Origin: Psammoneis japonica | Lineage: Eukaryota | Reading direction: 5' to 3' | Length of the DNA: 64,000 nucleotides | Assembly (NCBI GenBank): GCA_008632985.1 | Contig: QPGO01000125.1 | Location: forward strand, 1-64,000 | Shown: positions 1 to 64,000 of the stretch, in pieces | Numbering within the stretch: the stretch's first letter is position 1 | Layout of the letters: each line of letters starts with the position of its first letter | Translations under genes and position numbers: made by a program | The notes under the pieces: generated by a model | Databases searched by the model: none | What the model was told of the DNA's origin: nothing | The model's input: only the letters and a program-made list of their open reading frames with translations

Positions 1-2067
1 CCAGCCAGAGAGCCACAAAGGGTGGGCGGCACAGGCTGCAACCAAACTCACTCTCAAAATCTTCAACGTTGCACAGCACAAAATTGCAAAAGCAGATCAC
101 GGAAGACACACACCCCACTCACACAGGAAGGGGGCACAGATCACTGTTGCTCATTGGCCTCTGACATGTGCCAAAGGCATGTTGCTCAAACAACAACATG
201 ACAGCTCCACACTGCACTTCATTGTGTGGCATGGATGAAAATGTTGTGTGCACACACACAGCATTGAACATGACAGCACAGTCTCCACACTCACATCATC
301 AGCGTTGGAGCATTTTTCACGTCAGTGGCTCTTTGCACTCAATGGAGCATTTGCTTGGCAACAAGGAGTGGTGGCCAAAATTTCAGCTCATTTTTTGCAC
401 ATGCACACAGCTGAAAAGTTGTTTCATGCTGCCACTTTCAAAATGTGAGCTCCTTTCACACAAGGTGCTGAGCTGCTCCACATTGCCAACACCACAAGCA
501 AGTCAACCCAATGTCAATTTTGCTGTTGTCTGCACATCAAATTCTTTGCCCCCCTCAAGTTCTTGACAAGGGGTGGACAGTTGCAAGAATCAGTTTGTGG
601 TCAAATTTGCACCTGGCCACATTTCTTGGCTGCTGCTGCAAAACAAGGGAGCCCCAATGACTTGCTGCAAACCCAGCAGGAATGGAAACCAGGCTGCAAC
701 TCTGCTTGCACCATCTCCACCAACCCATCCAGGCCACCTCTGCTGCCACATCTTCCTTGTCTCCCAAGCTGCCACCACTCCTGCCTCCAGCCAAAGGAGG
801 GCAAGGGTTGCCCCGCCAAGTCCAAGGCCACTGTTGCTGTTGCTGAAATGCCCGATGCTGAGGCCTCCATCACACCATGCAGCCACAGGCAAAAAAGCAC
901 CACCAACAAGTCCTGAGCTGCCTCACTTCTGGTCAACTGATGCCCCAACTCTGGGCAGGGCTCTGCAGGGCGTGGGGGTGCCTGGAGAATTCTGTGCATG
1001 AGCTCCAGCACAGTTGGTGTGTTGGGTGGCAAACACATTTGTCTTTGATGCCCAAATGAACAACCACTTTTGCAGCACCGTGGACTCTGGTGTTTGTGAA
1101 AATCAGGTGGTGGCTCCACATTTGTGCTCTGGGACATCGCGTGCACTCTTGACAAGCAACCAAAAAATTCAAGGGGAAATTTAGAATGACAAGAACACAC
1201 AGGCATCTCCATGGTTCCCAGTGTGCACTTTTCTTCCACGGGGCTTCAACATTTGCATGCACACCAAGAGCGGTGACGGCGCTGTCCCCAAACTCACATT
1301 GTCAGCATTGGGCACATTTCATGTGGCGCTTGTTGCTTGCGGGTGCAAGCACTCCTTTGCCATTTTCATGTGTTTGCAGAGAATGTCTGAAGAGAGCATT
1401 TTTTTGTCAACTGCGAGCCATTTGAGGAAAAAATGCAGCACACGCATTTTGCACTTGCTGTGCAAACAACGTGCAATGGCGTGGTGGATGGACTGAGCCA
1501 CTCATTCTCAAACATGGGTTCTTGGTCTCTGGTGTCCAAGTTTCTTTACAAACTTTTTGTCAAGAACCGTGCTGCACAAGGCAAAAAGACTCAGATGCCA
1601 GACTGCCTCTGCTGCATTCCATGAACAGCATTTCTGTCATTGCCATGTCATTCACATGGTGAGCACAGAATTCATGTTCAACCCATTTAAACATCTTTCC
1701 CCAAGTGTCGCACAGTTGATTGAAGCCGCTGCTTTGTTCTTTTTTGTGGCCATGTTTGACTCAATTGAAGTGAACAACTCTGGTGTGATTGACAAGATTG
1801 TGAAGCAAAAGAGGCGGCACTTTGCTTGGCACACATTTGGTGCTGCTGACAGCATCAAAGGTGGTGTGCTGCTTGGCGCAGAAGCTGGCGAAGTCATGGA
1901 TTGCTCATCACTTGGCAGCACTGCTGCAGACGGGTGTGGCCTGTGTGATGCACACAACTGGCTTGGTGCTGCAAGTGGTGCGTGCATGATGATGGCGCAT
2001 TGCCAGGCAGAAAATGTGCAGCTGTTGACAGCATGGCACTTGGACCTGCACCAGGGGCTTTGAACAG

Positions 2068-2071
<4 letters not shown>

Positions 2072-2126
<55 letters not shown>
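2072..2126. repeat. (GT)n microsatellite
   Basis: Perfect GT run visible in the sequence. Confidence 0.95.
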
Positions 2127-2127
<1 letters not shown>

Positions 2128-2575
2128 TGTGGTGTGTGTGAGGTGTTTGCAGGACATTTGTGAGATGCGCGCAAGGTGTCATGTGCGTGAGATGTGTGCG
2201 AGGTGTTTGCACAAGATGTGTGCAAAATGTGCCAAAGATGTTTGTGAGTTGCGCGCAAGATGTGCGCGAGGCATTTGTTGCAAGGTGTGTGCGAGATGTG
2301 CGCAGGGTGCGCGCAAGACATGTGCAAGAGGTGTGCTTGGTGTTTGGAAGATGTTTGTTGTTGTGAAGCTGTGTGCAAGAAGTGTGCGATGGGCACCCAC
2401 AAGATTTGTGCAAGAAAGTGGTTGGCAGACATGTGTGAGGTGTTTGCAAGCAGGTGCTTGTGAGGCATGTGCAAGATGTTTGCAAGGTGTGCGTGAGTTG
2501 CACGTGAGGTGTGTGTGCAAGATGTGCACAAAGTGTGTGCAAGAGGTGTCATGTGAGGTGTTTGCAAGATGTGTG
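2127..2575. repeat. Degenerate short-period tandem repeat (GTGTGCAAGAT/GAGGTGTTTGCAAG-like)
   Basis: Recurring tgcaagatgt / gaggtgt motifs running into the gap. Confidence 0.75.
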
Positions 2576-2881
2576 NNNNNNNNNNNNNNNNNNNNNNNNN
2601 NNNNNNNNNNNNNNNNNNNNNNNNNNNNNNNNNNNNNNNNNNNNNNNNNNNNNNNNNNNNNNNNNNNNNNNNNNNNNNNNNNNNNNNNNNNNNNNNNNNN
2701 NNNNNNNNNNNNNNNNNNNNNNNNNNNNNNNNNNNNNNNNNNNNNNNNNNNNNNNNNNNNNNNNNNNNNNNNNNNNNNNNNNNNNNNNNNNNNNNNNNNN
2801 NNNNNNNNNNNNNNNNNNNNNNNNNNNNNNNNNNNNNNNNNNNNNNNNNNNNNNNNNNNNNNNNNNNNNNNNNNNNNNNNN
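2576..2881. other. Assembly gap (N run)
   Basis: ~306 N. Confidence 0.99.
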
Positions 2882-3849
2882 AGAAGGGTCAAGCAGCAGA
2901 TGTGTTTTCTGGCTGAATGTGCATCACCTGGCTCTGAAGATGCTGGAGCTGATGAAGTCACAGTTGATGGCACATTGCTTGGCTCAAATGATTGATGCAG
3001 CAATGATGTGTCACTCGCGGCGCTGCTTGGTGTGGACGCAGGAGGGAGGAGGGTGTGAGTGATGGTGTGTTGCTTGCTTCCTGAGATGGCTTTGTTGATG
3101 GCGGTGCTTCACTGGGCACTGCATGCACTTGGCAACTCTGATGTGTCAATTGATGGCAACTCAGGTGGCGGCCTGTTCCAGCTCCAGGTGCTCCGCTTTT
3201 CATCACGCTGGATTTTCTGCGCAGTTTTCAGCACCAGACATTTTTGTCTCCACCCGGCAGAGCTCGCACTTTTTGGCTTCATGCAAACATTGATCATTTT
3301 GATGATGCAACACATTCATGATGTCAATGCTCATGCACAACAACTGAGGTGCATGATGCGTCACAGGAAGAATCATGTCAGCTGGCATTTGACGTTTTTC
3401 TGGCGATGCGCAGAACAATGCTGACTTCTACGAACACGTGCCATCCACCCAACACACACCAGCCACAATGCAGCACACCACTGTCACCGCTCCACAACCC
3501 CCTCTTTGCCCTTGCAGTTGCATGGAACCGTCTGTTCCTTTCATTTCAAAGTTGCGTCATTGTCATCGCAACATGATTGCGGCTCTAAAGAGTTGCTGTC
3601 ATTGCGGACAACACCATCTCTTTGCACTCTCTCATTTCAAATTTGGCAAGTCGTTCCATTGTGTTTTTTTTTGCACGTCACCGCGCGCGTGTGTTTTTCT
3701 GGTTGCTTCTCACGTGTCGTTTTATGGCTGTTTTGCACCAGGGCCTTCGGAATTTCTGCAAAACTCAAGCATTCGCCCGAGCGTTCTCTGAGTGACAGTT
3801 TCTGCTGGAACAAACTTGTCTTGGTTTGTTTTCACTGTGACGCTTGCTC

Positions 3850-4100
3850 TTTGCACTTTTCAGCATCTGGAGCTGCCTCAGAGGCTGCCTCTGTTCATCT
3901 GCATCACTTTCGCGGCAACTGACGTTGGCCCCCCCCTCTCTGGAGTGCATTTGTTGCACAAGCGGGAGTGTGGCTCACTGTTTGGTGCTTTTCAGCATCT
4001 GGAGCTGCCTTGGAGGCTGCCTCTGTTCACCCACATCACTTTTGCAGTGACTGACGTTGGCCCCCTCTCTGGACGAGTGCATTTGTCGCACAAACAGGAG
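3850..4100 (+). repeat. ~127-bp direct duplication inside the Sola-like element
   Basis: cttttcagcatctggagctgcct..gaggctgcctctgttca...gacgttggcccc occurs twice. The copies differ by CA<->TG swaps. Confidence 0.85.
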
Positions 4101-4268
4101 TGCAAAAGCAGTGCATTTGCCATGGACACGTTGGCCAAAGCAGCCTCCCAGCAGCGTCCCGTTGGCGGCAGTCCCCTCAAGCAAACAATGACTCTTCCAG
4201 CACGTTGAAGGTTTCCTTTTGTTTCCAGCGTTGCGTCGAGGCACTCGCGGAACACCACCCACAGCAGG

Positions 4269-5840
4269 GTGAAGCCAAAACTTGGTGCACTGTGCCTCTC
4301 CAAGATGCAGTTGATCCCCCTTGAGTGCCCTCAAGGTCTTGTAGATTTGAGCATCTTGACCACAGAAGATTGTGGAACAAAGAAGACAAGCCATCTCTTT
4401 CATGTTCTTCATCACAAGAATGGTTTGGATGGGTTCAACAGTGCCAAAACACGGAGCATGTTCCGCGGCACTGTTGTCGATTGGTTTTGTGAAAAATTTA
4501 ACTCCGAGAATCGACCGCAACCAAACCAATGCATCAAGGACAAGAACCAGCACCTCTTGATGTTGGTTGTGGTGCCATCAGGAATGTCAATGAGGGATGC
4601 CATGAAGGACAAGCAAAATGTTGCTGCTGTTTTGATGCACCGTGTCAAGACAAACATTGGCCTGCTTGTTGATTGCATCCATGTGACAGAGTCTCCGGTT
4701 GTGTCAGTTGGGGCGGGCGATGAGAGTGAGTCGATCGCACCGTCGAGTCGAGGTGCATGTCCTTTTTTGACTGGACTTGCCCAAGCCATTTGCTGTGGTG
4801 TTGTCAAGAAGATGGATGCATGTCTTCATTGTCAGAAGACTTTGAAGTCTCATTGCATGGGAGTGATGGGTTTTGAGGACATCACGGACACCATGAGTGA
4901 TCGTTCTGATCTGGCGGACGTCCGCAAGCACTGGGACTGGGATGATCTCATGATGAATGATCAAGGCAACACTGTTGCCCTGTGTGCAAAGGAGAGGATT
5001 GCTCCAATGAGCTCTGCAATTGTTTTGGCATTGCCTCATTCCAGCGCCGAGTGTCAGAATGTCGCAACAGAGATCCGCAAGGATGAAGACTGTTGGGAGG
5101 AACCACTTGTTGAAGGAGGATGCATTGCTGATCATTCGTGCATTGCCAAGCGCCTGTTCCACTTGGCATCTTTGGTCAACATTCAAAACCCAGAAACGCA
5201 CGATGATGAAAAGCTGACTGAAGATTTGTGGACGCATGCGTGGCTGCCTTTTGGCGAGGTCGTGTTTCAAAGTTGGTGGCGAATTGAGTCTCCAAAGGGG
5301 GTGAAGAACAATTTTGAAATGTTGGCTTTGAAGGGGTTGGACGTCAAGTTCAAATGTGAAACAAGATGTCCCGTTCTATCTGCAAAACAGCACTGGGGTT
5401 CAATCTGCAACCATCACTCTGTTCCAAACGAAATTGCTCAGAGGAAGCAGGTGGACGAAAAGCCACTTCGAAAACCACGCATCAGCTACAAGAAGTTGAA
5501 GAAGCCCATTGTGGATCACAGTGACAATTGTGTTTTTCATGATGAGTGTTGCAAAAGGGAGAAGCTTGAACAGTCAGATGATGACATGCAGGAAGATCCC
5601 CACATTCCCGAACTTCCCACCAACGTGCCATGCAAAGTGCTCATGAGTTGCGTGAGTGGCTGCCGGAGGATTTTCTCATTTGGGCCATTCGACCCCAATG
5701 ACGGACTGCCATCCGAGGCCTTGTTTGACATCATTGCAGGTTGGTGGTGCAACCATGCATTGCGGATTGCCTCTGATGGTGAGTGCAGAGGCACCACTTG
5801 TCCGCCAGACCAGCAGTGCAAGCCTTTCAAGCCGCAATGA
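4269..5840 (+). pseudogene. Cargo ORF of the Sola-like element, possible GNAT-like acetyltransferase region
   Basis: 523-aa ORF. LLVD(C=Y)IHV...RG..FL...L(H=Y)C...(HC=YY)...MGF resembles GNAT motifs once Tyr is restored. Confidence 0.4.
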
Positions 5841-6491
5841 TGCTCCGAGTTGGTGGAGGCCATCACTGAAGACAAACACATGGTTGAAGTTCACTTCCCT
5901 GCCAGACCAAGCAGGAAGGAACATTTCAAAGAGCCGCTTGCTCACCTTGCTGATTGGTGCAAGGCAGCTCCTGGACTTGCATGGCACAAGTTTTGCAGAA
6001 GGATTCGTCACCATCGTTGCATGCATCACGCTGGTGCCCGTGATGCAGGGTTGAAGGAAGAGGTGGAGGAGGAGGAAGAGGAAGAGGGGAAGGAGGGCAC
6101 TGAAGAGACGGATGACCTGCAAAAGGCCGAGGCTGGCACTGCAAGGTTGCAACTGCAAGACAAAAACCAGGAGGAGGAAGATGGGGCCATGGATCAATCA
6201 CCTGAGGAAGAGGAGGAAGATGACGGTGTGCAAGACGAAATCTAGGAGGAGCAAGATCCAGAGGAAACTGAGGACGAGGAGGACGATGAACACAAGGAAG
6301 AAGTTTCTGCGGCTGCAGAAGAGAAGAGGGAGAAAGCCAAGACTGCTGAAGAGAAGAGGGAGAAAGCCAAGGCAGCTGAAGAGAAGAGGGAGAAAGCCAA
6401 GGCTGCAAGAGACAAGAGGGAGAAAGCCCCGGCCGCAGAACAGAAGTGGGAGACAGCGGGAGACGCTGGACACAGATGCTCGCATCAGACC

Positions 6492-7700
6492 TTGAAAGAA
6501 ACAACTGGAGTGCACAAGGATGAGGATCTCATTGGCCTTTGCAGCTCTGTCCCAAAACCAAGGCCAAAAGGAGACACTTCATGGTGTTGGTTGACCAAAG
6601 CGCAGCTGCACCAACAAGAAAGGGATCGACTCGAGCGTGAGTGCGAAGACGCTCAAGTGATGTTGCAGGTTAAAAAACTCATTTGGATTGATCCAAGCAA
6701 ATGGAACAGCAGGCGTCAGCGTCCTGGCGATTCCAAAGGAGCCGTTCCTCACTTGTTTGGTTGCTTTGAAGGGAAAAACAAGGGCATCATGTTGTGGGAA
6801 CCATGGTTTGACTTGCGATGCAATGAAATGAATGGCCATCCCATGAACACGTGTGCGGGCCTCATTTTACGTGCCAAACACAAACCAAATGTTCCCCAGC
6901 AACTCAATCGAAAATGCAGGGACGAGATTAAGAACAAGGTGGAATCGATTTGCAACCCACCACAGATTGCCAAACTGAAGAGATTGACTGAAGTGGAGAT
7001 TCAAAAACTTCCACCTGTTGGGCGGGGAGCTGATTTCATTGGTTGCAGCTTGGAGGGGAACCGTCCCATGTGTGCAACCCTGGATTGGGCTGAGTGCAAT
7101 TTCAAGTTTCGGTTTCCAGATGTGTGGAAAGATTTGAAAGAGTTGAAGCCATTGGATGGTTGTTGCTCCTTGCCGGAAGGAAGCGCGTTGATGCCATCGA
7201 ACAGCAACATGCCGACAAGCGGTCCACCCATGAAATTCCTGCAAGGACAAAATGACACTTGCGTTTTTTCCTCCCTGGCCAGTGTTCTTGATTGTGCTGG
7301 CGATGTGGAAATGAGAGACTGCATTGCTCCTCACATTCAAACATCTGCCAACCATGCTGACACTGACAACAAGCACATGTTGTTTGCAAAGAACATGTTG
7401 AACGGTTGTTTGAAGGGAAAATTCCCGCCTGAGAACTCAAACATGAAGTTTTGCAGCAGCATGGATCAAACGATTCCCCTTGCAGCAGGTGGTGAATTTG
7501 ACGTGACGACCTGCAATGATGACTTCATGACTTTGTGCCGTCTTGTGAACAACCACTGCATTGCCTTGCACCGTGGATGGATCTTTGATTCCAACCAACC
7601 TTTTGCATTGCCAGCAAAGGACATTGAGTGTTTCAATTGGTGTCTCAGGAACGAGGAACATGAGGTGAAATGCCTGGTCTGCAACAAGTGTTCATGGTGG
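6492..7700 (+). pseudogene. Cargo ORF with papain-like Cys/His/Asp peptidase motifs, preceded by a Glu/Lys-rich linker (6050-6480)
   Basis: QNDTCVFSSLASVL ... NHCIA..GWIFDSN gives Cys-His-Asp order and spacing. Confidence 0.45.
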
Positions 7701-10700
7701 TGCACCAGTTTGAACTTCCTGGGGCGGTGCAGCAGAAGTTGCGTGCAAAAAGGAAAGCTTTTGTGTTGGATGGCCAACCCAGTTGCACAAAATTGCCATT
7801 TTGTTTGTCCAAATTGTCGCTGTCACTGTCCCCTGCCGTGCTCTCATCATCCTCCACAGTGTCTTCCATGTTGTCATTCTCTCCCCCCCCACTCACCAGC
7901 AGCCCTCAAAATGATCCATTGCCTCCCGCTGACGGATGGCATCCAGAATTCCTTCATGCTCGACATCACTCAAATGACATGGATGAAGAAGTGAAGCCTC
8001 GTTCCTGTTGCATGCACTTGGCAGTTCCAGATTGGCTGATGGTTCATCAAGCTCAATGTTGGCAACTGCAATTTGCTTGAGCAACACTCTTGTCTTGCAT
8101 TCCTCAGCATCACTGGGAGTGTGCCATCCTCTGGCCCATGGAACAGGGTTAAGATGTGCTCCCTTGCAAACCCATTCACTGGCCTCAACAGTCATGGGCG
8201 GGTCAAACTCTTTCCAAACCTCGTCCTCCTGTGCTTTGTGGGGGAGTTCATCCCATTGCAGCAGACAGAATCCCTCCTCAGATTCACAAGACAATGTGGC
8301 GTGGCTGTTTGGAATGATTTCCTTGGCCATTTCCTCAGTCAGGAAGTCCAGCACAGATTTGTGAACCAACTGCACCTCGTTGGCGTCACTCTCATCTGTT
8401 TGAATCACCTGGCACACTTGCCAGTCGTTCAGTCCCTCAAAGATGGGTCGCAGTTTGCAAGCTCAGTTGCCACCTGCATGTCTTGGCTGCTCTGTTGGCT
8501 CGACATTTTTAACCCAAGGCCGTTTCAGCTGATCCAGGCAGGCTTCACATGCACAAGGAATTCTTTGCATCGCAGCCCAACCAATGGGGAAAAGAGGTTC
8601 AAATCGGAAATGGTGCAAGGCTCCAATGCCACAATGGCATGTGTGCACTTGCACCAATCCAATCAACTTGACTTTGATTGAAGAGCCAAGAACTTCGTCA
8701 GCTTCCTGCAGACAATGCACCCTTTGCATTGGCTTTCGAAGAGATTCCCTCTTGGCATGTTTTCTGTCACCAACTGCACCAAAAGCGCTCTTGTTCTTTG
8801 TGACCATTTTGTGACATTCCTTTGCACAACTGTGCGCGGCTGCAACACTGTTGTCATCCATGACCAAAGCTTCAGGTCTGATTTTCCCATCCTTGTCATT
8901 GACTCCTGCAACAGTTGTGGACTGCATTTCTTGATGTACGAGTGATTCAATGCAGGCTCCAATGCCATCAACCTCTCCTTTGCCATGTCCAGGTGCTCCA
9001 ATGGCACGGTCAAACACAATGTTGCATTTGTGCACAAAGACAGACAACAAGTGCAGTGCCAAAGCACATCGGTGTTGTTTGGCACAACCACCAGTGTGAT
9101 CCCAAAACACAAGCCACGCCTTGTGCAGGTTACGGTTTTTTAACCAGGTGACAAACTTTTCCAAGTGAGCATTGGTGGTGGTGGCATCTTGCTTGGAAGA
9201 GTCAGAGAGATGCACATGATGTGTTTTCTGAAGCTCATTGTCAACCATTGCATCGCAAACTCTTCCTTTGATTGACAATGTTCGGTTGTTGCCACAATGG
9301 TCACCCTGAACTTGGTTGTTGAACTCTGCCTTCTGATGCTCGGAGCAGTCATGAGACGTGAACAGGCTGTTGGGTGTTGACTCAAATGCTTTGCAACGCA
9401 TTTCCATGCAATGATTTTTTCTGAGAATGACCACGTGGGGAAGGTGGCAGCGGAGCTTCTCTAAACTTGGAATGCAGTGCTCTTTTGTAAAGACACCGAC
9501 TGGTTTTCGGAACCTTGTCAACAAGGTCCCACGTTTCACCTTTGCATCCTTGTTCCCATCTGGATCTGCCTCACAAACAGGACATGCTTCCATGCACACA
9601 CCATGCTTGGAACAACTTTTTGCAGTCAAGCAACATTGAAACAAAACTTGGGGTGCACTGGGACTTTCATTCTGTTCCAACAATGGAGTTGGATGGGATG
9701 GGCAATGCTCGCATTCACCCAAAACGCATTTCCAATGAGGATGATCCTGACCATTGACATTGCCACAAATGATGGTTGCAACTGCATCTCAGGCTTTAGG
9801 ATGAAGGTGATGGCCGTTGGGGCCAAACGCCTCCTCTTGACAGACACGCATTGTTCCCTCCAATTTGCCAAGGGCACTGTCATGGTTCTCCAAGTTCTCA
9901 GGGTCCTCACTCGCAAGCTTCGACCAATTTTGCTCCACCTCCATCTCTTTTAAAAGCTTCCTTCGAAACCTGTTCAATGCATCTTGTAGAAAATTGGCAC
10001 TGGTGCAATCGCTGCATTGACACATGCTGCATTGACTTGCACTCATTTTTTGACACTGCTTGGGAATCAAAAATCGAAACATCATGTCGCTGATGAGGGT
10101 CTTGCCATTGGCATCACATGCACGTTCGAATCCGCCAACAGACACAGGCTTCAACATGTCATTGTGCGGCTCACGCATGGACACATTGCGCAACCATTTG
10201 TTCACTCATTTCTTGTTTCCATCTTCATCTTTAATGAGAATCATGTCTCGTGTGTTGGGAGACTGCACTGTGTCGGGATGATTTGACAACCAGCGCACAA
10301 ATGCCTTTCGGATCTCAGGGGAAACTTTGTGAGGACGCCGATGGGGTTGCACTGAAGACCACATGACATTGTCAGTGTTTGAAGTCAATGCCTCTCTGGC
10401 AATCTTTCCCTTCTTCATTTGGTGACAAACAGTGCTCCGTTTCAGGCCAAGTGCCTTGGTGCAGTCATGGGAAGACAACTTTTCCTCTTCAGCAGATTTT
10501 TCTGGTGAACCGGAGATTCCAGTTGCAAGAGCACGGACAAACGATTTTTTGTCGTCAGTGAGGTGTTGACCATTGCTGGTGCCGTTGGCACGTGCCCACA
10601 TTTTGCCCAACTGCTTGGCAATTTGCAAGGCCGCAGAATTTGTTTTCGGCAATGCAAGTTGCAAGCCTGAAGAAATGGGGCCATTTCGGGAAAATGCAAA

Positions 10701-11120
10701 GCACACGCATGAACGCACAGATTTGTTGTTCTTGAGCGGCGGCGCAAAACAACACTCCTTCTCTCACTTTGACCACTGCACAACAAAGTGCCTGTTGGGG
10801 ATCCTTGTGGGTTGCTTCGAATGCATGAGGGTCAAAAGTGGGGCAACCTTGGGAGGCAGTGAGGTTGACAGCAGTTCGGTTGGCCGAAGCGACAGAGGGA
10901 GTGACGGCGGCATTGTCAGAGTTTGGGTTGGAGGGAGTGGTGGCCGCTCCTGCAGCATGCATTTGGGAGGGGGCTGGCTGTCTTGGCAAGGACAACCCTG
11001 GACAATGAGTGGGGTGTTCCTTGGAGGTGTTCAGGTTGAAAGCAGCCAGGTCGGTGGGAGCAACAGAGGGAGTGACGGCGGCATTGTCAGAGTCAGGGTT
11101 GGAGGGAGTGGCGGCCGCAT
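7645..11120 (-). pseudogene. Sola2-like transposase, fragmented, Tyr->Cys/His mutated
   Basis: Motifs D(C)SE...QVQGDH(C)G, HLSDSSKQD, W.....GCAKQ(H)RC and APGHGKGEVDGIG in ORF 8463-9722, with adjoining in-line ORF pieces. Confidence 0.7.
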
Positions 11121-13199
11121 TTCGAAAATCGAAAGGTGAGTGTGCACCCAAAAACACATGCAAAGTGCACACTTGCCCTTCGGTTTGGCAAAAAACGGAT
11201 TTCGAAAAAGTCATTTGCGCCAAACCCAAAAAGGCCAACGGTGGGAATCGAACCCACGCGGAGCACCTGGAGCTGGAACAGGCCTGGCATCAATGACAGC
11301 ACACACCACCAGGTTCAGCCAAGCAATGGAGTTGTCAATGGCACATTGCACAGAAGAATGTGCTGGGTGCCATGGCACAGGTGTTTGACATCACAGCAAA
11401 TCAAGCAAGTGAAAGCATGCTGCTCAGTTTGGCTGAGAGAGCCACACACAGAGCAGAGCTTGGTGCTGCACTTGGGGCTGCAGAAGGACTTTGTTCAGAT
11501 GATGAACATCAGGTTGATGGCACATCACTCACAATGGTGCTTGGTGTGGAGGAGGGTGCAAGAGACAGTGTGTGGCTTGCTTCCAAAGATGGCTTCATTG
11601 ACGGCACTTTGCTGCGGGCACCACAATTGACAACTCTGATGGGTTTGTTGATGGCAGGGTGGATGGCGACAATGACGGCATGCAACTGATGTCAGTGGAT
11701 GGAGTTGTCTTTGGTGCATTGCTTGGAAATGCACTGGGCAGCAAGTGATGGCGCGTGCTGCTGATGCATCACTTTTGCTGAGGGAGCCATGTGCACACAG
11801 AGCAGAGAGCCTGGCATTGCACTTGCAACATGGAATGAGCACAAAAGGCCAATTTTGTGCACAATGCTGTTGTGCAAACATGCAACACAAACAACTGCTT
11901 GTTTTTGATTGCAATGAAGGATTGAATTTGATCTCATTGTCCCTCAAAGCCTTGATGTCTGCCCTTCCATTTTGGCCTTGTGGCGGCTTTTGGTTGTTTT
12001 GGAATTTTCAAATTTTCGTGCATGAGGCCTGCTGTCAAACATTTTTTGGTTGTCCCATTCTCCATTGCAGACTGCTGCAACAGGCAGGCAGGAGAGTGAG
12101 GAATCTGAAAAAAAAACAGGATGTTCCAGCTCCAGGGTGGTGGAACACCTGGGAGCCCACAAACAAGGGGGCTCAAGACTTGTGTGATTTTAAGGTGCTG
12201 CGTGCGGCTCTCTGTCGGCACCACAACATGCATCAAGAACCTTTGCCTGGCTGGCACACAAGCTGTGTCTGCACACAAACCATCAGTGGGGTGGGTGCAA
12301 AAAGAAAGCCCGGAAGTCTCATGTCATCTTTGATGCCCACAGAACATGGCAAGCACACAGCATCTGCTGGACACAGCCACTGCCACCACAAAAAATGGGT
12401 GGACAGCAGACCAAGCCAAGTGCACTGGCGGGGCTTCTCATTGAACTCTGAGCTGGTGCAACCCCCCCCTTGGCTTTTTTCAAGAAAAGTTTGGTGCATC
12501 AGGAAGCACCTGAGTGTGGCAAAAACCCCGCTCCTCCTGTCTCATTGGCAGGAACCAAAAGGACATCATGTTGTGCTCACTCAACCTTGTCGTCCAGCAA
12601 ACACATGACGTTCTCTGTGAAAGTCACAATCTTGGCCCTCACATGCACAAAAAAAACAGCACTGTGCATGAAAACAGACCAAATTAACTCACAAAAGCCA
12701 TCTCAGTTGTTGTCAAGTTCCCCAAGCAGAGAGCAACAGTGTGCCAAGTTGCTTTGTGCAGCAGTTTTTCAAGTGCACAAGCTTCCAGCATGAGGGCATG
12801 ACAAACAAGTCATGCCAGACCACAAGGACAAGTTGCCAAGTGAGCTCAAAATGTCACAAAGTGAGCCAGGCAGTGCCCAAAGCCAGCCCCTGCAGAAGTT
12901 GCTCCAAGTGTTTTTGTTGAGCTCTCCAGCAAGTCAAACAGTTGCACACAGTTTTGGCGCAAGGTTTGAACCCCCCAGCATCTCCCCAAACACAGAAAGA
13001 CACAATGAGAGATGGAAGATTGCAAGGATGAGCAACCAAACAAATCAAATGAGGTGCACAAAAAATGATTTCCACAGCTGTTGTGTGCAAAAGTTGCTTT
13101 CCAGGTGTTTTTGTTCAGCTCCAAGCAGAGCAGCCTGTCATGCACAGCTGCAGCGAAGCATTTCCTGCACACATCTCCCAATGAGACCAGCAGCACCAG

Positions 13200-14810
13200 T
13201 CACTGCCCCCCCCCCCCCCCCAATCTGCAACTCAGTCCATGTGTGGCAGACTTGCTTTGCCTGCCACTGAGCACACTCTTGACAGAAACAGAAGACAAAA
13301 AGCAGACCCAACCACTTTGCAAAAAGTTGAGGCATGGAGCCAAAAGGCAGAGAGAGCAGGAGTCACTCTGGCGCTGGTGCTGAGAAAAGTGACTCTCCTC
13401 AACTGTGTGCCAGCATGGCAAGAGACCTTGCACCTGCACCACAGTCAGAGAGTTGTTGTGCAGCACTGGCAGTGCTCCATGGGGGTCACCCATGTTGGAC
13501 AGCAAGAGCTGAAATGTGAAAATGTCTTTCAGGCCAGTGTGAAGCTGGAGCTGTGCCACTTTGTCAGCTGCAGTGCACCCCCATTTTTGGGCATGTTTGC
13601 ATGGTCTGGGTGATCTTTTGTTGTCAAAGTGATGGCCTTCTCAACAATGTCTGCCGCAAAAGTGTCTGTCACAACTTGGCTCTCTTTGTTGCTGTGTGTG
13701 CTTTGAGCTCCACTTGCACACTGGTGGCAGGAGCAAGAGAGATCACCAACCTGTCTGGCTCAAATTGACAACACACGGATCAGGCAATCCAAAAGTGACC
13801 CCTTTTTGCAGAAGCAAACCCCCTCCCCCAAGTGCTTTGCAAAATGAGCTCCCCAGCTGTCAGTTTTTTCCTGCAGATGTTGGCACACCAACAACACCAG
13901 CACAGTTGTGCAACCAACATGAGACATTGCAGCGTGTGCACCCCACCATGGTTGGCCAGTTTGTGCACTGACAAAAGAAGTGTCACAAGGTGACGTGCAC
14001 AAGCAGTGACAGACAGCGGCGCACCACTGGCCACTGTCAATTGTGCAAATTTTCCAGCTCCAGCTAGAAGGGTCTGCACACTTGGCCCAGCAAAGAAGTG
14101 TGTGAGCACATGAAATTTCTTGTTCCCTCCAGTTCTTAAAACTGGTGTGTGCAGCATGCACACACAAGATGCAGCACAGGAGGCAACTGACTTGTTTCGT
14201 CTCTCATGTGAAGCCCCAAAATGCCTTGCTTTTGCTGCTCCTTGCAAATCAAAGGGCTCTCACAAACACTGCAGCCCAGAGGAGGGCAGCGGAAGTGAGA
14301 CACAAGTGCTTTGAAATCCATGCTGAGCAAACAGTGCCAAAAAACACAAGACATGTCTGCTGTTGCTGCACCAAACGCCCAAGAAGGCAGCACCACATTT
14401 CTCTCTCTCCTGCTCTCTCTCTCTCTCTCCCCAACAAAGCCCCGTTGTTGCAACAAGAAATGTCTGGGCTTTGCTCTGCAGATTTTTTGATTGCTGCTTT
14501 CCACTCGCCAGAGTTTTCGCGCATCTTTTGCAAATTTGAGTTGTGTTGCCATTTGGTGCAACCCAAATGTCAAGTTTTCACCAAGTGGCAAGTTCACTGC
14601 ATCAAAAGCCCAACCCACACCTCCACAAAATCCAGCACAAATTTTTCTTTTGTGCCACACAGCTTGCACACAGGGCATCTCTTGACATCTCAAGGCAAGG
14701 CTTCATGATGTGCAAGAATCCTTGGGGAAATTGTCTCCATGTTTGGCACCACCAAAAGAGCTGCAGTTGAATCTGACAATCAAGCTGCTGAGGCCAATTT
14801 GCTGCCACCA
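13200..14810 (-). pseudogene. Decayed gene of unknown function, paralog of 23954-24800
   Basis: 14590-14800 aligns with 24590-24790 (AGFCGGVGWAFD vs AGFYGGVHWAFD; GLSSLIVRFNCSSF vs SLSDLNIRFDCISF). Confidence 0.5.
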
Positions 14811-16206
14811 TGGACAAAAATGAAGATCAAACCTTGTCTTGTCATTCTTGCTTTTTTATGCTGATGTCGTTTGTGGGCTGGGTCTGTGGAGGTGAGGCAA
14901 GAGAAGGGAGAGAAAACTTGACCCCAGGCATTTGTTTGAGTTTTCTCACTTGCGCAGCGCTTTTTTTTCAATCAAGCTGCAAATTCTTGAGCAAGTTTGG
15001 ACTCAAGCCATTGTTGGCTGCTTGTGCATGTGTTGTCAAAGGGACAGGTGTGATGCAGTCAAAGGTTTGGCTTGTTGAGAGCATCAACGCAGCTGCTGTT
15101 GTCAGCTCTCAGAGTGTCAGCAGAGGGGGGGGGGGGGGCGGCCAAGGTGTGGTCAAACTGGAGAGGTGCAGAGGCACCAGGCCATCAAAGTGTGAGCTGC
15201 AGTCTCCACAGGGGTGCTGCAGCAGAGCCAGTTTGGCAAGCCAACAAAGCAAATTTTGTGTGGGTGCCTGCCACAGGACTCTTGGAAATTGAGTTGCCAT
15301 TGAGAACACAGACAATCAAGTGGCCAGGCAAGTGGCCAACACTTCTTGAAAAGTTGGATCGTGCATCTCCACACATGCCAAAGCAGAAGCTGGTGTGACG
15401 TTGCAAAACAAGAGGTGGAAATGCAGGCTGCAGGCTGCACACACAGTCTCAGCACTTGGATGCATTAAACCAGAAGCCTTGAAGGTGAGAAGGGCAGGTC
15501 ATTGGGAAAAATGTTCATTGCATGTAGAAACAATGCCAGATCTTGTGCACAGAAATGCCGGTGGTTGCAGCAAACAGACAGCAATCAACTGACACCAAAT
15601 GACAACTCACACTCACACTTGCAACAAGGGCCACAACAGAGACAGCACTTTCACCCCAAAGAGTGAAGAAGTTGATTGAACAACGGAAAAAGGAAGCAGT
15701 GCCAAAGACCAACTTGTGTGGACAGAGGTGGACCAGAGATGTGACAAGCAAATCATGAGCAGGTTCATGTGGAAATGCTGCGAGATCTTGCACGCAGCTG
15801 CTGATGGGCACAGCAAATGGATGACAGTCAAAGGACATTGAAGGATGACTCATGTTTCGTGGGCATGTCCACAGTGTCAGCAAGTTTGCTTTGGGAAAGA
15901 CACGCTGTTTGCACCTTGAATTGCTCCAAATTTGCAAGGGGCAAGAAGGGGTGCCAGACAGGGCTGCAATGTTTGAGAAGGATGTTGGGGTGTGTGTGTG
16001 TGTGTGATGCACAAAATTTGCAAACTTTGCTGGGGTGAAGTGGCCAAGGGCAAACAGCCGCTGCTTTCTAAAAAGGCCATCAGCTGGCCTTCAATTCTTG
16101 ACTGTGCCTTCATTTGTGACCACTGCCAGGCTGTTGATCATGCAGGGGCAGCAAGCATCTGAAATGGGCTCTCTGTGTTCTTGCCTGGTGTCATGGCAGG
16201 ACAAAT

Positions 16207-16637
16207 TGCCCTGTGTATGTACTGGGCGCTGAAAAGAAGATGTGTTACGACTTAGTCGTTGTGAAAATTATGAGCTAGTTTAGAGTAGAGAAAGTGGGAT
16301 CGTGCGAATAGGGAATCTTGCCAAATCCCTATTCGTTCGCATTTGGATCGTATCAAATCGATCGTGCGTTCGCATTATGGATCGTGCGAATCAAGCCATC
16401 ACGCGCTATGCACGAGTGATGTCATCGTGTGGAATCACGCTACCATCGTGGGCCAGACGACGGGCTAGTGTGCTTCACACGGATGCTCTCTTAGCATCCT
16501 TCTGGAATTGCCTAAGACCTAGAGCCACGCCCTCCTGTGGTCGTGCTTCCCAGGTACGCGTTAACAATACTACGTTGCCACGTACAAGAGGCTTATGCAC
16601 GGTCTCGCCGTGTTGTCCAGTAGCGAGGCATACTGCA
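16207..16637 (-). repeat. 3' LTR (TpA largely intact)
   Basis: TG...CA termini. Collinear with 23523-23953. Contains 26 TpA by manual count. Confidence 0.95.
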
Positions 16638-16648
16638 CACTCCCCCAT
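16638..16648 (-). promoter_or_regulatory. Polypurine tract
   Basis: Minus strand ATGGGGGAGTG immediately precedes the 3' LTR. Confidence 0.8.
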
Positions 16649-16676
16649 GATCAGGGCCGTTAAGTGACAGGATGTC

Positions 16677-18073
16677 TTACTGGTGATAGGGTACAATCTG
16701 CCGTAGATTGTACGTATCTATCAGCGCTCCGTTCTGGATACGCAACGTGCCGTTGTCATAGGTATACACGGACAACTCTGGCGGGTCCTGCATAGCTGTC
16801 AGAACCGTATTTAGAGAATTGTTCCTGTTTGATAAGTACCAATTGCCCTACGGTATATTGATACTCCTTGCGTTTCTGATTTTCACGCTTGTTGTTTAAG
16901 TGGATAAGCTTCTGCTTTCTGGTTTCTATGTACTTCCACTTAGCACGATAGGCAATAGATAAAACCGCATCGCGTCCGAAGACCAATTGCATGGGACTTG
17001 CACGCGTGGTCGTATGTACCGTAGCTCTAATAGCGAAGGCTACTGCAGAGAGGATGCCACTCCATGGGTCATCTTCGTCCAGTTCCATATCCTGTACTGA
17101 AAAGGAACGTACCATGTTACCAAGTGTCTGGTGTACACGTTCCACTATGGCATTCGCCTGTGGATTTCGCTTACTTATGGGTTTCTTCAAAATCCCATAG
17201 TCATTTTTAATCATCTGGCTAAATTCTGCCATAAATTCTGTCCCACGGTCATAAACCACCTGGGTTGGCCACGGATATCTGCATAGCCACGTTTGTTCCA
17301 CGACGTTTGCTACGACGTCTGCGCGTTTCGTAGACACTTCTTCAATCTCGAACCACCCGGTTGCTGGGTCAATCATTGTGACTGCCCGTAATTGCAAAGT
17401 GTCCTTTCCGCGTCTTTGAATTTTATATGGCCCTATCATATCTATGCATAAAGTCTCCCATGGAATTATCTCGGCGACCTTTTCTGGTAGCTTCCCATAA
17501 CGCTGCGTTCGGCGTTTTGTCTTCTGGCATCGATCGCACTTAACGCACGTAGAATGCACCGTAGACCTCATACTAGGCCAATAGAAGTGCTGGGCAATAG
17601 ATGTTTCCGTACGTGTCTCACCTGGATGACACAGTGTCTCGTGGTACCATTCAGTTAGCGGAACCTGCAATGACTGTGGTACTGCGATTTTGTCCTTATG
17701 ACAGATTAACTGTCGTGATGACCCTCCCCCACGATACGCGCGAATGGAGTAGTCGGACGAGTCCTTAGCTCGTGAGAGTAGGCGCTTGTCCTTTTGTTGT
17801 GCTTTTTGAATGCGCTTGAAGCTAACAGGCAGAGATGCATCGTCTTGCGCGTCTGCATTAAAGGCTTCATGTAAAGGACGACTCGATGGAGTGTCTTTTA
17901 CATCCAGATTGGCCTTGGAAGGCAAGCTGGGTGCCAGCCGAAGGCGACTAAGAGCGTCAGCGACTGGGTCATGGGTGCCCTCAACATGGCGTAATTCGGG
18001 ACCGCATTCTTCGCATGTTGACCGCCAGCGCATAACGCGCTCGGCATTGAACACTTTGTACGTAAGATTTTTA
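16677..18073 (-). pseudogene. Gypsy pol: end of RNase H plus integrase (HHCC, DDE, GPY/F-like tail)
   Basis: WYHETLCHPG..HFYWP..CDRC, IDMIGPY, TMIDPATGWFE, YDRGTEF, NAIVERVH. A 4-bp insertion at ~16761 frameshifts the last ~27 codons. Confidence 0.92.
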
Positions 18074-20122
18074 GACCCTGTCCAAACTGGATCATGCGCA
18101 TGATCACACATGACGTCACAGAGCCTAAAATCAGCCTCTTCGAAAAAAACAGTGGTCATTGGCCCAGTGCATGACGCAATTTTAGGCCATGCGACATTTC
18201 CAGAGGAACAGTGTTCTTGCGATGACACTGTTCCTCGGGAAATGTCATGCCCCCGAATCATGCCCCATTGTGCCCCCGTCCAATGACCGACATGGTGTCG
18301 GTTTTAGATGGATCCAAAGCGCGCATGGCTGCAATCTACATGAGACAACTGCACAATGCCATGCATGAGTTGTTTGTTGTCTTTGGGGGGCATTGTGTGC
18401 CATTTTCTAGACTCTTCTGGCTCAGCAATTCTGCCAAGCATTTTCTCAATGAACTCACATCAGATGTTCTTGCAGCCAACTGCTTTGGTCACAAGTTGCA
18501 CATGCACATGATTTTTGTGACAAGAGGTGTTCTTAATGTGGCTTGTTGCTGCCTCATGGTTGCGTTCTTGTCGTCATGGTGAGGTCGTTCTCGCCGTCGC
18601 GTGTTGTCATTTGTTTTTGCTTGGGCTGTCTGGCATTGCTGCACGTGCTGCAGAAATGAATCACTCGACTGATGTCTCCGGGTGTGCGATGTGTTTTCAT
18701 CCCAGGTGAGAAACGCACACACGGAGGTGAGGCGTTTCATCTGTCCCTTTTCCATCGCCGTGCTTTTTGTGCGAGCAAATCTGACTGGACTTTCCCCCAA
18801 TTTTTCGTTTCTTCTTTCCACAGACATGTTCATTTTGAAAAGCCAGCCGTCATTCTCATTGGTTGAAGGGTGCGCACAAGAAAAGCGCTGTCTCGAAAGC
18901 GGCATTTTTTGGAGTGAAACTGACAGCTGTCTGCTCGTTGTTGTCATTCTGGTGCATTTGAGAGACTGTTCTGCTGTTTCTTTCACCGAATCTGACTGCT
19001 TTGAAAGAATGTGCGCATTGTTCATTGTACAAAGAGCTCACACCAAAAAAGAACGGCGTTCTAACTCTGTCACTTGCATGAGAAAAATCGGGGGAACTGA
19101 CTTCGCACGTGATTTTTTTGCGCGATCGGCCATTTCAAAGATCGACTGATTTGTCGACCTGTGTGGGATGCTTGAGTGAACAAAACAATGGGATTGAAAT
19201 GGTGGCGTCAAAGTTCAATGTGTGTCTGGTTGTCATGTGATTTGACATGCCCAAGCAGAGTTAAAGATGAAATGTTGACAAAATTTCACCACTCAAAATG
19301 ACCAGTTCCATCTTAGAATAAAATGAAATGGCTGCAACACTGAGATGTCGCCAATGGCATTGTTCCACTTTACAACAATGAAACTGTCACACTTGCATCT
19401 GAGATTTTTTGTCCTCACACACCCTCAAAACCGAACACATGACGATTCTCTTGTCGGCAGCGAAATCTGATGTTGTCGCGCGACCCAAAAGCGTCGTCCA
19501 TGGTGACTCAAAGTGCGGACGATGCATTGCAAGAGTCACAGCAACGTGTCATAGAAACGTTCTTCGTTGTCAGCATCCGGTGTCAAGCAGATGGAGCAGC
19601 GTGTTGATGAGAATCCCACTTCGCAAGCTGAGGAAGAGAGAAAGAGGCATCAAAAACATCATGAGTCAAAAGGCTGTCCATGAGGCACAACAAAAAACAA
19701 AGATCAAATTTTCAACCACATCATCGCATTGAGCGTTGTCTCATTGACCTGTCTCGGCATTCTCACCTTCTCAGTCACAACATCCGTTGGTGCAAGAATG
19801 GACGAGTTCATGGCGATGGCATGGTGCCATTTTCGGTTTGCGCGAATTGTGGTTTGTGGTTCGAGACATGGAAAAACATGTTTTTGCTGTCATGGAGCTC
19901 GTTTTTTACCAAGATTTTTGGCACCAAATGTACGTCTCATGTAGAAACACGTAGAAAACCTCGTGATGTGTCCAAAAGTTTCTCACCTGGGATGAAAACA
20001 CATCGTGCATCATGCGTGCAATTGAGTTTGGAAAGGACAATGCAAGTGTGACCCATGACATCAGCGAAAAAGCCTTCGTGACGCAGGTGTGATCATGGGT
20101 GTGATCCAGTTTGGACAGGGTC
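18074..20122. mobile_element. PIF/Harbinger-like non-autonomous element nested in Gypsy RNase H
   Basis: TIR GACCCTGTCCAAACTGGATCA (18074-18094; reverse complement 20102-20122). TSD is TTA on the left and TTG on the right. Removing it restores D-H-K-N-L-T-Y in frame. Confidence 0.85.
18688..20004. mobile_element. Sola-like non-autonomous element (1.3 kb) nested in the Harbinger-like element
   Basis: Perfect 27-bp TIR GATGTGTTTTCATCCCAGGTGAGAAAC, 4-bp TSD GTGC. Confidence 0.8.
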
Positions 20123-20125
20123 TTG

Positions 20126-22320
20126 TGATCAGCACGTGCAATTGCACGATGACCAAGGAGAATCGCTCGAAATTCTTTCAACGTCTCCACAATGGCGAGT
20201 GATTCTCTCTCCGTTGTTGCACAATTTAGTTGCGCACTGTTGAGCTTTCTGCTGTAAAAGGCGATGGGTTTGTTGTCTTGGGATGTGACTGCTCCCAATT
20301 GACATTTAGAGGCATCGGCATGCATCTCAAAGGGTTTGTTAAAATCAGGATGTGACAATGAAACATCATCTGACATCACCCGTTTGACGGTTTCGAACGC
20401 CTCGTCTTCAACGGACGTCCACTCCCACTTGACAGTCTCGCTTGCGAGTCGTGTTGGCGGAGCCAAGACTTCAGAACGTCTGATCCACGTGTCACGGCAG
20501 TGGTTCACCACACCAACAAATGAGCGCAGGTCGCGTTTGTTGGCTGGGGTCGTGATTCGCTTGATGGCGTCGACTTCATCAGGTGTTGGTCGCACCGCGT
20601 CTCTGTTGACCAGGTGACCCAAGCACTCTAATTGGGTTTGACAGAAGTGAGATTTAGTTGCATTGACTTTTAGTCCTGCTTTCTGGACCCTCAACAAAAC
20701 TTCTTCAAGTTTGTTGAGGTGATCTTCACAGGTGCCTTTCGTCACGACGAGAAGGTCATCCAAGCACGTTCGAACGAACGACAGATCTTCAAATGAGCCT
20801 GACATGCGTTCGACGCGTTCCAGCCCCAGGTGGGACTCCGTGTGACATTTGGCCCGTAGAATTCTACGTGCGAGCTCCGCAGCACAAGAATTTAATCAAT
20901 GGATGTGTTCATCTTCAACATCAAATAAACGGCCAAGTTTGTGGCACAATCATGCCTCTCACCACTCGACGTTTTTGCAAATGCACCTGCCCCACGCAAT
21001 TCTTAAGACATTGTAGAATCGCGCTGCAACAAAAAATGTCAAAAGTTTTTGGACGGATCGCTCAACAAGTGCACCGTAAAATGACACAAAATGTCAAAAA
21101 ATCACGTAGAATTCTACGTGCGCGACATACGACGAGATTCAAAAAACTGTCGATGTCACAGTTCAGCAGTGCGAGGTCCCACCTGGACCTGGAACGCGTC
21201 GTTCTTGGAAAATGTCTGGCGAATTGCATGACCCCATGGGCAATGCCTGCATCTCACACTTGCCCCACGGGAAGATGAGCGTGCAGAGCTTCTTGCCATC
21301 AGTGTCCAATCGGATGTGATGACAGCCCATGTTCAAACACAGCGATGCAGCCCACACAAAGCCTTCGAGCTCAAGCAGCATGTCTTGGACATGAGGAATC
21401 GGACAAGGCAATCGCTTGATCCGTTTGTTCAGCTCTCTGAAATCATTGACAAAGTGCACCGTCAAATCTTTCTTCGGTGTGACAAATGATGGAGCTGCCC
21501 ATTGGGATCGGTTGACGCGTTTGAGAACACCGATGCGCACTGGGCGTTCTACTTCTTTACGCAGCGTGGCTTCGTGCGCACGAGGCACTTTACACGGATG
21601 AGCGTGGTGTGGTTCTACACCCTCCTTGAGCTGGACATGGCAGGGTTCTCCCTTCCATTCTCCTAGTGTCCCATCAAACAAGGACTCATGGCGTTTCAAC
21701 AGTGCCAAAAGGTCGTTTTGTTGAACTGTAGAAAATCCCACTGCCCCTCGCGTTATGTCCTTGAGGCAGGCCGGCGCATGCTCAGTGTCTAAAATGCGTG
21801 AAATCCGGTCGGTTTCCGAAGACAAGGCTTCTGGATCTTGAAGATAGAAGGAGGTTTCTGCCGCAGCATCTGCGTGCCTCATTGGCACTTCTCCATTGAC
21901 CAGTGGCCACTCTGTCATCTGCTTAGAGAAGACAACATCAATGCCTTGTGTCTCCAGAATGTCACGTCCAATGATCGTGTCGTGCTTGCCCAACTTTCCG
22001 TTGTGCATGTGGACGGCATGTTTGAGTTCTACAGTTTCGGACAATTCTGGCAACCGAAATTTAACGGTGCAGTCGTCAGACGCACTGAACGAGCCTGCTG
22101 CCGTAGTCCAGTTTGTCTCAGCCGTTGAATGGCTTCGCAGACGCTTGCAGCATCGACTGTCGAGTAGAGCACTGCTGGCGCCACTGTCCAGCAGTGCCTT
22201 GATGGTTTGAGTCTTGCCCTTGCCATGTTTGGCATTCACAGCTGCAAACAAGATTGGAGCAAGATGAGCCTTTTTAGTTCGTTTGCGGGGTTGGCCTGCA
22301 ACACGTGTGCGACGGCAACT
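20126..22320 (-). pseudogene. Gypsy pol: aspartic protease, reverse transcriptase and RNase H, hypermutated
   Basis: LLDSGAS; WAAPSF..PKKD; DFRELNKRI; LPMG..NSPDIFQ; CLDD (=YLDD); DAS..QLGA..SQ..KPIAFYSRKL; ERE.LAIVETLKEFR. Confidence 0.92.
20812..21200. mobile_element. Sola-like MITE (389 bp) inserted in RT
   Basis: 25-bp TIR GACGCGTTCCAG(CC/GT)CCAGGTGGGAC, TSD GTTC. Removing it restores I-F-Q-E-R-M-S. Two internal CGTAGAATTCTACG palindromes. Confidence 0.85.
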
Positions 22321-22383
22321 CAGTTGTTCATTTGTGCATTCATCTGATGTGTTGAAACCACCTGCATCGTGTCGGCCCCCTTC

Positions 22384-23428
22384 TCAGGTGTCCGAATCTT
22401 TGGAATCACTTGAGTTGAGGTCGCGGAAGTGATTGAGCTCCTCCTCGCGTGCCTTGCGCTTTTTCTGAGCATTGGCAAAGAACTCCTCGACCTTCGATCC
22501 GATGAGAGCATCAATGTCTTCCTCATTCCAAGGTTTTGCACCAGGCTTGCTGCCTCCATCATTGGAATGTCCAGTCTTGACACGTTTCACGTGGTGCTTG
22601 AGCTGACGGCAATCCTCCGCATGATGTCCACAGTCAGTCCCGTGTGGCATGCACGACTTCTGGGTGTTCCGTTGGGTCGTGATCAACGACTCAGGATTGT
22701 CCGTTCTATGTCCCCGCTCATGCAGAATCTCAGCATGTTGGTCCAGGTTACCTTCGGCAAGCTCGACCTGCTTGATGCGCTCGCAGAACTGTGCAAATTC
22801 GGCGATGGCATGCGCCAACGGGTCAAAATTCTGTAGCGTCATGAACTTCTGCCATGCATTCGGCACACCGCACTCGAACATGTCGTGCAGTTTGTCATTG
22901 GGCAATGGTGCCGGTGCTTCTCCATCCTCCATCACGGGTGGAAACTGAGAGACACAGCCGTTAATTTCAACAGCCCTCACGACGCAGTCACGAGCAGAAA
23001 CCTCTGCGGGCTTGCGCATGAAGCGCCTCAGACAGATGCTTCTGCAACAGCACCGCCCCATGTGGGAAGATGCTTTCCTTTAGCTTCGCGACGCATGCTG
23101 TGCACGCAGCGTTGGCTTGGGATGCCTGCTTGTCAGCGGCATCATTGAATGACGTCAGAGCATCGCCCTGCAGCAGGTCACGCACAAGGGCAAATTTCGC
23201 TGGCACGGTCGTCATGTTTTGTCCTTCGTGCACACGATCCACGTTGCGCAGAAAGATTGGGAGTGTCTTGCATGCAGCCGCAGAAAGGCACGGGATGCCC
23301 ATCTCATGTGTTGGACTGTCCGGATCAGCGGGGTTGTCATGCAGTTTGAACGTCTGGCACTCGCCCTGCTGCAGCTCTTTCTTCTCCGGCCGTGCGAACG
23401 GAATCGGCGGCTCAACCCACTTCTTCAT
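22384..23428 (-). pseudogene. Gypsy gag (frameshifted, hypermutated)
   Basis: MKKWVEPPIPFARP...LLQGDALTSF...RRFMRKP...P.AWQ...F.ER, and a decayed C..HG...H....C knuckle. Confidence 0.75.
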
Positions 23429-23522
23429 GGTCGTTTTGAGATTTGTCGGTCCTGCCAACATTTCGTAGTTTCGTTTCTGCAGATTTTGTTGCCTCGCACA
23501 ACATGCGGGAGCAATGTCACTG

Positions 23523-23953
23523 TGCCCTGTGCACATGCTAGGCACTGAAAAGAAGATGTGTCACAACTTTGTCGTTGTGAAAATTGTGAGCCAGTTTAGA
23601 GCAGAGAAAGTGGGATCGTGCGAATGGGGAATCTTGCCAAATCCCCATTCGTTCGCATTTGGATCGCATCAAATCGATCGTGCGTTCGCATTGTGGATCG
23701 TGTGAATCAAGCCATCACGCGCTGTGCACGAGTGATGTCATCGTGTGGAATCACGCTGCCATCGTGGGCCAGACAACGGGCTGGTGTGCTTCACACGGAT
23801 GCTCTCTTGGCATCCTTCTGGAATTGCCTGAGACCCAGAGCCACGCCCTCCTGTGGCAGTGCTTCCCAGTCACACGTCAACAATGCTGCGTTGCCACGTG
23901 CAAGAGGCTCATGCACGGTCTCGCCGTGTTGTCCAGCAGCGAGGCACACTGCG
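23523..23953 (-). repeat. 5' LTR (TpA-erased)
   Basis: Collinear with 16207-16637. Only 2 TpA remain. Confidence 0.95.
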
Positions 23954-24800
23954 AAATTTTTTGTGCCGGCTGCCCAGCTGCTTGCAATTGCACGATGGCA
24001 CACTCAGTGCAACACATCTGGCTTTTTCACAAAAAAGGTGTGAGCTCCCAAAATGTCAGACCTCAGACCCACCTAAAACCTGCTTGTTGGGCCACAACTC
24101 TGGCAGCTTGCTGCAAGGGCTCACAAGAGTCTTTGCCAGAGTGCTGCACAAGCTGTGAACAATGGGTGCAGCAGCAGTGCATGGCAACAAGTTTTCAAAA
24201 CAAACTTGATGGCACAAACTCTGCCACTTTGTTGTGCACAGATGCTGGTCACTTTGAACACATGCTGAAAGCAAATGCTCTTGTGCACAGCTGACAGACC
24301 AACAGCTGCTGGGCGGAAACCCCAAAGGGAAAAGAGTCGTTTTTTGGAGGCAATGAAAGCTTGTCAAAAATCATGACAAAATCATCCCAACTGCAACAAC
24401 AAATGTTTTTGCGCATTGTTGCAGATGGCAATTCATTGCCATGTTTCAGCTGGTGCTGGTGTGACAAGCATCACCCTGAGCCTTGCCCCGCCCACAGCCA
24501 AATCTGCTTGTTGTGCTCCACTCTCCGCAGCTTTTTTTTTTGTGCATTTTGCAAACCCAAGTTTTTGCCATTTGGCCCACCCAACATTGCAAGTTCATCA
24601 CATCAAAAGCCCAATGCACGCCTCCATAAAATCCAGCACACTTCTTTCCTTGTGGCGCATTGTGGTGACCCATTCATGAGTCGAGGCCCCTCATGTGGAC
24701 AGTAAATCCTTGTTGGGAAATTGCCTCCATTTCTCGCCACTAAAGGAGATACAATCAAATCTGATATTCAGATCTGAGAGGCTCATTTGCTATCACTATC
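23954..24800 (-). pseudogene. 5' part of a decayed host gene, probably the insertion target of the Gypsy element
   Basis: Paralogous to ~14100-14810, has stops and frameshifts, and straddles the TpA-poor/TpA-normal border. Confidence 0.45.
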
Positions 24801-25385
24801 GCCAAAAATTAAATAAAACGGTGATGTTACTCTGCATAGGGTATTATGCAATGAGCATTGAAAATGATGTTAATATTTATAAATTTATATTTTTAAAAAT
24901 ATCTATGAGCACCTAATGCTGGAGTACGAATTAATGTTGAATATGGTCATAAATATGAAATTCAAAAAACAAACAAACAAGATTTCAAAAAATTGATCAA
25001 GCTTCGGACGCGTAGAAATCAATTTTTAATTTTTTGGCGGGAATGTCGAACGAGTTGTCACAAATGCCAACACATTTTGGAAGAACAAGACCCACACTGC
25101 AGTTCCCGGCTGTGCTGTTATGTGGAAAGACATGTGAGACCGATCCATTTAACAGAGGCAAGACTCAGCGAATGAGCTCCCGGAAAAGCTGAACAGTTTG
25201 TTATGTAGCGATGCCGATGCTTTATGAAACTACAAGACCCAGCGATTCTAGACCCGGCAATTCAATTCGTGGGTGTATCTTTCAGCATGATGTGATGTAT
25301 CTATGTAGCACAGAGTGTGAAATGTTGACACTTTTTTCGACATGCGAATCATAGTCGAGGTGACACTCAGCAAAAGTGCAGAAAG

Positions 25386-28300
25386 ATGAAGCTCTTTCAA
25401 CATGGCATTATTTACTTGGCGCTCGCTGGTAAGCAGCATGGTGTAAACTCCAACGAAGTGCAGTGGATAAGACGCGAGTTGAATGCTCGGTCGATAGCAT
25501 CAGCTTCTCAAGCAATCCCAGAAGAAGTTAGCAAAGCAGCTGTTGGCTATGAAGGATTCTTGCGAAGACCTGTTGTAGGTCGAGAATTGGCGACTCCTGT
25601 TCCTCCTTCGCCACGACCTCCTTCGCCGAGGCCGCCATCGCCGCAACCACCATCTCCCCGCCCCCCTACGCCACCTCCTTCTCAGGAGGCGATAGCAGTT
25701 TGTGAAGTAACGGTACGTACAACATGAAAAACGTGAGCTTCGCTGGTACGGGAAAAGCCCTAATAATGTGGACAATCTTTTCGTTTAGGTGGACATTGAT
25801 TGCACTAGCGCAGAAGACAAGTCTGTACCATGTGATGATATCCCGCAGCCTCAGGGAGTGTGTTCGGATGGGGAACCCTTCAGGTCGCTTATGTTCGTGT
25901 ACGGACCGCGAAACTGCGACCAAAGCGTAAATGCCCAAGGAAGCGACTTTGTTTGTGAAGATACACCCGGTCCACCCCTCAATAGGGTGAAACTTCTTTG
26001 CGAGTCTAGTGATGGCTTGACGGATTACTTTGACAAGACAGTAGCGCCAGGTGACCTTGTTACTATCTCACCACCACCAGGCAGTGTTGTGTCGGACAGA
26101 CTTAACTGCACCATTGCCAACATGGATCGAAACCCTTTTCAAAAGCTATCGTTGGAAACATCTGGGGATGCTCCCCTTCACCTGAACAATATCTTCGGTA
26201 GCTTGGTCCTCAAGGCATGTCAGGCGGAGGATCAAGAAACGGATAACTCCTGTCTTGCTGAGATCGAGAATGACATAACGATCACAAACATTGGTGAAGA
26301 CAATTTCACCATCACCAAGGTGGATCAGTCGATCAATGGGGGGAGTCCACAAGACATTACAGATCTTGTCCCTGATAAGGAGCTTGCTCCGAACGAAACC
26401 ACGTCTTTCAGCGAAACAGGAACGATTGACTTGTGCGTCGATATGGTATATACGACAGAAGTGACTGTCGAGGCGGTTCCTGAGCCGATCGGAGATTTGT
26501 GTACAGGAAGAGATGAGGTGAGTACGGAGAGTATCGTACGAAAACAAATATGTAAAATGGATTTACAATTTCTAAATTCTTGTCTTATGTTACTCTTTCG
26601 TGAAAAAGATCGAATACGATACGAACAGTTTGCCGACACCATCTCCGACTGTACTACCAACGCCGCCTCCAACGTTGGCGACGCCTTCTCCGACACCTCC
26701 TCCAACTCCACCCCCGACTCCTCCGCCTACATTGCAGCCAACTCTGCCTCCTTCCCTGCCCCCGACGCCACTGCCAACACCACCCCCTTCTATTCAAACG
26801 ATAGCAGTTTGTGAAGTAACGGTACGTACAATATGAGATATTATTGATCTCGCTAGTACAGAAAAAACATGTTTTCTTAATTTTTGCCGTTGAAATCAAT
26901 ACTGTGCGTTTGCTTTCGTTTCTGTAGGTGGGCATAAATTGCACAAGCGCCGAAGACAAGTCAGTTCCGTGTGGTGATATCCCGCAGCCTCAGGGAGTAT
27001 GCTCAGATGGTGAACCCTTCACGTCGCTTTCGTTCTTGTACGTACCACGAAATTGCGATCAAAGCGCACATGCCCAAGGAAGCGGCTTTGTTTGCGAAGA
27101 TACGCCCGGTCCACCCGCCAGCAGCGTGCTCCTTAATTGTGCGTCTAGTGATGGTATGACGGAGTACTTTAACAAGACAGTGGCGCCAGGTGACCTTGTT
27201 ACGATCTCTCAATCATCAGGCAGTGTTGTGTCAGACAGACTTAACTGCACTGTTTCCAACGTGAATCGCGAGCCATTTCAAAAACTATCGTTGGAGACGT
27301 CCGGAGATGCCCCCCTTCATCTGAACGACATCTTTGGTAGCTTGGTCCTCAAGGCATGTCAGGCGGAGGATCAAGACACGGATAACTCCTGTCTTGCTGA
27401 GATCGAGAATGGCATAACTATCACAAACATTGGTGAAGACAATTTCACCATCACCAAGGTGGATCAGTCGATCAACGGGGGAAGTCCACAAGACATTACT
27501 GACCTTGTCCCTGATAAGGAGCTTGCCCCGAACGAAACCACGTCTTTCAGCGAAACCGGAACGATTGACGTGTGCGTCGACATGGTATATACGACAGAAG
27601 TGACTGTCGAGGCGGTTCCTGAGCCGGTTGGAGATTTGTGTACAGGAAGAGATCAGGTGAGCGTATGGTGTCATCATGATTTTCAAAGGGAAGCCAAAAA
27701 GAAATCGAACATTCTAAATTCCTGCCTGCTGCTACTCTATTGATGAAGTTCGAGTTTGATACGAACAATTTGCCGACCCCACCTCCGTCTCCAAGTCCTA
27801 CACCGCTTCCTACGCCACCGCCCACCTCTCTCCCTACGCCGCCTCCGACTCCAGGACCCACCCCTCCACCCTCCCCTGCCCCAACTCTTCCACCGACGAT
27901 GCAACCAACCCTGCCTCCTTCGCTGCCTCCAAGTCAGGGTCCTACAACACCACCTACTCCAGGTCCTACGATGCCTCCTTCGCCACCTCCATCTCCCGGA
28001 CCTACGAAGACTCCCACACCACCGCCGTCGAAGCAGCCGACCCCTCCACCCACATTTCCGCCCACACCGTTCCCGACACAAACCACGGCTACTGCGTCGC
28101 CAACCCCACCTCCGTCTCCAAGTCCTACACCGCTTCCCACACCGCCGCCCACCCCTCCTCCTACGCCGCCTCCGACTCCAGGACCCACTCAGGATCCTAC
28201 ACCACCGCCTACTCCAGGTCCTACGATGCCTCCCTCGCTACCTCCATCGCCCGGACCTACGAAGACTCCCACAAGAGCGCCCTCGAAGCAGCCAACTCCC

Positions 28301-29921
28301 CCACCCACATTTCCACCCACACCACCACCTACGCCTCCGCCCACACCGTTCCCGACACAAACGACGGCTACTGCGTCGCCAACCCCACCTCCGTCTCCAA
28401 ATCCTACACCGCTTCCTACACCTCCGCCCTCCCTCTCCCTACGCCGCCTCCGACTCCAGGACCCACTACACCACCGCCTACTCCAGGTCCCACGATGCCT
28501 CCTTCGCCACCTCCATCACCCGGACCTACGAAGACTCCCACACCACCGCCCACGAAGCAGCCAACTCCCCCGCCAACATTTCCACCCACACCACCACCGA
28601 CGCCTCCGCCCACACCGTTCCCGACACAAACGACGGCTACTGCATCGCCAACCCCACCTCCGTCTCCAAATCCTACGCCGCTTCCTACGCCGCCGCCCAC
28701 CCCTCTCCCTACGCCGCCTCCGACTCCAGGACCTACTCCATCGCCGACAAAAATTCCAACCCAGAAGCCCACGCCGGTGCCTACGGCATCTCCGACTTCA
28801 AGTCCCACGCCTCCACCGACCCCTGCTCCAACTTCAAGCCCAACTGCTTCACCGACAAAAGTTCCAACTCCATCACCGACAAAAGTACCAACCCTGAAGC
28901 CCACGCCGGTCCCGACGCAAACAACGGCTACCGCGTTGCCTACTTTACCTCCGTCTCCAAACCCAACGCCAGTTCCTACTCCGTCTCCTACACCCGAGCC
29001 AACGCCGGAGCCAACACCTGTTCCTACTCCGGCTCCTACACCCGAGCCAACGCCGGAGCCAACACCTGTTCCTACCCCGGCTCCTACACCCGAGCCAACG
29101 CCGGAGCCAACGCCTGCTCCCTCGACCGTAAGCCGACACCAAGACCCTCACAGAGCGCTGAATCACCACCGCCTACTCCGAGACCAAAGCCTAGTCCCCC
29201 TTGTCCACCAAAACCGCCTAAACCTAGTCCCAAGCCGCCACCGCCCAAGCCCCCTCCTCCGCCTCCACCTTCTCCGTCTCCCATGCCGCCACCGCCCAAG
29301 CCCCCTCCTCCGCCTCCACCTTCTCCGTCTCCCAAGCCGCCACCACCCAAGCCTCCTCCTCCTCCTCCACCTTCTCCGTCTCCCAAGCCGCCGCCGCCCA
29401 AGCCTCCTCCTCCTCCTCCCCCACCTTCTCCGTCTCCCAAGCCGCCGCCCCCTCCAGCCAAAGGCAAAGGAGCATCACCGAGTCCAAGGCCACCGCCACC
29501 GAAGCCTCCACCGCCGAGGCCTCCGCCACCCCGTCCAGCCAAAGGAGCATCACCGAGTCCAAGGCCGCCACCACCGAAGCCCCCACCGCCGAGGCCGCCG
29601 CCACCCCGTCCAGCCAAAGGAGCATCGCCGAGTCCTGCACCGCCTCGTCCATCTCCTCGTTCCGCCAAAGGCAAAGGAAGGGGTTCATCTTCCAGTCGTT
29701 CATCTCCTTCCTCAAGAGGAAGAAAGAGCGGCCGCAGCAGGTCAAGCAGTCGAGGCAAAAAGAGACGCAGTCGGTCAAGCCGTAATGGCAAGAAAGGCAG
29801 CAGTAGAAGTCGTTCACGCGGCAAGAGGTCAAGCCGCAGCAGGGGCAAGAAAGGCAGTAGTAAAAGTCGGTCACGTGGCAAGAGGTCACGCAGCGGTGGC
29901 AAGAAAGGATCTAGTCGTTGA
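25386..29921 (+). CDS. Secreted Pro/Thr-rich protein with two ~240-aa Cys-containing domains, PTP/PKP repeats and an Arg/Lys/Ser-rich C-terminal tail
   Basis: Signal-like [20 protein letters not shown]. Exons 25386-25428, 25498-25712, 25789-26517, 26609-26821, 26928-27656, 27749-29921 with GT-AG introns. Two apparent 1-bp deletions (~28430, ~29127). Confidence 0.8.
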
Positions 29922-30881
29922 GGCAAGAGACGTGGAGACTCGCGAATCATCGTGCAACGTGTTATTCGGAAACTCCAGCGAAGTATCACTGCACATTGGT
30001 ATACCTAAGCCAGCCAGCCAGCCAGCCAGCCAGATCGCCATACCAGCACACTCAAAAGCCACAATACATTCTACCTCTTTTGCAAGATTTGTATACAATC
30101 AAGAGCTCTCTCTGTTGGCAATGTAGTGACAGTGTTTGTCCTGCGCATACATTGCGAGAAAGCCTTGATCCAAGAGCTGCACATCAAGACGTCACGTCGT
30201 CGTGAGAGCGACGATAAAAGACACTGCCCAATGCATGGTTGCATGATTCATGATTGATTTACTTTCTTTGATAATGCATAGTCTGAAGAATCAATAGTCT
30301 TTTCATCGCAGCAATAGCATCAGTAATTTCGCCAAAGTGCGCATTGACGAAAACGCCGTTAGTACTAGATGAGCGTAACAAAAGGGGAGCCTTGCTGGCA
30401 CTTTGGGAACAATGGATATTTTCAAAAAGGCTCTGTGTACAAGCATTGTCTCTCTTGCTGCCCCATTCTTGTTCATGGTTCTGCAGAAATCGCCAAAGTT
30501 GAAAAGTGAGCTCCGCGTCGTCGGAGTTGAAAGTGGCGGCAAATCTCATGACCGTTGAAACGCAGAGCATTCGCACACTATCAAAAGTGTGAGACGAAAA
30601 TTTCAAAACATATATGAAATTTAATAAAATATATATATTATATAACCCTCATTCATTATAACATTCCATTTCGCAAAGCTTGGTACGTTTTGTACGAAGC
30701 TTTTACATTTGTACCAAATCTTTAAGTATGTAGAAATATACTGCAAGCTACGTGGTTCGTGGCCTTCCCGAGATCTTCAGCAAAGCATCGCACCGCAAAC
30801 ACGTTGGGCATAAAAATGACACACGAGGCAATCGTGCGTTCGAAACGACGCCGTTGCCGCTTCAAAGGCAGAGCAAAAGCC

Positions 30882-33800
30882 ATGAGAATGCGTGGTGGTC
30901 TAGCACTTGCTGCTAGTCTCTTGTTGGCAAGCAGTGGAGGAGTGGTGTATGCTGCCGACGAAGGCCGCGACGACACGTCCGCTTTGAAACCGGTTGAGAT
31001 TTTGTTTCGCTTCTATGACGAGACATTGGGATTTCGCTGGACGAATCGCACCAACTGGGCCAATGGCGATGACGTGTGTGAGTGGTATGGAATCGAGTGT
31101 TATGGAGACGACGATTCACCTCAGTTTCAGGGCACGTTCGCAGTATCGACCTGAGCGATAACCACCTGGTGGGAACGATCCCTCACGAGACGTTTGAGTT
31201 GCCCTATCTGAAGACTCTCATTTGCGAGACAATCCCGACCTGATGGTGCCTCTGACGAATGCGGAAAGCAGTGAATACCTGGAAAATCTGATTCTGAGCA
31301 ACACGGCTGTTCGAGATTTGACCGGAATTAAGAACTTACGCGGGTCGCTTCAGCAGCTTCACCTCACGAACCTTCAACTCACGGGTAAGCTGCACCCGGA
31401 GGTTCTACAGCTTACGAGCTTGAGGGGACTCTTCGCGAACTACAATGGCTTAACGGGAGAAATTCCACCAGAGATTGGAGATTTGACGCACTTAAGGAAT
31501 CTCTATCTCTTTGAGAATGATTTTTCGGGTCAAGTGCCTACCGAGATTGGCATGCTTTCAAAGTTGCAGGTCCTGACCTTGGCTAGCAATTCCTTTTCGG
31601 GAACCATGCCGGAGGAGTTGAATATCCTGACTGATCTCAACATTTTGTCTATTGCGCGTAAAGAAGGCAGGGGCAAAGGTATCGGCGGGAAGCTTCCGGC
31701 TCTGGATCAACTATCCAACCTCAACGAGCTATACATGGATCAGCAAGTGATGACTGGAGAAATCCCTCAAGACTTTCTAGCCAGCGCACCAAAGGATCAG
31801 GTGGTTACGGTGGACTTGACTAACAACTTCTTGAAAGGAACCGTTCCCGCTGGTTTGACGGAAATGTCGCGCCTCGCGCTCTATCTGGCAGACAATCTCA
31901 TTTCCGACCTTCCACAGAGTTTTGTGATGCCATTCGCCGAACCAAATGGATGGGCGGTGATGTGGAATCCTACGGCTGCGACGCATTCTTGTGTCCCGCT
32001 CAAACCTTTGCCGAAAGTGGACGCAAGACCGGGGATGATGTGGAGTGCCAAGCGTGCGCCGATAATCCGACCGACGTGTTTGGAAGGACCACGTGCGACG
32101 CTTCGCAAGGAGAAGACGGCGGTCCGCCCCTGTTGGGTCAACGGGACGTTTTGGTCAAACTCTACAACTCCATGGGAGGTCAGTACTGGACGGACGACAG
32201 GGATTGGCTCAGTGAAGACACGGGAGAGTGTGGTTGGCACGGAATACGGTGTGACGGCGATGACAAGGTGACCACGATTACCCTGAGTAACAATGGTCTC
32301 ACCGGAACGCCCCCCAAGGAATTGTGGGCATCACTGACGGAGTTGACCAAGATGGATCTGTCCTCTAATGCTCTCGAGTTTGAGTTTGAAGGCATTGGAG
32401 GCGCGACCAAGTTGGAGTTTCTGGACTTGACCAACACCGAGACTTCCTCGTTTGAGGCTATCGAGGAGATTGCAAGCACGTCTATTTTTGACTTGAGGCT
32501 CTCTTCAAACCCGTTTGCCCAGAAGATTCCGCAAGGTTTGTTTGAAGCCACCACCCTTACAGAGTTGTACCTGTCACACACCCAGTTGACTGGCGAGCTT
32601 CCGCCGGAGATTGGCAAGTTGAACAAAATGCAAGTCTTTCATTCGTACGGAAACGAACACACTGACCAGATCCCTTCTGAAATTGGTTTGTTGACCGATT
32701 TGAGGGATCTGGTTCTTAGTGAGAACAAATTCGAAGGCACAATTCCCGACGAGATGAATCAATTAAAGTCGCTTGAAACGATATCTCTCCATCAAACTCA
32801 TTTTGAGGGCGGTATCGGCGGGGGGCTTCCTTCGTTCAAAGACCTCACGTTGTTGACGCAATTACACTTGGACGGAAATCGTATCAACGGAGACTTGCCG
32901 GATGACTTTTTAATCAATACAGCGAAATCTGACGAGCGAATTGAAGTTTTCTTGTCGGACAATCTCATTACGGGCGGCATTCCATCGGGTTGGGCGAATC
33001 GCTTTGACAAGCTCGTCCTTGACGTAACTGGAAATAGAATGGACGACTTGGGTGACTTCCCTTGCGCCCAAGTTGAGGGTTGGATGGATGGTGTCATTGC
33101 TTCCTTTCAAGCCGACGAGTGCGCTGCCATTGTGTGTCCAGTAGGAACCTACAACGAGTTCGGAAGACGCAAGGACGAATCCACGGAGTGTCGCTCGTGT
33201 GATGAACCCGGAGGAGCACAATATCTTGGCTCCAAGGACTGTAACGATAACGGCGAAGTCAATGAGGAGGTTGCCATTATTCGAGAGTTTTACTACTCCA
33301 CCGGAGGCTCAGATTGGAAGAACAATTCTGGGTGGACCACGGCCAGCAATCCATGCGATGATTGGTATGGCGTAGAATGTAACAGTGCCGGGCAAATTGT
33401 TCGCCTTGCACTATCTGAAAACGGCTTGAAAGGAACGCCCTCGTCTAAGGTTTTTGACTTGCCGGCGTTACAAGAATTGGACCTGGCAAGCAACGCCGAA
33501 TTACAATTTAGCTTTGATAATGTTGGTTCTGCGACAAAGTTAGAGGTTCTCTACCTCTCGGAGACTGCCATCTCGTCGCTTGAAGGTGTCGGTGATGCGA
33601 GAAGCTTGGTTACACTGCATCTAACTGGCAATGACATTGAGGGTCCCATTCCAGACGAATTGTTTCAGCTGACGAAGCTCAGACAGCTCTATATGAAGTA
33701 AGTTTCATTGCTTTACCTTGTTTGTGGTCGGTGCTGGGAAAGGTCTATTTGCGGCTTTCCAGTAGCTAACACCGTTCGGCGCATTGTATGTTTCCTGCAG

Positions 33801-36800
33801 CTACAATCGTTTCTCCGGCCGAGTTCCCGCAGACGTCGCGAGATTGACAAGCTTGGAAGAGCTCTACTTGCTGCACAACCGTAAGTCTATCACTATGATT
33901 TCCTTCCCCGCTCTGTATCCGTGTCTCATTTTTTTTTAATCATTAATGTCACCAGGTCTCGAGGGACAAATTCCTGCGTCAATAGGTGCCTTGAAAAGCT
34001 TGCGCATTTTGTCTTTGAGTGAAAACGATGTCACAGGTACTCTTCCGGCTGAAATCAACGATATGACAGCGTTGGAAATATTTGCAGTCCAGAGAGAAAC
34101 GTCAGAAGACGATTACGGTGATGGTGACCCTGCTGACCGCCCAGATGGAACCTCTCGTGGAGGCGTTGGACTTCGTGGTCCTCTCCCACCCTTGAACAAC
34201 CTCGAAAAGATCCAGAAGCTCTTTCTCGGTAACAACGGCCTCACAGGAACTATTCCTTTTGATTTCTTAAATGGCGTCTCCGATAAGACTGTTCCAATTG
34301 AAGTTGATCTCTCTCGAAATTCCTTGTCGGGTCCAGTTCCACCGTCACTGGTTCAATTTGATCAGATGTCGATATGGGTCGCAGGAAACCAGATTACTGG
34401 AATTGCTGACGGATTGTGTCTGAAAGAGGGGTGGATGAACGGAACCGTTGCGTACGTGTTGTATCTTTGTGCGTTACATAAAATGATTTGTAGGTTCCGG
34501 TTCTCACGCTCTTTGTCTTTTGTGTTCGCCTTTTGCTTGTAGCGATTTCGGCTGCGATGCGATCCTTTGTCCCAACAATACGTCGAATGAATTTGGTCGT
34601 CAGAAAGGCGGAGACTCTGCATGTAACCCGTGTGGTGCGGATTCCACCGCAAAATATTTTGGTAGCTTTCAGTGCGAAACGGGGGATACTCAGAGAGCCA
34701 ATGACGAGCGGGAGATTTTGACCGCCTTTTATAACGCGCTTGATGGGCAGAACTGGGGCGTCAACGATGGCTGGTTGGAACAAGACAACAGCATTTGTTT
34801 GTGGCACGGCATCACGTGTACCTCTGACCAAGACCACGTTGCTGATATTCATCTCGTTTCCAACTCTCTCAGCGGTCGGGTGCCTAAGGAAGTGTTTGAC
34901 TTGGTAGATTTGGATGTGCTGAATCTTGCTGGAAACGAGATTGAGTTTAGCTTTGACGGCGTTGGTAACAGTCAGCTTGGGTATCTAAACTTGGGCGGCA
35001 CAGGCCTTACAAATACGTCAGGAATTGAAGGTTTAGCTGGCAGTCTAAAGGTTCTTCACATTATCGACAATAATTTTGGCGACAAGTTTCCTGAAGGCCT
35101 TGAGCAGTTGACAGACTTGGAAGTTCTTTACCTTAGCGACAATGCTATCGGAGGAATCTTGCCAGATACAATGGGAGATCTCAGCAACTTGATTTATTTT
35201 CAATGCAGTGATTGCGGCCTCACCGGTGTTGCACCATCATGGTTTTCATCTTTGAACAACCTTGAAAACCTTGTATTGTCACAGAACGCATTCACTGGAC
35301 CCTTCCCGGAGTCGCTGAAGAGTTTGGTGAAGTTGAGGCATCTGGATCTGTCCGATCAGCGACGACAAGGCGGGGGGTTGACAGGAGAACTGTTTGATTT
35401 TTCGCAGTTTACCCTTCTCACGGAGTTGATGCTCGGCAAGAATCATTTTGAAGGGCAAATTCCTGACACTTTCATGGAAGACGCGTCAATCGAAGACGTT
35501 GTCACTGTGGATCTTCGCTCCAATGACTTAAATGGCTCTGTGCCTGTCGGATTGACGCGTTTTCCCAATCTCAACATTGACCTTGCGGATAATCAGATCT
35601 CGGACGTCCCCGCTGACATTTGCAACATGTCTTCGTGGAACGACGGTCAGTTATTAAGTGGAGTCTTGAGTGGAAGCTGCGACTTCATTCTATGTCCTGT
35701 TGGGTATTACAGTGACGCAGGAAGAGCCAAACCAGACCGACCCTGTGAAGAATGCGCACAGCAGAATACTGCATTGTACTATGGAAGCACGACATGCGAA
35801 GAGAATGACGAAAAGACTGTTCTGATCGAATTCTTCACTAGTACAAACGGTGGAGACTGGACCGACAACGAGGGGTGGCTTCTGAATTCCGATATGTGTA
35901 CTTGGTATGGCGTTGTGTGTTATGACAGTGGCGAGAACGAGGGAAAAGTCCAGAAACTGGAGCTCGCGGATAATAATTTAAAAGGAGAAGTTCCGAGCAT
36001 AATCTGGGATCTTGAATATATGACGTGGCTGGAGGTCAGGAAGAACAACATAACCATTGAGTCCTTTGCCCGTATTGGCGACGCAGCAGCCTTACAGACT
36101 CTTTATCTCTCAGAAACCCTTGTGTCGTCCATCGAGGGTCTTCAGGCAGCTACGTCTTTAGAGACTCTTCATTTGACGAGCACTCTGCTCGAAGGGCCGA
36201 TACCTTCATCATTTTACGAGATGGATTCTTTGCGAAGTGTCTATTTAAACTACAACAAGCTCAATGGTGAACTATCATCGAATATTGGAAAACTCTCGAA
36301 TTTGAAAGATCTTTATCTATTTCGTAACGGTACGTGCGCATTTGTTTTGCAATGCTGACTAATTGCATACGGCTATTGAACCTTAATTTTCTCTTTGCTA
36401 CGGTGAACCTGACGCGAACGAACAACAGAATTAACGGGGACGATTCCTTCGGAAATAGGGAAGCTTCAAGAGATCGAGGTTCTAGCCCTTGGAGAAAACA
36501 AATTTCGAGGTGATCTGCCTGTAGAGATGAATTCTCTAACAAATCTGCAGATTCTATCGTTGCAGCAGGAGGCAGGAAGCTCGCCGACGGGAGGTGGTGG
36601 TGTGGGAGAGTCCCCTGGAGCTGGAATGACCGGGAAGGTTCTGAGTTTCGACAAGGCCCCCAACTTGACTGAGTTGTATCTGGGTGCAAATAGGTAACAT
36701 CGTTTGTCGGCTATCCTATCCACTCTTGACGCCATATCTCACTCCGTCATTTTTCTTTCGCTTTATCAGCTTCACTGGTTCTATTCCTTCGACCCTCTTG

Positions 36801-39448
36801 TCTGGCGTACAGAACAAATCAGTGGAAATTGAAGTAGATTTGACGCTGAACAAGCTTGGAGGTGCGATTCCAGCTAGCCTTGCATCATTTAAAGATATGC
36901 ACCTATACGTTGCTGGAAACCAGATCACGGGGATCCCTGATGAAGTCAGGAACATGGGCAGCTGGATGGGTGGTGAGGTAGAGAACGGCTGGGATGCCAT
37001 ATTATGTCCTCCCGGGAAGTTCAACGAATTTGGAAGGAGGGTTAATGACGATAAGGTTTGCGAGGACTGCGCTTTCCCGGAGTCCACCAAATTTTATGGC
37101 AGCGTCTCGTGTGGATACGACAATGTCACCTTATCCGAAAGGCAAGTCCTTCGTGAACTGTATCAAGCAACTGGCGGGAACAGCTGGAAATCTCGAAATA
37201 ATTGGCTCGAAGACTCTGTGGACATATGCAAGTGGCATGGAGTGCTTTGCGTTGAAGGAAAGGTCGACAAGCTAGAGCTAAGCGATAACTTGCTGCAAGG
37301 GGAAGTTCCTCCGTTGGTGTTTCAATTACCGTCGCTGCGAATCTTGGACGTTTCTGAGAATCCTGTCGATTTTAAGTTTCTTGGAATCGATGTGGCTACG
37401 AAGCTCGAGGAGCTGCATCTCGACTCCACCAACGTCATGTCGCTAGATGGCATCGGGAAGGCATCGACCTTGCAAACACTGCACATCGAACAAAACAATT
37501 TTGGTGGGGAGCTTCCCGAAGAGATCTTTGAGCTGACTGAGCTGAGAGCTCTTTATCTCTCTGACACCGGGTTCTCAGGTACGTTCCACCCAAAGACATA
37601 TCGTGTACAATCAGTCAACGCGTGTGACTTCGCAGAGCGGGACGCTCGCTCTTAGTTACAGCTGCGGCAGACCTCTAACTTCTATCTTCCTTCGTATGTA
37701 ATGTTTAGGTACACTGTCGGACAAAATCGGTGACTTGGTCAAGTTGAAGCAATTTTATTGTCATGGTAACTCTTTGAGCGGTGAAATCCCAGCTTCCCTT
37801 GGGCAGCTTTCTGACCTGGAGCATCTCGTGTTGTCAGAAAATTTGTTTTTTGGAACTCTACCCTTAGCCCTAAATAACCTGGATTCGCTCAAGCTCCTTG
37901 ATCTTGACAGTTTCACAAGAAAAGATTCCGGCATAAGCGGACCATTGATTTCTTTCTCCAACCCCAAACTAAGAGAGCTCTATCTTGGCGAGAACAGCAT
38001 CACAGGAACGATTCCGTCAAACTTCCTTTCTGGCATCGACGATAAGGGAGCGGTAATTGACGTTGGACTGAGGTCAAATCAAATTACAGGAAAGATCCCA
38101 GGCAGTCTGTCCCAGTTACACAAGCTTAACATTGATTTGGCAGACAACAAGATAACTGACATTGATTCCGAGCTTTGTGGCAAGCGAGACTGGATGAATG
38201 GTTATGTCGAGTAAGTCTTAGTATTTGGAACAGACGCCGTCGTCTTACCATGAACATTTCTAATCAAGTCTGTTGGTGTTCTTGTGCAGTGATTATGGTT
38301 GCAATGCCATTCTTTGTCCAGACGGCACATTCAACAAGGATGGTCGCCAGTCCACCTCTGGACTCCCATGTCTCAAATGCGACGATCCTGGCGCGTCGCC
38401 GTTCTTGGGAAGCATCACCTGTGCCGGCGTTCAAAAGGAGAGAGAGAAAGAAATCCTCAAGGAACTCTACAAAATGACAGGCGGTGATAGTTGGAAACAG
38501 AAGTCTAATTGGATGGATGATGACGTGGACATCTGCAAGTGGTACGGCATTTCCTGTAGAGATGGACTCTTCGTGGAGTCCATATTACTTGGATCCAACA
38601 ACCTCGTCGGAGCGACACCGAGTACTTTGTTCGAGCTTCAGAATCTTGAATTTCTCTGGCTTTACTCCAACCCCATCAATTTCAGGTTTTCGGGAATCGG
38701 AGGAGCTACACGGTTAAAGAGTCTTCTTCTCGATTCCACGGGCTTGTCATCACTTGAAGGGATAGGAGATGGTGTTTCTTTAGTTGACATTGACGTTCGC
38801 TTCAATAGCATCGAAGGGACCCTACCGTCAGAAATGCGTTATCTTCGCAACTTGGAGAGCTTTCTATGCGGAAACAACAGGCTCACGGGGGCTGTTCCAT
38901 CTTTTGCCACGAATCGCAGGCTGCAAGTTCTACGAATGGGCGACAACTCCTTCAACGGAACTGTTCCGTCGTTTGCTACGCAAAAAGGTATACAGGCGCT
39001 TGATCTTTCCGGAAACCAGTTGACTGGGAAGATTCCGCAAGATTTGTTTCAAGCTGCAGATGTATCAGGGTCGGTATTTCTGGACCTATCTTCAAATTCA
39101 CTTTCGGGGACTGTCCCTGGTGAGCTTTCCAAGTTTGAAGGCGCTACTCTTTTCCTCCGCGACAATATGATCGAAGGAATTCATTCGGATTTGTGTACAA
39201 AGGATAACTTCAATGGTGGCGATGTCGGTGTATATAATTGCGACGGAATTCTTTGTCCAATAGGTACATACGGACCGGATAACGGACGAGCGTCGCAAAA
39301 TGGAGATAGCTGCTTGCCATGCGATAAATCTGAGTTCTTCGGCGCCTCGGAATGTGGAAAGAAAGAAAATTTGAGCGCGGCAACAGGACGATATGGCGCA
39401 CTTAGCTCTTTCCTCGTGCTCTTTGCCGTGGTGCTTTGCATAGTCTAG
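30882..39448 (+). CDS. Giant LRR receptor-like surface protein, seven tandem [LRRNT cap + LRRs + Cys-rich] modules, no kinase, hydrophobic (GPI/TM-like) C-terminus
   Basis: Signal peptide; repeated E..IL..FY....G..W....W.....C.WYG..C caps; LxxLxLxxNxLxGxIP repeats; introns at ~33698, 33881, 34453, 36330, 36693, 37579, 38211; three 1-bp homopolymer deletions near 31131, 31222, 31921. Confidence 0.88.
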
Positions 39449-40281
39449 AGAGGAAAGGACCGCGTGTCCTTCGACTTACTGCGGTACTGCAAGTTATTCT
39501 ATGGTTTTAAAAATGTTCAATAAAAGTTCGGTACAAAAAACTTCTTGTCGTTGTCACTAGACTTAGTTGCTTGATTCGAGTAAGGAACTCAAAGATCTCA
39601 AGTCCACCTCAAAGCCTACATCTTCCCGATTTGCAAGTCGAAGCCTTCACAACGGAGTGTCATCCAAAGTTACTGTTACCTGGCTTGATGTAATCATCAT
39701 TCGCCCAGGTGTCACAGATTAGTACGGTAGATTATTACGACCCCGTGGTTGCATCATCTGCTAACTCTACCGGTACTCGGTAGCATTCTTAAAGAGAGAG
39801 AAGAAAAGACGGAAATCCTGAAGCCGAGATAGAGTGACTCCACGACTACACTCAAATAAATTGAAACTTCGAAGAAGTAGTACCGCGGCAGTGGAGATGA
39901 TCCCAATTTTACGAGTATTTTGTTCAACATGAATGGATAGTGTAAATGGTCTGATCCACAAAATGATTGGAGTGATAGGATATAAACATAAACAAGGACG
40001 GAGTAATAGATGAAGCCAGTCATTTGTCAAAGAGACACTAGTCATAGCAGCAAAGGAACAATGTCTCTGTCAAAGAGACCTACATAGAAAATTACGTGCA
40101 TTGGACAAAAAGGTTTCATATTTGGATGACTGGCTTCTTGACGAAGTCCGAAGTCCTCACATTATTTACGCCCTAAAACGAACATTTTTCGACCAACAAC
40201 TTCGGCACCACATTATTGCCTACACACCTACAAACTGTCACTCCCGAATTTTACCATCCACAATTGCGGTCAAGGAGCAAA

Positions 40282-41871
40282 ATGAGATACCTACGATGCT
40301 TGCCGTTGGCCATTACATGGTGTGCGGTCTGGGAAACATCGACCGCCTCACATCTTAGGCATGGCAGCGAGCGAAAAGGAGGTCGATATGGCGAGGATAT
40401 AGGTGCGATTTACATCAGCAAGGACGGTGCACGAAATCTCGTTGAGGTCGATGACTTTTCGAAGCTAAGCAGCCTTGACTACTTATATGAGGTTTACTTT
40501 AATGACGGGACGTATGAACCAGATGACAAAGAATTGCAATGCTTGGAAGAAAACATTCGCGTGTCGATTCCAATTCTTGAAGTGAATTACCTTGTAGAGA
40601 ACTTGGGATACGATCCCACCATCGACTGGGGAGAAGCTAACGTTGGTGAACTGGATGAAGAGGAAAGAGCTCGACTCTATGAGCAAATCAAAGAAGAGGA
40701 AGCGAAAGAAGAAGAGAGACTGAAGAATGAAGAAGAGCCAGAAGAACTTGATTCGAATGGCGATCCCAACGCAGCAACGCCGCAGCAGGAGGAGAAGGAG
40801 GAGGAAGTTGAATCAGGATGGAACTGGGGAACAGCCATAACATCGCCTCCACCCCCGCAACCAGAAGACAAAGAAGAATCCCACGGCACACTTGCAGAAA
40901 TAAGACCGAACGCTCCTACAAGCGATCGGCCTCAAATTGAGAAAAAGAAACCGCCTCCACTTTCGCAAACAAAAGAAAAAGAGGAGTCTCCGGGGACCCT
41001 ACAAGAAATAAGACCGAATGCTCCGACCAGCGATCGGCCTCAAAATGACAAAGAGAACCCCCCTGCACCCCCTCATGCACAAGAAAAAGAGGAATCTTCA
41101 GGCACCTTCGTGAAGGAAGAAGTAACATCGCGTAGCCAGACAAGAGATCGGCCGCAGCATGAAGGGAAATCGACACAAGGGGAACCAGATAAACGAGTGT
41201 CCCATCTTAATGTAGAGAAGCATCCTCCTCCCCAAATACCTACAGGCACAACTGAACACAAGAAGAGAATGTCAAGAGCCGAAAGAATGAAAGAAAGAAT
41301 GGAACGATGGAAGCGAGAGAAAATGCGGAAAAAGATGATCAGTTACGAGAATGGCGATGGTAGCAGTAGCAACAGCGACCGTCAGAGCCGCAGCAGTAGC
41401 AGTGAGAGCAAAAGTAAAAACAAGAAAAGCAGCAAAAGCAGCAAAAGTAGCAAGAGCGGTGACAAGGAAAGTGGAAGCAGTAGTGATAGACAAAGTCGTC
41501 GGGGTAGCAGGAGCAGCAGCGGGAGTCGACTCATGAGACGTTTCCTTCAAAAGCAACCTTTGACTCCTGCTCAGATTGCCAAAAGAAACAAGCGTAAGAA
41601 GAGAAATAAACGTCGAAGGAGAACCTTTAGGGTGAAGATTCCCTGCTCCTTGTGTACTCCAGATGACAATGACCAAGGGGGGGGCGGGCTTCAAGGGGAG
41701 CTCACACCCGATTTCCATTCATCTCAAGAGTTCAAGATGTTTATGCAAAAAGAATTGCAGAAGGCTCTGTTTCGCGACTGCCCAACAACGGAGTTATATA
41801 TGAGAAGAGGGGTTTTCACATATCTAGGAAACATCACAGATGCGGACTTAGATACGACTGAGTGGAATTAA
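40282..41871 (+). CDS. Secreted low-complexity protein (acidic, Pro-rich, Ser/Lys-rich) with internal repeat
   Basis: Single ORF; signal-like MRYLRCLPLAITWCAVWETSTA; EESxGTLxEIRPNAPTSDRPQ twice; KKSSKSSKSSKSG; RRFLQ. Confidence 0.75.
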   Translation: MRYLRCLPLAITWCAVWETSTASHLRHGSERKGGRYGEDIGAIYISKDGARNLVEVDDFSKLSSLDYLYEVYFNDGTYEPDDKELQCLEENIRVSIPILEVNYLVENLGYDPTIDWGEANVGELDEEERARLYEQIKEEEAKEEERLKNEEEPEELDSNGDPNAATPQQEEKEEEVESGWNWGTAITSPPPPQPEDKEESHGTLAEIRPNAPTSDRPQIEKKKPPPLSQTKEKEESPGTLQEIRPNAPTSDRPQNDKENPPAPPHAQEKEESSGTFVKEEVTSRSQTRDRPQHEGKSTQGEPDKRVSHLNVEKHPPPQIPTGTTEHKKRMSRAERMKERMERWKREKMRKKMISYENGDGSSSNSDRQSRSSSSESKSKNKKSSKSSKSSKSGDKESGSSSDRQSRRGSRSSSGSRLMRRFLQKQPLTPAQIAKRNKRKKRNKRRRRTFRVKIPCSLCTPDDNDQGGGGLQGELTPDFHSSQEFKMFMQKELQKALFRDCPTTELYMRRGVFTYLGNITDADLDTTEWN

Positions 41872-42256
41872 AGTTGCTACCATGTAATGGCAGGTTGATT
41901 TAGTCAGAGAGATTAATACTTTCAATACAAAGCACGTGTAGAACTATCACCATAATTGGTGCATCCTAATTATTCTGAAGACATAGAGTAGTTTGCAAAA
42001 CTTGTTTTCTCGGTTGCAGCCAAGTGACCCGCTGACTCTATCTGCCTCCGCGTCTACTTACCGACGAAAGTTGCTGCTGCTGCCGCAACACGAGAGAAGG
42101 AAGGAGGAGATGAAGGCATCTACAGCTTTGGGAGAGTAGTCTCTCTAGAAGTAGGAAAGGATATGGTAGCCCTAGCCTACAGTACGTGTCCGCTCTTATC
42201 GTCGAGAAATAAGCTGGTCCAAGGACCAACCAAGGCTGGACAGTCGAACGAGGATA

Positions 42257-42575
42257 CTACGAATTGCTGAACAATTGCGCGATACACGTGCCCGAACGGT
42301 GATTGTTGCTTCGGGCACGAAATTCGAGCTTCGCGCACGTAGAGACCGTAGAATATGTACCAGCATTCGAGAATGTCCGATTTGTGTAGATCACGTAGCA
42401 CCGTACCACAGAGGTCATTTCCTGAAATTCCCGCGACGACTCATACGACTCCAATGGTATTTTCAATACCATATACTATGTAGAATGGACATCTGCGCGA
42501 ACGATGATTGTTGCTTCGGGCAACGATATTCGAGCTTCGGGCACGTGTATCGCGCAATTGTTCAGCAATTCGTAG
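42257..42575. mobile_element. Tc1/mariner-type MITE, copy 1
   Basis: Perfect 40-bp TIR CTACGAATTGCTGAACAATTGCGCGATACACGTGCCCGAA; preceded by TA (right flank GG); related copy at 62222-62538. Confidence 0.8.
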
Positions 42576-42689
42576 GGGTCACCCTTCCGTTTTCAAGGCT
42601 TTGGATACGGCAGACAGACTGACGATACTCGCGTGCCACACATACACTACAGTACACACACTCGCACAGTTTGCAGTTGCTTTTCAGCC

Positions 42690-45600
42690 ATGACGTTGAT
42701 ACGTCCCGTCACACAGCGCCTTCCATCGTCATCTCAGCTGTTGGAGGAAAGCAATCTGCCCTTATCATGTGTGGTGACACCCTTTGCAGATGGAACATCT
42801 CTGGGAGCTTCCGAAGGGCACCCACCACCGTTGCTAACAAGCATACCGAAATGTTTGCACTGCGGAGCTCCTCATCCTTCCAAAGCAAGTTTTTATGCCG
42901 TGAATGGGTATGAATTGGTCTGTAAGCTTTGTCATCGACATAGCTCAACGAGATTTCGAGATCAGGAGGAGTTTCGAATGGCTGAGAATATGGATGCAGC
43001 CGTCTACTCACAGAACGCAAGCAACATTCGCGCGGCTGGATCTGAAAATTCTCGCAACAACAGAATTCCAACTCGTGAATTCACACTGCCTTTATGGAAC
43101 GATAAGGACAGAGCAACATATTCGAGTGCAGCCATAGCGTGTCCACCAGTATGGTGGATTGTTGTAGATGGTACATGCAAATCTCGCGCGTATTGGAATG
43201 CCGTTGAAACCAGCCTAACCTACTCGTTAGACAATGAAACGAAAAGCAAAATTCCTTCCCATGTACACGTCGGTTTGCTTGTTATGAATGCAAAGTCTAT
43301 CGGGGTGTGGGATTTGACAAGTCCCGTACCGCACGTGCTCAATCATTCAACCCTCCATGCGAGTCAGCAGCAACTAGATGAAAAACGAGACGAAGACTCA
43401 TTTGCGTTTGGTCTGAACTTGGTTCCAGCAGATTCACTACACTTGTCGAATATCAAAGCGGCATTGCGCGCTCTGGGTGATTGCACGGCTGTTTCACATG
43501 GCAGTCATGGAGACAGTAGCGTACAACAACATTCCCAATACCAGCATCGTCAGAATCGGCCTCCATTGGGTTTAGTTTTAGAAATCATTCTGGATTTCAT
43601 GGACAATGCTAGCCATCCCGGTCAAGAAAATATTCCCCAAAAGAGAGGTCATTCTAGACTTGCCTATGCCGGAGGCAAGATCCTATGCTATCTGTCCGGA
43701 CCAACGCAGGAGATGGAGATAGCAGGCCTTCCAACTGCACCGTCTACTTCTGCATCGAATTACAAGGGCGAGATAGGCACGGGGGGTTGCGGCGGATCCT
43801 GCGCTGAGTATGGATTGCGTTTCTCAAAAGTTCAGGCTGTGGAAGAAGAAGAAGAAGTAGAAGAAATTGACCCAACCGACATGACGCCCTCCAACTTGGC
43901 AACGCAGTTACCTCACACCAACAAGGACTGTCATCGCTACTATCAAGACTTGGGCACAATCTGTGCCCAGGCTGCTTTAGGTGTTGACATTTTGCTGCTT
44001 GTAGACCAATCGCCATCGACTGCTTCGAAAGTTATTGGATTGCCGTACTTACGAGCTCTTGCGGATAAAAGTGGTGCGCCTGGCCCATTGCTGTTTTCTT
44101 TTGATTCGGTATCCAACAGAGTGAAAGACGAGCAGGGGCTCAACAAGGAGGTCTTGTCCCGCACACCTTGGTACCGACCCATGGCATTTGGTTCATTATT
44201 TCGTGTGCGCTTGTCACCCGGTTTAACTATGGACAAGTCCCTTGCAGCCAGCGCGGATCATGACGACCACCTTGTTGGGGGCAGCAGAGAGAAAAGCGGT
44301 CCGAATCTAGCCGCCACGTATGGATGTGGAGGTTTGACGGGACCAGGTTCATTGGCAGCACAGTCAATTGAAAATCAGAACGACCAAGACGACGAAATGC
44401 TATGGATTATGGGTGCATGTGATGATACCACAACAGTGACTCTGGATTTGGACATTTCCGGCATTGTCAAGGAAGAAGTATACTTGGATGGGTTTGGCGA
44501 TGTAGCACTGAAGCCTTGCCTGCAAATATGTTTTGCCTACACCGCGATCATCCAAGATGAACACGGAGATTGGTTAACGGTGCGAAAGATAAGGGTTACT
44601 TCTTTAGCATTGACCGTTGCCTACGACGTTGAAAGCTTGTATGCTTCCCTTGATCCTGAGGCGTTGGCAGTGGTGCGTACATGTCGGATTTATTCGTTCC
44701 TCAATTTCCCACTTTCTTCCTCAGTTCTTATTTTGTGCTCATTTTGTGACTCTATGTGTGATGCGCGTAGGCTCTGTTTCACAAACTCACTCTCACTTCG
44801 CTACGTGATGGCTTGTTGGAAGCCCAGGTGGCTGGACAGTTGTGGCTGGTGTCGTTTTTAGTGTGCGTCTACCGTTCAGCCAAGGCTCATGCGGCTCGTC
44901 TGGATGAACAGGCAGGTCATGGTTTGACACCCGAAAACGACACTGCCTTTTATCCCAATGAACGTCTTTTGGAACGAAACGCCAGCGGAGGGGCACTGTC
45001 TACCAAGGATGTCCTTCTAGCTCAGGGTCACGAAAGACTGTCGTCTGTCACGTTTATGTTGTTCGCTATTCTTCAGTGTGATGCTCTCCGGCCTTCTCAA
45101 GGGGACTTTCAACCAACAATGGATTCCCGATGTGCTGCGTCTGCTCAGATGTTTGCTATGACTCCAGTATCACTCTCTAGATGTATCGCCCCGACATTAG
45201 AATTGTGGGCTTGTGGTGAAAGCGAGGAAGGTCCCGTGATGACTCACGTGGACTTGTCGCTAGAGCATTTAGAACAAGCTGTTGTCGATCATCAAGTTGG
45301 TCCAACCTCTTGCGATATGATTGTATTGTTAGATTCTCCACGGCAAGTGATGGTGTACAATTGCCAACTCCTCTCCGGATCGAAGAGGCCCATGGTGGAC
45401 CTTGCATTATCTAGTGGACTTAAACGTAGTGTTGACGCAGCTTGTTTGAGCTACAGAGTGCCCCCCTCACCTCTGTACGTCTTAACCGAGTACGATGTTG
45501 GTTCTTCCTCTGATAAAGAATCCTGGGGGGATGTTTCGAAAGCCAGACTTTTATCTGATGCTCTTATCCAAGATTCTACAACTGTGGATGGACTTGACAG

Positions 45601-45819
45601 CTTTGCGCAGTGGCGATCGGAAATCGCAACGCTGGTTCATGAGTGAGTATGGTCTAGAGCAGTTGCGGTTACCTTGCGTGATGTACTGTGAATGTCTCTA
45701 ATGTTTTTGTCACTCTGTCGCTTGGAAAATTGAATAGAGAACTATTGCAGGAGGTATCTAGAGCTAAGGATATCTTCTTAAAATGCGGCATCCCGGATAT
45801 CACTGAAAGTGCGCAATGA
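42690..45819 (+). CDS. Sec23/Sec24-like protein (zinc finger, trunk and helical domains)
   Basis: RLPSS...LPLSCVVTPF, CLHC...CKLC zinc finger, vWA-like trunk, RVRLSPG, RKIRVTS; introns 44673-44770 and 45643-45737. Confidence 0.75.
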
Positions 45820-47939
45820 CAACCGTTTAATATGGTCAAGCCCAGGACAATCCCTGGAGTTCTCGTTAGTGCTACAGGTCTCTACTAGTAGAGAGGACTG
45901 TTGGAGTGGTACTTACTTACTGCGTGTGAGAGAACAGTGCGTTCGTGAGAGATAGACTCTACATATTAGCTACTGTTCTAGAGAGCTAGCTAGCTCTAGT
46001 AGCTATCTTGTGGTTTGTGGTCGATGACATCGACCGGAAATTCGGTACGGTGAGCTGGCGAACTCTACAAGACTGTCCGCTGGTTTCAAAACCAGCGAAC
46101 CCCGAACTGATCAATGGCCGATCTCATTGCGATTCGCACTGTAGGCCTGAGGCCTCTGTTACTAGATTTTACCTTTCTCGCTCTGTCTTACGAGTATCTA
46201 TAAATCCACATGATGACGCATAAGTTCTTTGATCGAGACTGCACATCGTTGCCTTCACCATTTGGGCATTTGGAGTCGAAGGGCCTCTGTCACCTTCTTG
46301 TGCTGTCTCTTCTCAAGAACCTTTGCTGACACATCACGCCCAGATGGAGGTGGGCAGTTCAGAGGATTTTTGCCGCTGCCCTTCCAAATTTTGTCGTCAT
46401 GCGGGTTCCATGAAGACCTTTGACGGTGACACGAGGGGTGAAGAGCCAATGGCCGGCATCAAAACTGGTTGATGGAAGCTTTTTGGGGCATGTTTCTTCC
46501 TGCAATTCTGTCTTTGTCGGCACTGGTTCGATTGGACATCCGGCTCTCTTGGCATTGACCATTCTCCACTGTTTTGCTCTTGGCTGCTTTTTTTTTTAGC
46601 ACTGGGCGCTTGTTGTTGCCCCCTGTCATCTGCAGACGCTGGCCCCTCCACCGAGCACACTCTCAGGGGTTGGAGGAGGAGTCAGTCCTGGGCTCAATTT
46701 TGCACTGTGCTCCACAGCGCTCCTGCTGTTGTTCCATTGTTGCCATCTTCATGGAAGTAAAAAATCTGCATTCTCAGAGCTTTTATTTGCCAGAAATTGA
46801 AGTTTGTGTTTGAGCCATTTGCTTTGTGCTGTGCTTTGTGAAAGCCAATTTTTGAGTGAGAACAAAGAGGTTTCTTCATTGTCACATGGATTGACCACAT
46901 GTGGGACACATTTCATTCAATGACAAATCCATTGGATGACATGTGATGCCCAACAACATTGCCAGTGAGATTCCCATGTGTGTGGAGGACATTCAACAAG
47001 TCATGGGTGAAACAGATCAAGCTGGATGCAATGGGCAGCAAGTGGAGACAGCAAGATCATCTGGTGACCATGATGCTGTTTGATGATGGTTCACCGGCAG
47101 CAGACATTGCAGTCATTGCCCTTGAATCCAATCAAGGTGACAAGCTGGAATGTTGGAGAGGTTTGCATGACATGACTTGGGTGGTTTTTGAAACACATGC
47201 AAAGAAAGCTCTCATTGTTGGGACACTTTTTTGCACATTTGGTGGTTGTTTTCAACCTGCTGGAGTTTTGCAATGGCGATGGATCAACTGCTGTGAGCCA
47301 TGACCTGCCAACAGAAAAAGGTTCAGAGCTGCTGGCATCAGCCCTCAAGATCACTCTCAAGAGTGTCTGTCTGACCAAATGCACTGGCCACTGGGAGCAT
47401 TTGCTTTTGATTTTATTTGTTGGCATTTGCTGGCATTTTTTGCACCGGCATGGTGTGTTGTGAGTGCTCAAATTTCTGCTGTCATGCCTCACTTGACAGT
47501 CTACAACAACCTGCCATTGCAGGCACTGCTTGCTTGCAGCGTGATGATCATTGGGGACCACAACAACAAAGGCTGCTCAGAAAATGCTGAAAGTCATCAT
47601 GCCGCATCTGGCCAGGCATCCAACAACATTCCTGGAAGTCAGACTCTGTGTCTGCCAACATCAGAACAAAATGCAGCATTGTCACATTGCAAACACAGAA
47701 CCACTCATTTCTTTTGGCACACACTCTGGAGCTGCATCTGACAAAGGGGGGTTTGGCAGCAATGGCTCAACAACAAGAATCTCATCAAGACCAATCATTG
47801 GACAAACTGAGGTCTTCCCTGCCTCTCATCTTTCCCACAGCAGCACCGTCCAATCTAACGCAACGAGTGTCTCTGCCATTTGAACAATTTTTGAAAATTT
47901 TGCATGTCATGGTGACATCGCCAATGGCTTGCAAAAAAC

Positions 47940-48600
47940 ATGAGCAAGAAGTCATGTTGTCTTGGGTTTTCACTTCAAGCAATCACCATGAGGAATCAAA
48001 GCATTGGCTGCTGCTGTCTGTCATCTTCCTGTTGTTCATTGGATTGGCTGTGGCTGCAACAAAAAAACAAAGTTTCCTTCCCAAAAAATTTTGCAATGAA
48101 AAGGTGGTTGAGGTCAAAGTTGTTGAGGTGAAGAACAGCATTTCTCAATGGCATGCCATTGCCACTGGGCTGGTTCTTGCCTTCAATGCAGGATGCTTCA
48201 ATGGGTGCTGCCTTGCTGGGAGCATTGCAGAAGGGACAAAACAAGCAGTTGTGGCAATGATGGGGTCTTGGACAAACTCAGCAACAGGACTGGCAACAAA
48301 GAATGTGATGCCATTCAAGATGCAAGTGTTCATGATTTGAGGTTGTTGTGGCGGATCTGTCATTGCTGGTTCACTCAATCCAACCCAAGCCATTTGCACT
48401 GGCTCCATCAACTGGGGGAGTGTTGTTGCTGTGCAGTGCACCAGCACATGTGAGCACATTGATGGTCATTGCTGATGGAAGTCAGGCAGCAACAGCAATT
48501 TTCATTTTGGCAGCAATTGCCAATGGGGTTCAAAACAGCATCACATTGGTCCATTTGTTGGTCAATCTGATTTGCTCAACACATCACGCACCGGCATGTG
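47940..48600 (+). pseudogene. Decayed DUF1275/YoaK-like membrane protein gene
   Basis: GLVLAFNAG(C)FNGCCL...V.AM.GSWTNSA...AIANGVQNSIT....NLI.STH, with frameshifts. Confidence 0.55.
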
Positions 48601-48689
48601 CACACAAGATTCTTGAGTTGCCCAAATGCATTGCACAAAAACATGCAGTTAAATCCATTGGACACCATCTGTTGGCAACTTCAACAGAC

Positions 48690-49150
48690 AGAACTGAGCT
48701 CTGGCCAAAAGGGAAATTCTTCCTTGGTGGTGCATTGACAGCAACTTTGCAGGAATGGGGCACAAAAATTTTGCACATCTGCTCCACCCACCTCTCTGGA
48801 TCAGGGTGTGTTGTCACATTTTCAGGCTGTCCAATTTGTTGGAAGAGCAAATTGCACACAGAGAGACAGCTCTGTCATCAACTGAGGCTGGACTCACTCT
48901 TGCGCTGTCACAGTGCCAGCGCAAGCCACTTGCAAATGACAAAGGTGTCAGGAAAGCTGTCAAAAACCCTGGATTTTGAAGAGGCAGATTCTGACATTGA
49001 GTCTGGTTCTCTGGAAGCTTGTGTGTCACTCTGCAAACTTCCCCCACAGCACATGAAAACAATGCCGGGGGTGCATTGCACTGGCCACATCTGATGAGCT
49101 GTGCAGAGATGAAGAGCTGAGCTCACAAGCATCAAATGCAGGTGCACTTG
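48690..49150 (+). mobile_element. Ty1/Copia RNase H remnant
   Basis: SG(C)VVTFSGCPI(C)WKSKL.TE.ALSSTEA...ALSQ across frames. Confidence 0.7.
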
Positions 49151-49399
49151 ATGACACCACAAGAAAAGAGGCACTGCAAAGGTGGCAAAAGTTGGCGCCC
49201 ACTGCAGCTGGGTGACCTGGGCAATCTCAGGGGATGCTCTCCAGAGGCTTGGCAAAGATGCTGCTCATTTAGCTTGGCTTCTCTTGCAGCACTTGTCAGA
49301 GCCCTCCTTGTCATGAAGGAGTGCAGCCAGTGGACGGGTGGGACACAGCTCATGTTGACTCCGCAGCTGATGACAAAGATGCCTCTCAGGATGTGAAAA

Positions 49400-50060
49400 G
49401 GTTGCAAGGTGCAAAAAGCTGCAGGGTGCAGGATTTGCAGGAAAACTGCTGTGTGCAAAAAGCTGTGGGGTGCACAATTTGCAGAGAAACTGGTTGCAAG
49501 GAGCAAAAAGCTGCAGGGTGCAGGACATGCAGAAAACTCCTGCAAGGAGCAAAATGATGAGGGGCATGGGATTTTTAAAAACCGCAGGGTGCAAACAGCT
49601 GCAGGGTGCAGGATTGGCAGAAAAACTGCAGTGTGCAAAAGGCTGCAGGGTGCAGGACTTGCAGAAAAGCTGCAGAGCGCAAAAAGCTGCAGGGTGCAGG
49701 ATTTGCAAAAAACTGTGTGGCACAAAAAACGGTGCAGAGGAGCAGGCTTTGCAAAAATCTGTGAAGAGCAAAAAGCTGTGGGGTGCAGGATTTGCAGAAA
49801 AACTGAGGGATGCAAAAAGCTGCAGGGTGCAGGATTTGCAGCAAAACTGAGGGGCGCAAAAAGCTGTGAGGTGCAGGATTTGCAAAAAACTGTGAGGATC
49901 AAAAAGCTGTGGAGCACAGGATTTGCAGAAAAACTGCAAGAAGCAAAAAGCTGCAGGGGGCACAGGAACTGCAGAAAAACTGCAAGAAGCAAAATCTGCT
50001 GGTGCAGGATTGCAAAAAGCTTGCAGAAAAATTGCTGCATGGTGCAAAAAGCTGTGCAGG
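49400..50060. repeat. Minisatellite, ~34-35-bp unit (AAAAAGCTGCAGGGTGCAGGATTTGCAGAAAAACTG-like)
   Basis: Many degenerate tandem copies visible. Confidence 0.9.
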
Positions 50061-52031
50061 GTGGCACACAAATTGAAAGAAACCCACAAGGTGTGTGTGT
50101 GTCTTCAGCCTGCCAGAGTTGAGCACAGAGATCTGAACTTCACAGACAAGCCCCAAAAGTGTCTTTCTCATGAGCCTTGTGCTGCTGCAGAGCCCATTCA
50201 AGGCTTTCAAAAACTTGGCTGTCAACCTGACCTGGCAACTCACAAAGTGCAGCACCCAGCCAGGAACAGCTGGCATCAGCTTTGCCCTCTTGGGGCTGCC
50301 AGCTGGCCACTGGAGCACCCAGAATGAGAAGAGGAACAAAGTTTCAAGACAAATGCATGCACACACAATCAGCACTTAGCCCGTGCACAGTTGGTGTGGG
50401 TTTTTTGTGAGTTTGTTCAGTTGCTGTTGTTGTGATGCAGTGGCTTTGCTTTCTGCTTTTTGCATGTTGTGGCATGTGTGTTGCACCCCTCATTCATTGT
50501 TCATTTTGTGGCCAGGTCAAGAAGGCTGTGTTGCAAACACACTGCAGAAGAGGAGCTGCAAAACCAGACAGGCTGCTTGGAATTGGGGGTTGACAATGCT
50601 TGCCAAACACATCACACCACAACAGAGCAGCAACAATGACCATCTCTAGTCTCTGCAGCCAGCCAGAGGGTCAAGAGAGCAAAACCAAACAGAGACTGCT
50701 CAGAAGTGTGTGCTGGCAGTGCTCATTTCACCATGTTGCTTCAGCAGCAATGACAAGCTGGGATTTTTTGGTGGAAAGCAAGAAGCCCCGCTTGGAGTCA
50801 GATGGAGACAAACGCCATAAATCAGATCTCTTTCTGTTGCAAACCACTCTTTAAATTCATTGAAAGACATTGAGTCAGCAGTCTCTGCAGCTCACAAGAG
50901 ATGGCAAATGATGTTGGGGGGTCAGCAACAGAGAAGAAGCCAGCGGCTCTTCTCCTTGGTCAACTCTGGTGTGTGGTGCACACAAACATTTCTCAAAAAG
51001 GAGTGGACAAAGTGGGAAGGCCATGTCATCACAAGTGCTGTCTTTTGTTGCACCCATGTCTTTCAGGCTCAGCTTAAAGAGGACAGTGCTGTTGACAGAG
51101 AGAGCTCTGCAGGCTTGAGCCCTTGTGTTGCCACGCCATCAGCTGCAAGGAGATCTTAGAATGAAAGGTGCCAACATGCAGGCATTTGTTGCCAAGAAGA
51201 GATGACATTGACTTGCCAACCACAGACAGCAATTTAAATGAAAATGGCAAGCTTGTTGTTGGCAAATGTTTTTGGCAGATGTGGCACAACACCAAAGGGA
51301 ACAAAGTGAAAGTTTGTGACACCATCGCTGATCAGGCACACTGCCATGATGCATGAAGGCTTCATTTTGCTGTGCTGGAAACACTGTGCTGAGGGTGCAA
51401 GGTTCAAAGGGAGCATTTTTTTTCTTGAGAGAAGCAAGGAACTCTTCTTTTGAAACAAGATGAGAAGAGCTGAAATTTTTTGAGATCTCGCCACTGTGTT
51501 GAGAGCACACACCAGCTGTGTTTTTGAACATTGTTTTTGGCACTGATGGATTCACAATTGATGTGTTGCCCAACATTGCACAAGCTTTGGATGTCTTTGA
51601 GAAAAGAGCTGACTTCATGTTGTCTTGGAAAGCAGTTTTTTGAGGTGTCAGCTGCCAGAGCTGCTCTCTCATGGGAGGCTTCGAAAAGGCAGGCTTCTCA
51701 GGGGCAGGGCCTCTCCAGTGCGTGGATTCTGCTGTTGTCACAGCACAAAAGGTGTGGAGTGTGCTTTCATGGTGCCAGTGTGGCTGCACTTCAATTCTAC
51801 TGTAGCAGAACCAAGGTTAAGCTTCTCTTAGCCCCCCCAGTCAACAAGAACTCTCCACTTCGAGTTGGGGATCGCGAATGGATGGCGTCGACTGAAATAG
51901 TCGAACGAGTCGTGGTCCGTCAACAGGGAGCATGCGGCTGCGGAGAGTTGGAGTGGGGAGCATCTTGGTTTTTCCATTTTGTGCTGGCATGGCGATGGCA
52001 TGCTAAGTATGCAACGAGGCAAAAATCCACA

Positions 52032-54089
52032 ATGTTGTGTTCCTACAAGCGCATGCGTGTGTTGTGGCTGGTGTTGGTGAGTGTGCTACTCTGCAGCATT
52101 GAAAATGAAGCATCGTCTTTGACAACCGAGGAAAGATACGAGAATTCTTTGGAGGCAGTTAAACTTGAAAAGCAAAGGAGTAGAAGTCGGTGGCGTTTGC
52201 GACGACTCACCAAGTCACAGAGGAAACTCAGAGAACGAAGATCCGATGACGAGAAAGCAAAAAGTCTAGAAAGGGGGAAACAAATCAACGCGAAACACGA
52301 GGGAAAGAATAAAAGGTTCGCTTCCTTCCGTCGTAACGGCAATAGAACTCACTTCTCAGATTTGGAGGGCCCAGGGAGTGAAACTAGGACAAAAAGAACT
52401 TCAATCATAGCAAGAAGAAAGCAAGGGCGGCGAAAAAAGTTAGAAGAGCGACAAGCCATCGCATTGAGGAAATTACAACAATGCAAAGATACAATGGCGG
52501 CTTCCTCACTAAGGCGATGGCAGCGACTGCTACGTCGAGGGCATGTAATAGAAGCTGACGTAAAATCGGCGTATCAAATGGCCGTGTTGGCATCATTAGC
52601 CTATTGGGACTTTCACAAGCGCAGGATGCCAGAGAATGCCTCTGGATTCCGCTTGATCTCTGGCTCGACCACATCGTTCCAAAGGGTTTCCTTATTGGCA
52701 AAGTCGTTCAGGAAATCTACCCGCACCATGAGGGTAAAGCTTTGCCACTTCAAAAGAAGAATGTTTCCTGTGCGAAAACTTCGACGCATCCTACGTGCTG
52801 TTGGCCGGTTCGGGAAGCCAGCTCGTCAAGACGCTACAATCTTGGCTCCGCCGTCGTGTGAAGTGCTATTGAGAAGTAAGAAATCACATCGTCGTCGTTA
52901 CACGTTCAATTATTGGCTTTACGATTGGGCTGAGCCAACCGCGGTGCCTGGAGTTAAATATCATGACACTGACCTTCTTGTATCAACGTCTGGAAACGAC
53001 GTCTTGGCTTTGTCGTTTGCTGGAACGGCGTCCGTAGCTGACCACTTTACCAACGCACAGACTTTTGAATCGGCCTCACATTCAGGTCTGTTTAATGGAG
53101 GGGGCTATGCCAAGAATGCAACAATTCAAGGATCGCTTCATCGAGGATTCCTGAATGCGTATTCCCGTGTCGAGAGGGGGTCGGTTCTTCGATTGTGTCA
53201 GGATTGTACGAGCGAGAATAAGAAACTCACTCGCAGCTTGTTTCGCCGCTACGAAAACTGTACAGGCGAGGCCAAAGACTTTGAACAAAAGCAGAAGAAG
53301 CGCAACAATCGCGTGGCCGAGAATGCTACGTCAGCAATAACATCTTCTTCAAAATCTACCGAGACGACCCGTGACAGTCGGAAAACTGTGGGCTGTCGCG
53401 TCCGAGACGAAAAGCTCAAAACAGTGTTGCGAGAAGTTGTCACTGATGCTCTGTCAAGTGGTCGTACGGTTCACTTGACTGGCCACAGTCTGGGCGGTGG
53501 AATAGCGTCACTTCTCGCTCTCGACGTCATTATAAACTTTCCCGAGGTGCCGGTTTCGAAGCTGCACATTTGGACGTTTGGGGCACCGCAGGTTGTAGAT
53601 GATGTCTTTCTGCGTTCTGCTATTGAAATAGCTCCTCGGCTTCGTCGGTTCGTGGAGAAGGGACGAAAGAAGCGTTTCAGGCGTTTCGTCACCTTGTCTG
53701 ACGATTGCAAGGTTGACCTCGTTACTACGGTTGCCGAAAAGGCTCTTCCGTCACATAAGCGAAACCTACGTGGGCACGCGGCCCGTTCACTCGGTGGCGT
53801 TCGTGGGAGCATTATCCACTTTGCCGAACCTCACTACCTATTCACGCCAGACCAGCACGATGCAAATGCAACCTTTGCAGAAGCTGGAGGTGCCATACCA
53901 AAGACAACGACAAGGTCTACTCTTTCAGCGCATTTCGTAAGAAACTATGTCCAGGGAATATCACGAGAGTCCAAGGATCATCCGCTTTCAACCGACCTCC
54001 CAGGTGATGTGAGAGAGTGGATTGGCGAGGTACCCATGTTGAAGTCGACCAACAAGAAGGGTCGTAAAGACCGCAACAAAACAGAATGA
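52032..54089 (+). CDS. Class 3 lipase (alpha/beta hydrolase) with N-terminal hydrophobic and basic region
   Basis: LSFAGT, HRGF, GHSLGG nucleophile elbow, TFGAP, D.V, C-terminal H. Confidence 0.85.
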   Translation: MLCSYKRMRVLWLVLVSVLLCSIENEASSLTTEERYENSLEAVKLEKQRSRSRWRLRRLTKSQRKLRERRSDDEKAKSLERGKQINAKHEGKNKRFASFRRNGNRTHFSDLEGPGSETRTKRTSIIARRKQGRRKKLEERQAIALRKLQQCKDTMAASSLRRWQRLLRRGHVIEADVKSAYQMAVLASLAYWDFHKRRMPENASGFRLISGSTTSFQRVSLLAKSFRKSTRTMRVKLCHFKRRMFPVRKLRRILRAVGRFGKPARQDATILAPPSCEVLLRSKKSHRRRYTFNYWLYDWAEPTAVPGVKYHDTDLLVSTSGNDVLALSFAGTASVADHFTNAQTFESASHSGLFNGGGYAKNATIQGSLHRGFLNAYSRVERGSVLRLCQDCTSENKKLTRSLFRRYENCTGEAKDFEQKQKKRNNRVAENATSAITSSSKSTETTRDSRKTVGCRVRDEKLKTVLREVVTDALSSGRTVHLTGHSLGGGIASLLALDVIINFPEVPVSKLHIWTFGAPQVVDDVFLRSAIEIAPRLRRFVEKGRKKRFRRFVTLSDDCKVDLVTTVAEKALPSHKRNLRGHAARSLGGVRGSIIHFAEPHYLFTPDQHDANATFAEAGGAIPKTTTRSTLSAHFVRNYVQGISRESKDHPLSTDLPGDVREWIGEVPMLKSTNKKGRKDRNKTE

Positions 54090-54264
54090 TTCACAGTGTA
54101 CAAGATTGAATGCTGTTGCTAGCTAGTTTTAAAAAGAACAAATACAATCCATAGACAAAACACAACCTAAAGCTTATAACAAACGCTAAGCACGCACAGC
54201 CCCTCTCACAAGAACTACTCTCTGCGGGGAATGAAGAAGAAGCAGAGTGCATTCATTTTGAGTA

Positions 54265-54335
54265 GAACTGTTTCTCAGCCAACAGGAGAGCTTTGCGAAT
54301 AAATTGTTCAACTCCCCAGAGGCGTCATTCGCGTG
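54265..54335 (-). promoter_or_regulatory. Candidate SECIS element
   Basis: Minus strand AUGAC-gcc-ucu-ggggaguu-gAA...agcucucc-uguu-ggc-UGAG: core quartet, stem and apical AA, ~50 nt after the stop codon. Confidence 0.65.
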
Positions 54336-54381
54336 ATTGATCCTTCGCATATAAGTCCTGCATGCGGCGTGCTTTGTGTCT

Positions 54382-55085
54382 CTACAATTCTGGTGAGCCG
54401 CCACCACCCATTGATGCTTCCAGTTGAAGAAGAATCTTCTTACGCTTGACAATCCAAGCGTGAAGATCAGGCTTCATAGAGTCGGTCTCCATACCAATCA
54501 ATCGTTTGGTTTGAGCTTGAATCTCTTCCAGAGGTTTCACAGCCATTTTCTCAATATACTTGACTTCACGGTCGTTGCATCCTTTCTTTGTAGACACATT
54601 ACAAAGCGACGTCTTTCCAAAGTCTTCCACATAGCCAGTCAAGGTGTCAATATCACCTAATTCCTCGCACATGGCCTTGCCATTGTTCTCTTTTGGATAC
54701 TTACCACCCTCTATTCCGGTCTCCTTGTTAAAATACATAATAGTCGGCCACCTCCTGAACCGGGTGAATAATTCTCTCGAATCGGATCTTCCGATAAATT
54801 CACATCACCAAACACCACATCTTCATTCCCCGCAAACGCCTGCACAACTTCATTCCATGCAGGCGCTTGCTTTCGTCATCAGCCTCATCCCGGACTCGCA
54901 ATCCAACGCACAAACATGGTCTTGTCTGCGTCAATGGCTTGCTGTAGCGTATCCTTGAAATTCGATTCTGTCAAGCGAGTGCTATAAGACCAATGATCAT
55001 CGGGATAGATAGCATTTACAGCAGTTGCTGCGAGCAGCAGCAGCGCGGTAAAGACCGCGTCGCGGCGAAACAACAACCGCATCAT
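54382..55085 (-). CDS. PDI/thioredoxin-like selenoprotein with G-U-G-U-U motif, signal peptide and C-terminal ER-retention-like SPEL
   Basis: In-frame WIASPG-TGA-GGC-TGA-TGA-RKQAPAWNEV (54876-54887) at the CxxC position; continues FGDVNLSE...GG(W)PTIMYF; one 1-bp deletion near 54750. Confidence 0.85.
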
Positions 55086-55456
55086 GGTCGGGCTGTGAAG
55101 CCGTTGAATGATGACCGAGACATACACGACAAAGATCGCAAAATGTCCTGGAAGAGCCTGTTCAGTCAAAGAGGTCTAACATGACGTCATTGAGCCTAAA
55201 ATAGGCCGGCCATATGACGCGACACGCCCGTTTCGTTGTTTACACAGACAAAATGACATGATTCCGCTCACATTATTAGTTATTTGACACTCGCGCCAAT
55301 GTGTTGACACAAAGCTGTCAGTCTGTTACGACTCATGAAAACCTGTACGCATAGAAACCACAGCACACGTTCTTTGATTTTTCTCTTGTCGTATCGCTTC
55401 ATAAGCCCATTACAGCTCCTCTGAAAAACTGCGAATCGAAGCCACACTGCAGTATC

Positions 55457-56373
55457 ATGTCTCAACCCACTCGTCTGACAAAACGCATAAAGAGCGACAG
55501 CTCCATGGACCAAGAAGACAACGACGCGCATGCATTGTACTCTGAAATGCGAGAGTTAGCCGCATTCGAAAAACGCGAATACGAGATTGACATTGACACG
55601 TTTGCTCCTGTTGAACCAAAGGTTTGGCGTGTGCGGGGCGGCCGACCAAAAATGGACAAGAAGGCTGGAACCAAGATTGTACGAGACTTGGACGGCGTCA
55701 AGTGGTACATTCGTGATCCGCGCAAATCCTGTGAGTGGGGTGGGGCATCCTTGTTTGATTTGCTCCCCAGTAATCTGTTGTGGATATTGTGCTCATGGCA
55801 ATGGATGGGCCCGGGACCACTACAATCTTTCGCTCTCGTGCCGTGCGTTTTCGCAAATTTGTGAAAAGCCTCGGGTTGTGGCGCATACGGCAGCCAGAGC
55901 AACGAGAAAGGCAAGACTGCAGAGCAAGGAAGCGGCTTTGATTGCCGAGGCTGCTCGAAACGAGGCACAAAAGGACAGTGCCAAAGAGATTGAGTTCGAA
56001 CGGGGAAATGGCACGGAGTTCGTTCTCGATCCAAGGTTCCATCGGGGCTTGGTGTTTACAGGACCATGCCACGGTTACTTGCAGCTGGACGGTATAAAAA
56101 GGGTGACGAGAATGGTCCATTTGAGATTCGATATGCAGATGGCAGTTCGTACAAGGGAATACGGTGAATGGGTATCGTCAAGGCGACGGAGTACAGTGGA
56201 CGGGGCGTGGTGAGCGACACGAAGGCTCGTGGGTTAAAGATGGACGCGAAGGGTATGGATTGATGCTCGGTGGCGCATACCCTTTTATGTTTGGTAGGTA
56301 TAAAGGAGACGAGCCGGTTGGCAAGCACATAGCCTGGGATATCCATACAGATACTGTTCTTTTACAATTCTGA
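55457..56373 (+). CDS. F-box-like plus MORN-repeat protein (frameshifted in this assembly)
   Basis: LFDLLPSN.VVDIV...NLSLSCRAF..IC, then YADGSSYKG..VNGYRQGDG / HEGSWVKDGREGYG; about four 1-bp deletions. Confidence 0.55.
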
Positions 56374-57192
56374 ATGCGCTGATGAACAAGCAGAGATGGA
56401 TCTGTTCATCATTGAACTGTCTCATCCATTCTGTGCATGGTATGTTGGCGATATTCCTAGTGATTCTGTATGGTACGAAGCGCCTCGACAATGTACCAGC
56501 TCGCTCAAGCATTACCTGAGTCTCACTCCAGTGTAAAATCTTTGCAGATATACAAGAGTGCTACTACTATAAAATAGAAATGGTGCCTACTTAAGATTTT
56601 GAAAAACGATACCGTAGTCCTAGTACCGCTGGAAACAAATGTTTAGAGGAATCATCACCGGCACGGATTGCTACGAGCTAAAGAGGGTTGTAGCGAACAA
56701 GCTGTCAAAGTTCAATAGCCTCTACTAGCTAGTAGTAGCTAGAGAGTAGCCTCTCTCTACAGTAGTTAAGCTCTAGCTACTAGTAGCGAGTAGAAAGAGA
56801 AAGAGGAAATTTCAATTCCGTCTCTACTAGAGAGAGCTCTAGCTAGAGTAGAGAGTAGCCAGGAACTCTAGCAACTAGAGAGAGTCTTTCCTCCTGTGAA
56901 AGAAGTAAGTATCCTCCTGTGAAAGAAGTAGGTTGACCATCGACGACCAAAGCTGATATCGCCACGACGGTCAGGTTATGACGCACGCCAGTCGCGAAGC
57001 ATTTCAGATTGGACGGCTGTCATTGATTGTACCAGTCCCACGAGTTCTACTTACGCAACGTTCCCTACTGCATCTACGGCAAAAATAACTCGCGGTTTTC
57101 TGGCAACGAAGCGAGTGCACACACCAGCACCACAATCGGGCCGCTTGTTTGTTGCGACTGTAACGAGAGAAAAAACTAAAAACAAACACAAC

Positions 57193-57866
57193 ATGTCTGA
57201 CTCGGAACAGTATGCGATCGAGAGCACCGACGCTGGTGCCTCGGCTACCATCCCCATGGAAGCTGGCCAGATCAAAAAGGGCGGGTAAGAAACAACATGG
57301 GGCGCGACGATGGCCATCATTTTCGCATGTCTGCCAACCGGGTCTCTGTAGAATTGTACGACGCTTTTACGTGGCGGCATTTTTCAGGGAAAGACTTTTG
57401 GGCGGTACTTTTGCATGCCTTAGATTGTGATTATGTTCAACTAACTTGATTCTGTGTTCTAAATTCTTACTTATGCAGTTACATGATGATCAAGGGAAAG
57501 CCCTGCAAGGTTGTTCAGATTTCTGTTTCCAAGACTGGAAAGCACGGTCACGCCAAGTGCAATTTTGTTGCCACTGACATTTTCACGGGCAAGAAGTTGG
57601 AAGATATGATTCCCTCCACCCACGGAACCACGGTCCCCATTGTCAACAAGTCCGAATGGGAAATTATTGATATCGACGGAGATGAGCTTACCCTTATGGA
57701 CGAAGCTGGTAACCAAAAGACCGACTTGAACCTTCCCACCTACCCCGAAACTCTTGCCGATGAGATTCGTGACGCTTGGAATGGCGGAGAGAACTCCGTC
57801 ATGGTCACTGTCCAGTCTGCTGTCGGAATCGAGCAGGTCATTGGATACAAGAAGGAAGCCAACTAA
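57193..57866 (+). CDS. eIF5A: Eukaryotic translation initiation factor 5A
   Basis: SKTGKHGHAK hypusination motif; exons 57193-57284 and 57479-57866. Confidence 0.97.
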
Positions 57867-58233
57867 GTTATCGTTGGTTATTATTTGTATGTTTGTGTGT
57901 GGTACTGTGCGAGAAGCAAGAACGACCTCTTGATTGATGGCATGTCTTGGTGACGTTAGAATGACACTCAAATGTTCAGAACACCAATGGCGATACTTAT
58001 ATCACATAAATTCCAACCTATCGGATTATAAGAGGTTGTTTTTGACGGATACTTTGTCATGTTGCTTCTTCGTAGTAGCATCGGTTTTCAGCTAGCTACT
58101 GAGCTTTCCTGCATTGCGTTCTGTACACGTTTCGCGTTCTTATGACACAGCAGTACACAGCAAATGTCTATCTGCTATGTACTGTTAGCTCTTATCAATC
58201 AGTGGCAGTCAGGTTGCAATGCGCCACGGTTGC

Positions 58234-59868
58234 TCAGTAATCAAAGATCTCCTCGTGAAAATCACGCTTGGCGCCACAACTGCAGTGCTTTCTGCACGCA
58301 ATTTTTGTCTCTTCCACGAGCCCATGAGGACCACACGCCAACACTGCAACATTGTGAGACGGCAGTTCTTGAATAATTTTGTTCATATCGGGACGTCCTG
58401 AATACACTCGCATGGCTTTGTCAGTCTGTGTGACGGAACGCTTCTTGCCTCGTTTGGTCGTCACGTAAACATGGGCTTGAAATGGCGGGGGATTGCCATC
58501 TCGGTGAGATGCTTCAATGCTCTCCGAGCTGCTGTCATCGTAAACCACAGTTGAGGATGGGTTTTCTTCAAGATCCAGGTTGGCCTCCTGGGTGGCGAGA
58601 ATGGGCAAGGTCTCTGTCAGTTGCAAGTCTCGCACCGCCCAGACGACTTGTACAGTTTGATGCTTGTTCTTGGTGCGATAAAGCCGATCTCGCGCCAACG
58701 ACATCATTGGGGTGACGCCGATACCACCACAAACTAATAGGACAGTGTCATAGCTGTCCAGATTCATTGATACCCCACCATAAGGACCTTCCAATAGCAC
58801 CGTGATCCTGCTACCTTGCGCCTCGGCCAGCTTGTGGAGTTTTCGGGTCCATCCTCCCATGACCTTGAAATGCAGCGTCATAAAGTCTTCATGAGGAGCA
58901 GAGCTGATGGTTGCTGCATGAAACTCGAAAAATCTCACAGCCGGAACTGCAATACGAACGTATTGACCAGCTTGGAAGCCGATTGGCTTATCGAAACGAA
59001 TCTGGACGATATCTCCTTGTACTGTTAGTTGTGCGGATTTCGGATGCATGCCCATGGTTTGAAGAATGTAGCGAATTGCAAGATCCGCACCCCAAACAGC
59101 GGCAATAATAAACATTGTACCGATTGCATGCATAATACCAAAGACAATAACTGCAATCGAAAGCAGCACATGCAGAAGCAGCCAGATTTCGTAGCAGTAC
59201 TTGCGAATCACTCGGAAAGCACTGAGACCCACCAGAGCAATCATACAGATTGTCAAGAGGGTACCGGATGTGTTGATTCCACCATCCCATAGATACTTCC
59301 AGAGGTTTGTTTCGGACCCTTCAAGCGAGTATGCAGAGTCGTTGGAGTCTAAACGGCGGTCTCCGCTGCTTCCGTCGCCGCTGCCTCCACTTCCCGTGAA
59401 CGCAACATAGCCGTGAAAACATGAGAGGACAATGGAAAGTACCGCTGAAATGTAGTGATAGGTCACTAGCTGTTCCCACGATAATCCCAAGAGAATTGTC
59501 AAGATGTTTGCCTTCTTGTTTGCCAAAAGAAATGTGGCTAGAATGGCATACCATGCAACCCAACCAGATCCTTCGATACTCGGGATAACAAACGAGGAGT
59601 GATATCCAGCAATAGCCAAGATAGCAAGAGGTGCGATCAAGAGAACATCTCCAATACTGAGAAAACACAGCCGCAAGAATCCCGGGATGAAACTCAAATG
59701 GACAAAGTGCTTGGGAAGAAGCAAGAACTGAAAGAGACCGCTCACGATGGAAGTCTGGAGTTTGCGAAACGACCAAACGAGATCTTGAGTACGAATACAA
59801 CTGCTCACAGACGATGGCTTGCTCATTATTGAATATTGTGAGAGCCCCTCGTAGAGACAAAGCATCAT
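58234..59868 (-). CDS. Ferric reductase / NADPH oxidase-like transmembrane protein
   Basis: TM His pairs, GQYV, FEFH..TISS, EGPYG, GGIGVTP, W.VR, ACGP, C-terminal FHEEIFDY. Confidence 0.9.
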   Translation of the reverse strand: MMLCLYEGLSQYSIMSKPSSVSSCIRTQDLVWSFRKLQTSIVSGLFQFLLLPKHFVHLSFIPGFLRLCFLSIGDVLLIAPLAILAIAGYHSSFVIPSIEGSGWVAWYAILATFLLANKKANILTILLGLSWEQLVTYHYISAVLSIVLSCFHGYVAFTGSGGSGDGSSGDRRLDSNDSAYSLEGSETNLWKYLWDGGINTSGTLLTICMIALVGLSAFRVIRKYCYEIWLLLHVLLSIAVIVFGIMHAIGTMFIIAAVWGADLAIRYILQTMGMHPKSAQLTVQGDIVQIRFDKPIGFQAGQYVRIAVPAVRFFEFHAATISSAPHEDFMTLHFKVMGGWTRKLHKLAEAQGSRITVLLEGPYGGVSMNLDSYDTVLLVCGGIGVTPMMSLARDRLYRTKNKHQTVQVVWAVRDLQLTETLPILATQEANLDLEENPSSTVVYDDSSSESIEASHRDGNPPPFQAHVYVTTKRGKKRSVTQTDKAMRVYSGRPDMNKIIQELPSHNVAVLACGPHGLVEETKIACRKHCSCGAKRDFHEEIFDY

Positions 59869-60359
59869 TCATCTCAAGTCGTGTTTTCAGCGGTTATGCG
59901 CCACCGTCTCGTAGTTTCACCGGTTGACCATCCACGACTGAAACCTCCTGCCTTTGCCAAGAAAGATCAAAAAGCACCACCGCCGATTCATTCAGAATGC
60001 TGTAAAGTGCAAAGGAACAACCTTTTCAGGAAACACTAGATGGGTAATTTCTCGAATCATCAGTGGTGTGCACCTTCAAGAGCGTAACCTTTCTCAGGAT
60101 CTGGAGGATGGCTGTGTCACCTCATTTCAAGGGTCGTCAGTGTCGGCGCTGGAAAAAATGAGCAATGTCCGGGTTCTTTTTGCACCAGAGCAGATGTGAG
60201 ACCCAGGCCTTAAGGTGGTGTTGACTGTGATGCTAACCCGGGAGGAGCATCACACATTGGCCCAGCTAAAATTTGTGATCCATTAGAGATGAAGGGTTTG
60301 GTGCAGATCAATTGTTTGAGAACTGGTCCCAGCAGACGGGCTTTCCGATGGATGTGTTC

Positions 60360-62000
60360 AGAATGCATGCATTGGCGACATTGTGTGAGCCTGGAGATGC
60401 TGCAGTCTAGACGATGACATTGGAAACAATCTGTGCTGAATTAGAAGGTCAATGACAAAAAAAGAGCTGTGTGGGTTGTTGATGTTCTGTGCAGTCAGTT
60501 GGCCAGCATGAGTGTTGCGGCTTTCTTTTGCATCCATTTGGATCAGGGCCATGTTGCGGCAGACCCCTGTCTTCTAACGCAAATCATCCCTCAGCATCGG
60601 CCACCGGTGGAACACCAAACATTTGAATTGCTGGAAGATTTCCAGCAAGTCTCAGACCCATCACTTGCATCCTTGAAAGTGCACTTGCAACCAAGTGAAA
60701 CTCTCAAGTTAAAGTTGCTGAATGCTTGCTCTGGCAAGGTCACCGAATGTGATTTAGTTTGCCGTGTGAAAACAAGGTGCCGCAGAGCTCAACATTGTCA
60801 GACAGTTTGACACCCTGCTTTGACACAAGTGGAACAGAATCACTGCCATGAGTCTCTGACCACTCTTGAAGACATTCCTGTTCTTGAGCTCTTCAAGCAG
60901 CACAGGTTGGGAATTTGTGCCCCAGGTGGTTCTTCTGCAGAGTCGCGCTGGAAAACTCCACCAACAAGGCCAAGACAAATGGAAAGACAAAGCTCACTGC
61001 CATCATGGCCATGCAGTTCATTGCAATGGACAACCCCAAAAACATGTTGTAGCCTTTTGTGCATTGCTCAATGACTGTGTGCCAAACTGTTGAAATTGGA
61101 CTCCAGAAGTGCCGCGCTCAGACAGTGTGGTGGCGCTCTTTGCAGTGACTGGGTCGCAGCCTCCATGGCCATCTGTGACCATGACCAAGCAATGCTGTCA
61201 ATGTCAGAAATGCAAGTCCCATGATGATTTGGTGCCACAATTTTGTTTCGGTGCCAACAGGTGACAATGTGGTGATCCAAGGCACACGACCAATGGAGTG
61301 TGCCGCACAAAAAGGATTGGGCACTGCTGCAGCCTTTTGCGCATCGCTCAACTGCTGCACACCAAAATGTTGCCATTGGACTCCAAAAGCACTGCCAATC
61401 CCCCTCCACATCAAACACAAAACCTTGTGACCACCGCTCCATCTGAGGTGTTGTTGCTCCCAGTTTCAAACATGTGACAAATGGAACGTGACCACCGCGG
61501 AGAGAGCGATTGACAACACCAGTGCACCACAAGAGGTGCAATCAAAAAGAGCCAGACGGCGATTGCCAACAACAGCCCCGGCATGCAGTGTTGACACATG
61601 TGTGCATGACTGTGCAAAAACCAAAAACCACGCTCGCTTCCGACTCACAGACGGAACCGACACGCGGGTCTTGCCAAGCACGCGCACCGCCAGGAGCCCT
61701 GAAACAAACAGAAAGGTGTCAACTGCAAAGCTTCGCAAAAATGGCAGCAGCCCACCGAATGAAGCATGAAGCGTCTCTCTGCGGCAACATGCACCATCGC
61801 TCTGTGTGCCGCAGTGCTGCAAAACAGTGCGCGCAAGTCATCAACAACATTCCGTTCTTCTCGAGAAGGCCACACACAGGTGATCGGCAGACTCGTGCCC
61901 ATGGCGAATGAAGTGGGGTTCTGACATGCCATGCAGCAACAATGCAGACCACCGGGATGAGACAGATGCAACAAACTGAGGGCCATTGCGAGGTGACCGC
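60360..62000 (-). pseudogene. Decayed acyltransferase-3 (NRF-6/OafA-like) gene in TpA-depleted domain IV
   Basis: VDDLRAL, FAVDTFLFVSGLL and L(C)GTLH.S.AL motifs, with frameshifts and no TA. Confidence 0.55.
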
Positions 62001-62221
62001 ACTGCACCGACCTGCAGTGCAGTGCAGTGCAAAAAGTACGTACAAACGGCTGATTTTTGAATCGGAATTTGTAAATTTTTGTGCGCGTGCGTGCTGTCAC
62101 CCGTTTTTGAAATCTCCTGGTCTGCCATTGCAGGCGCTGCGTCGCGTGCGTGCTCGGTGCCATGAATTGGTGCGCGCGTCGTCAGGCAGGTAGGTAGGTG
62201 CCAGTTTTTCCGACGTCTGTA

Positions 62222-62538
62222 CTACGAATTGCAAGACAATTGCGCGATTCACGTGCCCGAAGGGTGATTAATTGTTGAAATTCGTGCTTCGCGCACGTAG
62301 AGCCTGTAGAAAATGTACCAGCCAGCCCGAAGCTCCGATTTGCGTAGATCACGTAGGAGAGTACCACAAGGTCATTTGATGAAATGACTGGGACGATTTA
62401 GACGACCAAAATGAAAATTTTGATACCACATCATACGTAGAATTGACATCTGCGCGAAGGGAGAATGTTGCTTCGGGCAACGATATTCCACCTTCGGGCA
62501 CGTGAATCGCGCAATTGTCTTGCAATATTTATTTGTAG
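62222..62538. mobile_element. Tc1/mariner-type MITE, copy 2
   Basis: TIR CTAC..ATTGCAAGACAATTGCGCGATTCACGTGCCCGAAGG (short insertion in the right TIR), flanked by TA on both sides, internally similar to 42257-42575. Confidence 0.8.
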
Positions 62539-62979
62539 TATGTACCGTGTCGCTCGAAACATAACAACGTAGCGCAGCGTACCAAGGCAGAAATGTGGTT
62601 CAAGACTTACAGTACGTACTTGTTCCGTTTCCTGGCTTTGGCTTTCCATCTGTCTGCTGCACCCTCTACTCTAGAGTTTTTTCCTTGCGTTCTATTCTCG
62701 TTCGTGAAAAGTCTAAACACGATTGCCAGCATATTTTTAGTTCGTACAAAGCACCGTTCCGCTCTAGTAGAGTTTTGCGTGAGTACAGCACTAGCCTACA
62801 AGAGTAACCGGTAACCGCAAAACATGGTAACTTATAAATTTAAATGTTAGTTACCTCATTATCTAGTAGAAATCTAAAAGGTCCGCTAAAATGCACTATG
62901 TTTCTGGCAGCAAGCATGGGGGTTCCAAACAGCACCAACTGCATTCGTCAAACAAAAGATGTTGTTTAGTCCACCATGC

Positions 62980-64000
62980 TTAGGATGAAGCAGCAGCGTG
63001 AGAAGGTCGACCAACAATACCGTCGTAGTCGCGACTGTAGTACGAACCAAGGTACTCGGCTACCAAGTTGGATTTACGAGACGGATTCTCGCCCATATCG
63101 TCGAGTAGCTGGTCGAAGTAGTGAATCTGGTGTAACAGAACCTGCGCGGAACGGGAGGAGGTGGCGGGCATCCAGGAGCGTGCAAACTCCTTGAACGCAT
63201 TCGCGTCACGGGCGAGTGATTCCTTGCAGAGGTCTGCCTTTGTTTCTCCAGCAAGGGTTCGCGCCAGCCATTCGGCCTGCAAACCAGAGCTCACACAGTT
63301 GAAGATGGTATACGTCTCGGCGCCCACAAAGGCAAGCCTATCAATGGACGGTGGCAAAATTCGTTTGTACAAATAGAGTCCGTCGTTTTGCACGTCCAAC
63401 GACTTGATGATTTGAGGTTGAAAGAACTTTCCATAGTCTTTGCCGAAACCAGTTGCAAAAATGACTTGATCGGCAACAATCTCATTGCCTTGAAAGCGCA
63501 CGCCGCTTTCCGTGAATGAATCAATCTCTCCAAGATTGACATTGACTTTTCCTGAGTTGCGTAGTTTCTTAAAGCTGTCGTCTTGTACCCCGCCATAGCC
63601 GTAAGAATCCTCAACAAGTCCGGTCCTGGGCCTCAAGTCACCCTTCAGTCCAAGCTGAAAGGCAAATAGCATCTCGACAAGTGCAAAAACGGCTCCCATG
63701 ATTCTTTTAAATAAGTAAGCACAAGACTTGCTTCCCGGAAAAACTCCTACCTTGGCTTCTACGAGTGCTTGGCCCAAGCGACTCATAAACACGTGTTGAA
63801 ACGGAATGACTCCTGCAATGTTCAGTGGCGTGGGCCAATGAGCGTGACGCTGAACGACAGAGACAGACTCGGCACCGGCATTTGCTGCACTCGTGGCGCA
63901 ATCTGTAGCACTCTTACAGCCTCCAATCACCACGACACGCTTTCCCTTGACAGCATCGGCATCCACGAATTCGCTGCTATGCACTACCAATCCAGAATAC
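62980..64000 (-). CDS. Flavin-containing monooxygenase, C-terminal part (5' end outside window)
   Basis: VVHSSEF, VVVIGGCKSATD, VIFATGF, LAFVG, QAEW. Confidence 0.88.
   Translation of the reverse strand, partial: YSGLVVHSSEFVDADAVKGKRVVVIGGCKSATDCATSAANAGAESVSVVQRHAHWPTPLNIAGVIPFQHVFMSRLGQALVEAKVGVFPGSKSCAYLFKRIMGAVFALVEMLFAFQLGLKGDLRPRTGLVEDSYGYGGVQDDSFKKLRNSGKVNVNLGEIDSFTESGVRFQGNEIVADQVIFATGFGKDYGKFFQPQIIKSLDVQNDGLYLYKRILPPSIDRLAFVGAETYTIFNCVSSGLQAEWLARTLAGETKADLCKESLARDANAFKEFARSWMPATSSRSAQVLLHQIHYFDQLLDDMGENPSRKSNLVAEYLGSYYSRDYDGIVGRPSHAAASS

Follow-up and report, generated by a model that had tools for sequence, protein, structure and literature searches.

A probable chromosomal TpA-directed A:T to G:C mutational process on transposons and other silenced DNA in the diatom Psammoneis japonica

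A gypsy element with nested insertions among TpA-poor blocks

The window analysed here is a stretch of 64,000 nucleotides from Psammoneis japonica (assembly GCA_008632985.1, contig QPGO01000125.1, positions 1 to 64,000, forward strand), and its host is a diatom (stramenopile). An eIF5A ORF in it has 85–93% identity to diatom proteins, and the best named matches of a ferric reductase are also diatom; on these grounds the alga Bigelowiella natans, discussed below, is rejected as the source of the window. The element under study lies at positions 16,207 to 23,953, and its parts are listed below together with the blocks of the window from which TpA is nearly absent (termed purged; o/e, observed/expected; strand given where there is one).

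1..16206: first old purged block, 16.2 kb; TpA o/e 0.033 (33 TpA); CA+TG o/e 1.78; CpG o/e 0.35
16203..16206: left target-site duplication of the gypsy element, AAAT, 4 bp, flanking it; right copy at 23954–23957
16207..16637, minus strand: left LTR, the 3′ LTR of the gypsy element, TpA-normal; 26 TpA in 430 bp; adjoining polypurine tract GGGGGAG
16756..18073, minus strand: integrase part of pol, TpA-normal, ORF intact; Pfam Integrase_H2C2 and rve; TpA o/e about 0.8–1.2
18071..18073: left target-site duplication of the nested TIR element, TTA, unaltered; defined by the empty site of other copies
18074..20122: nested non-autonomous TIR DNA transposon, Harbinger-like, about 2.05 kb, TpA-poor; defined by its inverted repeat
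20123..20125: right target-site duplication of the nested TIR element, TTG, that is, TTA with its TpA altered in place
20126..20810, minus strand: RT C-terminus and RNase H of pol, TpA-purged; Pfam RT_RNaseH_2, RT_RNaseH and RVT_1; tblastn 20811–20113; Tyr to His/Cys
20811..21201: nested MITE, 391 bp, 26-nt TIRs, very high copy number; defined by its inverted repeat
21202..23522, minus strand: gag, protease and RT N-terminus of the gypsy element, TpA-purged; 2–10 TpA per 500 bp
23523..23953, minus strand: right LTR, the 5′ LTR of the gypsy element, purged; 2 TpA; 5 CpG lost to CA/TG
46222..51797: second old purged block, 5.6 kb, with sharp edges; TpA o/e 0.05 (19 TpA); CpG o/e 0.15
60450..62036: third purged block, 1.6 kb; TpA o/e 0.064 (6 TpA); CpG o/e 0.53

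The element has the LTR ends (TG..CA in element orientation), target-site duplication, polypurine tract and PR–RT–RNaseH–INT order of Ty3/gypsy elements. Its integrase part (tblastn, 18087–16762) matches the homologue P0055 at 64% identity, and the alignment of pol homologues is broken up by the nested TIR element. The latter has 40-nt TIRs that are 90% complementary and a 3-bp TTA duplication, in keeping with the terminal inverted repeats and 3-bp TTA/TAA duplications of PIF/Harbinger-type elements; as a Pfam scan found no transposase inside it (two ORFs, zero significant families), it is placed in the Harbinger superfamily by the duplication alone, which we take to be the mark of that group. 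Other copies of the gypsy family were taken from Logan contigs of one public run, which may be the same sample as the assembly, so that its contigs are not an independent confirmation. Two contigs carry the empty-site joint 18073 to 20126, from gypsy copies without the nested TIR element, and two carry the corresponding MITE joint, 20806 to 21200. The MITE has a summed depth of 219,061 in the public run, against about 33 in the unique flanks, and the gypsy element, at 10,000–33,000 (unique DNA, about 33), is likewise high-copy. Within the window, blastn found no further gypsy copies, and the 120 pol homologues used as tblastn queries matched nothing outside the element.

Over some 30 kb of the window, TpA o/e is down to 0.03–0.11 and CA+TG o/e reaches about 1.8, with sharp edges (e.g. 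46221|46597 and 16069|16216); the host DNA of the window has a TpA o/e of about 0.5–0.7. The preliminary description of this locus had under-reported this scale, as multi-kb blocks are almost TpA-free. The first old block is split by the gypsy insertion, resumes at 23954 and runs to about 24600, and it contains long ORFs without tyrosine. In old-block ORFs (2712 residues) Tyr makes up 0.0%, His 5.3% and Cys 6.4%, compared with 2.6, 2.5 and 2.4% in host ORFs, and ORFs of up to 582 codons are retained in dead purged DNA. On both strands of the 16.2-kb block there are 37 TAA, 15 TAG and 714 TGA, compared with 284, 260 and 580 in host DNA. A Pfam search of 34 ORFs from the three old blocks returned zero significant families, even at E ≤ 1, and a search of the old-block termini found no convincing TIR or LTR. 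One ORF (6246–7994) belongs to no Pfam family and has 39 phmmer matches among 1.84 billion representatives (best E 3.6e-18); among the 12 of these 39 that were scanned, 11 fall in no family and one bears a Ulp1/C48 peptidase domain in another part of the protein. The alignment of this ORF has just two conserved-Tyr columns to examine. Because the old blocks could be classified neither as transposons nor as viruses, repeats are the demonstrated target in three cases only, the gypsy element and the two DNA transposons nested in it.

Loss of TpA from one LTR and its sequence context

The two LTRs (16207–16636 and 23523–23952) differ at 36 of 430 ungapped columns (91.6% identity); counted with the terminal base, each has the 431 bp given in the preliminary description, whose counts of TpA we reproduced exactly. 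The 26 TpA of the left LTR read CA (12), TG (12), TT (1) and TA (1) in the right LTR, with no CG; the right LTR has two TpA, one common to both LTRs and one opposite a left-LTR TG. TA>TG/CA changes make up 24 of the 36 differences, and four are transversions. With the TT included, 25 of 26 TpA are altered, against 11 of 378 other positions (Fisher p = 3.5e-30). From left to right LTR, A reads G at 0 of 73 non-TpA sites, bearing out the earlier remark that no ApA had become ApG, and T reads C at 2 of 88. The 33 left-LTR CpG read CG (27), CA (4), TG (1) and AG (1), in agreement with the roughly five transitions in about 33 CpG first noted; the right LTR has zero CpG that are absent from the left, and all five CpG transitions are losses in the purged LTR. 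Between the LTRs, GC rises from 0.505 (left) to 0.544 (right), and the relative decay is –ln(2/26) = 2.56 for TpA, 0.20 for CpG and about 0.016 for each of the other sites. The CA and TG outcomes show no significant strand clustering along the LTR (11 runs, about 13 expected).

A duplicated pair of host genes in the same window (25776–26522 and 26916–27661; 747 bp) served as a control: its 84 mismatches include seven of the TA<->TG/CA type and 36 transversions, and 25–27 TpA are retained in each copy. The preliminary description took the LTRs to have been identical at insertion, but this premise of divergence in place is uncertain, because the left 1.87 kb of the element may be a later patch. 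This stretch, comprising the LTR and integrase, is spared up to the nested transposon. A simple model that has every copy and every part of the family targeted therefore fails unless an extra assumption is made, since the left 1.87 kb belongs to the same repeat family and is unpurged.

The TpA that survive are mostly YTAR, and RTAY sites are lost first. Survivors number 0 RTAY, 15 YTAR and 15 mixed in the purged gypsy part and 1, 35 and 18 in the old blocks; the corresponding counts for unpurged DNA are 34, 24 and 57, and 355, 222 and 703 (Fisher p 2e-5 to 3e-13). Within the LTR, where sites are few, the 3′ neighbour of the edited A is C (10), G (6), A (4) or T (4), and that of the unedited A at the same sites is G (9), T (6), C (5) or A (4).

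Direction of the change and rival explanations

Two LTRs alone cannot give a direction, and RIP yields exactly CA/TG to TA on both strands; one might thus suppose that the TpA-poor state is ancestral and that a RIP-like C to T change at CpA/TpG made the TpA of the left LTR and integrase. This reversed reading is refuted by the protein columns and by other copies. In the purged part of pol, compared with 120 homologous pol proteins, 18 of 19 conserved tyrosines are lost (the columns read His 8, Cys 7 and one each of Arg, Met, Trp and Tyr), whereas Tyr is retained at 10 of 14 such columns in the TpA-normal part. The residues that RIP would have attacked in the latter are largely in place (His 5/7, Cys 6/7, Gln 9/10, Trp 9/10), its 515-aa frame is open with zero Gln/Trp to stop changes, and CA/TG>TA fits 1 of its 41 substitutions; conserved His, Cys, Gln and Trp are retained in purged and spared parts alike. 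A single TA>TG/CA step fits 39 of the 107 substituted conserved columns of the purged part (22 TG-type and 17 CA-type on the coding strand), and five control changes fit 1–6. Among the 40 variable places listed for other copies (633 further ones lie beyond these), 22 are TA there and CA/TG in the window copy, eight are CG there and TG/CA in the window copy, and none is TG/CA there and TA in the window copy; over the run as a whole, the kinds of change listed add up to 589 transitions and 63 transversions. By region, other copies read TA against CA/TG here at no fewer than ten places in gag, protease and the RT N-terminus and at least six in the nested TIR element. A TpA baseline from 78 related metagenome elements lies at o/e 0.56–1.18 (median 0.755). 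The direction is TA to TG/CA, TpA-specific and strand-symmetric, the opposite of RIP, as the preliminary description had held; it had named intact copies carrying TG/CA as the finding that would make TA the derived state, and the other copies instead read TA.

The nested DNA transposons are also altered, as is the target-site duplication, now TTA at one end and TTG at the opposite end, so that the mutation occurred on chromosomal DNA of repeats, with both strands hit, as first proposed. This bears on the idea that element RNA or sense/antisense dsRNA underwent ADAR-like A-to-I editing ahead of reverse transcription, with the DNA itself left untouched. ADAR activity resembles the diatom signature in its A>G change, its 5′ U/T preference, its action on both strands of a duplex and its targeting of repeats, but its substrate is RNA and its edits are not heritable unless reverse-transcribed, and it therefore cannot account for the difference between the LTRs, nor for the altered DNA transposons and target-site duplication. 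The two LTRs share one template yet differ, on the coding strand T>C is about as frequent as A>G (His 8, Cys 7; 17 and 22), and the signature is found in two cut-and-paste transposons and in 20+ kb of flanking non-retroelement DNA. The 3′ context read from the survivors disfavours purines, unlike the preference of ADARs for a 3′ G. RNA editing is thus a most improbable source, for all that ADARs, according to the Discussion of a recent preprint (bioRxiv 10.64898/2026.01.13.699255), favour a U on the 5′ side and hyper-edit dsRNA of repeats. Mis-assembly, polishing across repeat copies or a misread modified base is very unlikely too, although the high copy number of the element, a scaffold gap in the window (2576–2881) and the lack, among the listed contigs, of any that bridges junction 18073/18074 might favour it. 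Single-copy-depth Logan contigs with 0 differences tie each flank to its own LTR end: one (15125–16233) spans the first 27 nt of the left LTR and carries TA at 16216 and 16220, and the other (23923–24976) spans the last 30 nt of the right LTR, with CA. The single-copy old blocks (depth 33–75) likewise have 0 differences to contigs of the run, which may come from the very sample that was assembled. Misreading of a modified base would yield a mixture of TA, CA, TG and CG, in place of the 12 CA, 12 TG and 0 CG seen, and the Tyr to His/Cys pattern is coherent at the protein level.

Avoidance of TpA by selection or composition, for instance against a TA-cutting nuclease or as part of a general TpA under-representation, could appeal to the already low o/e of about 0.5–0.7 in host coding DNA, but we give it next to no chance: the purged DNA is dead, with conserved pol residues destroyed, its o/e of 0.03 is 15–20 times under the host level, its edges are sharp within tens to hundreds of bases, and the two LTRs of one insertion differ. 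A more serious contender, though in our view an unlikely one, retains the same process with another chemistry. As both strands of a TpA step read TpA, an A>G change in one is a T>C change in its partner and the attacked base may be either, such that T might be oxidized or modified at TpA and pair with G, or the change might arise in error-prone repair synthesis. TpA is a preferred site of 5-hydroxymethyluracil in dinoflagellate DNA, and T:G mispairs at WA are a known error of Pol eta. The absence of ApA>ApG (none of the non-TpA A) is, however, hard to fit to a WA-type polymerase, and a pattern in which one hit kills the target and leaves no CG product fits a site-reading enzyme.

A proposed TpA-directed mutator and its relatives

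We consider it likely that a chromosomal TpA-directed A:T to G:C mutational process acts in this diatom on transposons and other silenced DNA; its direction, TpA specificity, strand symmetry, in-place action on DNA, regional confinement and context bias are observed, and we infer from them an enzyme-driven defence. The A:T pairs of TpA steps would become G:C, turning TA to TG or, via the other strand, to CA, and since a single hit removes the TpA target, no CG products would form. The process would run to near-saturation, at a pace some two orders of magnitude above ordinary substitution and about 13 times that of CpG decay in the same DNA, and would be confined to discrete, sharp-edged domains that also lose CpG, much as methylated heterochromatin would. 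RTAY would be preferred, with YTAR (TTAA, TTAG/CTAA) remaining longest. Because TA>TG/CA creates no new stop codon, genes would be killed by missense (Tyr to His/Cys, Ile to Thr/Met, Leu to Ser/Pro), leaving long tyrosine-free ORFs. Chemically, a deaminase recruited to silenced chromatin may turn adenine in the DNA into hypoxanthine, a suggestion to which we would give slightly less than even chances.

RIP in Neurospora and other fungi turns CpA into TpA, which leaves the DNA rich in AT and introduces stop codons. The diatom signature resembles it in consisting of regional, dinucleotide-specific transitions in chromosomal repeats, on both strands and toward saturation, with a link to cytosine methylation, but TpA here becomes CpA/TpG, GC goes up and new stops are impossible, the opposite in chemistry and outcome; C:G>T:A at CpA with new TpA and stops is not found, the direction being opposite. 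As for a duplication trigger like that of RIP, the element is high-copy, yet its left end is spared and the duplicated host-gene pair is unhit. AID/APOBEC3 enzymes would be comparable as context-specific deaminases that hypermutate mobile DNA, if the enzyme here is a deaminase, but theirs are C>T or G>A changes on ssDNA, largely on one cDNA strand and before integration, whereas the diatom changes are A:T>G:C on both strands and post-integration. In the natural substrate of TadA/ADAT enzymes (adenine base editors were evolved from TadA) the edited A follows a U (U33–A34) and precedes a pyrimidine, and the T-A context with a favoured 3′ pyrimidine here is similar to that of TadA and ADAT2–ADAT3; these enzymes naturally act on tRNA, however, and activity on duplex DNA with recruitment to silenced domains would be new.

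The preliminary description knew of no such system, a statement that is now outdated: the signature joins a kind first reported in 2026 for the chlorarachniophyte Bigelowiella natans, in the integrated viral DNA of which A>G/T>C changes occur at TpA only and give TpG or CpA (Mettrop et al., bioRxiv 10.64898/2026.01.13.699255). According to that preprint, these TpA-only mutations were measured de novo in mutation-accumulation lines, are regional, reach about 1000 times background and are active only in some lines; a single-copy insert is hypermutated; the genome has clustered windows poor in TpA and rich in CpA+TpG, and a set of CDS with a TpA frequency of 0.0018 is enriched in RT and DDE domains; and an ADAT2 homologue is proposed as the enzyme. 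The diatom process would be of the same kind, with purged blocks that match in composition (about 1 TpA per 500 bp) and changes that are near-only transitions, restricted to TpA and regionally confined. It differs in its host, a stramenopile rather than a rhizarian, in its targets, an LTR retrotransposon with nested DNA transposons rather than a giant-virus/virophage insert, in its near saturation (24/26 in the LTR; 33 TpA in 16 kb), and in being a historical signature where de novo mutations were measured in B. natans. CpG decay, an RTAY>YTAR bias and an edge at a nested insertion are features of the diatom DNA that the available text does not report for B. natans. We tentatively suggest a defence shared by distant SAR lineages, which in diatoms might be saturating, act on methylated silenced domains and employ a chromatin-reading natural DNA adenine deaminase that prefers RTAY.

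The literature on diatoms that was searched contains no report of a TpA-erasing signature. None of the 120 homologous pol proteins has more than five His/Cys at 33 conserved-Tyr columns, and none of the 78 related metagenome loci is purged (lowest TpA o/e 0.56), but both samples are biased against the signature, because the proteins were picked by likeness to the unmutated integrase and the two DNA search patterns end in a Tyr codon; these null results carry no information on how widespread the process is.

To our knowledge, fungal RIP (C to T) was before 2026 the sole known regional, dinucleotide-specific hypermutation that inactivates chromosomal mobile DNA. The same signature in a diatom, here saturated, on ordinary transposons and with measurable context rules, suggests a widespread, unrecognised defence and not a curiosity. 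If true, it would mirror RIP in function and be the natural equivalent of engineered adenine base editors, and a natural A to G enzyme on chromosomal DNA would interest the base-editing field; as diatoms include transformable, CRISPR-tractable species, the hunt for the enzyme is practical in them. Since TAA and TAG are removed, no new stops arise and very long ORFs persist, gene finders will call dead DNA as genes, and the process would, if true, account for 'orphan genes' without tyrosine in the annotation of algae. As a simple new index, TpA o/e allows the silenced DNA of algal genomes to be mapped and dated.

A Ty3/gypsy element with two unlike LTRs

The Ty3/gypsy retrotransposon carries pol sequence whose full-length homologue aligned as three pieces (22344–21199, 20811–20113 and 18087–16762), and the gaps between these pieces are two nested insertions. 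The features are as follows.

16207–23953, minus strand: Ty3/gypsy retrotransposon (from domains, LTRs, polypurine tract and target-site duplication)
16756–18303, minus strand: integrase (domain search)
19906–20895, minus strand: RT/RNase H (domain search)
21163–22383, minus strand: protease (domain search)
18074–20122: non-autonomous TIR transposon of 2.05 kb lying within the gypsy pol (terminal inverted repeats of 40 nt)
20811–21201: MITE of 391 bp with 26-nt TIRs (20811–20836 and 21176–21201), nested in the gypsy pol

The two direct repeats, 431 bp in length with TG..CA ends, are the true LTRs of one element; a polypurine tract lies next to the left LTR, and AAAT forms a 4-bp target-site duplication on both flanks. 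Contigs from other copies in a public sequencing run (run X1, possibly the assembly's own sample) skip both inserts exactly, with joints 18073 to 20126 and 20806 to 21200 (two contigs each). The first of these empty-site joints reveals that a 3-bp TTA was duplicated when the nested TIR element inserted; its left copy (18071–18073) is still TTA whereas its right copy (20123–20125) has become TTG, a one-site record of hypermutation in place. The MITE has a summed contig depth of 219,061 versus ~33 for unique DNA in this run, so its family must number thousands of copies, many of which carry TA at sites that are CA or TG in the window.

Alignment of the LTRs (16207–16636 against 23523–23952) yielded 36 differences over 430 gap-free columns. 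In the right LTR, which holds two TpA in total, the 26 TpA of the left LTR read CA (12), TG (12), TT (one) and TA (one), exactly as the preliminary description had counted them. Its estimate of transitions at about five of some 33 CpG likewise held on recounting: the 33 left-LTR CpG read CG (27), CA (four), TG (one) and AG (one), and every right-LTR CpG is also present in the left. Outside TpA, A>G occurred at 0 of 73 bases, in keeping with the reported absence of ApA to ApG changes, and T>C at 2 of 88. Overall, 25 of 26 TpA were changed (TT included) versus 11 of 378 other positions (Fisher p = 3.5e-30). Expressed as decay from this pair, TpA was lost at −ln(2/26) = 2.56 per site, CpG at −ln(27/33) = 0.20 and all other positions at 0.016 (~5 differences in ~312), such that TpA went ~13 times as fast as CpG and outpaced other substitution in the same DNA by some two orders of magnitude. 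A control pair of host-gene copies (25776–26522 and 26916–27661) showed 84 mismatches, seven of them TA<->TG/CA and 36 transversions, with 25–27 TpA kept in both copies. These copies (25776–27661) are tandem paralogues with a DUF7467 domain, 88.6% identical over 747 bp, with an ordinary substitution spectrum.

Direction and level of the change

As the LTR pair alone cannot give the direction of change, we used three outside references. The first was a set of 120 pol proteins, from which columns were kept if they held 30 or more homologues and at least 60% of these agreed. In the purged (nearly TpA-free) protease–RT–RNase H part, 19 conserved tyrosine columns now read His (eight, as CAT/CAC), Cys (seven, as TGT/TGC), Arg, Met, Trp and Tyr (one each); in the integrase part, where TpA is normal, tyrosine is kept in 10 of 14. 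Of the conserved columns substituted in the purged part (107), a single TA>TG/CA step explains 39 (22 TG-type and 17 CA-type on the coding strand), versus 1–6 for each of five control dinucleotide changes. The second reference comprised run X1 contigs of at least 80% likeness, in which the gypsy family is high-copy (summed depth 10,000–33,000 versus ~33 for the unique flanks). Among the 40 variable places listed (633 more exist), 22 are CA or TG here and TA in other copies (ten in the gypsy part, six in the nested TIR element and six in the MITE), eight are TG or CA here and CG in other copies, and none is TA here and TG or CA elsewhere. The third was a set of 78 related metagenome loci, with TpA o/e of 0.56–1.18. 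Judged from these pol homologues, other copies and metagenome relatives, TA is the ancestral state and CA/TG the derived one, the direction originally proposed, which thereby withstands the refuting check that the preliminary description had set for it (TG/CA at these sites in other copies of the family). Conserved His, Cys, Gln and Trp are retained in purged and spared (TpA-normal) parts alike, and neither part has RIP-type His/Cys to Tyr or Gln/Trp to stop changes at conserved pol columns. A RIP reading (CA/TG to TA) is refuted by these kept residues, the lost tyrosines and the TA of other copies.

Several observations support the view, already advanced in the preliminary description, that the change was made on chromosomal DNA after integration: the two LTRs of a single insertion are unlike; DNA transposons of the cut-and-paste type, although they never pass through RNA, have diverged from their families in this way; a duplicated target site, which arises on the chromosome, is altered on one side; and more than 20 kb outside the retroelement shares the composition. 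RNA editing is accordingly an unlikely source of the pattern. An artefact is also unlikely; in single-copy-depth contigs with 0 differences, the TA-bearing LTR lies on the left flank (record 3) and the CA-bearing LTR on the right flank (record 7), so the asymmetry at the element's two ends is present in the reads. The equal attack on both strands claimed from the LTRs (12 + 12) recurs in the tyrosine columns (His 8 + Cys 7) and in the substituted columns (22 + 17). Doubly changed sites are nearly absent, with TpA to CpG at none of the LTR sites and Tyr codon to CGT at 1 of 19, as fits an agent that reads TpA, since the first change destroys the site. Adenine deamination would convert TpA to TpG/CpA and is the likeliest of the candidate chemistries. 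Thymine-directed chemistry may be an alternative, as may an error-prone polymerase, although one of WA type fits poorly with the lack of ApA>ApG.

Purged blocks, surviving sites and reading frames

In 500-bp windows, two states are seen across the window: gene-bearing host DNA (TpA o/e ~0.5–0.7, TpA frequency 0.039) and nearly TpA-free blocks, which makes the phenomenon much larger than the LTR pair first flagged. The gypsy element is mostly depleted to the right of ~18100 (1–10 TpA per 500 bp), and three purged stretches, here called old blocks, lie outside it.

1–16201: 33 TpA, TpA o/e 0.033, CpG o/e 0.35
46201–51801: 19 TpA, TpA o/e 0.050, CpG o/e 0.15
60451–62051: 6 TpA, TpA o/e 0.064, CpG o/e 0.53

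CA+TG o/e reaches 1.78 in 1–16201, and the enrichment is the same for CA as for TG (1736 versus 1787; 625 versus 640). Edges are sharp, with last and first TpA at 16069 and 16216, 24074 and 24627, 46221 and 46597, and 51235 and 51798. The gypsy element inserted inside the first block, where purged DNA ends exactly at the left LTR start. In all five CpG transitions between the LTRs it was the purged LTR that lost the site, and CpG is also strongly depleted in the old blocks, from which we infer that purged domains behave like cytosine-methylated DNA.

Other features were noted along the window. The first block contains a scaffold gap (306 N at 2576–2881) and the second a degenerate tandem array of ~12 copies of a 44-bp unit (49400–50050). 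A 308-bp dispersed repeat occurs in TpA-normal DNA at 42255–42561 and 62220–62518 (80.5% identity), one copy being ~180 bp past the right edge of the third block. Host genes are long, intron-poor ORFs. The region 27700–30100 is GC-rich (0.59–0.67) and its GC skew is strongly negative; it contains internal repeats of ~90–560 bp and long ORFs that overlap on both strands and lack a Pfam family. A plus-strand ORF cluster at 30726–39448 encodes leucine-rich-repeat proteins with a plant-type LRRNT_2 cap, and is either a tandem receptor-like family or a single large gene that is briefly interrupted in places.

With NTAN merged with its complement, the contexts of surviving TpA depart from those of unpurged DNA (Fisher p from 2e-5 to 3e-13).

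Context classes of TpA sites (RTAY; YTAR; mixed)
Unpurged gypsy part: 34; 24; 57
Unpurged host DNA: 355; 222; 703
Survivors, purged gypsy part: 0; 15; 15
Survivors, old blocks: 1; 35; 18

TTAA accounts for 19 of the 54 old-block survivors. Because survivors are mostly YTAR, and both unconverted left-LTR sites are TTAG, the order of erasure is RTAY first and YTAR last.

Under the genetic code no new stop codon can arise by TA>TG/CA, since TAA can become only TGA or CAA, and TAG only TGG or CAG. On both strands of the 16.2-kb block we counted 37 TAA, 15 TAG and 714 TGA, versus 284, 260 and 580 in an equal length of host DNA. This stop-free decay and the scarcity of TAA and TAG allow very long ORFs to persist in dead DNA, including ORFs of 543, 582 and 441 codons (4209–5840, 6246–7994 and 8463–9788) and others within 1–16200. 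Seven such ORFs (2712 residues) contain 0.0% Tyr, 5.3% His and 6.4% Cys, versus 2.6%, 2.5% and 2.4% in host ORFs. Selection is an unlikely source of the TpA loss. ORF 6246–7994 has genuine homologues (best E 3.6e-18), one of which also bears a Ulp1/C48 peptidase domain; no known family was found in the ORF or in the matching parts of the 12 homologues scanned. Gene finders would call such tyrosine-free dead ORFs genes.

The spared segment and a second lineage

The left 1.87 kb of the element (16207–18073, left LTR and integrase) holds 115 TpA, with o/e ~0.8–1.2 in three full 500-bp windows, and the rest of the element, to its right, is purged. The left terminus of the nested TIR element marks the switch (TpA at 18033, 18059, 18063 and 18072, then sparse), and the other boundary is the outer end of the left LTR. 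The segment bears some signature and is not wholly pristine, since two left-LTR TG sites were probably TA ancestrally and 8 of its 41 substituted conserved columns fit TA>TG/CA. It is quite possible, at somewhat under an even chance, that the segment is a later patch, with an unmutated copy or the cDNA of one as its template; such a patch would span the LTR terminus, where homology ends, to the nested insert, where heterology begins, and the LTR pair would then compare an old with a fresh copy rather than divergence in place, the spectrum being unchanged. We hold it a tentative possibility, at about one chance in three, that the nested insert sets the edge of the domain on which the mutator works. 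A join made in assembly between different copies, within the repeat, is the least likely of the three readings; no contig among those listed from run X1 bridges 18073/18074.

The preliminary description knew of no such system, but a process of the same kind has been reported in mutation-accumulation lines of Bigelowiella natans (preprint, January and April 2026; bioRxiv 10.64898/2026.01.13.699255). In that preprint, two regions, one of integrated giant-virus DNA and one of virophage DNA, received 231 of the 302 new single-nucleotide mutations; nearly all were A>G or T>C, these all at TpA, and the rate was ~6e-7 in hit regions versus 3.5e-10 elsewhere. The same source counts 124 clusters in the genome where windows are poor in TpA and rich in CpA+TpG, as well as 324 CDS whose mean TpA frequency is 0.0018 and which are enriched in RT and DDE domains, and proposes an ADAT2 homologue as candidate enzyme (10.64898/2026.01.13.699255). 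The window comes from a diatom, and B. natans as its source is ruled out, by the eIF5A ORF (57450–57863), which is 85–93% identical to diatom proteins and whose named matches are all diatoms (Odontella, Cylindrotheca, Mayamaea, Amphora, Seminavis and Nitzschia), and by a ferric reductase whose best named matches are also diatom.

Our literature search found no report of the TpA signature in diatoms, nor in any further organism beyond B. natans. The likeness between the two cases is the TpA hypermutation itself, whereas the present one differs in its distant lineage and in saturation on transposons; the RTAY-first, YTAR-last rule seen here was not found in the available part of the B. natans account (10.64898/2026.01.13.699255). 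The window is best filed as a further, distant-lineage case of the TpA hypermutation described from a chlorarachniophyte, to which it adds the context rule, co-occurring CpG decay, the decay of ORFs without new stops and a possible domain edge where an element is nested.

Follow-up and report, generated by a model that had tools for sequence, protein, structure and literature searches.

TpA-specific transitions in an integrated Ty3/Gypsy retrotransposon and in the repeat-like DNA around it

We analysed a 64,000-nucleotide stretch of DNA, called the window below, which carries a minus-strand Ty3/Gypsy LTR retrotransposon at 16207-23953 with an AAAT target duplication at both ends (Table 1). Its membership in Ty3/Gypsy follows from paired 431-bp LTRs, the AAAT duplication and the domain order protease (PR), reverse transcriptase (RT), RNase H and integrase (IN). 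The Pfam domains found were aspartyl protease, RVT_1, RT_RNaseH_2/RT_RNaseH, Integrase_H2C2 and rve, in the expected order. The element was 51-63% identical to a full-length Pol homologue (P0001), from 51% over protease and N-terminal RT to 63% over the integrase. No Pfam family matched the gag region, where a longer homologue (P0039) reached position 23031 by tblastn. Searches for a close sister copy gave at best a full-length Pol of 51-53% identity in the protein collection, a maximum of 59% in the representative library, and only integrase relatives of 23-42% in a metagenome scan. No other Gypsy remnants were detected in the window by tblastn with seven Pol homologues, two of which had their matches listed.

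Table 1. Features of the element and of the TA-depleted DNA in the window
Feature	Position	Strand	Remarks
Older TA-free block	1..16206		33 TA in 16.2 kb, rho 0.03; CG rho 0.36
Target-site duplication AAAT, left copy	16203..16206		same four bases recur at 23954-23957
3' LTR, essentially unmutated	16207..16637	-	26 TA, rho 0.99
Integrase (H2C2 zinc finger and rve core)	16756..17969	-	Pfam; open frame, TA-normal
Transition zone: RNase H end, partly mutated	17970..18073	-	includes ...LRHVEG
Nested TIR element, 2052 bp, TA-depleted	18074..20125		inverted ends ~40 bp; rho 0.12
C-terminal RT (CLDD) and RNase H, hypermutated	20126..20806	-	Pfam RVT_1, RT_RNaseH_2, RT_RNaseH
Nested MITE, 396 bp	20807..21202		~25-bp terminal inverted repeats, 5-bp target duplication; rho(TA) 0.37
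Protease and N-terminal RT, frame open, missense (GCHHIRL, GKCE)	21203..22383	-	Pfam aspartyl protease
Gag region, TA-depleted	22384..23522	-	6 TA, rho 0.10; ORFs present
5' LTR, hypermutated	23523..23953	-	2 TA, rho 0.09
Target-site duplication AAAT, right copy	23954..23957		matches left copy
TA-free right flank	23954..24700		2 TA, rho 0.04; CG rho 0.23
Second TA-free block	46201..51800		19 TA, rho 0.05; CG rho 0.15
Third TA-free block	60301..62150		9 TA, rho 0.08

Two transposons are nested in the element. The ORFs of the TIR element had no Pfam match, and the 3-bp target duplication of this element is TTA next to the TA-rich island (integrase and 3' LTR) and TTG next to the mutated sequence. 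The MITE breaks the RT after FQER. Contigs of run X1, which hold half of the sampled words and are possibly the source data of the window's assembly, join 18073 to 20126; those of other copies join 20806 to 21200 and 20807 to 21203, skipping the MITE. The edge between mutated and unmutated sequence is about 100 bp wide and lies about 100 bp past the nested transposon insertion, not at a domain border. Six of the seven TA-explained mismatches of the 3' part fall in 17970-18045, and the wider stretch 17901-18073 has six TA and a rho of 0.69. A simple regional model does not suffice to explain why the integrase and 3' LTR were spared within an otherwise TA-free 24-kb block.

Both element junctions were covered by X1 contigs with zero differences, at 15125-16233, which includes TA-bearing LTR bases, and at 23923-24976, which includes converted LTR bases. 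A contig from the flank enters the first 27 bp of the 3' LTR without a difference, and the TA-free unique flanks were likewise reproduced with 0 differences. This verification covers the two flank junctions only, as short contigs cannot span the high-copy interior. The family has very many near-identical pieces: of the 8862 X1 pieces on 13000-32000, 1819 were at least 99% alike. Summed word depth, which is not copy number, was 200-600 times that of the flanks over the element and higher over the MITE. At four of the ten listed element positions where every X1 contig aligned there differs from the window, the contigs have TA and the window copy TG.

Depletion of TA is limited to particular regions. 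DNA almost free of TA takes up about 45% of the window and is entirely non-genic or repeat-like, with a rho(TA) of 0.03-0.12 (0.03-0.22 at the widest) and a TG/CA value of 1.5-2.0 (1.3-2.0); genes in the window have a rho(TA) of 0.5-0.9. The depleted blocks contain the Gypsy element, the TIR element and ORFs without a family, such as the long ORFs of the first block, whereas the LRR, ferric reductase, lipase and FMO genes are located in TA-normal DNA. Depletion extends to DNA outside the retroelement, namely the nested TIR element and the flanks (rho 0.04). Targeting does not extend to every repeat, as a 315-bp TIR repeat with copies at 42255 and 62220 has normal TA content. A further candidate block at 29201-29850 proved to be a GC-rich proline-repeat coding region with no TG excess and was left out of the depleted total.

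The stop codons of the depleted DNA have changed in kind. The first-pass annotation had held that removal of TAA and TAG explains many long, Cys/His-rich, spurious ORFs, and the counts agree: TGA makes up 1309 of the 1454 stop codons in six frames (90%) of TA-depleted DNA, and ORFs that reach 100 aa or more occur at a density of 39 per 10 kb there vs 20 in normal DNA. Such ORFs contain 6.3 vs 2.8% Cys, 5.3 vs 2.6% His and 0.1 vs 2.3% Tyr. Among 16 long ORFs from TA-free blocks and host regions, Pfam matched three, the host lipase, ferric reductase and FMO, and the other 13, mainly in TA-free DNA, had no family match. Transposon genes are killed while long frames stay open, and gene finders are misled by Cys/His-rich, Tyr-free 'proteins' whose only stop is TGA.

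We then considered the Pol protein, for which the annotation had claimed Tyr to Cys/His replacement throughout RT and RNase H at 20126..22251. This range does contain mutated Pol; coding across it is not continuous, since the MITE interrupts the RT, and its start coincides with the border of the TIR element. All seven motifs quoted as examples occur in minus-strand translations: CLDD (Cys codon TGC at 20766), GCHHIRL (TGT at 21324, CAT at 21321), GKCE (TGT at 21258), LECLGH (TGC at 20625, CAC at 20616), VNHCRD (CAC at 20502, TGC at 20499), NCATTERE (TGT at 20223) and EECGPELRHVEG. The last is real and lies beyond the range given, near 17970-18010 (His codon CAT at 17988).

Of the 120 listed Pol homologues, we aligned the copy with the 108 that are 1000-1200 aa long and excluded the other 12; counts omit query residues beyond the true coding limits, where the frame reads through into nested elements. 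The 18 Tyr-consensus columns of PR-RT-RNase H hold eight Cys, eight His, one Trp and one Tyr in this copy. Cys or His stands in seven of the eight columns at 20126..20806, where the single Tyr is kept, and in nine of the ten at 21203..22383, where the Trp occurs. The integrase, as the annotation had noted, keeps its Tyr, in 10 of 13 such columns (the others are His, Phe and Ala), and the two zones differ in Tyr retention (Fisher p = 6e-5). Active relatives that naturally encode Cys or His at these positions were sought among the 108 homologues and none was found: at the same 18 columns, 65 have no Cys or His, 35 have one and eight have two, and the YxDD column is Tyr in 107 of the 108. The 619 residues of the mutated zone include two Tyr, 21 Cys and 27 His; homologues contain 2.6-4.4% Tyr and 0.3-2.0% Cys.

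The replacements are specific to TA. Of the 239 mutated-zone residues in columns with at least 90% conservation among homologues, 43 depart from the consensus. Tabulating these replacements at TA-containing codons against the Pol relatives showed that a single TA to TG/CA step accounts for 30 of the 43 mismatches and a CG to TG/CA step for one; allowing A/T to G/C changes outside a TA context added no further explained mismatch. The integrase, an open frame of 515 codons with a rho(TA) of 0.97, has mismatches at 10 of 132 columns. On the sense strand of the coding sequence, 20 changes gave TG vs 15 CA (p = 0.5), which shows no strand bias.

The two LTRs of the insertion provide a clean internal gauge of this specificity. 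They align without gaps at 91.4% identity, and of the 26 TA in the 3' LTR, 24 are TG (12) or CA (12) in the 5' LTR. These 24 make up most of the 37 differing positions in 431 bp. The remainder comprises five CG to TG/CA changes, one reverse TA change, one reverse CG change, four other changes, and two positions that form one TG-versus-CA site. Per site, change amounts to 2.56 at TA, 0.16 at CG and 0.013 elsewhere, so that the TA process exceeds the background about 200-fold and CpG decay about 16-fold. Together with the protein columns, the LTR pair bears out the annotation's claim that TA is ancestral and TG/CA derived. Since the LTRs differ at 24 of 26 TA, the changes arose in the DNA, after integration and on both strands equally, which rules out RNA editing of the element. 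Homology searches and ages based on LTR divergence are biased by this process, as an LTR divergence of 8.6% masks about 1% of background change.

Conversion also depends on the bases that flank TA: RTAY sites were fully converted and YTAR sites were spared, a contrast that offers a testable handle on the enzyme. At 41 asymmetric TA sites we found no choice of strand, and therefore no handle on which base is attacked chemically. CpG decay appears as a second, slower process, with changes at 5 of the 33 CG of the 5' LTR and a CG rho of 0.15-0.36 in the older blocks. The TA signature was absent from two comparisons. None of 40 distant Gypsy-type metagenome loci had a rho(TA) below 0.58, and an unrelated repeat pair in normal DNA had just three changes of TA type among 59 differing positions.

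The best explanation, which we consider probable, is that the PR-RT-RNase H part of a Ty3/Gypsy copy was hit after integration by a TpA-specific transition process. Such a process would change A to G at a TA step, giving TG, or A to G on the opposite strand, read as CA, and a single hit would abolish the site. From the 5' LTR through gag, PR and RT to RNase H, and in the nested DNA transposon, about 90% of TA steps were converted, and the integrase and 3' LTR stayed almost untouched. Tyr codons (TAY) turned into Cys (TGY) or His (CAY), and other TA codons, or TA at codon borders, gave Ile to Val/Thr/Met, Leu to Ser/Pro, Thr to Ala, Lys to Glu and similar replacements. No new stop codon can arise in this way, and TAA and TAG are erased, which keeps the frames open in spite of a dead enzyme, with the catalytic YxDD as CLDD. 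Across the depleted 45% or so of the window, the same process has reached saturation. The data show its direction, TA specificity, strand symmetry, regional limits and timing after integration. By analogy, it may be a host genome-defence activity of the kind described in Bigelowiella natans. We infer that the chemistry is adenine deamination in DNA, with a tRNA-adenosine-deaminase-like (TadA/ADAT2-type) protein as the candidate enzyme, and that targeting would follow chromatin state or small RNA, not copy number.

The TA-rich island may instead have been restored, by later gene conversion from an intact copy, from 16207 to about 17960 of an element that was once fully hypermutated. The island is one unbroken block of homology between the element end and the nested insertion, it lacks the five CpG transitions of the 5' LTR and so looks younger in two respects, and the family has very many near-identical pieces in X1. 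Against this, TA is intact within 10-15 bp of the outer end of the LTR, where a conversion tract has no flanking homology. On balance, we regard restoration as possible though somewhat less likely than not.

A second alternative concerns the chemistry alone. In some protists, thymine is replaced preferentially at TpA, and a modified thymine in TpA (5-hydroxymethyluracil or base-J-type) that pairs with G would yield T to C with no adenine deamination. Since TA is self-complementary, T to C equals A to G on the opposite strand, and the observed symmetry suits both chemistries. Susceptibility set by a symmetric duplex context (RTAY vs YTAR), without strand choice, also suits an enzyme that reads the duplex. 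In the sole published analysis of the signature, adenine deamination is put forward instead, on homology alone (10.64898/2026.01.13.699255), and we judge thymine modification unlikely.

It is highly improbable that an ADAR- or ADAT-like enzyme edited the RNA or cDNA of the element and that a hypermutated cDNA was then integrated. ADAR acting on repeat RNA typically leaves A-to-G hypermutation with a preference for U on the 5' side, and ADAR-type hypermutation of this kind is cited in the Discussion of the B. natans preprint (10.64898/2026.01.13.699255). However, the LTRs of a new insertion share one template and start out identical, whereas here they differ at nearly every TA. Editing before integration predicts single-strand bias and matching LTR changes; we found sense and antisense changes at equal frequency and no such match, and the nested DNA transposon and non-element flanks are equally depleted.

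An artefact, either a chimeric assembly of mutated and unmutated copies or an effect of sequencing chemistry, is comparably remote. The element is high-copy, the scaffold has a 306-N gap and the interior is beyond the short contigs, but X1 matches both junctions without difference and the same 4-bp duplication stands at both ends. Nor would an artefact track transposon borders or yield coherent Tyr to Cys/His replacements in a conserved protein. The reverse direction, fungal-type RIP (CpA to TpA) on the integrase and 3' LTR with TG/CA ancestral, involves the same dinucleotides and is almost certainly wrong, because the TA-rich part fits the family consensus, keeps its Tyr and its open frame, and has no excess of TA (rho 0.97-0.99), while it is the TA-poor part that has non-consensus residues.

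A TpA-specific transition process is known from one other organism. As described in a preprint by Mettrop et al. (bioRxiv 2026, 10.64898/2026.01.13.699255), integrated NCLDV and virophage DNA of the rhizarian alga B. natans undergoes TpA-restricted A:T to G:C hypermutation. Of the 231 mutations that two viral inserts gained in mutation-accumulation lines, 230 were A to G or T to C, each of these 230 at TpA; RT and DDE domains were enriched among CDS depleted in TpA (10.64898/2026.01.13.699255). The signature in the window matches this hypermutation: A to G or T to C at TA makes up 24 of the 37 LTR differences, all 30 protein mismatches that an A/T to G/C step explains lie in a TA context, and TpG is about equal to CpA. 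Both cases share TpA-only changes to TpG or CpA on either strand, in foreign or mobile DNA beside a normal genome, and clusters depleted in TpA and enriched in CpA and TpG. The cases differ in degree, with depletion near saturation here (rho 0.03-0.12) vs 0.45 for the NCLDV insert; in target, a high-copy LTR retrotransposon and transposon-rich blocks here and mainly integrated viruses there; and in evidence, sequence comparison here and an elevated de novo rate measured in real time there, where the process was active in only some lines. The edge within one element and the visible flanking-base preference also set our case apart. What is new here is the saturation on transposons, the edge of about 100 bp inside one element and the RTAY/YTAR preference. 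The words flanking, context, trinucleotide, LTR and retrotransposon are absent from the main text of the preprint (10.64898/2026.01.13.699255). Full-text literature searches found no report of TpA-specific hypermutation of foreign DNA beyond this preprint.

Like fungal RIP, the process is regional, acts after integration and makes dinucleotide-specific transitions that inactivate transposons and reshape dinucleotide content, with TA, TG and CA involved. RIP in ascomycete fungi turns CpA/TpG into TpA, creates stops, needs duplicated sequence and marks both copies. The process described here destroys TpA, removes stops and does not target cytosine; it mutated one LTR of an identical pair and not the other, and a TA-normal repeat exists. 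In place of C to T at CpA, a TpA excess and stops, we found TA nearly absent and stops lost. The animal APOBEC3 and ADAR systems also leave a deaminase-type signature in which the neighbouring base is fixed, and they are directed against retroelements. Their targets are cDNA or RNA not yet integrated, and the resulting copies show a bias to one strand and identical LTRs, unlike the post-integration, symmetric changes seen here, which also affect DNA transposons and flanks. CpG decay, the deamination of 5-methylcytosine in silenced repeats, yields an excess of TG/CA as well, but it is unable to remove TA, and its rate in the same LTR is far lower.

We tentatively suggest a dedicated 'mirror-image RIP' that extends well past a single chlorarachniophyte, a broader reading that we hold to be somewhat doubtful as a whole. 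It would be a TpA-directed DNA-editing defence in a stramenopile (diatom-like) alga, erasing every susceptible TA of transposons, reading the duplex without strand choice (RTAY preferred, YTAR spared) and aimed at chromatin domains with edges sharp to about 100 bp, which would allow one half of an element to be erased and the other to survive intact. If true, it would imply a system that is ancient and SAR-wide, or else convergent evolution, and the extended target motif would help in finding the enzyme.

The identity of the host bears on this suggestion. For the host ferric reductase, the closest named relatives are diatom proteins, and nothing in the protein collection exceeds 46% identity. 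Judging from the named hits of this one gene, the host lineage probably differs from B. natans, and the same hits faintly suggest a stramenopile. If the diatom relationship holds, the process would represent a wider protist genome defence and not a curiosity of one species. A Protein Atlas lookup with a homologue gave fungal ferric-reductase clusters only, which does not help to place the lineage.

The RT and RNase H sequences in question lie in a single Ty3/Gypsy LTR retrotransposon, since the same AAAT borders both LTR outer ends. Its Pfam domains follow the expected order (aspartyl protease, RVT_1, RT_RNaseH_2/RT_RNaseH, Integrase_H2C2 and rve), and P0001, a full-length Pol from the protein collection, matches it at 22377-21160 (51% identity), 20811-20113 (61%) and 18087-16765 (63%). 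Two nested elements, a MITE and a terminal inverted repeat (TIR) element, break pol. Other copies of the family lack these inserts, as contigs of X1, a sequencing run that may have supplied the window's own assembly, join 20806 to 21200 and 18073 to 20126. With a summed X1 word depth of about 139,000 versus about 45 for unique flanks, the MITE probably belongs to a very abundant family. The left 600 bp of the TIR element have much lower X1 depth than its remainder. Gag (22384-23560) occupies two overlapping frames, 22988-23560 and 22384-23079, neither with a Pfam match; an indel or a naturally occurring frameshift site would account for the overlap.

Coordinates of the Gypsy element, its inserts, the TA-depleted blocks and a control repeat; rho is an observed/expected-type dinucleotide ratio
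Feature	Position	Strand	Remarks
Ty3/Gypsy LTR retrotransposon	16207-23953	minus	single insertion
LTRs, 431 bp each	16207-16637 and 23523-23953		ungapped alignment, 91.4% identity
Target duplication AAAT	16203-16206 and 23954-23957		beside both LTRs
MITE, 396 bp	20807-21202		in RT; inverted ends about 25 bp; 5-bp target duplication
TIR element, 2052 bp	18074-20125		inverted ends about 40 bp; no recognisable protein
Near-TA-free block	1-16200		33 TA; rho 0.03
Near-TA-free block	18201-20850		rho 0.12
Near-TA-free block	22101-24700		rho 0.09
Near-TA-free block	46201-51800		rho 0.05
Near-TA-free block	60301-62150		rho 0.08
315-bp repeat, two copies	42255-42575 and 62220-62530		36-40-bp perfect terminal inverted repeats

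The LTR pair records direction and timing. Of 26 TA sites in the 3' LTR, 24 have become TG (12) or CA (12) in the 5' LTR, one is kept and one reads TT. These 24 changes dominate the 37 differing positions; the others comprise five CG to TG/CA changes in the 5' LTR, one TA change in the reverse direction, one reverse CG change at the last base of the LTR, two positions that form one TG-versus-CA site (both states derivable from TA) and four other changes. Corrected for saturation, this amounts to 2.56 changes per TA site, 0.16 per CG site and 0.013 elsewhere. Because LTRs are identical at integration and their differences are mostly of TA type, the mutations arose in chromosomal DNA after integration. 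Both strands were struck equally (pol sense strand: 20 TG versus 15 CA, p = 0.5), and these two results together rule out that RNA or cDNA of the element was edited. A RIP-like reverse reading is also excluded, since the TA-rich part is the conserved and open one. The same depletion is seen in DNA foreign to the retrotransposon, with rho(TA) at 0.12 in the nested TIR element and at 0.04 in the flanks. At 10 listed element positions every aligned X1 contig differs from the window; other copies have TA where the window has TG at four, and CG where it has TG or CA at five.

The first-pass annotation had proposed that TA to TG/CA changes replaced Tyr by Cys or His throughout RT and RNase H. All seven of its quoted motifs were found in the translations, although EECGPELRHVEG lies near 18000, outside the annotated range of 20126..22251, whose start is the edge of the TIR element. 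We aligned the three ORF pieces with 108 Pol homologues of 1000-1200 aa, from 120 listed, leaving read-through into nested elements out of residue counts. In PR-RT-RNase H (619 residues), 60% or more of the homologues share Tyr at 18 columns, and there the window has eight Cys (all TGY), eight His (all CAY), one Trp and one Tyr. The integrase part, said in the annotation to keep its Tyr, does so at 10 of 13 such columns (Fisher p = 6e-5 versus the mutated zone). By the annotation's own criterion, active relatives naturally encoding Cys or His at these positions would overturn this reading; at the 18 columns 65 homologues have none, 35 one and eight two, so it stands. The YxDD Tyr is present in 107 of 108 homologues; the sole one with Cys, P0095, could derive from a copy that is damaged too. 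Where 90% or more of the homologues agree, the mutated zone departs from them at 43 of 239 residues and the integrase part at 10 of 132 (p = 0.005). One TA to TG/CA step accounts for 30 of the 43 and one CG step for a single one, while A/T to G/C steps outside TA explain none further. The earlier observation is confirmed and its interpretation supported.

Five depleted blocks, together about 28.9 kb, make up 45% of the window, which holds 1514 TA steps. TG and CA reach 1.5-2.0 in all five. DNA with host genes (tandem LRR proteins, DUF7467/proline-rich proteins, lipase, ferric reductase, FMO) has rho(TA) of 0.5-0.9, and 40 distant metagenome loci of Gypsy type all reach at least 0.58. CG is at 0.15-0.36 in the older blocks (1-16200 and 46201-51800) versus 0.7-1.0 in the younger Gypsy, where 5 of 33 CpG changed in the 5' LTR; the TA process is therefore much faster than CpG decay. 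CpG loss in the older blocks implies that these domains have undergone cytosine methylation and decay as well. A scaffold gap of 306 N (2576-2881) lies within the first block. The MITE is only partly depleted (rho 0.37), which suggests arrival after most hypermutation or weaker targeting. Copies of the 315-bp repeat, about 80% identical, are TA-normal with an ordinary substitution mix (3 of 59 differences of TA type). Ordinary divergence in this genome thus looks ordinary, and this repeat escaped hypermutation; some repeats are not targeted.

TA to TG/CA changes turn TAA into TGA or CAA and TAG into TGG or CAG, and cannot create a stop. In depleted DNA, TGA accounts for 1309 of 1454 stops in six frames, and there are 2.55 stops per 100 codons, down from 3.69. 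Each 10 kb has 39 ORFs of 100 aa or longer versus 20 in normal DNA, with 6.3% Cys, 5.3% His and 0.1% Tyr (normal: 2.8, 2.6 and 2.3%). This bears out stop removal as the source of the long Cys/His-rich ORFs. A Pfam scan of 13 long ORFs, mainly in TA-free DNA, gave no family match. Inserts aside, pol is open over 406 and 329 codons despite abundant missense changes.

The integrase (rho 0.97) and 3' LTR (0.99) form a 1.8-kb TA-normal island within 24 kb of TA-free DNA. Its left limit is the end of the element. At the right limit, the 3' part has seven mismatches explained by TA, six of them located at 17970-18045, no more than about 100 bp from the nested insert (18073/18074); farther in there is a single doubtful one. 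The insert's 3-bp target duplication, presumably akin to PIF/Harbinger-type TWA sites, reads TTA toward the island and TTG toward the mutated zone. X1 contigs match both outer junctions without difference (TA-bearing 16207-16233, converted 23923-23953), so the asymmetry between the ends is real; these short contigs verify the outer junctions only. Either targeting follows a domain with its edge at the island border, or gene conversion from an intact copy later restored the island. Conversion fits the absence from the island of the five CpG changes of the 5' LTR, but TA is intact to within 10-15 bp of the LTR end, leaving no homology for a conversion tract there. Considering that one of two identical LTRs was spared and that a TA-normal repeat exists, copy number alone does not select the regions.

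Flanking bases seem to influence susceptibility. Within the element we compared 59 converted sites (24 LTR, 35 inferred from protein columns) with 30 remaining TA. ATAT, ATAC/GTAT and GTAC were converted 24 times and never remain, versus 9 converted and 15 remaining for CTAG, CTAA/TTAG and TTAA (p = 2.4e-6; small numbers). Across all depleted blocks 96 TA remain, and compared with 1277 in normal DNA they are biased in the same way (chi-square p = 1e-20): TTAA is 5.2-fold and CTAA 3.3-fold over-represented, and ATAC, ATAT and TATA are absent. Some of these remaining TA may instead have arisen by new mutation. Since no strand preference was found at 41 asymmetric TA sites, susceptibility seems to be set by the duplex site.

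The process consists of post-integration, strand-symmetric transitions in DNA that are specific to TpA and regionally limited. A host defence enzyme would carry them out, and adenine deamination by a TadA/ADAT2-type enzyme would be attractive chemistry. The natural substrate of these enzymes, A34, is, as far as known, always preceded by U33. Thymine might instead be the modified base, since TA is palindromic.

A similar process was recently described in Bigelowiella natans (Mettrop et al., bioRxiv 2026, 10.64898/2026.01.13.699255). The preprint reports that 230 of 231 mutations in integrated NCLDV and virophage DNA of mutation-accumulation lines were A to G/T to C, all 230 at TpA, at rates about 1000 times background and in only some lines. 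It also describes 124 TpA-poor clusters and enrichment of TpA-depleted CDS for RT and DDE domains, and proposes an ADAT2-like deaminase by homology. A full-text literature search returned no other matching report, and none for diatoms. Beyond that report, our analysis shows the process at saturation on transposons, an edge within one element, a flanking motif and, probably, a new host lineage. The complete 544-codon ferric reductase ORF has a best match of 46% identity in the NCBI, JGI and MMETSP protein collection; among named proteins only those of a diatom (Bacillariaceae sp.) come close, at 46, 34 and 34%, followed by oomycetes at 26%. Judging from this one gene, the host is probably a lineage other than B. 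natans and new for the process.

Tandem paralogous genes at 25789-30126, about 80% identical to each other, encode a DUF7467 domain and, after it, long repeats rich in Pro, Thr and Ser (PTPPPSP type, GC 63%); their predicted products resemble secreted proteins of mucin or extensin type. At 31198-39448, at least seven ORFs with plant-type LRRs (LRRNT_2, LRR_8), whose closest relatives are metagenome proteins at 30-36% identity, look like a tandem receptor-like gene family.
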